Source of the DNA: an uncultured Desulfobacter sp.
GTDB lineage: Bacteria; Desulfobacterota; Desulfobacteria; Desulfobacterales; Desulfobacteraceae
Assembly: GCA_963677125.1 (NCBI GenBank)
Contig: OY781882.1
Span: 5,490,518 to 5,514,517, forward strand
Direction: 5' to 3'
Length of the DNA: 24,000 nt
The translations under genes were made by a program, and so were the position numbers. Numbering within the stretch: position 1 is the first letter of the stretch; each line of letters opens with the position of its first letter. Below are positions 1 through 24,000 of the stretch, piece after piece. The notes beneath the pieces were generated by a model. The model saw only the letters and a list, made by a program, of their open reading frames with translations, made no database searches and was not told where the DNA came from.

Positions 1-297
1 GCTTTTGTGTGAAAGCTCCCCAAGGGCAGTAAGAAAAATGACCGGTATCTCACGGGTGCGCTTTAACACTTTTAGCTGTTTACAGACCTGGTAGCCGTCT
101 ATACCCGGCATCATGATATCTAAAAGGATCAGGTCCGGCGGATCTTCAGCCGTCATTTCCAAGGCAGACTCTCCGTCTGTGGCGACTCTGATATCGTAGG
201 ATTCCCCTAAGATGTCCATCAGGAGGTCGATGTTTAATTTTGTATCATCCACTACCAGAATGACATCCTTTTCTTGCTTGTTTAAAAATTCAGTCAT
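1..297 (-). CDS. Response regulator receiver protein, 3'-truncated by the window edge (first 99 codons visible)
   Basis: Own reverse-complement translation from ATG 297-295 gives MTEFLNKQEKDVILVVDDTKLNIDLLMDILGESYDIRVATDGESALEMTAEDPPDLILLDIMMPGIDGYQVCKQLKVLKRTREIPVIFLTALGELSHKS. REC hallmarks are present: the VVDD acidic pair and the LLDIMMPGIDG phospho-acceptor Asp. It is a close paralog of the REC domain of the 5489..6601 regulator. The start overlaps the stop of the upstream kinase gene by 8 nt (ATGACTGA). It is absent from the ORF track because it is open at the edge. Confidence 0.85.
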   Translation of the reverse strand, partial: MTEFLNKQEKDVILVVDDTKLNIDLLMDILGESYDIRVATDGESALEMTAEDPPDLILLDIMMPGIDGYQVCKQLKVLKRTREIPVIFLTALGELSHKS

Positions 298-3200
298 TGA
301 ATTGCTCCAGTTCGGATATTAGGGCGGTTAGCAGTGCGCCTGCCTCTTTGAACTTGTATTTACCAACCATGGTATTTAATTCTTCAAGCCTGGCCCTGTA
401 TTGATCCGGCCAGGTATAGCCGTTTATTTTTTCAAGACCCTCTTTAACCGGTTTTGGTTTGTGTTTTGTGATATGAGGCACAAGGGGTTTAAGAAATTCT
501 AATAAGTGTTGGGATTCGCCTTTTTCTAATGATTCGGATGGGCTGTTTTGTTCCGCTGTCCGGGTCAGGGGGGCCAGGGTTTCTAAAATCGTTTCAAGTT
601 CTTTTTTAAACTTTTGGCGCAGGGGTATGATTTGATCCGGGCCTGAGTTCGACCTCAGGCCGCTTTCCAAGTTTGCTGCAGTTGTTTGAAGGGGTTTTGC
701 GCCAATGGTTCCGGCCAGGCCTTTAACCGTATGTACCAACCGGCCGGCTGTCTCTTGGTCCCGGTCCAGAATCGCTTTTTCAAGTGCTGCTGCAGTCTCT
801 TGGTTCTCTGCATGAAACTTTGCCAATAAATGGATGTAGCGTTTTTTGTTTTGGCCCATCCTGGCCAGTCCCTGGGCAATATCAATGCCTTTTAAGGGCG
901 GCAGATTCGGTTCATCGTTTTGTGTTGTTTCGGCATTGGTTGCGTTGATGACGCGTTTGCCGGGTGTTATCCATTTGACCAGGACCCTGAAAAGTTCAGA
1001 CGGATTGATGGGCTTGGTGACATAGTCGTTCATTCCGATCGCGAGAACCTCGTCTTTTACGCCGCTCATGGCGTCGGCGGTCATGGCAATGATGGGCGGC
1101 TGTCCCCTCTCAAGGTCAAGACTGCGAATATGCCGGGTGGCCATCCTGCCGTCCATTACCGGCATCTGCAGGTCCATGAGTACGGCATCAAATGTTTGGG
1201 CGGATACCATGTCCACCCCGATCTGCCCGTTATCAGCCACCTCAACAAAAAAACCCTCTTGTTCAAGCAGTTCCACCGCCAGCTCTTGATTTATTTCATT
1301 GTCCTCAACCAACAAAAGCCTGGCACCCAGGATGTTGTTAAAATTTTCAGGCCGCTCTTCCTCTGTTTTTTTTCTGCGGCTCACGGAGCCCGATTCCTGT
1401 TGCCCAAAGGCCATCATTACCGCATCCAATAGCATGGAAGGCGTTATCGGCTTTGAAAGCACCGTATCAATGCCCAATGTGGCGGCTTGCACCATGACCG
1501 CCTGTCGATCATGGCTCGTTACCATGATAATCGAAGGACTCTTTTTGAGCCCCATATCCTGAACAATATGTCCGGCTGTCTCAATACCGTCTATACCAGG
1601 CATCTGCCGGTCCAGGATTATTAAATCATATTGGCCGGATTGGTCCTGTTCCGCTTTTTCCAGTTTTTCTATGGCGGCGCGGCCTGACAATGCGGCCTGC
1701 ACATCAAAAGAGAATGCCTCCAGATAACTGGTTATGACCCGGCAAAAGGTTTGATTATCGTCCACCACCAGGGTTTTTAAACCATTTAAGCCCTGGGGGA
1801 TGCATTGCTTCTTCTTTTTTTTCTGTCCGGTTCTGCCGAATTTGGCTGTGAACCGGAATGTGGAGCCCTTGCCCGGTTCACTGGTCACCCCGATGGTGCC
1901 GCCCATCAATTCACAGAGTCTTTTACAGATGGAAAGGCCTAAACCGGAACCGCCGTATCGCCTTGTGGTGGTGGTGTCTGCCTGGTGAAAGGCTTGAAAC
2001 AGTTTAGCCTGCTGCTCCCGGCTCAGGCCGATGCCTGTATCTCGTACCTCAAATTTAAGCACGGCTTCATGGGGCAGGATGTCTATCCCAGAGATGGATA
2101 CCTCAATTTCTCCTTTTTCAGTGAATTTAATTGCATTGTTGGCCAGATTCAGCAGGATTTGACCCAGTCGCAAGGGATCGCCTATGAGAAAAATCGGCAC
2201 GGTTGTATCCATGTTGAATATCAATTCCAGCCCCTTTTCCCGGGTTTTTCCCGCGATCAGCCCGGACAGGTTGTCAAGCACGGCGTTCAGGTTAAAATCA
2301 ATTTTTTCAATCGTCAGTTTGCCTGCCTCAATTTTGGAAAAATCAAGAATATCATTGATGATACCCAGAAGATTTTGGGCGGAAAGATGCACTTTTTCAA
2401 TGTAATTGCGTTGTTTTGCATTTAACTGTGTTTTTAATGTCAGGTGCGTCATGCCAAGGATCGCATTCATGGGGGTTCGGATTTCATGACTCATGTTGGC
2501 AAGGAAATCCGACTTGGCCCGTGTAGCTTCTTCGGCCTTTTCCTTGGCATTTATGACTTCCAGCTCCGCTTTCTTACGTTCCGTGATATCCATAAGCCAG
2601 GCTAGAATCCTTTGCCCGCCGTTATGGTTGAGCCGCACAAAACTGAGCATGACATCCATTATTTCCCCTGTTGCGCTGTACATCTGAAGCTCTTCATTGA
2701 CAACGGGTTCATTTCTATTCAACCTGTTGACTAATTCGTCCCGCTTGTGGGGGATTACATAGAGATTTGCCGGGCGTTCTCCTTTTCTCACCCCAAACAT
2801 TTCCACAAATTGGGGATTGCAGAAATCAAGCACTCCGTGAGTTGAAGAGGCAACGCCCACCGGACTGTTATCCAGAATCAGGCGAAGGTTTTTTTCTGAT
2901 GTTTTCAGGGCTTCTTCTGCGGCCTTTCGTTCAGAGATGTCCCTGATGGATGCCACCACCAAAATACCGGACCTGCTTTGTATGGGGCTTACGCTGATTT
3001 CCACGGGAATCAGAGCGCCTGTTTTGGCACGAATGGTTTGCTCCATACTGAATCTAACGGGTTTTGGGGGCGCAGTCTGATCAAGCAGTTTGGCTTTGAC
3101 CTCCTTCATGCAGGCGTGTGCTTGTTCCGGAAACAGTATATCCACCGTGGCACCCAAAAGTTCAGCTCTTTCATATCCAAACAACAGTTCTGTTTGGGAG

Positions 3201-5431
3201 TTGACCAGGATGATATCACTTTCTTCATCACAGGCCATCATTGCGTCAGGTGCCGATTCCAGCAGTGCTGAAAACAGTTCCTGGTTTTCTTTAAGTTCCA
3301 GGGTGCGCTCCGCCACCTTTTCTTCAAGGTCCGCTTTTGCCGCTTCAAGGGTTTTTCGGGTACGGTCGCCCAGGCTGAGGACCAGAAGAACGCAAAACAC
3401 GGAGAGGACCAGGGTCAGGCCGAGAATGATAAAAACGGCCGTTCGGATTTGATGGAATCCTGCCATGGCCTCTTCAATGTCTATCTCTGCTGCAAGGCCC
3501 AGGTCAAGGTCCGGATTCCAGAGCCAGACCCCGAAGACCGGAACGCCTCTGTAATCCCGGTAGCCTTGCATATTTTCTTCCATTGAAGAGGCTCCGTGCG
3601 TAATCTGTTTATCCGCCAGCCGACGCCGGAGCGCAAGGGCCTGTTTGGCCAAATGGGTCAAGGGCTGTTCCGATCGAGGTGTCTCTGTCTGAAACCCTTG
3701 GGTCAAATTCCCGCCCGGATCTCTAAGGTCAAGGGTCAACGCGCTTGATTCATACGATTTTAAAAGGCCTATCTCTTTAAGCTGAGCGTCGAACCGGCTT
3801 GGGGTGACCATTCTGCCGGTTTGGTCAAAGGCATAAATATCATCGGTTACCCATCGCCCAAAAGATCTCGTTAATTGTGTCAGATCTTTCAGGGGGGCGA
3901 TCGTAAGTGCGATAACCGCAATGATCTCGTCGTCGGGTCCTGCAACAGGACTGACCACCACCATGTCGGATTTTATTTTTGAATTGCTGCTGCCAATAGG
4001 GGGAATCATTGGGGGTATGAAAAGTGTTTCCCCCATAAATGCTCTTTTCAAGCGGCCCGGATACTGCAGTGATACCGGATGTCGTATGCCGATAGTTGAA
4101 TTGTCTGCGGCACCGATCACGAAATGATCCGGACTAATAATGCAAAAATCGGTATAGGAAAAGTCGGTGCCGTGGGTGGCAAAAAAAGTTCTGGCATCTT
4201 CCTGGGCTGCGGATGCCGTTGTTTGTTTTTCGGTGTAATAGTCATAAAGCAGCCGGCGGGTGATGCCGATAAGGGATGGCTTTTTAACTAGATGGTTTAT
4301 GGAGGCCTTTCGATCCATGATCCACATATCTGCTCTGTCTTGGGTTAACTCCAGCATCAGTCGCAGATGGGAGGTCATGTCCCTGATTGTGGAATCCCGG
4401 GTTTTTTCCATCATCAGCCATCCTAAACTCGATATGGTCAGCACAAAAAGGCATAGTCCTGCAACAACCAGCAGGCGAAACCGGGGAGTGCCGAACAGAA
4501 CCGCTACCCGCTCCTGGCCCATTCCTTTGGAAAGGATCAGGAGGATGACAAGGATGACGGCCGAAAAAACAGCGCTTAGTATGCCTATGGTTTTCGGCGT
4601 GATCGTTACAGGCGTTCGGTTCGAGTGGTCCGGTTCATCGGATAAGTTGACGTAATGATTTATGATTGATTGTTTCTGGGTTTCCGGTATGAGGTTTAAT
4701 GCCTTTTCAAGGATGCTCGCAAGTTCGGGCCGGTCCTTGGGCGCACCGATGGCGAGTATGGAACCTGGCCTGTTCAGTCTGCCATGGAACTTCAGGCTCC
4801 CCATGACCTCCTTTCCCATGATATAGGCTGCAACCGTCCGGTTGCCTACGTAAGCATCCGCTTCCGCCCTGGCTACTGCATCCAGAGCCAAAGCCGTATC
4901 GGGGTAAGTCTTTATTTTTATATCTGGATATTTTTGCTTGAAATAGGAGACGCTGTAAAAACCTTTTTCCAGGGCCAGGGTTTTTTGGGCCAGGTCTTTT
5001 TCCGATTCATAATAGGTCCCTTTTTTGGGGCCGACGATAACATGAGGGATGTTGAGATAAGGACTTGTGAAATTTAAGAATTTTTTTCTGTCCGGCCTGG
5101 GGGTGATGTCCATGATGGCATCCAGTTCCCCGTTCCTGACTTTCTGCAGATTTTCGGCAAAAGGCCCCGGCACCACCATCAGCCGACCGCCCAAAGAGTG
5201 ATTCATTGCCTTGATATAGTCAATACCGATACCGGCCGGGGTGCCTGTGCTGTCGATGAAATCCATGGGCGGCCATGCATCCATGACGCCGATTGTGATT
5301 CGGGGATGTGCCGTAAGCCATTTTACTTCTTTGCCCGTAAGGTTTTGCAACGGTTTTGCCACGCTTTGCAACGGGAGTGTAAAAAGTATGAGTATGACTA
5401 AGCAGACGATATGTTTTTTTATCTTTCTCAT
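290..5431 (-). CDS. Hybrid sensor histidine kinase (1713 aa): periplasmic solute-binding-like domain + Cache-like domain + 2 PAS + HisKA/HATPase + 2 REC + Hpt
   Basis: Domain order along the protein:
- Signal/anchor MRKIKKHIVCLVILILFTLPLQSVA.
- Family-3 solute-binding-protein-like domain, aa ~36-262.
- TM pair, aa ~282-302 and ~318-340.
- Second periplasmic Cache-like domain, aa ~341-662, ending LGLAAEIDIEEAMAGF.
- TM3, aa ~664-687.
- Two PAS domains, aa ~715-955.
- H-box SHEIRTPMN (His982, nt 2486-2488).
- HATPase boxes NLANNAIKF, DTGIG, GGSGLGLSI.
- REC1 (LILDRQMPGIDG, Asp1274) and REC2 (VLMDLQMPVMDG, Asp1420).
- Hpt HTVKG (His1567).
An AGGGAA SD lies about 8 nt upstream of ATG 5431. Confidence 0.95.
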   Translation of the reverse strand: MRKIKKHIVCLVILILFTLPLQSVAKPLQNLTGKEVKWLTAHPRITIGVMDAWPPMDFIDSTGTPAGIGIDYIKAMNHSLGGRLMVVPGPFAENLQKVRNGELDAIMDITPRPDRKKFLNFTSPYLNIPHVIVGPKKGTYYESEKDLAQKTLALEKGFYSVSYFKQKYPDIKIKTYPDTALALDAVARAEADAYVGNRTVAAYIMGKEVMGSLKFHGRLNRPGSILAIGAPKDRPELASILEKALNLIPETQKQSIINHYVNLSDEPDHSNRTPVTITPKTIGILSAVFSAVILVILLILSKGMGQERVAVLFGTPRFRLLVVAGLCLFVLTISSLGWLMMEKTRDSTIRDMTSHLRLMLELTQDRADMWIMDRKASINHLVKKPSLIGITRRLLYDYYTEKQTTASAAQEDARTFFATHGTDFSYTDFCIISPDHFVIGAADNSTIGIRHPVSLQYPGRLKRAFMGETLFIPPMIPPIGSSNSKIKSDMVVVSPVAGPDDEIIAVIALTIAPLKDLTQLTRSFGRWVTDDIYAFDQTGRMVTPSRFDAQLKEIGLLKSYESSALTLDLRDPGGNLTQGFQTETPRSEQPLTHLAKQALALRRRLADKQITHGASSMEENMQGYRDYRGVPVFGVWLWNPDLDLGLAAEIDIEEAMAGFHQIRTAVFIILGLTLVLSVFCVLLVLSLGDRTRKTLEAAKADLEEKVAERTLELKENQELFSALLESAPDAMMACDEESDIILVNSQTELLFGYERAELLGATVDILFPEQAHACMKEVKAKLLDQTAPPKPVRFSMEQTIRAKTGALIPVEISVSPIQSRSGILVVASIRDISERKAAEEALKTSEKNLRLILDNSPVGVASSTHGVLDFCNPQFVEMFGVRKGERPANLYVIPHKRDELVNRLNRNEPVVNEELQMYSATGEIMDVMLSFVRLNHNGGQRILAWLMDITERKKAELEVINAKEKAEEATRAKSDFLANMSHEIRTPMNAILGMTHLTLKTQLNAKQRNYIEKVHLSAQNLLGIINDILDFSKIEAGKLTIEKIDFNLNAVLDNLSGLIAGKTREKGLELIFNMDTTVPIFLIGDPLRLGQILLNLANNAIKFTEKGEIEVSISGIDILPHEAVLKFEVRDTGIGLSREQQAKLFQAFHQADTTTTRRYGGSGLGLSICKRLCELMGGTIGVTSEPGKGSTFRFTAKFGRTGQKKKKKQCIPQGLNGLKTLVVDDNQTFCRVITSYLEAFSFDVQAALSGRAAIEKLEKAEQDQSGQYDLIILDRQMPGIDGIETAGHIVQDMGLKKSPSIIMVTSHDRQAVMVQAATLGIDTVLSKPITPSMLLDAVMMAFGQQESGSVSRRKKTEEERPENFNNILGARLLLVEDNEINQELAVELLEQEGFFVEVADNGQIGVDMVSAQTFDAVLMDLQMPVMDGRMATRHIRSLDLERGQPPIIAMTADAMSGVKDEVLAIGMNDYVTKPINPSELFRVLVKWITPGKRVINATNAETTQNDEPNLPPLKGIDIAQGLARMGQNKKRYIHLLAKFHAENQETAAALEKAILDRDQETAGRLVHTVKGLAGTIGAKPLQTTAANLESGLRSNSGPDQIIPLRQKFKKELETILETLAPLTRTAEQNSPSESLEKGESQHLLEFLKPLVPHITKHKPKPVKEGLEKINGYTWPDQYRARLEELNTMVGKYKFKEAGALLTALISELEQFND

Positions 5432-5488
5432 TACAGATTCCCTAAGGGCATTGGCGTGTAATTTTAACTATGGGTTGATCTGGGGTAT

Positions 5489-6601
5489 TTATTCATTTTC
5501 GGTTGTTTTTTCTCCGGTAAGCGCCTGTTTTTCCTCTTGGGAATCGGCCAGTGAAGAGGCGATTTGTAAAAATTCGTCTTCAATCGTTGAAAGCATTTCC
5601 ACCATTACCGGGTCAAAATGGGTACCACTTTCTTTAGTTATAATATCCATGGCTTTGGCATGGCTGAAGGGCGGTTTATAGACCCGTTTGGAAATCAGGG
5701 CATCGTAGACATCCGCAATGGCCATCAGTCGTCCGGAAACAGGAATATCTTCCCCCCTAAGGCCGTTGGGGTAACCTGAACCGTCCCATTTTTCATGGTG
5801 GGTGTAGGCGATTCTTCGGGCATACTGCATAAATGAGTTATTTCCCAGTTTTTCTTCTGCAATTTTAAGGGCATCTCTGCCGTATATGGTATGGTTTTTC
5901 ATCTCTTCAAACTCTTCATCGGTAAGTTTACCGGGCTTGAGAAGGATGCTGTCGGCCACCCCGACTTTGCCGATATCATGGAGTGGCGCTGATTTGTAGA
6001 GCAGGTCAATCACCTCGTCGGTCAATATTTGTTCGAACGTCGGCACTGTTTTGAGCCGGCGGGCAAGAGCGCGAACGTACCGCTGGGTTCTCAGGATATG
6101 CCCCCCGGTTTCAGGGTCCCGGGTCTCGGCCAGACTGGCCAGGCTATATATGGTGACTTCCTGGGTCAGTGCCAGTTCCTTTGTTCTCAACGCCACCAGT
6201 TCCTGGAGATGGTCCTGGTGTTTTTTCAGTTCCAACTGGTTTGATACCCGGGCTTTGACCAGTTCGGGCGAAAAGGGTTTGGTCACGTAATCCACTGCCC
6301 CGAGTGCCAGTCCTTTGGCTTCGTTTTGTTCGTCTGCCATGGCCGTTAAAAAGATGACCGGGATATCGTGGGTCAACGGGTCATCTTTTAGACGCCGGCA
6401 CACCTCATAGCCGTCCATGCCGGGCATCATGATGTCAAGCAGAATAATATCGGGCTTTTCTTCTGCCACGTTTTCCAGTGCGGATTCTCCGTCCAGGGCC
6501 ACCTGGATGTCGTAGGTGTCCCCCAATGTTTCCATCAATATATCGATATTGGTCTCGGTATCATCCACAATTAAAATGGTCGATTGTTCGTTTTCTTCCA
6601 T
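5489..6601 (-). CDS. Response regulator with HD-GYP output domain (RpfG-type c-di-GMP phosphodiesterase family)
   Basis: 370-aa ORF. The REC domain shows ILIVDD, LLDIMMPGMDG and TKPF. A coiled linker follows, then an HD-GYP domain with HDIGKVGV and HHEKWDGSGYPNGL. An AGGAGAA SD sits directly upstream of ATG 6601. There is a 27-nt gap to the upstream kinase gene. Confidence 0.95.
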   Translation of the reverse strand: MEENEQSTILIVDDTETNIDILMETLGDTYDIQVALDGESALENVAEEKPDIILLDIMMPGMDGYEVCRRLKDDPLTHDIPVIFLTAMADEQNEAKGLALGAVDYVTKPFSPELVKARVSNQLELKKHQDHLQELVALRTKELALTQEVTIYSLASLAETRDPETGGHILRTQRYVRALARRLKTVPTFEQILTDEVIDLLYKSAPLHDIGKVGVADSILLKPGKLTDEEFEEMKNHTIYGRDALKIAEEKLGNNSFMQYARRIAYTHHEKWDGSGYPNGLRGEDIPVSGRLMAIADVYDALISKRVYKPPFSHAKAMDIITKESGTHFDPVMVEMLSTIEDEFLQIASSLADSQEEKQALTGEKTTENE

Positions 6602-6628
6602 TGTGTTTCTCCTGGTTCTCGTATCTTT

Positions 6629-9478
6629 TTAGGTGTTTTTTTCTTGATGTGTTTGAAGCTTTTCGTGAACAGCCTCGGCAATGGGCAAAATTTCTTTAAA
6701 TTTATAGCGGCCGGCAAGTTTGTTGATTTTTTGAAGATCATTTAAAAACGCTTTTGGCCATCCCAGCGTATTGATTTTAGCTACATTGAGTTTTATCTGT
6801 TTGGCCTGACGTTTTTTCAGAAAAGGGATCAGCCGTTCAATGCATTGAATCAGTTCCGTGGTATCCGCGATTTTGGATGGAATGCTCAACGGTGTTTCCT
6901 CTTGCTTCAGTACGGCGAGCCCCTCCTGAACGATGGCCATTTCCTGAGCAAACCGTGCCATCTCTTTTTTATCCGGCAGTTCCTGGTTTGGGTTGGATTT
7001 CAGTTTAGCCTCAACAACCTGTGCTGCTGCCTGAAGTTTTTTCGCCCCCAGATTTCCGGCAACACCCTTGATGGAGTGCGCCAGGCGCCGGGCGTCTTCA
7101 AAGGCATTTTCTTTTATCAATGAATCGAGCTGTTCTGCCGCATCTGCATAATCTCTTTTAACTTTCAGCAGTAAGTGTTTGTATAATTTTTTATTGTTGT
7201 TGATTCGGTCTAACCCCTGGACCATATCAATGCCCGGCAGCGATTCCGGCAATCCATCAAAGGTCTGTTCATCCTTTTGGACTTCGGATTGGGCTTCTGA
7301 TTGTTCTGGGGCCGGAACAGGCAGGGGGACGTCTCTTTTTGCAGGCTTTATCCATTGGACCAATGCCTTGAACAACTCCTGCGGATTGATGGGTTTGGTG
7401 ACATGTTCCTGCATGCCGACTTTAAGGCTTTTTTCCCGGTCTCCGGACATGGCATGGGCGGTCATGGCAATAATGGGAAGGGTTTGGGCCGTTTTTACCT
7501 CTCTGATCTTTTTTGTCGCCTCCATGCCGCCCATCACCGGCATTTGGATGTCCATTAAAACCAGGTCATAATTTTTTTCAAGGGCTGCATGAACCCCCTC
7601 TTTCCCATTGTCGGCAACGTCCACAATCAAGCCCGCCCCCTGTAGAATTTCCACCGCAACCTCCTGGTTGATCTCATTGTCTTCCACCAGAAGAATCCGC
7701 GCGCCACGGATTTGTTCAATTTTCCGGTGATAGGGCTGCTGGTCACGGCGTGATTTGATTTGAATCCTTCGGCCAAAGGCGACCATGATGGCATCAAACA
7801 GCTCAGACTGAGTAACAGGTTTGACAATGATGCCGTCTAACCCCACTCCCTTTGACTGCTCTCCCGCTTCAGTGCGGTCATAGGCTGTTGCCATAATGAT
7901 TTTGGGTTTTGGTTCAAGATTGGGTAATGCCATGATTGCCCGAGTGGTCTCCACGCCGTCCATGCCCGGCATCTGCCAGTCAATGAGCATCATTTGAAAC
8001 GGATCTGTCTTTGAATCGCGTTGAATCAGATCAATGGCGTCGGCGCCAGTGGATAGGCTGACCGTCCTGAATCCCATGGCCCCCAGATATGATTCGAATA
8101 TTTCCCGGGCTGTGGCATTGTCATCCACCACCAATACCCGCATTTGGTGCAGTTGATCATCGGTTTCAACCTGTTTGAACGTCATGTTGTTGTCCGAAAT
8201 GCCGAATCGTGCCGTAAAAAAGAACGTTGATCCTTTTCCGCATTCAGAAGAGACGCCGATGTTCCCTCCCATCATTTCAGCCAAGCGTTTTGAAATGGTC
8301 AGCCCCAGGCCTGTTCCGCCATACTTGCGGGTGGTGGATGTGTCCGCCTGGGAAAATGCCTGGAATAAATTGCTTTGCTGCTCTTTTGTCATGCCGATGC
8401 CGGTGTCTTTAACGGAGAACTTGAGCAGGACACTCTGTTCATACCGTTTGGCAATGCGACATGTCATGAGCACTTCCCCTTTTTCCGTGAATTTGGCGGC
8501 ATTGCCGGCCAGATTCACCAGAATCTGTTTCAGGCGCAAGGGATCGCCTGTCAACATCTTGGGCAAATTCGGGGCAATTCGTACAAGCAGTTCCAATCCC
8601 TTTTCCGATGTTTTGACCGCTGCCAGATCCGAGGCTTGTGACATGACCGAATCAATTGAAAAATCCACTGACTCCATATCCAGTTTACCCGCTTCGATTT
8701 TGGAAAAATCCAGAATATCATTGATTAATCCCAAAAGGGCATTGGCGGCCCCGTCGATTTTGTTCAAATAATCGGTCTGTTTGGGGGTCAATTCAGTTTT
8801 AAGCGCCAGGTGGGTCATACCGATGATGGCGTTCATGGGTGTTCTGATTTCATGGCTCATGTTGGCCAGAAAATCACTTTTGGCCTGGGTGGCGGATTCC
8901 GCCTGTTTTTTGGCTTCATCAAGATCGTCCATGATGTTGAGCATGGCGCGTTTGGCCCTGGCCAGCTCCGCCACCTGATTTTTAAGTTCCAGGGTCGCCA
9001 TTTTTGTTTTTTGCTGGGCTTCTTTGAGTTCCTGATTTTTTTTTAACAAGTCATGGAGCAGCTCTTCTTTTAGGGGCGCTCCCAGCATCTCCCGGGTCTT
9101 TTCAATCAGGGATTGCGACAGAGAAAAGTCCGGATCCGGCAGTTTTTTTTCGCCGGTAAAGCATGTCTGGTCTCCATTGATCCCGGATACATCGCTATGG
9201 CTGAAATAGCTTGCGGCCAACGTTTTTTTGACGTGATCAAACGGTTCGATTCTGACGTGTATGGCATGCCCGTATTCCTGACGTTCCAATAAGATTTCGG
9301 CCTGTGTTTTTTTATCTTTGTGCTCATCTTCCCACGAGATCAACTCCGTGAAAATCGTTGCGAATTTAGCAGCCTGAATGTCATCGAATCCAAACCAGGT
9401 TGACATTTCGAAAAGTTTTAACCCGGTTTCTTTCAACCCTGATTTTGTACCCAATGAGAATTTTCCAAGTTCGATCAT
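6629..9478 (-). CDS. Hybrid histidine kinase (949 aa from preferred start): uncharacterised N-terminal domain + coiled coil + HisKA/HATPase + 2 REC + Hpt
   Basis: The ORF track gives 6629..9502. I prefer Met9 (ATG 9478-9476) because it forms an ATGA overlap with the stop (9477-9475) of the upstream phosphatase gene. Motifs seen:
- H-box SHEIRTPMN (His at nt 8852-8854).
- HATPase boxes [23 protein letters not shown].
- REC1 [11 protein letters not shown] and REC2 [11 protein letters not shown].
- Hpt [12 protein letters not shown].
No TM segment is visible, so the protein is predicted cytoplasmic. Confidence 0.9.
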
Positions 9479-10077
9479 ACGCCGACCCTCAATACAATGC
9501 ATGATAGATCATCAGATCCTTTCCCAAGATTGGTGATGAAATTGTTGCAGATATCCTCGGCACGGCCCGTGGTGATGCCTGGGTAGGCATTGGGATCAAA
9601 GTGTTCTTTGATCCCGTCAGAGGTCATAACCAGAATATCTCCGGGCATCATCCGGGTTTCGGACTGGGCAGGGGAGGGCATCATATAGCCCACAATGCCG
9701 TCTTTTGTGACAAGGGTTACCTGGCTTGTTCCGAATAATCGCAGATGAATATTCCCCATTCCTGAATATTGAAGCATCCCCGTGTCTATATCGAGTCTGC
9801 AGGCGGCCGCCACGGCACCCCGGGTTCCCTTTAAACACTGATGCAGACCGTTGATAATTTCGGTCAACGGCTTTGAATAATTTTGGGCCAGGTACTCTTT
9901 TGAAAGCCGTGCCACTTGCGCCGCATGTTTTCCATGTCCGAGCACATCCACCAGGGCAAGGAAACAAAAATTGTCGTACGCTTTGACAAAGCCGATATCC
10001 CCACACTCGTCCGGCTCTCCGGTCAACGCTTTTTTTTCTATGTGAAAATCAATGATCTGCCCGTTTAGTCTCATCAA
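9475..10077 (-). CDS. rsbX: RsbX-like PP2C/SpoIIE-family serine phosphatase (stressosome feedback phosphatase type)
   Basis: At 200 aa it is the same size as B. subtilis RsbX. It is collinear with RsbX from memory: ECGDIGFVK...[14 protein letters not shown] versus CGDSFFMK...CAVADGLGSGSLA; [11 protein letters not shown]...[13 protein letters not shown] versus RGATASILKIN...TYCSVGNVRFIL; and a C-terminal DDLSCIVLR. It directly abuts the rsbT-like stop at 10078. Confidence 0.8.
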
Positions 10078-10500
10078 TTAATCCATCCATTTGATTGCTG
10101 TTATCTGAGTGCCCACACCGGGTGTCGATCGAATCTGAAAATCATCCATAATCCGCTTTACACTGGGCAGGCCGAGTCCAAGTCCGTTTCCGGAACTGTA
10201 GTTTTCTTTCATGGCCATTTTCATATTGTTTATGCCTGGACCCTGATCCTGGGCATTGACCTTAAACCCTATCTTGTCACCACGGTGAATGATGCTTAAG
10301 GTAATTTTTCCCTTTCGCGCATACCGGATAATATTGGTGGATAATTCTGAAACCGCTGAAGCAATCAAATACTGTGCTGTTTCTCCAAAATGCATTTCAG
10401 CTAAAATTTTTCTGGCACTGTACACGACCTGGGCGTTGTCCGAGGGCTCATATAAATCAAAGGTCACCCGTTCATCTATAAAATTCATGGTATTTATCAT
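10078..10500 (-). CDS. rsbT: RsbT-like serine protein kinase (GHKL/anti-sigma-regulatory-factor family)
   Basis: N-box SELSTNIIRYA, G1 DQGPGI, G2 GNGLGLGLPSVKRIMDDF, and a C-terminal GTQITAIKWMD that is nearly identical in pattern to B. subtilis RsbT (GTEIQAIKWLR). The ORF track start at 10554 would overlap rsbS by 28 nt. I prefer ATG 10500 (MINTMNFIDE), which has GGAAAGGG upstream. ATG 10488 is also possible. Confidence 0.85.
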   Translation of the reverse strand: MINTMNFIDERVTFDLYEPSDNAQVVYSARKILAEMHFGETAQYLIASAVSELSTNIIRYARKGKITLSIIHRGDKIGFKVNAQDQGPGINNMKMAMKENYSSGNGLGLGLPSVKRIMDDFQIRSTPGVGTQITAIKWMD

Positions 10501-10526
10501 CAAGTTCAGGCCCTTTCCGGCAATAT

Positions 10527-10904
10527 TTAATCCAACGCAAAGGTGGTTAACCACTTAAAGGCATCATCAATGTTTCTTGCGGTTATAATATCATCAAAGC
10601 CGGTATCCAGATCCACTAACGACGCGGCAACGCCTGGTCGAAACCCTGAAAAAACCGGGGTCGTACCCATCATGGCAATGGCCCTGGCTGCATTTTTCAA
10701 GAGAGCAAATTCGTTTGAATTCAGAATTGTCACGTCAGATAGGTCGATGATGACACCTTTTGCCCGTTTTCTTGTCAGCTGTTTTAGGAGCGCTTCCCTT
10801 ATCCTTAAAATGCTGTTTTCATCCGAGTAACGGGTTAAAGATGCAATCAGGCAATTGTTGACCTGATGAATTGTTGAACCGGATGCGTTCGATGCTTCAT
10901 TCAT
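10527..10904 (-). CDS. rsbS: RsbS-like single-domain STAS protein (stressosome scaffold)
   Basis: 125 aa. VNNCLIASL matches the RsbS N-terminal LYNCLLVSI. GVIIDLSDVTILNSNEFALL aligns to [20 protein letters not shown], so the phosphorylatable Ser (Ser63 here, Ser59 in B. subtilis) is retained. The start forms an ATGA overlap with the stop of the upstream rsbR-like gene. Confidence 0.85.
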   Translation of the reverse strand: MNEASNASGSTIHQVNNCLIASLTRYSDENSILRIREALLKQLTRKRAKGVIIDLSDVTILNSNEFALLKNAARAIAMMGTTPVFSGFRPGVAASLVDLDTGFDDIITARNIDDAFKWLTTFALD

Positions 10905-11713
10905 TCATTTGCACCCTTTTGTTTTACCTTTAACCCCATCAGCCTGAACGCATCTGAAAGTGCATCCTGAAGCGTTGAATTGGTGGCGATATCCCCAAGC
11001 TCGATACCTAACTGGACAAGGGTTTCGGCAACCGCCGGGGAAATGCCGGAGATAATGCAGCGGCATCCCATCAATTTCGTGGCTTTGGCGATTTTAATCA
11101 AATGATTGGCCACAGCCGTATCCACGGCCGCCACCCCCTGGATGTCCAGGATGATCACCTTTGCCGCGGTTTCCATGATTTTGGAGAGCATGGTATTCAT
11201 CATTTGCTGGGCCCGCAGGGAGTCCACCACCCCCACCACCGGAAGAATCACGACCCTGTCCCAAAGTTTGATGGCCGGTGTTGATATCTCCATGATGGTC
11301 CGGCTCTGCTCTTTGAGTTTTTTTTCCTGCCTGACCCGCTCTGTGATATCAAGAATATATTCCAGACCGCCCACAATGTTTCCGTCCTCATCTTTCATGG
11401 CAGCCGCGGTGTATTCAATGGGGATAAATCTGTCGTTCACTTTCATTTCATTGCGGGTGGTAAAGGACTGTCCCCCTTCCATGACCTGTTTCATCCGGCA
11501 CTCTTCAGTTCCGCAATGACGCGATTGAAAGACATCACGGCATGGCATCATTTTGATCTCTTGCCAGGATTTTCCAAGCATGTTAAGTCCGGCCCTGTTT
11601 ACGAAAATGACCCTCATCTCACGGTTAACCGCCATAATCGGGGTAGGGAGCTGCTGGAGGATGTCGACTGCCAACTCTCCATCAATTTGATCGATGTCCG
11701 GATTATTCATCAC
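10901..11713 (-). CDS. rsbR: RsbR-like stressosome sensor: N-terminal PAS domain + C-terminal STAS domain
   Basis: 270 aa. The PAS domain spans aa ~15-125, ending in EYILDITERV. The STAS region is EISTPAIKLWDRVVILPVVGVVDSLRAQQMM...ILDIQGVAAVDTAVANHL...ISGISPAVAETLVQLGIEL, collinear with the RsbRA C-terminus. Ser165 and Thr199 sit at the positions of the RsbRA phospho-sites T171 and T205. A GAAGGAGA SD precedes ATG 11713. Confidence 0.85.
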   Translation of the reverse strand: MMNNPDIDQIDGELAVDILQQLPTPIMAVNREMRVIFVNRAGLNMLGKSWQEIKMMPCRDVFQSRHCGTEECRMKQVMEGGQSFTTRNEMKVNDRFIPIEYTAAAMKDEDGNIVGGLEYILDITERVRQEKKLKEQSRTIMEISTPAIKLWDRVVILPVVGVVDSLRAQQMMNTMLSKIMETAAKVIILDIQGVAAVDTAVANHLIKIAKATKLMGCRCIISGISPAVAETLVQLGIELGDIATNSTLQDALSDAFRLMGLKVKQKGANE

Positions 11714-12216
11714 AGATATCTCCTTCGGTTGTTGTTTGATGTTGTGATATGATCAATTACCTGACGATATATTTTTCTTTTTGCTTCATTTTTTCGGTGG
11801 TTCTGTATATGCCAAAAGGGACGTCGGCGAAAAAGAAAAAAGAAAAAGAGGGACGAAAAAGAGCCCCCATTGACATCGCTTTAACAGGCATTTATGCCCT
11901 TTTCGCTTAAACATGATGTTTGCCATAATGAATAAAAAGAATATGTTATAGAGTCAATCGATTTTTTAAAGCAAATAATGCATTCATAACATTTGGCTTT
12001 AAATCTTGCAATGTTAAAAATGAATGGTTCATCTTGGTAAGATCGCTTTTTTTTCGACCGAAAAACATGGGATGGGCTGCCGGGCGGCAAAAATTAATAT
12101 TATGTAACAGCCTGTTGAGAAAAAAATTAAAATGACTTAAACTGATCTGCAGGTAATAAATCGTACGAAAATTTATCCGGATTAATGATTCTAATGCCAT
12201 TGTTCAAGGTGTCAAA

Positions 12217-12951
12217 ATGACCAAAGATTTTAATCATTCAATTCTGATCGTTGATGATGAGGAAAAAATCGGAAAAGCACTTGAACGTCTGATCAAAAAG
12301 ACCGGTGCCCGTTCTTTTTACGCATCTTCGGGCTCCCAGGCTCTGGATTTCATCCAAACATCAGAAGAACCGCTCTCCATGATACTTTCGGACCAGAGGA
12401 TGCCGGGGATGGAAGGTACCCAGTTTTTGGAAAAGGCCAGGGCCATTACCCCGGATACCATTCGATTTCTGATTACCGGCTATGCAGATATCGATTCGGT
12501 TTCAGATGCGGTAAATCGCGGCGCGGTTCATCGGTTTATTACAAAGCCCTGGGACAATGATGATTTATTGGAGATGATTAAATCTGGGTTGCAATATTAC
12601 GAATTGGTTGTTGAGAACCGGAATTTATTTGCGCTGGCTAAAAAACAAAATATTCGCCTTTATAATTTGAGCCAGGAGCTCAAACAAAAGGCGGCAGTGC
12701 ATAAACGGGTGATTGTACGAAAAGAGAAGCAGATCGTTCAGCTGAAAAAACGATTGGCGAAAGGCATTGATGAGGCAGATTTTTTTGAGCAGATAGAAAA
12801 ATTGCTTGACGAAAATCAGATGCTTGAAAAAGATAGAATTGTGTTATGCTACTGGGCTGTAATCAAAGATTTTTTCCTGAGATTTAAAGATCTTGCTGCG
12901 CGTGACGGGTTTCTTATGCCCACAGAAACCGAACCGGACCACAAAGTGTAA
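12217..12951 (+). CDS. Response regulator: canonical REC domain + C-terminal coiled coil, no recognisable output domain
   Basis: 244 aa. REC motifs are ILIVDDEE, MILSDQRMPGMEG (Asp59), LITGY and FITKPWD, followed by about 110 aa of heptad-like K/E/L-rich sequence. An AAGGTG SD lies 6 nt upstream of the ATG. Confidence 0.9.
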   Translation: MTKDFNHSILIVDDEEKIGKALERLIKKTGARSFYASSGSQALDFIQTSEEPLSMILSDQRMPGMEGTQFLEKARAITPDTIRFLITGYADIDSVSDAVNRGAVHRFITKPWDNDDLLEMIKSGLQYYELVVENRNLFALAKKQNIRLYNLSQELKQKAAVHKRVIVRKEKQIVQLKKRLAKGIDEADFFEQIEKLLDENQMLEKDRIVLCYWAVIKDFFLRFKDLAARDGFLMPTETEPDHKV

Positions 12952-12995
12952 TTTGATTTTGCAGTTAAGGCATTTGAGAAAGACGGGTATTTTTT

Positions 12996-15494
12996 TTGCG
13001 TTCCAGAAGCAAAGGGGCCTTTATCATCGAAACTAAACAACAGGAAAACAAAATCCTGATAATCGACCCGCAGGGTATAATTGAAAAGAAAACCGGGCTG
13101 TTATCGGAAAAAGGATTTGAGGTGGAGTGTTTTAACTCTCCCGCCGACGGCCTGGCACGTTTGGCCCAGGAGTCAGCATTCCCATATTTTCTGATTATTG
13201 AGGGATGTGTTGAAATAGAAAATGGACAAAAAACGATCCTTGCAAGGGCCAAAGAAATATCACCGGACACCCAGCGACTCTTGGTCGGAGCGCCTTTCGC
13301 ACTGCCCTCTTTTGTTAATGCGATAAATTTTGCCGGGATTCATGCGTGTCTGCCTTTGCCCTTTACGGACGAAGACCTGCTTGTTCAGGTCAGACTGCGG
13401 CATGATGAATATCTGGCCGGCAGAAAAATAAAAAGCCTCCAGAAGACGATTCAACGCCAGAATAAGCAGTTGTTTCAGATCGCTGGAAATTTGAGAAAGA
13501 AAGAGACGCTGTATGCGGAGCAGATTCAACAAAAAGAAAAGGAAATCAGAGTTCTGGAATCCAGGCTCAAAAGCCTTTTCGGGGACAATGAATTAGAATC
13601 CGGGCCAAAGCTTAAAACCCTGTTGGAAAAAGAAAATATTAGTTTAAATGCATTGGCCTTCCGGCAGGCATTTGATGATTTAAAAAAACGCGTTAGAGAC
13701 ATCTTTTTAACCATTATTTCAAAAAGCGAACAGTCTGAGGCGTTGATGCTTTCAGAAAAAGAGTTTATTCATGCCCTGGCACAACATTCTGATCAATTGG
13801 ATGAAACCATTGATACCACGGAATACGAATCCCTTGCCGGTTTGCTGACCCCGGTGCTTTTGAATTTAATGATTTGGCGGGTTAATCGTGACCCGGAAGG
13901 TATTTCGGACGAAAAACAGCAAGATGTCCTAAAATATTTCAGCATCGATTTTTTAGATAACAGGACCCAGGCTTATATTCGGCTTAACAAAGATGCTCCG
14001 GAAGGGATGACGGTTTACATGATAGAACAGCTTCTTCATAAAAACGGGATTATTTTTGGACTCATCGAAGAATCGTCCATCGAAGAATGGCTTTATGGAG
14101 ATGCCAGAACGGGAGAAAAGCTGCTTATTGCTGAGGGAAAGCAGCCTGTTTCGCCAACCCAGGGAGAAGTTCACTATTATTTCCCAAGCAATTTCAGGCG
14201 TGCAGGCAGAATAAATCCGGATGGAAGCATAGATTACAGAGACAGGGGCGAAGTGCCCCATGTGGAAGCGGGTATTATGCTGGCCTCAAAGATATTCCCT
14301 AAGCCCGGGGAACCCGGTATAGATGTTAAAGGCATGGAAATACCGGTGCCGGAGCCTGTGGATCAGGCTTTTTCCGCAGGGCCGGGTACCCGGTATAATG
14401 AAGACAAGACTGAAATTTTTTCAACCATAGGAGGTCAACCCCACTTGGATGTTATGGGGGTTGTCTCTGTTAACAAAGAATTCAGGATAAAAGGTGATGT
14501 CGGATTTGAAACCGGCAATATTGATTTCAATGGTAATGTCATTGTGCCGGGTACGGTCAAAGAAGGTTTTAAGGTTAAGTGCGTTTCACTCACAGCCAGG
14601 GAAATTTGCGGCGCACAGGTCGATGTGTCAGGAGATTTGAACGTATCAATGGGCATTGTGGATACAGATCTTATCAATGTTAAAGGCAATATCCAGGCCA
14701 AATACATTCACAATTGTACCATAAATTCCTTTGGGGATTTGACGGTGCACAAAGAGATCGTTGATTCCACCATTTATTTGAGCGGGGCCTGCGATAATGA
14801 AAGGGGCGTCATTCTTAATTCGACCCTGTCGGCAAAGGGCGGGATTAAAGCCGGTGCTGTAGGTAATGAATCTGCCGCACCATCGATTCTGACTGTTGGG
14901 GTTGATGAGCATGTAATCCGATTGGAGGATAAAATAAAATCCAGACTTACAATGAACAGGGATACGATTCATGAGCTTTCATCGGAGATCAGTCAGATGA
15001 AAGAGGTGGACAAGTGGCTTCACGGCACCATAACCGAGAATGCCCACGTTCAGGATCGGTCACTAATAGAGATTCGGGAACTTGAGAACAAAAGGGCCGC
15101 TTTGGACGGAACAAAAGATGCCGCTGAATTAAAAAGTATTTCCGATGGGATTCAAAAATTGGAAAAAAAAGCGAAATATGCAGGGGAAAAAATTAATGAA
15201 TGGTTTGAACGTCAGGACCAGATACATCATGATATTTCAGCAAAAGAGCTTAAAATCGAGGGGTTGGAAAATTTAAACAGGCTGCTTGTTGAACAATTAG
15301 AAAATCTAGAACAGATTTCAAATAAGTCCGCGTCTGTACCTGTGCTGAATATATCAAAGCACATTCAGTCCAAAACAAAAATTAAGGCCCCCCATTCGTT
15401 TAAAATCGTGGACAGGTCCTGCGCTCGATGTGACATAAGGGAAAGGAGTAAGAATGAAGGCGGCATTGTCTATTATATAATGGATATCACTTAA
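12996..15494 (+). CDS. FapA/DUF342-family protein with N-terminal degenerate (pseudo-)receiver domain and coiled coils
   Basis: 832-aa ORF. The central region carries the DUF342/FapA signature: FSIDFLDNRTQAYIRLNKD..., PGEPGIDVKGMEIPV, and repetitive GDVGFETGNIDFNGNVIVPGTVKEGFKV...VSGDLNV...VKGNIQA segments, with a long C-terminal coiled coil. The N-terminal ~125 aa align to the upstream REC domain but lack the catalytic residues. No in-frame ATG is available. The only plausible start is TTG 12996-12998, because the frame opens after TGA 12975-12977. Confidence 0.8.
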   Translation: MRSRSKGAFIIETKQQENKILIIDPQGIIEKKTGLLSEKGFEVECFNSPADGLARLAQESAFPYFLIIEGCVEIENGQKTILARAKEISPDTQRLLVGAPFALPSFVNAINFAGIHACLPLPFTDEDLLVQVRLRHDEYLAGRKIKSLQKTIQRQNKQLFQIAGNLRKKETLYAEQIQQKEKEIRVLESRLKSLFGDNELESGPKLKTLLEKENISLNALAFRQAFDDLKKRVRDIFLTIISKSEQSEALMLSEKEFIHALAQHSDQLDETIDTTEYESLAGLLTPVLLNLMIWRVNRDPEGISDEKQQDVLKYFSIDFLDNRTQAYIRLNKDAPEGMTVYMIEQLLHKNGIIFGLIEESSIEEWLYGDARTGEKLLIAEGKQPVSPTQGEVHYYFPSNFRRAGRINPDGSIDYRDRGEVPHVEAGIMLASKIFPKPGEPGIDVKGMEIPVPEPVDQAFSAGPGTRYNEDKTEIFSTIGGQPHLDVMGVVSVNKEFRIKGDVGFETGNIDFNGNVIVPGTVKEGFKVKCVSLTAREICGAQVDVSGDLNVSMGIVDTDLINVKGNIQAKYIHNCTINSFGDLTVHKEIVDSTIYLSGACDNERGVILNSTLSAKGGIKAGAVGNESAAPSILTVGVDEHVIRLEDKIKSRLTMNRDTIHELSSEISQMKEVDKWLHGTITENAHVQDRSLIEIRELENKRAALDGTKDAAELKSISDGIQKLEKKAKYAGEKINEWFERQDQIHHDISAKELKIEGLENLNRLLVEQLENLEQISNKSASVPVLNISKHIQSKTKIKAPHSFKIVDRSCARCDIRERSKNEGGIVYYIMDIT

Positions 15495-15541
15495 ATTCAT
15501 TTCCCAAACTTTTGCGATACCCTATCTGCTATTGTTGTATT

Positions 15542-15686
15542 TAGTGTCTGAACGAAAACCTGGAAATTTTGTTGAGTACAAGGCGGCCTGAAATTAAAAC
15601 CTTCGGAATACATGGCGTATTTCGAGGATTAAAATTTCAGGCCAACGCCGTAATCGGCAAAATTTACGGTTTTCGGTCGGGCACTA
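15542..15686 (+). repeat. Long imperfect palindrome / extended hairpin (about 60 bp stem, 5-nt loop) in a convergent intergenic region; candidate structured RNA or REP/ERIC-like element
   Basis: Hand-paired. The left arm 15542-15611 pairs with the right arm 15617-15686 around loop ATGGC (15612-15616). The stem includes a perfect 11-bp core, GGCCTGAAATT (15585-15595) with AATTTCAGGCC (15633-15643). Six G-U pairs are possible only in the plus-strand transcript, against one A-C position. See the finding for details. Confidence 0.6.
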
Positions 15687-15738
15687 TTTAAGCGGGACAG
15701 GTTTACTTAACTTATAAGGGAGGAGAGACACTTCATGG

Positions 15739-16572
15739 TCAGGGACTGTCTTGATTTGATTCAAGTCCCTCCGGCAATGGAGTTACGGTCCGAATTGCAA
15801 AATGTCGGTCTTGAATTGTTGTTTTAAGTGCTCTAATACGGGCTTTACACTCGGGATGAGAGGCAAAATACGCCATGAGTCTTCCCGGATCATGGGCCGC
15901 CCCCAAGGCTTGGAAAAATTCGATGGCACCGCCGGCATGGCCATAGTAACAGACCAGGGTTTCCAGGGCCTGGGCGTCGGCCATGGCTTCCCGCTGCCTG
16001 GAATATCGGGCCTGGGTTAAATGGACACCCGGTGCCGTCAGTTGGGTGATGCTTGAACCGGACCCTGTCAAAAGTGCTGAAAGTGCTGTAAGTACAATGC
16101 CGCGGCCCATACCCCGAAGATGATCCCGATGTTTGAAATGTCCCAGTTCATGGGCCAGAACAAAGGCAATCCCGTTTTCCGAACGGATCATGTCAAAAAT
16201 GCCTGAAAACACCACAATGGTTCCTCCGGCAAGCGCCAGGGCATTGGCTGTGTCCGAGGGAATAACGATAATTTTCACAGGATAATCAACATCGCAGCAT
16301 TGTCGTAATTCATCCGTAAGATGCTGAAGCGAGGCCTGACCGCGTTGATCTTCCGGGGGGCCGAGGTTTAAAGGGATCTGGAACCGGGAAAAGATAGCAG
16401 CTTCCATTTCAGGCGAAATGCGGGCGACGGCCCAGTCCACCAGAAATCCGAGTATGAAATAGGCAAAAAGAAAAAAGGCAATTATGCCGGACAACAGCAC
16501 CAACGCCTCTTTGACCGGGCTGTCTTGGGAAATATTGTCGTTGCTTTGGGGCCGTAACGGCTTATAATCCAT
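15739..16572 (-). CDS. M48-family zinc metallopeptidase (HtpX/Ste24-like), membrane anchored
   Basis: 277 aa. N-terminal TM segment ALVLLSGIIAFFLFAYFILGFLV. HExxH motif in AHELGHFKHRDH. The downstream REAMADAQALE matches the M48 third-ligand/ExxAD region. The start overlaps the stop of the upstream gene (TGATG). Confidence 0.85.
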   Translation of the reverse strand: MDYKPLRPQSNDNISQDSPVKEALVLLSGIIAFFLFAYFILGFLVDWAVARISPEMEAAIFSRFQIPLNLGPPEDQRGQASLQHLTDELRQCCDVDYPVKIIVIPSDTANALALAGGTIVVFSGIFDMIRSENGIAFVLAHELGHFKHRDHLRGMGRGIVLTALSALLTGSGSSITQLTAPGVHLTQARYSRQREAMADAQALETLVCYYGHAGGAIEFFQALGAAHDPGRLMAYFASHPECKARIRALKTTIQDRHFAIRTVTPLPEGLESNQDSP

Positions 16573-17021
16573 CAGTTGTGTTCAAAATAAACAGCCGTGC
16601 CAAAGGCCAGGACCTCCACAGATCCTACCTGTTTTCTTTTGCCTTTGTAAATGGATGAGGTTTCCAGGCGCAGATTAATGATTTCATCTGCATCCTCGCA
16701 GGATTCATGCAGCCGCAGCAACGCTTCTCGCCGGGCCCGGTCCAACAGGGTCTCATACACGCGAACCTCTCCGCCGAAAAGATTGCGTAAGCCCGCAACA
16801 ATGCGTTTGAAATAATCCACGGAAATGACCACATTGCCGGAAACCAGTTCGCTTTTTTGGATGGCACGCGTTGAATCGCTGACCGTTTTATAGGTGCTGG
16901 CCGGCCGGGTCATCCAGAACTGTTCCCGTTCTTCAATGGACCGGTAGTGCTTTGATTCAGCCATGCGACCGAAAAAATAACCCAGCATGATCAAAACGAT
17001 AAAAATTATGAGTTGTTCCAT
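16572..17021 (-). CDS. Membrane-anchored YbjQ/UPF0145 (DUF74) family protein
   Basis: 149 aa. N-terminal TM segment MEQLIIFIVLIMLGYFFG. The YbjQ-like core is VISVDYFKRIVAGLRNLFGGEVRVYETLLDRARREALLRLHE...NLRLETSS...VLAFGTAVYF, paralogous to the upstream gene. Confidence 0.8.
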   Translation of the reverse strand: MEQLIIFIVLIMLGYFFGRMAESKHYRSIEEREQFWMTRPASTYKTVSDSTRAIQKSELVSGNVVISVDYFKRIVAGLRNLFGGEVRVYETLLDRARREALLRLHESCEDADEIINLRLETSSIYKGKRKQVGSVEVLAFGTAVYFEHN

Positions 17022-17024
17022 GGC

Positions 17025-17339
17025 TTACTCCACTGTAACGGCTGTACCGTAGACGTAAAGTTCTGCCGCTCCTGCCGTTACGGAAGAGGTTGAAAACCGG
17101 ACATTGACAACGGCATTGGCGCCCATCTGTGCGGCCTGGGAAAGCATCCGCTCAATGGCCTGTTCCCGGGATTCCTGCAAAAGCTCGGTGTACCCCTTAA
17201 GCTCGCCGCCGAAAATGTTCTTTAACGAGGCCATCAGATCCCGGCCTAAATGTTTTGCCCGCACCGTACTTCCTGAAACCACACCATGAAATGCAGTTGT
17301 TTTTTTACCTGGGATTTCTTCCGTGTTTGTCATTAACAT
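17025..17339 (-). CDS. ybjQ: YbjQ/UPF0145 (DUF74) family protein, soluble
   Basis: 104 aa with a classic YbjQ pattern: VSGSTVRAKHLGRDLMASLKNIFGGELKGYTELLQESREQAIERM...GANAVVNVRFSTSS...LYVYGTAVTVE. An AGGAGAAAAAAG SD precedes the ATG. There is a 3-nt gap to the next gene. Confidence 0.85.
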   Translation of the reverse strand: MLMTNTEEIPGKKTTAFHGVVSGSTVRAKHLGRDLMASLKNIFGGELKGYTELLQESREQAIERMLSQAAQMGANAVVNVRFSTSSVTAGAAELYVYGTAVTVE

Positions 17340-17395
17340 CTTTTTTCTCCTGGATTTTTTTTATCGCGTCTGAATTTTAAGAAATATGATGTTTT

Positions 17396-17424
17396 ATTTT
17401 GGATGGCCGTTCGCAAGATGTCAA
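17396..17424 (-). promoter_or_regulatory. Candidate sigma70-type promoter for the ybjQ-ybjQ(TM)-M48 operon
   Basis: The minus strand reads TTGACA (17424-17419), a 17-nt spacer, then CAAAAT (17401-17396). The -35 is a perfect match and the -10 matches 4/6. It lies about 55 nt upstream of ATG 17339. This is sequence-pattern evidence only. Confidence 0.3.
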
Positions 17425-17440
17425 GAAAAATAGGATCAGT

Positions 17441-18520
17441 TTAATTGTGTGACGCTGCGGCTGCAGCTCGTCGGGCACTGACCAGCGCCCCTTCAAGGTA
17501 GCCGCCGAATTGGCCCGCGGTCTCACTGCCTGCAAAGTGCAGTGTGTTGTTCCAGATGCTTGTTTTCCCGCCTGGCGGATAGAATTCAGGATGGTTGTGA
17601 CAGGATTTTTTGTCGTATTCCGTGGCCGTAAACGATTCTAAAGCCCAGTCCTGGTAATACAGTTCCAAGGGCTGTGCCGCATCGGGCCCGAACAGCTGCA
17701 CAAGCTGGGCAAGAATGGCCCGGGACATGGTGTTTTTGTCCTTCCTTCTCAGGGCTGGGATGCCGGCAAAGCCTGTCAACCCATAGGGGTGATCACCAGT
17801 GGCAGACCCGTCATGGATCTCCCCGAGGGGACCGCGTTGGCTGAATGCCTGTCCGGAAAGTCCCATGTTTCGCCAGGCTGCCTTATTATACAGGGCAAAA
17901 AATTTGGCATGCCCGGCCATCCAGGTGGATGCCTTAAGCATAGCCTGGGCCAGGGCATGGGACAGATCCGGTGTAAATAAAATGGACCGGGCCGCAAGTC
18001 GGGGCGGCAGGGCAAGAATGATGTTGGATGCGGTTAATTCACAACGAGGCGGCTGGTCAAGATGCCCCACCTTTACCCTGCACCCATTGTCCTGGCGCTG
18101 GATTTCACAAACCGGATGATCCAGGCGGATAACCTGTCGATTAATTTGCGCCAACAGACCTTTGATAAGGGCCATCATGCCGCCTTCAAGGCGGAAGGCC
18201 GGCGGTTCCATGGGGCAGCCGGACACGGTCTGGACATCGCCTGCTTTGGTTTCAAATAAGGCAAGGCCCTGTTCAAACTGGGGATATCTTTTTAATCCCA
18301 GATTTTTTACCAGGGCGGATACTTCCGGATTGACCATGGGCCAGAACCAAGACGGCCCCAAGTCGGCAAAAAAAGTTTGATGGTTTGGACATAAAATTCT
18401 ACCCCCGATTCTGGATCTGGCTTCCAGAACAAGAACGGATCTGTTTTGCCTCATAAGGTGGGCGGCGCAGGCAATACCGCTTAATCCTGCCCCAATAATT
18501 ATTGTATCAACGTGTTCCAT
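17441..18520 (-). CDS. FAD-dependent amine-oxidase-like oxidoreductase (flavin-containing amine oxidoreductase family)
   Basis: 359 aa. The N-terminal dinucleotide-binding motif IIIGAGLSGIACAAHL is followed by VLVLEARSRIGGRI, typical of amino-oxidase family proteins. C-terminal FAGSETA...GYLEGALVSARRAA. Confidence 0.8.
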   Translation of the reverse strand: MEHVDTIIIGAGLSGIACAAHLMRQNRSVLVLEARSRIGGRILCPNHQTFFADLGPSWFWPMVNPEVSALVKNLGLKRYPQFEQGLALFETKAGDVQTVSGCPMEPPAFRLEGGMMALIKGLLAQINRQVIRLDHPVCEIQRQDNGCRVKVGHLDQPPRCELTASNIILALPPRLAARSILFTPDLSHALAQAMLKASTWMAGHAKFFALYNKAAWRNMGLSGQAFSQRGPLGEIHDGSATGDHPYGLTGFAGIPALRRKDKNTMSRAILAQLVQLFGPDAAQPLELYYQDWALESFTATEYDKKSCHNHPEFYPPGGKTSIWNNTLHFAGSETAGQFGGYLEGALVSARRAAAAASHN

Positions 18521-18555
18521 AAATTTTTAAAATCCACTGGCGTGAACGAATACTG

Positions 18556-18576
18556 CCAAAGGTTATGCGCCTTTGG
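18556..18576. promoter_or_regulatory. Perfect 7-bp inverted repeat with 7-nt spacer in a divergent promoter region (candidate operator)
   Basis: CCAAAGG (18556-18562), TTATGCG, CCTTTGG (18570-18576). It lies between the divergently transcribed amine-oxidase-like gene and the 625-aa gene. Confidence 0.25.
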
Positions 18577-18786
18577 AATTGAAAAAGCAACGATTTTGAC
18601 AATGGATGTACCGGCATCAACATCAGTCCTGCCAATCCGAAACGCTTGGGTTAAATCATTTTTTCCTTTTTTCAACTCTGTTTTTTCAATTACTTATATG
18701 ATATGTTTTTTTGCTTTATCAGGATGGTAGTGATAAAAAGGTACGGCAAAAAGAATAAGGCTACTGCTTAAGGAGAATTACCCTAT

Positions 18787-20664
18787 ATGGCACGTTTAAA
18801 TGAGTTTGAACTGTCCGTTATAAAAGTCACTGACAGTCCATTAATATACAAGGCGCAGATCCCTTCGGAGTGCACATTTTTTCAGGATGTCCGACGCTAC
18901 CAGAGTATTGGGCCCCAGATGGAAATCCGTATTATTCCGGTAAATGGGTTGATCGAGCTTGACTCGGACATGGAGCCCGTATCCTTTAATAAATTAAGCG
19001 GGGCCGAACGTAAGGCCCTGGTGGATTACCTGACGGTTCGTGTTGCAAGAGGCGATAATATCGGGTATGCATGGGCCTTTTTTCGGCCTGCGGATAAAAA
19101 AAGGTGCCTTGTGGCCTACGGCGGCAACGTGGTCCATGATGATACCTATACGGGAAAAGAACGCGTTACGGCTTTGCTTTCGGCGCTTAAAAAGCAAAAA
19201 GGCATCAGCAAAATGAAACGGCGCTGGTTTCCCTGGCTTGCCGCCCTTCTGCTTATATCTCTGGTCGTTTTTGCCGGGGTCAAATATGGCAATCTGGTAA
19301 AAAAGATTCCCTTTATCAGCAGTATCGGCAAGGCTTCCGGTCCTGAAATGCAGTTTTATGAATCCGTATTTCCTGATTTGTATGCCTGGCTGTCCAAGGG
19401 CGAGCCGGAACAAAAAGATGTGGCGAAAAAGCTTTTGAAAACCGAATACATCTCATCCATGCTTCACACCATGACCCAGCCTGATTACCTTCAGGACGGA
19501 GAGGAGGGGATGGACCGGGGCAACAGGCTGATCCTGTTTGTCTATTTTAATTATAACAAACAGGTTGAAGAGTTGATCAGTTCCCGTCGGTTGATTCTGG
19601 CAGGTACGGAATTCATTCGTTTGTCACGGATTTATTCAACCCTGCAGTCCGGATATGCTTCCAATATTTTTTATTTCAAGGTTGGAGATTTGAACATCCG
19701 GCATACGGAGATCTCCAATTACATGAAACAGAACATGATCTCCTATCATGATTTTAAAAAGATCAGGGATGAAAATGCCTTTGCAGAACTGATGGCCAGT
19801 GACCGTATCAGTTATAAAATGAAGGGTTTTTTGGAAAATGTGTACACCTTTACCCCTCTTCGCATTGACACAAAACTTGATGGTAAATCCTGGTACCTGC
19901 TCACCCGGAATAACAGTGCCGGCAATATAGATTTTGCCGCCTTTTTCCACCAGGGCAGCGCTACACTGGTTCCCAAACGCATAGGCCATCTGGTGCTCGG
20001 AGACAAGGGCCTGCCTGCAGACATGGCCTGGTATGCATTGGATGACAGCCAGGCCGGGGGGCTTAAACTGTCGGACAGTTCCCAAACCTATTTTAGTACA
20101 GAGACCGGCCAGACCAACCAGCTCGGTATTATCCAGAAACGCATTGATAGCTTAAATCTTTCCAAGGTGTCCGAAGGCCGGGTGAAGGTCAGCGTTCACC
20201 GGGAATTGCTCATGGGGGATGCAAAGGGCAAATACGGCATCCAGACCAATGATCCCATCACAAGCCTGGTGCTGTCCAACCTGATCACCAAATCATCCTT
20301 TGAACAGGAGGCCAATGTATCCCTCAAGCGGGACCCCATCCAGTTTAATACCACATTGATTCAGCTCTCCAAAGACGACAGTTTTTCAGTTCAGTCTGTG
20401 ACCATCACGCCGGGCACCACCAATATCATCCGCTTGTTTGAGCCTTTGGACAGTTTTAAGGCAACGTTTAGGGACGGCACTTCCACCACCTTTGAAAAGG
20501 CCAGTGTCAATTTGTTCAACCCATTTACGTTTATGGTATCCAGGGACAGCATCGTTTTATGTTTCCGTCATGACATTACTGACATGACCATCGAGGCCAA
20601 CGGCACGGAGCTTCAAGTCGTAAAGGCCAAAGACGGAAACTATCAGATTGTGAAAATCCCTTAG
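18787..20664 (+). CDS. Hypothetical bitopic membrane protein (about 140-aa cytoplasmic N-domain, one TM, about 460-aa extracytoplasmic domain)
   Basis: 625-aa ORF with a strong SD (AAGGAGAA) 8 nt upstream of the ATG. A single hydrophobic helix, WFPWLAALLLISLVVFAGV (aa ~147-165), is preceded by the basic cluster KKQKGISKMKRR, which implies an N-in orientation. I recognise no family motif. Confidence 0.75.
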   Translation: MARLNEFELSVIKVTDSPLIYKAQIPSECTFFQDVRRYQSIGPQMEIRIIPVNGLIELDSDMEPVSFNKLSGAERKALVDYLTVRVARGDNIGYAWAFFRPADKKRCLVAYGGNVVHDDTYTGKERVTALLSALKKQKGISKMKRRWFPWLAALLLISLVVFAGVKYGNLVKKIPFISSIGKASGPEMQFYESVFPDLYAWLSKGEPEQKDVAKKLLKTEYISSMLHTMTQPDYLQDGEEGMDRGNRLILFVYFNYNKQVEELISSRRLILAGTEFIRLSRIYSTLQSGYASNIFYFKVGDLNIRHTEISNYMKQNMISYHDFKKIRDENAFAELMASDRISYKMKGFLENVYTFTPLRIDTKLDGKSWYLLTRNNSAGNIDFAAFFHQGSATLVPKRIGHLVLGDKGLPADMAWYALDDSQAGGLKLSDSSQTYFSTETGQTNQLGIIQKRIDSLNLSKVSEGRVKVSVHRELLMGDAKGKYGIQTNDPITSLVLSNLITKSSFEQEANVSLKRDPIQFNTTLIQLSKDDSFSVQSVTITPGTTNIIRLFEPLDSFKATFRDGTSTTFEKASVNLFNPFTFMVSRDSIVLCFRHDITDMTIEANGTELQVVKAKDGNYQIVKIP

Positions 20665-20712
20665 AAACCAATGTTTTGAAGACATCAGCATCAAGGAGTT
20701 TTATTTAATCAT

Positions 20713-22218
20713 ATGTTTGATAACACAGACCGGCTTTTAAAAATCCAGGACGGTATCAAGGCAGTTATTCAGCAACTTGCCGAGCTGCCGGCCCGGCAGG
20801 TAGACCGGGTGGAAAAGGTCATTGAACGCTGCCAAAGGTGCCTGAAAACGGCACCGGAAACGGATTTGCCCGTGTACATCCACATTACGGGTACGGATAA
20901 ATCCTTTAAGACCAGCTATCTTTTAGACCTGTTTGACAATGACGCGCTTCGTAGGCTGTTTGCGGTCAAGCAGCGAAACACCTCGGAGAATACGGCGGTT
21001 CCCTGTCTTGTGGAACCGGTATCCTGGACCGACGAGGTGGTGGTCAGCCAGATCAGCATTTCCACGGGGAATGTAATCCGGGACCGTTTAACCCAGGAGC
21101 AGTTTAACCGGCTGTATGATCTGTCTTCCGGGGCAGAGCCGGATGATTATCTCATCCGGGTGGCTGTGCCCGAAGACCAGACCACCATGACATTGCCGGC
21201 CATCGAATATCCGGGGATTAAAGAGGGTGCGGATGCCGTTGAATTCCAAAAGGAGCGCCATGAGAAGTTCCAGGCCAATATGCTGGATTGCATGGAGCGC
21301 TATCCCGGCATCCTGGTGGCCTGTTTTCAGCACAAAATCGCCATTCCTCCGGGGCATCCTTTAGATGCCATTCTTAAAAAATACCGTACGGTATTGGAAA
21401 CCACCCACGCATACCAGAAATTGCCGTTAATTTTGTCTTTGCAGGGGGACAGTGCCGTGGCAAGTTATTGCGGCAATACCAATGTGGAGCAGGACCTTGA
21501 AAGCGATTTCAAAAGCTATAAAGCCTTTGAAACTGTTGTGCAATTGATTAACCCGTGTAACAGTGAATACCCGGTGAATTTTATCTCCCCGGGTCCACAC
21601 GTGGACACCTGGATACGCAATTTGTCCCGGTATAAAGATTTGCGTGAAATCAAAGATGAGATCAAAAAGGATGGGGGCATTGCCTGGTCCCGTCAGATGC
21701 TCGGCGATCTGTGCACCACCTCAAATATCAGAGACGCCCTTGACAATATGTTTTTGATGCCCTGGATCAAGAAGGCTGAAAAGGTGCATACCCAGGCCGT
21801 TGATCTGATTTATGCAATCGAAAGCTATGATGAAGTGGCCGACGTCAAAGAGCGCATGCGCAAAGCCATTCTCAACGATACCTACCAGAGCCTGAGGCAT
21901 TTTTTTGACCGGGAGATCCAATACAATGAAGAGGGGATAATTGAGGACCACAGCACGTTCTGGAATGCCATATTTACCCAGTACCTCGACCAGTTTTTGG
22001 CCGATACCCCCAAAAGCCAGGCCATTGCCGATGTCCTGTGGAAAAACTTGCACCAGCGCCTGGATCCCGAGAACAAAGGCTTTTTGAGTGCAGCGGAAAA
22101 GGATTTGCCCCACATCATCATGAATATGGCGGAATTTTATGTTCCCAATATGCTGGTGCGCGGTGATTTCACCCTTGTAGAAAGACGTATTAAAGAGGAT
22201 GGCCAAGATGTGGTTTAA
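20713..22218 (+). CDS. Hypothetical protein; putative dynamin-like (BDLP/LeoA-type) GTPase-fold protein with degenerate nucleotide-binding motifs
   Basis: 501-aa ORF with an AAGGAG SD 14 nt upstream. The N-terminal half is collinear with bacterial dynamin-like GTPase domains, aligned from memory:
- VYIHITGTDKSFKTSYLLDLF versus LLVLGDMKRGKSTFLNALIG (G1).
- SENTAVPCLVEP versus NPCTAVLTVLRYG (switch 1).
- TLPAIEYPGIKEG versus GIEIVDSPGLNDT (G3).
- LPLILSLQGD versus VFFLVNAWD (G4).
The C-terminal half is helical and stalk-like. The functional call is an inference. Confidence 0.6.
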   Translation: MFDNTDRLLKIQDGIKAVIQQLAELPARQVDRVEKVIERCQRCLKTAPETDLPVYIHITGTDKSFKTSYLLDLFDNDALRRLFAVKQRNTSENTAVPCLVEPVSWTDEVVVSQISISTGNVIRDRLTQEQFNRLYDLSSGAEPDDYLIRVAVPEDQTTMTLPAIEYPGIKEGADAVEFQKERHEKFQANMLDCMERYPGILVACFQHKIAIPPGHPLDAILKKYRTVLETTHAYQKLPLILSLQGDSAVASYCGNTNVEQDLESDFKSYKAFETVVQLINPCNSEYPVNFISPGPHVDTWIRNLSRYKDLREIKDEIKKDGGIAWSRQMLGDLCTTSNIRDALDNMFLMPWIKKAEKVHTQAVDLIYAIESYDEVADVKERMRKAILNDTYQSLRHFFDREIQYNEEGIIEDHSTFWNAIFTQYLDQFLADTPKSQAIADVLWKNLHQRLDPENKGFLSAAEKDLPHIIMNMAEFYVPNMLVRGDFTLVERRIKEDGQDVV

Positions 22219-23959
22219 TCTGTTCAAACGAAAAAAAAAGGAAGTGGATCAGTTCCAGCTGGAACTGGAGGATGACGGCAAACTTTATTATGAAACCATT
22301 GCCGGACGGACCCCAAGGGACATTCAGAACCACGAGGAATATATTCTTTTTATTGATTTTGGATCTTACCGGACCAGTGTGTTGTGCTGGCCCTGCAGCT
22401 TTGGCCGGGATAAAATCACCGACTCATGGCAGTATGTGGTCCATGGGGACTCCGATGCCCAGGGGGGATTTCCTTCGGCTTTTATTAATCCGCCTTCCGG
22501 TGATGAGCGCGATTTTGCCTTTGTACCCAATATGGGTCAAGATCGTGTCAGTTCAAGCCAGATTGTTAAAAGCGCCAAATATGAATTTGCCTCCAAATTT
22601 GCCGCCTACCGGGGCGATGTGCCCCAGTTCAAGCTTTATATCAAAAAGATTCTTGAACACAGTTTCAGATACATTACCGAACCCAATAAGGATCGGCCCT
22701 GGAACGGTCCTGCCATTCCGGTGATTACGGAAATCCGGGTTACTGTGCCGGACCTATTCATTGAAAATTTGAGAAACGGATACCGGGAAAACATCTATTC
22801 CGTGTGCATGAACCTCTCCTCTGACCGGAAATGGAAATGGTTGTTCCCAAGTGATTTGAGACATTTGCGTAAAACGTTTGTCAATATTTCTGCCGATGAA
22901 AGCGGGGCGTGTGAGCTTTATTTTTTAAACCTGATCAAGCAGTTGCCCTTCTGGGATCTGTCCGGTCAAAAAGATCGGCTGCCCAATTTAAAAGAAGTGG
23001 ACTTTATCTTTTCCCAGGCAGCCCAGAGAGACCCTAATACCGAAAATCTTCAGTTTGTGGTGTGTCACATCGACATTGGCGGTCTGACCACCGATGTCAG
23101 CGTTCTTCTGGCCAATACTTTCCAGGACCCGGCCCTTGGCATCACCACCGCCCTGAACCGAAAGGAATCCTTTTCCGAAAGAAAGGCCGGGGAGTATTTT
23201 GCCGAAGCCTTTGCCCAGACCAGGTTGCCGGAAGAAACCGGTCCCTGGTGGGACAGTGACCGGTTCATCAGCAGGGATTTTTCACGATTTTTGGAATTGC
23301 TGTGCGGCAAACAGGCCGGCTTGCTTAATAAATGGCGCCAGGACAAAAATCTGTCCGGCATCTACTTTCTGATTTCAGGTCGTCCGACCAAATCCGAAAA
23401 GGTCAGAAAAGCCATTAAAAAGCATATCCTCAAGGAGTTTAATAAGGATGAACTGCTGCTTTTGCCCGAGCATTGCCTGTTCATGGCCGATTACCGGCAT
23501 GTGGGCAAAAACCAGGAAGGCGAGCGCTATGCCAAAAAAATCTCCCACTTTGAAAAACTGATTACCCTGCTCGGCAACGTGTATACCTTGTACGATGGGT
23601 ATGAAATTTGTGTGGATGACCACAAGTATTATATTTCCATGGACACGGATACCCGGACCACGGCCCAGATGGAGGTGCTGCCCGGACGGATCTATAATAT
23701 GGAAGAGTTTGAAAATTACAAGAAATCTGCAGAGCACAATAACGTCAATCATTTGGCTTTTACCCGGTTTCCGGAAGGGGAGAACAGCACCCGGTTTCTG
23801 ACGGTAAAAACCATTGCCCGGCAGAACGCTTTTCCCGTTATCCGGGTAGCCCAGACCAATGACGGCCAGGCATGGATTATGCCGTCGCTGATGATTACGA
23901 ACCTGGAGCAGAATGATCAGGCGTTTGATTTGTCATGGGGGGCCTTGTCACTGGAATAA
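22199..23959 (+). CDS. Hypothetical protein; non-canonical Hsp70/actin-fold (ASKHA) ATPase with C-terminal beta-rich extension
   Basis: 586-aa ORF that overlaps the upstream gene. Start is ATG 22199 or, better, ATG 22208, which has GAGG 9 nt upstream. All Hsp70 NBD motifs appear in order:
- ILFIDFGSYRTSV (phosphate-1, versus IGIDLGTTNS).
- ITEIRVTVPDLF (versus AVITVPAYF).
- ISADESGACELYF (versus INEPTAAALAY).
- VVCHIDIGGLTTDVSVL (phosphate-2, versus VYDLGGGTFDISI).
- IYFLISGRPTKSEKVRKAI (adenosine motif, versus VILVGGQTRMPMVQKKV). Confidence 0.7.
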   Translation: MAKMWFNLFKRKKKEVDQFQLELEDDGKLYYETIAGRTPRDIQNHEEYILFIDFGSYRTSVLCWPCSFGRDKITDSWQYVVHGDSDAQGGFPSAFINPPSGDERDFAFVPNMGQDRVSSSQIVKSAKYEFASKFAAYRGDVPQFKLYIKKILEHSFRYITEPNKDRPWNGPAIPVITEIRVTVPDLFIENLRNGYRENIYSVCMNLSSDRKWKWLFPSDLRHLRKTFVNISADESGACELYFLNLIKQLPFWDLSGQKDRLPNLKEVDFIFSQAAQRDPNTENLQFVVCHIDIGGLTTDVSVLLANTFQDPALGITTALNRKESFSERKAGEYFAEAFAQTRLPEETGPWWDSDRFISRDFSRFLELLCGKQAGLLNKWRQDKNLSGIYFLISGRPTKSEKVRKAIKKHILKEFNKDELLLLPEHCLFMADYRHVGKNQEGERYAKKISHFEKLITLLGNVYTLYDGYEICVDDHKYYISMDTDTRTTAQMEVLPGRIYNMEEFENYKKSAEHNNVNHLAFTRFPEGENSTRFLTVKTIARQNAFPVIRVAQTNDGQAWIMPSLMITNLEQNDQAFDLSWGALSLE

Positions 23960-24000
23960 TGTCAGTGTTAGCTATTTAAGATGATTTCATAATACCACGA

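Follow-up and report, generated by a model that had tools for sequence, protein, structure and literature searches.

A three-gene locus of an uncultured Desulfobacter sp. (assembly GCA_963677125.1, contig OY781882.1) raised the question whether its products form a new kind of molecular machine or a variant of a known one. The locus occupies positions 18787-23959 of the window, the whole stretch of 24,000 nucleotides that was analysed. An earlier note, made from the sequence alone, had read the three products as a bitopic membrane protein, a motif-degenerate dynamin-like protein and an Hsp70-like ATPase, and was aware of no reported system made up of these parts.

The three genes form one operon

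The coordinates and strand of the three large ORFs agreed with the earlier note: gene 1 at 18787-20664 (625 aa), gene 2 at 20713-22218 (501 aa) and gene 3 at 22199-23959 (586 aa from the ATG at 22199, 583 aa from the ATG at 22208), all on the forward strand. The strong Shine-Dalgarno sequence noted before gene 1 was read directly as AAGGAGA at 18770-18776 (+), and it was invariant in the alignment of relatives. Gene 2 follows gene 1 after 48 nt, as noted before, with AAGGAG 14 nt upstream of its ATG. Genes 2 and 3 overlap by 20 nt (ATG 22199) or 11 nt (ATG 22208), the two values between which the earlier note had left the overlap. Because gene 3 homologs begin at MxFNxFKRKK and GAGG sits 9 nt upstream of the second ATG, the true start of gene 3 is likely 22208, giving 583 aa and the 11-nt overlap. 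The trio is one coupled operon.

A non-coding block upstream of gene 1 (18660-18750, +) was near-invariant in Desulfobacter-clade loci, while the remaining intergenic sequence diverges; it is a putative promoter, operator or 5' leader. An Rfam search of the block gave no match, and it contained no convincing sigma-70 or sigma-54 consensus.

Homologs of the trio genes were present in more than 70 loci at 27-99% identity, and dN/dS across the three genes was 0.04-0.21, a ratio that is approximate because dS is close to saturation. These results indicated that the trio are real genes, not chance ORFs. All three are under strong purifying selection. Searches of Pfam, NCBIfam, PADLOC, PHROGs and PDB sequences gave no significant match for any of them, consistent with the earlier impression that none belongs to an obvious named family.

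Conservation, inheritance and genomic neighbours

Co-occurrence of gene 3 homologs with the other two families, a check proposed in the earlier note, was complete for gene 2 and frequent for gene 1. Gene 2 lay upstream of gene 3 at all 65 testable loci, gene 3 lay downstream of gene 2 at all 58 testable loci, and gene 1 preceded gene 2 at 56 of 61 loci. Deep-branching loci keep the gene order. In some Desulfamplus genomes gene 1 is unlinked from genes 2 and 3, so at the level of DNA it is not an obligatory partner. Some Desulfamplus loci carry a hybrid histidine kinase immediately before gene 2 and overlapping it. At locus L028, a restriction-modification pair is inserted between genes 2 and 3, and at locus L003 a DEAD/HNH helicase and an RNase H-like gene lie upstream of the module.

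Flanking genes were not conserved between genera. At the loci of relatives, no gene 3' of gene 3 was conserved across genera, and the gene after gene 3 is often on the opposite strand. The module ends at gene 3; the earlier idea of a three-gene module was borne out, the module being conserved and self-contained, and the suggestion that more components might follow was not.

The module is present in one copy per genome and is confined to Desulfobacteraceae and a few uncultured lineages. Its identity follows taxonomy across Desulfobacter, Desulfobacula, Desulfospira, Desulfocicer and Desulfamplus, and its inheritance is vertical, chromosomal and highly constrained. No copies were found in phage (viral contig) or plasmid collections. 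Its hosts, sulfate reducers of marine and sediment habitats, are free-living, and the neighbours of the trio in the window are signalling and housekeeping genes.

Gene 1 encodes a predicted bitopic membrane protein

The product of gene 1 (18787-20664, +; 625 aa) has one transmembrane segment and a SrfA-like topology, in agreement with the bitopic architecture proposed earlier. The transmembrane helix, at aa ~147-170 (19225-19296, +), is the only Kyte-Doolittle window above 1.6 among the three proteins. The N-terminal domain (aa 1-146; 18787-19224, +) is predicted to be cytoplasmic. A signal peptide is absent, and the N-terminus is probably cytoplasmic because a basic cluster, KMKRR, lies just before the transmembrane segment. 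This domain carries the conserved motifs FxDVRRY, RGDN and GxN and, by analogy with the published AF3 model of SrfABC, is a candidate docking site for the products of genes 2 and 3. The C-terminal domain of ~455 aa (19297-20661, +) is predicted from the topology to be periplasmic; many of its aromatic residues are conserved, and profile searches of Pfam and PDB gave no match for it. None of the 96 gene 1 homologs carries a Pfam domain. Gene 1 dN/dS was 0.11-0.21, again approximate with dS near saturation.

Gene 2 is modelled as a dynamin-like protein with degenerate motifs

Gene 2 (20713-22218, +) is predicted by AF2 and Foldseek to encode a soluble dynamin-like NTPase of 501 aa. In the AF2 model (pLDDT 84.7), two N-terminal helices precede a G domain and a C-terminal helical bundle, and paddle and transmembrane regions are absent; Kyte-Doolittle analysis likewise gave no hydrophobic segment. 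The best Foldseek matches were MFN1/2, IniA, MxB, Drp1, Cj-DLP and BDLP (E 4e-9 to 1e-6, probability 1.0).

The P-loop is a variant, G60-TDKS-F65-K66-T67-S68-Y69 (20890-20919, +), with the family pattern G-x4-[FLYM]-K-[TS]-S-Y. In homologs down to 27% identity, G60, K66, S68 and Y69 were invariant and position 65 was always hydrophobic, never Gly. A putative switch I, E92-x-T94 (20986-20994, +), was invariant in all homologs, and homolog comparison located a variant switch II (G3), E165-Y-P-G168 (21205-21216, +), whose Glu is replaced by Asp in one deep homolog with [DE]xPG kept. The family thus keeps the P-loop Lys/Thr, the switch I Thr and [DE]xPG; a canonical G4, [NT]KxD, was not found in it. 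Because a bulky hydrophobic residue replaces the near-universal P-loop Gly and G4 is missing, gene 2 may be a poor nucleotide binder or a pseudo-NTPase. The model and its structural matches support a dynamin-like fold with degenerate G motifs, as the earlier note had suspected.

Gene 3 is modelled as an Hsp70-fold ATPase

Gene 3 from its likely start (22208-23959, +; 583 aa) is assigned by AF2, Foldseek and hhalign to the Hsp70-fold ASKHA ATPases, as a 'mini-SrfB'. With its AF2 model (pLDDT 83.1, pTM 0.85), all 50 of the top 50 PDB matches in Foldseek were Hsp70 or Hsp110 (E down to 3e-11, probability 1.0). The ASKHA/Hsp70 motifs claimed for this protein were present in order: phosphate-1, D53-F-G-S-Y-R-T59 (22355-22375, +; D, G, R and T invariant); 'connect-1', D233-E-S-G-A (22895-22909, +), equivalent to NEPTAA of Hsp70 and DEA[ST]x of SrfB; an invariant phosphate-2, D292-IGGLTT-D299 (23072-23095, +), which aligns with DnaK DLGGGTFD and SrfB DIGGGTTD; and the adenosine motif, S393-G-R-P-T397 (23375-23389, +; G, R and P invariant). 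The modelling supports a fold of the Hsp70-like ASKHA type, and the phosphate and adenosine motifs are intact. Gene 3 dN/dS was 0.04-0.10, approximate with dS near saturation.

The protein begins with a hydrophobic-basic peptide, MWFNLFKRKKK (22208-22240, +), recognized by its conservation. The pattern M[LFI]FN[FL]FKRKK is kept in the Desulfobacteraceae clade and missing from deep-branching homologs, and the peptide has low pLDDT in the AF2 model. It is possibly a membrane-targeting sequence.

Relation to SrfABC

In a Pfam search, 5 of the 39 gene 3 family members matched SrfB (PF07520; COG4457/COG4458 in the SrfABC system of SsrB-regulated factors), all below the curated cut-off, and no other ASKHA family was matched. 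Comparison of the family with SrfB by hhalign gave P values of 1.2e-4, 2e-4 and 5.9e-7 (best 92% probability) over 141-170 colinear columns, against 2.8% for gene 3 with DnaK and at most 0.4% for cross-controls. A home-built SrfB HMM also matched the gene 3 family selectively and colinearly. The signatures DxG..RT, DIGGxTTD and [ST]GRP[ST] are common to both, with differences in phosphate-1 (DVGNSRT in SrfB, DFGSYRT in gene 3) and the adenosine motif ([ST]GRPS and SGRPT, respectively). By these profile comparisons, gene 3 and SrfB are remote homologs.

Only this link is established by sequence; gene 1 would correspond to SrfA and gene 2 to SrfC. Profile-profile comparison detected no homology between gene 2 and SrfC, and nothing matched between gene 1 and SrfA beyond the transmembrane segment. 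Judged from motifs, SrfC appears dynamin-like, with dynamin-type G1-G4 and a P-loop at the same N-terminal position as in gene 2. Klebsiella SrfA has one transmembrane segment, and a 2026 preprint describes SrfA as bitopic and, in an AF3 model, as the platform that receives SrfB first and SrfC next. At locus L001, a deep-branching relative, the module is followed by genes for a vWA protein, an ABC ATPase, a permease-sized protein and an FGE-type enzyme. Such a cassette also follows srfABC loci, and the vWA proteins of L001 and of the srf loci are homologous; the cassette was seen at this one related locus only and is absent from the window's clade.

Interpretation of the module

Our preferred reading, held with modest confidence, is that the module is a compact relative of the proteobacterial SrfABC system, deeply diverged and rearranged, that acts as a membrane-anchored two-NTPase envelope machine in free-living bacteria. 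Gene 1 would take the SrfA role: a bitopic platform in the inner membrane, its cytoplasmic N-domain ~145 aa and its periplasmic domain ~455 aa long. Gene 3 would be a half-size SrfB homolog with an Hsp70-type ATPase fold and all catalytic motifs intact, and gene 2, in the SrfC role, would be a dynamin-superfamily NTPase cut down to a G domain and one helical bundle, with a non-canonical P-loop and no membrane-binding element of its own. We infer that gene 1 brings the gene 2/gene 3 pair, co-translated stoichiometrically, to the inner membrane. There the dynamin-like subunit would self-associate in a nucleotide-dependent manner and so deform or tether the membrane, or pass force on to gene 1's periplasmic domain, and the Hsp70-like ATPase would load, remodel or disassemble the dynamin-like assembly. 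The trio would thus form a complex and remodel membranes; a division of labour with gene 1 as anchor or sensor and the Hsp70-like protein recycling the dynamin-like one is plausible. Such a machine would serve in envelope housekeeping or stress, for example in membrane repair, in vesiculation or in coupling across the envelope, rather than in defence or in attack on a host.

It is conceivable, though rather unlikely, that the trio arose apart from SrfABC as a dynamin/Hsp70 membrane module of convergent origin, in which case gene 3 and SrfB would have no more than an ASKHA subfamily in common. Its function would still be membrane remodelling or repair, like that of BDLP, DynA or IniA with a chaperone-like partner in the style of cyanobacterial BDLP-DnaK. 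Genes 1 and 2 lack detectable similarity to SrfA and SrfC, order and sizes are unlike those of SrfABC, and the dynamin-like gene precedes the Hsp70-type gene as in the cyanobacterial pairs; however, the gene 3-SrfB link is specific and colinear, SrfA is bitopic like gene 1, and the accessory cassette recurs 3' of a family member. We consider improbable a trans-envelope signalling switch modelled on TagQRST-PpkA control of T6SS, in which gene 1 detects an envelope cue through its periplasmic domain and the NTPases serve as a cytoplasmic timer or switch with no membrane remodelling. Srf loci are linked to TagR/S/T-like genes, the degenerate P-loop and missing G4 of gene 2 fit a regulatory pseudo-GTPase, and the Desulfamplus kinase overlaps gene 2, but the three proteins have no output domain (kinase, DNA-binding or cyclase), and dynamin-like and Hsp70-like folds are mechanochemical, not typical switches.

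Some bacterial dynamin-like proteins protect against phage, and the earlier note had raised a defence role. The module could be an anti-phage or abortive-infection system built on the dynamin-like protein (cf. DynA, Eleos/LeoABC), in which the Hsp70-like ATPase would have a sensing or regulatory part; the insertion at L028 and the upstream genes at L003 would fit, as would the frequent location of canonical srfABC on plasmids, adjoining toxin-antitoxin genes. This is hardly likely, because PADLOC models matched none of the members, neither viral nor plasmid copies nor defence neighbours in the window were found, the signalling and housekeeping surroundings and the single copy tracking taxonomy point elsewhere, and dN/dS, approximate as it is, is very low, especially in gene 3, a pattern atypical for defence genes. 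That the module is a secreted toxin of three parts, the role claimed for Xenorhabdus SrfABC, is very improbable. Gene 3 is remotely related to SrfB, and SrfABC was cytotoxic when expressed or injected (PMC6950479), but the hosts are free-living sulfate reducers, gene 1 is membrane-anchored, and genes 2 and 3 have no signal peptide or hydrophobic segment and have nucleotide-hydrolase folds typical of cytoplasmic machines. The 2026 preprint questions the 'secreted effector' label of SrfABC itself.

Comparison with known systems

Gene 2 resembles bacterial dynamin-like proteins (NosDLP/BDLP, DynA, Cj-DLP1/2, IniA/IniC, LeoABC) and mitofusins in its G domain and helical bundle, but is much shorter (501 aa) and lacks a paddle, a transmembrane region and [NT]KxD. 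Its P-loop reads G-x4-hydrophobic-K-[TS] and its switch II ExxG; Pfam Dynamin_N matched no member of its family. LeoA is a short soluble dynamin-like protein, like gene 2. Eleos (LeoA/LeoBC) and other anti-phage systems in PADLOC share a dynamin-like protein with the module, but no PADLOC model matched any member of the trio or any of 14 diverse homologs of gene 2, and the genomic behaviour of the module is not defence-like.

Gene 3 shares with Hsp70s (DnaK, HscA, HscC, BiP, Hsp110) the nucleotide-binding-domain fold and the phosphate-1, phosphate-2, connect and adenosine motifs. It differs in its ~12% identity and in the adenosine motif, SGRPT, whereas that of Hsp70 is GG[SQ]TR. The family had no Pfam HSP70 match, its profile retrieved no Hsp70 among 1.84 billion representatives, and the operon has no J-domain or nucleotide-exchange partner. 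Gene 3 also has a beta-rich domain at its C-terminus, which may or may not be related to the substrate-binding domain of Hsp70.

In cyanobacteria, 'chaperone-clade' BDLPs also directly precede a DnaK-domain gene (Jilly et al. 2018, PMC5827413), a likeness of genomic context alone. Those pairs match the Pfam Dynamin_N and DnaK models, which the window proteins do not, their BDLPs have the canonical extended P-loop GxxxxGKS/TxL/INALL/I in place of the gene 2 variant, and a bitopic partner like gene 1 is not reported for them.

SrfABC has the same parts list, so, with the cyanobacterial pairs, the earlier view that no such composition had been described is not supported. It is likewise a three-gene operon whose first product is bitopic with a cytoplasmic N-domain and a periplasmic C-domain, and its SrfB is an ASKHA homolog of gene 3. 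In both SrfC and gene 2 the N-terminus forms a helical lead-in, the P-loop lies near residues 60-80 and [DE]-aromatic-P-G is present, but SrfC has canonical dynamin-type G1-G4 and gene 2 a degenerate P-loop without G4. The order is A-C-like-B-like in the module and A-B-C in srfABC, and the sizes are 625/501/583 aa against roughly 450-480/990-1040/790-900 aa, genes 3 and 2 being roughly half as large as SrfB and SrfC. The srfABC genes are often plasmid- or island-borne and occur in Alpha-, Beta- and Gammaproteobacteria and host-associated Desulfovibrionaceae/Desulfobulbus, whereas the module is chromosomal, vertically inherited and found in free-living hosts. The module is a variant of this known, functionally unsettled kind and is not without precedent. 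SrfABC is a poorly understood "virulence" operon, and the module suggests that the whole SrfABC system is a membrane machine rather than a host-directed toxin.

Conservation of the three-gene operon

The three ORFs were all found on the plus strand, at 18787-20664 (gene 1, 625 aa), 20713-22218 (gene 2, 501 aa) and 22199-23959 (gene 3, 586 aa), exactly where the earlier note had placed them. A Shine-Dalgarno sequence, AAGGAGA, lies ahead of gene 1 at 18770-18776, 48 nt separate gene 1 from gene 2, whose ATG is preceded by AAGGAG, and genes 2 and 3 overlap. Because the homologs of gene 3 start at MxFNxFKRKK and GAGG is located 9 nt 5' of the ATG at 22208, the true start of gene 3 is probably 22208, which gives a protein of 583 aa and an 11-nt overlap with gene 2. 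The trio forms an operon, in which genes 2 and 3 are translationally coupled. Each gene had dozens of homologs, down to 27-35% identity, and dN/dS against three relatives was low (0.11-0.21 for gene 1, 0.08-0.13 for gene 2 and 0.04-0.10 for gene 3; the ratios are approximate, with dS >1.2). Judged from these sequence comparisons, the trio therefore consists of genuine genes and not of chance ORFs.

A non-coding block of about 90 nt located 5' of gene 1 (18660-18750) was near-invariant among species of the Desulfobacter clade, while the remaining intergenic sequence diverged. This leader lacked a clear promoter consensus, and an RNA element was dropped as a candidate because no Rfam family matched. 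TGGAAT-N5-AAGCA at about 18577 was considered as a sigma-54 promoter and discarded, since its -12 GC was not kept in three related loci (L002, L008 and L009). Scans for sigma-70 promoters and terminators performed no better than on shuffled sequences.

Loci were gathered from the gene 3 side in GTDB species representatives, from the gene 2 side in metagenomes, and by exact look-ups. Gene 2 was present upstream of gene 3 in all 65 loci with room for it, being adjacent in 63 and separated by an insertion of about 2 kb in two. Gene 3 was found downstream of gene 2 in 58 of 58 loci, and gene 1 upstream of gene 2 in 56 of 61. Co-occurrence of the three genes is near-perfect, which bears out their grouping as one module in the earlier note. 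The five loci without gene 1 upstream were all from Desulfamplus MAGs (L024, L026, L028, L029 and L036), and the gene ahead of gene 2 in them codes for a hybrid histidine kinase or RNase G: a PAS/HisKA/REC/Hpt hybrid kinase overlaps the start of gene 2 in L026, and RNase G lies ahead of it in L028. The gene 1 ortholog of these exceptions lies elsewhere, alone among metabolic genes (carboxylase, CbiX; L053:8001-9947).

The otherwise universal adjacency of genes 2 and 3 is broken by insertion in two loci, both of which retain both genes. In L028, from an uncultured Desulfobacterales MAG, a DpnII-like endonuclease and an N6/N4 DNA methyltransferase lie between genes 2 and 3 (8031-9956), and in L023 a gap of about 2 kb extends from about 7894 to 10001.

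The flanking genes for amine oxidase, YbjQ, M48 peptidase and FapA were conserved within Desulfobacter only. Downstream of gene 3, nothing was conserved between genera, the next gene was often on the opposite strand, and a search for a fourth conserved gene found none. Since nothing 3' is conserved between genera, the operon ends at gene 3 and has no further component past the end of the window, where the earlier note had thought that more might follow. Conservation decreased from gene 3 to gene 2 to gene 1, for example 77/63/55% and 35/30/22%.

Distribution of the module and its surroundings

The module was found in 46 species-level genomes, all of the Desulfobacteraceae type: Desulfobacter, Desulfobacula, Desulfospira, Desulfocicer, Desulfamplus and 'Desulfobacterium' MAGs. 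Each genome had one copy, and identity followed genus; a few deep-branching versions (30-47% identity) came from metagenomes with unassigned taxonomy. The module was absent from IMG/VR viral contigs and PLSDB plasmids. PADLOC-DB 2.0 gave no match for the three proteins, and only scattered single chance matches for 14 gene 2 homologs. Its neighbours in the window have signalling and housekeeping roles. Such a pattern marks a cellular function that is under constraint and passed on vertically, rather than a defence island.

One locus, L040 (CAXXSO010000075.1), came from a MAG labelled 'uncultured Cohaesibacter sp.' (Alphaproteobacteria). It was a typical Desulfobacteraceae-type locus with 72% gene 3 identity and the same layout as the 'Desulfobacterium' MAGs, and is probably a binning or labelling error rather than a horizontal transfer.

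Elsewhere in the window, a dense signalling cluster occupies 290-11713 on the minus strand. It codes for a 1713-aa SBP_bac_3/PAS/HisKA/HATPase/REC/Hpt hybrid kinase, a REC-HD protein, a 957-aa hybrid kinase, and a partner-switching set of SpoIIE phosphatase, anti-sigma-type HATPase_c_2 kinase, STAS and PAS-STAS proteins. A response regulator gene and then a gene for an 832-aa FapA-family protein (FapA_N and beta-solenoid) follow at 12217-15494 on the plus strand; the latter protein has a long N-terminal extension and a TTG start, and its gene adjoins the module only within Desulfobacter. Two tandem YbjQ-family genes and then an M48 peptidase gene lie at 15739-17339 on the minus strand; the first of the YbjQ homologs is extended at its N-terminus by a hydrophobic stretch.

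Predicted folds of the three proteins

None of the three proteins gave a significant match in Pfam, NCBIfam, PADLOC or PHROGs, and sequence searches of the PDB with phmmer and hmmsearch, using single sequences and family profiles, returned nothing. When members of diverse alignments were scanned singly against Pfam and PADLOC, no Dynamin_N, HSP70 or defence match was obtained. The remark in the earlier note that no gene had an obvious named family therefore held, and the module contributes three families of protein without a match among the Pfam and NCBIfam models. An exhaustive hmmsearch of 1.84 billion representatives with the gene 3 profile returned only 12 proteins, six full-length 50%-identity clusters plus fragments. 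Hsp70 was absent among these 12 matches, and also from the matches of the profile in the PDB. The gene 3 family is a very small, isolated island of sequence space.

Gene 1 has a single hydrophobic segment at aa ~147-170 with a basic cluster just before it, and genes 2 and 3 have none; gene 1 is a bitopic membrane protein.

The AlphaFold2 model of gene 2, built from the family alignment (pLDDT 84.7, pTM 0.72), matched mitofusin 1/2, IniA, MxB, Drp1, dynamin, Campylobacter DLP1/2 and BDLP in Foldseek (E 4e-9 to 1e-6, probability 1.0). It has the dynamin-superfamily fold of a large G domain and a helical bundle, laid out as two N-terminal helices, the G domain and the C-terminal helical bundle; the model shows no paddle, and a search for a hydrophobic segment found none. 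Dynamin_N (PF00350) matched neither gene 2 of the window nor 14 diverse homologs at E <=1. The P-loop was G60-x4-[FLYM]-K66-[TS]67-S-Y throughout the family and did not fit the dynamin G1 consensus GxxxxGK[ST], as the second Gly was absent in all 50+ homologs. E92-x-T94 was invariant and [ED]165-x-P-G168 was conserved, with Glu in all homologs but one; by position and fold, these would be switch I and switch II. The guanine-specificity motif G4, [NT]KxD, was absent: QHKI without Asp follows the strand at 199-205, and K208 was not invariant. An invariant His215 follows the G4-equivalent position. A J-domain-like HPxD at this place (H215-P-L-D218) was considered and rejected, because only the His was invariant in deep homologs and the motif sits at the G4 position. 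The module offers a natural test of whether the G domain of a dynamin can function when its P-loop lacks the second Gly.

For gene 3, the model from the family alignment (pLDDT 83.1, pTM 0.85) had an actin/Hsp70-type nucleotide-binding-domain fold. Its top 50 Foldseek matches in the PDB were all Hsp70 or Hsp110 proteins (DnaK, BiP, Sse1, Hsc70), with E 3e-11 to 1e-7, probability 1.0 and ~12% identity. The fold guesses made from motifs in the earlier note were right, since these structure matches led from gene 2 to dynamins and from gene 3 to Hsp70s. Gene 3 keeps the phosphate-1 (D53-x-G-x-x-R-T), connect-1 (D233-E-S-G-A), phosphate-2 (D292-IGGLTT-D299) and adenosine (S-G394-R-P-T) motifs, and residues predicted to be required for nucleotide binding and hydrolysis are conserved in the module. 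The C-terminal ~150 aa are beta-rich in the predicted model. Pfam HSP70 (PF00012) matched none of 39 gene 3 members, which places gene 3 outside that sequence family. The N-terminal MWFNLFKRKKK is a clade-specific peptide and may add direct membrane affinity.

Probable relationship to SrfABC

Pfam SrfB (PF07520) was weakly matched by 5 of the 39 gene 3 members (best E=0.004), and no other ASKHA family was matched. The best member scored 15.7 bits over 37 residues against a gathering score of 27.1 and so falls outside formal SrfB membership; gene 3 of the window itself gave no PF07520 match. Genuine annotated srf loci on plasmids were then recovered with the vWA protein of the deep-branching locus L001 as bait, and profiles of SrfA, SrfB and SrfC were built from them. 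In hhalign, the full gene 3 family matched SrfB with P=1.2e-4 and 2e-4 over 141-164 colinear core columns, and the deep-branching gene 3 subfamily matched a 6-sequence SrfB profile with 92.2% probability and P=5.9e-7 over 170 columns. As controls, a hand-typed DnaK sequence gave 2.8%, and cross-family pairs gave <=0.4%. The home-built SrfB HMM picked out the gene 3 family selectively, its phosphate-2 and adenosine segments aligning colinearly, and the two families have the signatures DxG..RT, DIGG[LG]TTD and [ST]GRP[ST] in common. These profile comparisons show gene 3 to be, at the level of sequence, a remote homolog of SrfB.

The SrfC consensus carries dynamin-type motifs: GxSQAGKS (~62-69), ESTGLVTRF, DFPG and LTxFD. 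Its P-loop region marginally matched GBP1/2/5 in the PDB (E 0.4-1), and we infer that SrfC would be a dynamin-superfamily GTPase. Gene 2 resembles SrfC in motifs and their position only: hhalign of deep profiles gave 0.7-3% with the wrong region aligned, and the SrfC HMM gave E >=1. A recurring alignment of gene 2 K66-P102 with SrfC 358-395 (1-3%) was judged spurious, because the real P-loop of SrfC is at residues 62-69.

SrfA was described in a preprint (September 2026, doi 10.64898/2026.09.18.752743) as a bitopic protein with a cytoplasmic N-terminal domain, a TM helix and a periplasmic C-domain, and was modelled as a platform to which first SrfB and then SrfC bind. Gene 1, as predicted, has the bitopic N-in topology of SrfA, and the Klebsiella SrfA contains a single TM segment (about residue 204 of 482). 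However, gene 1 showed no sequence similarity to SrfA profiles beyond the TM segment, and hhalign of its N- and C-domains separately against those of SrfA gave no match. [quoted passage not shown] The gene order also differs, being srfA-srfB-srfC in SrfABC and bitopic, dynamin-like, ASKHA in the window and all 70+ related loci, and SrfB and SrfC are about twice the size of the NTPase subunits of the module.

The same preprint places vWA proteins, a Lol-like ABC transporter and a SUMF1/FGE enzyme next to srfABC. An accessory cassette of this kind (vWA, ABC ATPase, putative permease, FGE) follows the trio in L001, and homology links its vWA protein to the one found beside srf genes (E=6e-10). 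The L001 genes downstream of the trio are a TagRST-like cassette of the sort accompanying srfABC. The cassette was absent from the clade of the window, and it is not universal in srf loci either.

The region 3' of the trio in L001 (11787-21719) contains genes for a 1228-aa protein, a vWA/TssR-like protein and an ABC ATPase, a pair of overlapping genes (396 aa and 218 aa) that may be the two parts of a split permease of the FtsX/LolE type, and a gene resembling FGE-sulfatase. The 1228-aa protein gave no Pfam match, and no plasmid match by tblastn. On a Sagittula stellata plasmid (L078; NZ_CP155730.1, 313055-328697) we observed a SUMF1 enzyme, 1068-aa and 873-aa (vWA-like) hypothetical proteins, an ABC ATPase, more hypotheticals and a MotA/TolQ/ExbB protein, with no annotated SrfB or SrfC; this locus may represent another form of the accessory cassette, combined with other partners. 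On a Rahnella aceris plasmid (L084:17008-19270), an HscC-type Hsp70 and a J-domain protein lie ~3 kb 3' of srfABC, which may be coincidence.

Campbell et al. (2013) found srfB and srfC to be confined to host-associated Deltaproteobacteria, in no environmental genome. The present module shows that environmental Desulfobacteraceae do carry a cryptic relative, one too divergent for COG and Pfam to detect. In the literature searched, we found no paper that gives the fold of either SrfB or SrfC.

Discussion

The best-supported reading, to which we give somewhat better than even chances, is that the module is a compact, rearranged and deeply divergent SrfABC-like system. Gene 1 would dock both soluble NTPases on the inner membrane. 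The dynamin-like subunit would self-associate upon nucleotide binding and then deform or tether the membrane, or pull gene 1, and the Hsp70-like ATPase would load or dismantle the dynamin-like assembly. The sulfate reducers that carry the module are free-living, which makes a role in envelope housekeeping or stress (repair, vesiculation or trans-envelope coupling) more plausible than toxicity directed at a host.

Counting against the SrfABC link are the lack of detectable similarity between gene 2 and SrfC and between gene 1 and SrfA, the differing gene order and the half-size NTPases. A convergent assembly, separate from SrfABC, is unlikely in our estimate. Defence, which the earlier note had suggested, is improbable: there was no PADLOC match and no viral or plasmid copy, and inheritance of the single copy per genome was vertical and constrained. 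We hold a signalling switch to be about as improbable, and a secreted toxin, against which the free-living life of the hosts speaks, to be very improbable indeed.

Beyond the SrfABC-like reading itself, it is conceivable, though we doubt it, that the module and SrfABC make up one widespread and previously unrecognised class of envelope machine, with a bitopic platform, a dynamin-superfamily NTPase and an Hsp70-fold ATPase, of which the Desulfobacteraceae version would be the minimal free-living core. If so, the 'virulence factor' SrfABC would really be a membrane-remodelling or vesiculation engine. The Hsp70-like partner would drive gene 2, which with its Gly-less P-loop and no G4 would be a non-canonical NTPase or a pseudo-NTPase, and prokaryotes would have a parallel to the coat and dynamin cycles that Hsc70 assists.

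For 25 years, to our knowledge, SrfABC has carried the label 'virulence factor' or 'toxin' without a mechanism. The module is a small, high-confidence structural handle on it, with an SrfB-like subunit that is an Hsp70-fold ATPase and a partner that is dynamin-like, both presumably on a bitopic platform. It gives SrfABC-type systems a concrete mechanistic frame, and a minimal, constrained version in a non-pathogen makes the question testable. Because this handle comes from a constrained, vertically inherited operon of non-pathogenic sulfate reducers, where srfB and srfC had been reported from host-associated genomes only (Campbell et al., 2013), we argue that the ancestral role was in envelope cell biology and not in host attack.

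The earlier note knew of no described system with this composition, a view that the homology of gene 3 to SrfB does not support: the module is not categorically new, but probably a relative of the known, mechanistically unexplained SrfABC kind. The only other published pairing of a dynamin-like protein with an Hsp70 that we found is that of Jilly et al. (2018; PMC5827413), in which cyanobacterial BDLPs have a DnaK-domain gene downstream. Compared by published arrangement only, the pair of the cyanobacterial chaperone clade has the same order as the module, the dynamin-like gene and then the Hsp70 gene. The dynamin/Hsp70 pairing, earlier noted only in passing in cyanobacteria, would join the short list of bacterial membrane-remodelling systems.

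Follow-up and report, generated by a model that had tools for sequence, protein, structure and literature searches.

A highly divergent predicted dynamin-superfamily protein encoded together with an Hsp70-fold ATPase and a bitopic membrane protein in Desulfobacteraceae

The dynamin superfamily is defined by a very constant GTP-binding site. The G3 motif of its members, DxxG, is followed by a hydrophobic residue and not by a catalytic Gln, and the G4 motif, N/TKxD (RD in GBP and atlastin), provides the Asp that reads the guanine base. Further hallmarks of the superfamily are G-domain dimerization that depends on nucleotide, hydrolysis stimulated by assembly, and the binding and remodelling of membranes. 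The G1 motif of the superfamily is GxxxxGK[S/T], its third P-loop position is the catalytic Ser in dynamin and an Arg in GBP1, the hydrophobic residue after G3 is regarded as a trait of the superfamily, and the EHDs are members that use ATP instead of GTP (PMC5084822). As for gene organization in bacteria, one study describes that most operons for dynamin-like proteins (DLPs) pair two DLPs (PMC6104087).

The locus described here was found in a window of 24,000 nucleotides (the whole stretch of DNA analysed, whose positions are used throughout) from an uncultured Desulfobacter sp., and comprises three genes:

18787..20664, plus strand: gene 1, first of the triad, a bitopic membrane protein of 625 aa with a single transmembrane segment at about aa 146-172 (ORF, transmembrane analysis, homologs)
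20713..22218, plus strand: gene 2, a predicted divergent dynamin-superfamily NTPase of 501 aa, a "mini-DLP" made of a G domain and one helical bundle (ORF, AF2 model, Foldseek)
22199..23959, plus strand: gene 3, an Hsp70-fold ATPase of 586 aa (AF2 model, Foldseek, motifs)

Gene 2 starts with an ATG, with AAGGAG upstream at 20693-20698. The true start of gene 3 is probably the ATG at 22208, which gives an overlap of 11 nt with gene 2, and the gene 3 orthologs align from residue 4. The neighbour of gene 2 had been described as Hsp70-like in the original prediction, and this holds: the AF2 model of gene 3 (pLDDT 84.3, pTM 0.85) has full-length DnaK, Hsp110 and BiP as its top Foldseek matches (E about 1e-10), and the invariant D53, G55 and T59 together with D292-x-G-G-x-T-T-D299 leave both the phosphate-1 and phosphate-2 motifs intact.

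For gene 2, the dynamin-like fold that had been proposed from the letters was recovered by structural comparison. Using the AF2 model (pLDDT 87.7, pTM 0.72), the 26 best Foldseek matches in the PDB all belonged to the dynamin superfamily (mitofusin, IniA, Fzo1, Mx, the Campylobacter DLP, Drp1, BDLP, SynDLP and EHD), with E from 2.9e-9 to 4.7e-4, probability of 0.94-1.00 and 305-592 aligned columns that include the helical bundle; the next matches were mainly atlastin and GBP, along with other GTPases such as MnmE, and small GTPases appeared only at E > 0.01. Alignments of 420-570 columns were obtained to the G+HD1 constructs of MFN1 and MFN2, to IniA and to DLPs. The global TM-scores were low (0.25-0.39) and the rmsd large; where a multi-domain protein moves at hinges, a low global TM-score is the expected outcome. 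The model shows the layout of the superfamily, an extended TRAFAC-type G domain flanked by a helical bundle, in the following parts:

20722..20847, plus strand: two N-terminal helices, aa 4-23 and 27-45 (DSSP on the model)
20854..21600, plus strand: large G domain, spanning about aa 48-296, in which an insertion separates switch 1 from G3 (order of secondary structure, hhalign)
21601..22206, plus strand: all-helical C-terminal region, aa 297-498 (DSSP on the model)

The elements of the G domain follow the order b1-a1-b2-(insert)-b3-a2-b4-a3-b5-a4-b6, and the N-terminal helices probably pack with the C-terminal ones into a bundle similar to BSE/HD1. A hydrophobic or paddle segment was not found in gene 2, where no 19-residue window exceeds a Kyte-Doolittle mean of 1.6. 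The fold escaped sequence libraries: gene 2 gave no match at E <= 1 to Pfam Dynamin_N (PF00350) or to the NCBIfam dynamin models, and the PDB sequences gave none when searched by phmmer or by profile. Genes 1 and 3 likewise gave no match in Pfam or NCBIfam. The same Dynamin_N model detects six canonical DLPs elsewhere in this genome, five of which carry GxxxxGKS, DTPG and [T/N/A][K/R]ID, the sixth (at 2096035) having DCQG and NCDL instead. When the gene 2 family was compared by hhalign with these canonical DLPs, the alignment had low probability (E = 0.0072, 343 columns) and paired G60/F65/K66/T67 with G/G/K/S, T94 with the switch-1 Thr and EYPG with DTPG, in agreement, for G1, G2 and G3, with the motif order and register of the original prediction. 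One could suppose that gene 2 is another TRAFAC or P-loop protein that came to look like a dynamin by convergence or does so through a modelling artefact, as the low global TM-scores, the large rmsd, the undetected Dynamin_N domain and the low hhalign probability would allow; however, the uniform identity of the 26 best matches, with the helical bundle aligned, and a motif order and post-G3 hydrophobic residue that suit the superfamily make this very unlikely. Judged from its model, gene 2 truly belongs to the dynamin superfamily, although it has diverged far from the other members.

The nucleotide-binding motifs of gene 2 were located as follows:

20890..20916, plus strand: deviant G1/P-loop, G60-T-D-K-S-F65-K66-T67-S68, aa 60-68 (hhalign register, F65 on Gly and K66 on Lys)
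20983..21018, plus strand: switch 1/G2 region, SENTAVPCLVEP, aa 91-102, which includes SENTAVPC (T94, codon at nt 20992-20994, which pairs with the switch-1 Thr in canonical DLPs)
21205..21216, plus strand: G3/switch 2, E165-Y-P-G168, followed by the hydrophobic I169 (aligned to D-T-P-G of canonical DLPs)
21436..21453, plus strand: G4 position, S242-L-Q244-G245-D246-S247, at the end of strand b5 (conservation, DSSP strand 238-244, hhalign register)
21550..21555, plus strand: possible G5-like N280-P281 after strand b6 (N in 75/76 and P in 76/76)

Conservation was counted over 76 full-length members of the family, and since the motifs are conserved across them they are not chance features. The GTDKSFKTS P-loop lies where it had been read, and the second Walker Gly is present in 0/76 relatives; across the family the P-loop reads G-x-x-[KRS]-x-[FYMLQA]-K-[TS]-S, and 68/76 members have Asp as its third residue. 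Position 65 is F in 66 members, Y in four, M in three and L, Q or A in one each, and therefore what the family conserves here is a lack of Gly, not a Phe. The Lys-Thr pair said to be retained in the P-loop is indeed kept, with K66 in 76/76 and T or S at position 67 in every member. The pair K63-S64, considered as the true Walker Lys-Ser, was ruled out, as position 63 is K, R or S in the family whereas K66 is invariant. The TAV motif of switch 1, also described as preserved, contains a T94 found in 76/76. In G3, which lies within TLPAIEYPGIKEG (aa 160-172), EYPG was correctly read in place of DxPG: position 165 is E in 75/76 and the canonical D in 1/76 (DYPG), a conservative change, G168 is invariant and position 169 is I, M or V. 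Thus, the family lacks the G1 of the superfamily by its missing second Gly, with Lys and Ser/Thr kept, and lacks its G4, and it retains the G2 Thr. Altogether, H57, G60, K66, S68, T94, C98, P167 and G168 are each found in 76/76 members, and they are invariant among homologs at 23-41% overall identity; H57, C98 and C204 are a candidate cluster. N280 is possibly the counterpart of the dynamin G5 Asn, judging from its position.

The G4 reading of the original prediction, LQGD (aa 243-246, nt 21439-21450), stood in part. There is no N/TKxD, no Lys and no conserved Asp, and this is so in both of the registers considered, between which the G4 assignment is uncertain by one residue, as hhalign sets T-K-x-D against Q244-G245-D246-S247 and not against L243-Q-G-D246. 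In the family alignment, position 246 is E26/D18/A14/S6/G5/R3/V2/T1 and position 247 is S58/T8/D3. The F/E/L substitutions, for which the original prediction had asked whether they are family-wide, proved so for the missing Gly (76/76), for the Glu (75/76) and for the loss of G4, and not for F65 itself, which varies. Orthologs with canonical motifs had been named as the opposite outcome; because the substitutions extend over the family, this is not what the orthologs show.

These observations leave no room for a decayed gene. Strain-specific decay would mean that a canonical dynamin-like gene has here become a pseudogene, or that a copy of one degenerated recently; nothing was found in favour of this, and it is ruled out by the family-wide motifs and by a dN/dS of 0.08 against an ortholog of the same genus. 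The search recovered 68 homolog clusters; the same deviant motifs occur in 76/76 full-length relatives from at least nine genera and in distant metagenome members, the reading frame is intact in 56 genomes, and the genome separately keeps its six canonical Dynamin_N proteins, so the probability left to strain-specific decay is negligible. The family thus inherited its non-canonical motifs from its ancestor, and purifying selection maintains them.

What these motifs imply for activity is a matter of weighing what was kept against what was lost. The residues for phosphate and Mg2+ chemistry are kept (Lys66, Thr/Ser67, Thr94, Glu/Asp165 to Gly168, and the hydrophobic residue after G3), the N/TKxD for guanine is gone and the second Walker Gly has been replaced. 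From this combination we infer that the protein may bind and hydrolyze NTP through a reshaped P-loop with relaxed or non-guanine, possibly ATP, specificity, and the retained phosphate and Mg residues speak, at the level of sequence, for a working NTPase. On balance, we hypothesize that gene 2 is a "mini" dynamin-like NTPase with phosphate/Mg2+ chemistry kept and guanine recognition lost, acting in an obligate three-protein membrane complex, a reading that we hold to be somewhat probable. Gene 2 would be the nucleotide-gated dimerising or lever element of this complex, the bitopic gene 1 would anchor it to the cytoplasmic membrane, and the Hsp70-fold ATPase of gene 3 would act as a second motor or as a regulator.

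The serious rival of an active gene 2 NTPase is a pseudo-NTPase scaffold, in which productive nucleotide binding or hydrolysis was lost, the motif residues are kept for the fold or for partner binding, and energy comes only from gene 3. The second Walker Gly normally lets the P-loop wrap the beta-phosphate, and it is missing in all members, bulky and variable residues standing in its place; this, with the Asp found as residue three of the P-loop, would speak against an active NTPase. DSSP has helix a1 begin with residue 63, which lies three residues ahead of Lys66, so the predicted P-loop is shorter than the canonical one, and a loop that is both shortened and Gly-less may be incompatible with normal phosphate binding. 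The scaffold reading also draws on the loss of G4, with no conserved Asp at 246 or 247, and on gene 3, which retains all ASKHA phosphate motifs and is the best conserved of the three proteins. Nevertheless, pseudoGTPases without nucleotide binding usually let their phosphate and Mg positions drift, whereas in this family the phosphate, Mg and gamma-phosphate-sensing residues (Lys66, Thr/Ser67, Ser68, Thr94, Glu/Asp165 and Gly168) are kept down to 23% identity. We thus regard the scaffold as a possible but less convincing account.

The three genes are inherited together. Their order, membrane protein, gene 2, Hsp70-fold ATPase, is fixed: D. toluolica and two distant metagenome loci show it as well, all three proteins being homologous; the gene 1 homolog is the first gene in loci L003, L022 and L023, and genes 2 and 3 are adjacent and co-occur in the same 56 of 151 genomes of the family. 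Members of the small gene 2 family were recovered from Desulfobacteraceae and, beyond them, only from a few distant metagenome contigs. Its identity is 81-90% in close relatives, labelled Desulfobacter or unlabelled, and falls to about 62% for Desulfobacula and about 55% for Desulfamplus; this agreement with taxonomy suggests vertical descent. The most conserved member of the triad is gene 3, whose identity in Desulfobacula is 75-77%, while gene 2 reaches 62% and gene 1 52-54%. A conserved fourth gene was ruled out, since the downstream gene varies by genome: an adenosine-specific kinase and a Fic protein in this genome, an Hsp70 in D. toluolica. A magnetosome link through Desulfamplus was also discarded, as the module is carried by non-magnetotactic genera too.

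Prokaryotic immunity employs dynamin-like GTPases (bioRxiv 10.64898/2026.10.19.760177), and an anti-phage or conflict system, with an Eleos/LeoA-like role for gene 2, would be compatible with either enzymatic reading. In favour of it, the module is absent from 5/24 genomes of the same genus and from 9/19 genera of the family, and after its distant L023 version come a 1228-aa protein and a vWA-like protein. Nonetheless, genes 1-3 gave no match to PADLOC or PHROGs; the module is single copy, its identities follow taxonomy, and the genes around it serve metabolism or housekeeping and vary from genome to genome, no neighbours of the defence-island kind having been seen among the loci examined. A defence role is therefore doubtful. 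More tentatively than for gene 2 itself, we propose that the triad could be an undescribed two-motor machine of the membrane or envelope, in which a non-guanine dynamin NTPase, which may use ATP, would be obligately tied to an Hsp70-type ATPase and would have as its anchor a bitopic protein whose extracytoplasmic domain is large. Prokaryotes would then have their first known dynamin-Hsp70 partnership, and the P-loop without the second Walker Gly would be a new way of binding nucleotide within the dynamin fold. A literature search of incomplete coverage, from which absence cannot be taken as proven, found no description of a dynamin-like and Hsp70 operon or of a Gly-less P-loop.

The significance of these findings lies in that a whole family, maintained by selection, carries a P-loop without its second Gly, a Glu for the switch-2 Asp and no guanine-reading G4. 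If gene 2 is an active NTPase, it would widen the chemistry of the dynamin fold by a second non-GTP branch beside the EHDs; if inactive, it would be, to our knowledge, the first bacterial pseudo-dynamin. Active or not, it is strictly coupled at the genetic level to a membrane protein and an Hsp70-fold ATPase, and so offers sulfate-reducing Desulfobacteraceae as the setting of a compact, experimentally tractable triad. Current annotation profiles also miss the family altogether, and a model built from these alignments would improve annotation.

When compared with known systems, the triad recalls Eleos (formerly "Dynamins"), the LeoA/LeoBC anti-phage system, in which bacterial dynamin-like proteins are likewise encoded in a small operon. 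It differs from Eleos in its partners and in a distribution that looks vertical and lineage-restricted, and the PADLOC LeoA/LeoBC models gave no match to genes 1-3 at E <= 1. Unlike in most bacterial DLP operons, the partners of gene 2 are an Hsp70-fold ATPase and a bitopic membrane protein and not a second DLP. The best structural matches of gene 2 are mitofusin, Fzo1, Nostoc BDLP, Campylobacter DLP1/2, Mycobacterium IniA and Synechocystis SynDLP. With mitofusin, Fzo1 and the bacterial DLPs it shares a large G domain with flanking N- and C-terminal helices as a bundle, the G1-G2-G3 order, a D/ExPG followed by a hydrophobic residue and the switch-1 Thr; it departs from them in having 501 aa only, with no second helical domain (trunk) and no paddle or transmembrane tip, and in lacking the second P-loop Gly, the Asp of G3 (Glu instead), an N/TKxD G4 and a Pfam Dynamin_N match. 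The EHD ATPases (EHD2 and EHD4, at Foldseek ranks 22, 23 and 26) provide a precedent for altered base specificity in gene 2, although EHDs have GxxxxGKT, a G4 of the NKxD type whose next residue, a Met, keeps guanine out, and an EH domain at the C-terminus, all of them absent from gene 2. Finally, gene 2 resembles pseudoGTPases such as the pG domains of p190RhoGAP, CENP-M and the degenerate septins in combining a GTPase fold with non-canonical G motifs, and a scaffold role of this kind in a hetero-oligomer is plausible for it; unlike in class-I pseudoGTPases, its Walker Lys, its Ser/Thr Mg ligand, its switch-1 Thr and its switch-2 Gly are invariant.

The gene of the divergent dynamin-like protein (gene 2) lies second among three genes read in the same direction, and the comparison of loci and genomes showed that it is passed on together with a bitopic membrane protein (gene 1) and an Hsp70-fold ATPase (gene 3) as one fixed triad.

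Genes of the triad in the window
18787-20664, forward strand: gene 1, 625 aa, with a single hydrophobic segment at about aa 146-172
20713-22218, forward strand: gene 2, an ORF of 501 aa with an ATG start and AAGGAG 14 nt upstream
22199-23959, forward strand: gene 3, longest ORF from ATG 22199, its 5' end overlapping the end of gene 2

Since the gene 3 orthologs (583 aa) align from residue 4 of this longest ORF, its true start is probably ATG 22208, giving an 11-nt overlap with gene 2; genes 2 and 3 of Desulfobacula toluolica also overlap by 11 nt (9493-9503 of its triad locus, L003). D. toluolica keeps the gene order (623, 500 and 583 aa), as do two distant loci from metagenomes (641/518/626 and 666/516/572 aa); all three genes are homologous to those of the window at each locus, with identities at the distant ones of 22-31% for gene 1, 28-30% for gene 2 and 30-35% for gene 3. 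Of the 151 genomes from the window's family covered by whole-genome searches, 56 contain gene 2, a count that leaves out one further match, a 25-residue fragment (E = 3.8e-6), and in the same sample gene 3 was found in exactly the 56 genomes with full gene 2, directly adjacent to it. No further gene was conserved around the triad when the window genome, the D. toluolica locus and a distant metagenome locus (L023) were compared.

The gene 2 family is small, since only 18 homologs, 15 of them at E <= 1e-30, were returned when 1.84 billion representatives were scanned exhaustively with HMMER; a word-indexed search gave 68 homolog clusters at 90% identity. Within the window's genus, 19 of 24 genomes carry gene 2, and within its family 9 of 19 genera have it at full length; it was not found in 196 genomes from other families of the same order or in about 385 from the rest of the phylum. 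Named members, all annotated as "hypothetical protein", belong to Desulfobacter, Desulfobacula, Desulfamplus and Desulfocicer, and the few members at 23-41% identity come only from metagenome contigs. Gene 2 matched nothing in Pfam, NCBIfam or PADLOC at E <= 1, nothing in PHROGs at E <= 0.1, and no PDB sequence, either as a single sequence or as a family profile. Nothing positively supports a possible role of the triad as a defence module: PADLOC and PHROGs matches are lacking, the inheritance pattern looks vertical, and the loci examined showed no defence-island context. Several orthologs carry a low-complexity insertion (DDSWQ...) of 25-50 aa after G-domain helix alpha-3 (P0041, P0052, P0057 and P0060), between gene 2 residues 232 and 233 (family alignment columns ~249-300), and two of the insertion-bearing orthologs are from jgi/Logan contigs. 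In genome G267, gene 2 appeared as two matched pieces inside one 551-aa open frame, probably owing to the same insertion.

On its predicted structure, gene 2 encodes a dynamin-superfamily protein. AlphaFold2, given an alignment of 28 sequences, produced a confident model (mean pLDDT 87.7, pTM 0.72) with two N-terminal helices, an alpha/beta domain at about aa 48-296 and, at aa 297-498, a C-terminal region made up of helices only. A Foldseek search of the PDB returned 29 matches at E <= 0.001, and, in agreement with the dynamin-like fold proposed earlier, the 26 best were all dynamin-superfamily structures, including MFN1 (2.9e-9), IniA, MFN2, Fzo1, MxB, a Campylobacter DLP, Drp1, MxA, AtDRP1A, Nostoc BDLP, dynamin 1 and 3, SynDLP, EHD2/4 and atlastin. 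MnmE, more atlastin, GBP1, IRG-type GTPases and others such as MeaB ranked lower, and small GTPases appeared only at E > 0.01. The alignments cover 305-592 columns and therefore include the helical part; low global TM-scores, here 0.25-0.39, are to be expected of multi-domain proteins with hinges.

The four motif strings that the original prediction had read from gene 2 were all present, and where it had placed them.

Motifs of gene 2 (translation, forward strand)
aa 60-68, nt 20890-20916: GTDKSFKTS
aa 91-102: SENTAVPCLVEP
aa 160-172: TLPAIEYPGIKEG
aa 243-246: LQGD

Residues at motif positions in 76 full-length gene 2 family members
G60: 76/76
Position 65: F66, Y4, M3, L1, Q1, A1; Gly never
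K66: 76/76
Position 67: T71, S5
S68: 76/76
T94: 76/76
Position 165: E75, D1
P167 and G168: 76/76 each
Position 169: I, M or V
Position 244: Q67, N7, H2
G245: 75/76
Position 246: E26, D18, A14, S6, G5, R3, V2, T1
Position 247: S58, T8, D3
N280: 75/76
P281: 76/76

In the alignment that includes distant members, H57, G60, K66, S68, T94, C98, P167 and G168 are invariant and E165 nearly so; H57 lies in strand b1 and C98 in b2. C204 (b4) and H215 are likewise invariant in close members, and in distant ones C204 is nearly so and H215 variable. Some of these four residues might cluster, for example at a metal or redox site. As judged from these orthologs and a dN/dS of 0.08 against a same-genus ortholog, the whole family shares the unusual motifs and purifying selection holds them, so the deviations are ancestral and maintained. 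Strain-specific decay, the case in which orthologs would carry canonical motifs, is ruled out by the same two observations.

The register was assessed by profile-to-profile alignment of the family with six canonical Dynamin_N proteins of the source genome, five of which carry GxxxxGKS, DTPG and [T/N/A][K/R]ID and the sixth DCQG and NCDL; taken alone, the scores were weak (28 sequences gave E = 0.15, and 76 gave E = 0.0072 over 343 columns). G60-x4-F65-K66-T67 fell opposite G-x4-G-K-S, T94 opposite the switch-1 Thr, and E165-Y-P-G168 opposite D-T-P-G, so that the register predicted for these three motifs agrees with both this alignment and the fold. For G4 the alignment set T-K-I-D opposite Q244-G245-D246-S247, one residue away from the proposed LQGD, though with low confidence in this part; in both registers the site has no Lys and no conserved Asp. 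The source genome encodes, outside the window, a separate canonical small DLP of the Dynamin_N family (G000:C1:2259761-2261254, reverse strand; 498 aa; EHD-like P-loop GNYSSGKSS, DTPG, NRID, hydrophobic stretch at about aa 330-390), kept at ~500 aa across the genus (L007-L014), and two tandem canonical pairs in the usual paired-DLP operon arrangement, of 666+555 aa (5119136-5122694, ~390 kb upstream of the window) and 644+570 aa (4328088-4331716).

In the dynamin superfamily, G1 is GxxxxGKS/T, G2 a conserved Thr, G3 a conserved Asp followed by a hydrophobic residue, and G4 N/TKxD, whose Asp reads guanine (Daumke and Praefcke, PMC5084822). The gene 2 family has G1 in part, retains G2, has Glu in G3 (Asp in one member) with the hydrophobic residue present, and lacks G4. 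We hypothesize that gene 2 would still bind and hydrolyse an NTP, since residues invariant at 23% identity are those contacting the phosphates, Mg2+ and the gamma-phosphate, and we lean towards an active NTPase on this sequence evidence. Canonical guanine recognition would have been lost, with a relaxed or changed base preference, for which the EHD ATPases provide a precedent within the superfamily (PMC5084822). A pseudo-NTPase scaffold is less likely but a serious alternative, with the second Walker Gly lost in every member, a shortened predicted P-loop and Asp62 speaking for it. Asp62 (68/76 members) is the third P-loop position, held by catalytic Ser41 in dynamin, Arg48 in GBP1 and Lys in BDLP (PMC5084822). 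In the model, helix alpha-1 begins at residue 63, three residues ahead of Lys66 (DSSP). This gives a predicted P-loop that is unusually short and helical, in keeping with the missing second glycine, and the phosphate-binding hole may be narrowed by it.

The Hsp70-like neighbour noted earlier is, according to its model and invariant residues, an Hsp70-fold protein whose phosphate-1 and phosphate-2 motifs are intact: the AF2 model of gene 3 (pLDDT 84.3, pTM 0.85) matches full-length DnaK, Hsp110/Sse1, BiP and Hsc70 (E ~1e-10 over ~600-660 columns), and D53, G55, T59 and D292-x-G-G-x-T-T-D299 are invariant. Its 42 homolog clusters have the same taxonomic range as gene 2. Gene 1 (96 clusters) showed no recognisable domain in Pfam and PDB-sequence searches. 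Gene 2 has neither a membrane-binding element nor a hydrophobic segment, so its membrane attachment probably comes from gene 1.

The surroundings of the triad vary. In the window genome, gene 3 is followed directly on the 3' side, just past the end of the window, by an adenosine-specific kinase (PF04008, E 7e-76; L002 559-1098, window-equivalent 24041-24580) and a 512-aa Fic/DOC-domain protein (L002 1519-3057, window-equivalent 25001-26539). Eukaryotic Fic enzymes AMPylate the Hsp70 BiP; the Fic neighbour is not kept with the triad at L003 or L023. A 428-aa canonical Hsp70-family protein (L003 11470-12756; PF00012, with a weak MreB_Mbl match too) lies 3' of the D. toluolica triad, is absent there in the window genome, and in some lineages may act as a fourth, accessory component. 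At L023 (9787-15746), the distant triad is followed co-directionally by a 1228-aa protein without Pfam match and a 730-aa protein with weak vWA/TssR_VWA matches.

A literature search of incomplete coverage found no description of the gene 2 family, of an operon joining dynamin-like and Hsp70 genes, or of a P-loop in the dynamin fold that lacks the second glycine. By its fold, gene 2 falls within a known superfamily, yet it departs from two of the sequence motifs that define this superfamily and lies outside all current family models. It is short, with one helical bundle and no hydrophobic segment, and is closer to the engineered mitofusin "minimal GTPase domain" constructs (G domain plus HD1) than to full BDLP, which has a trunk and a paddle.
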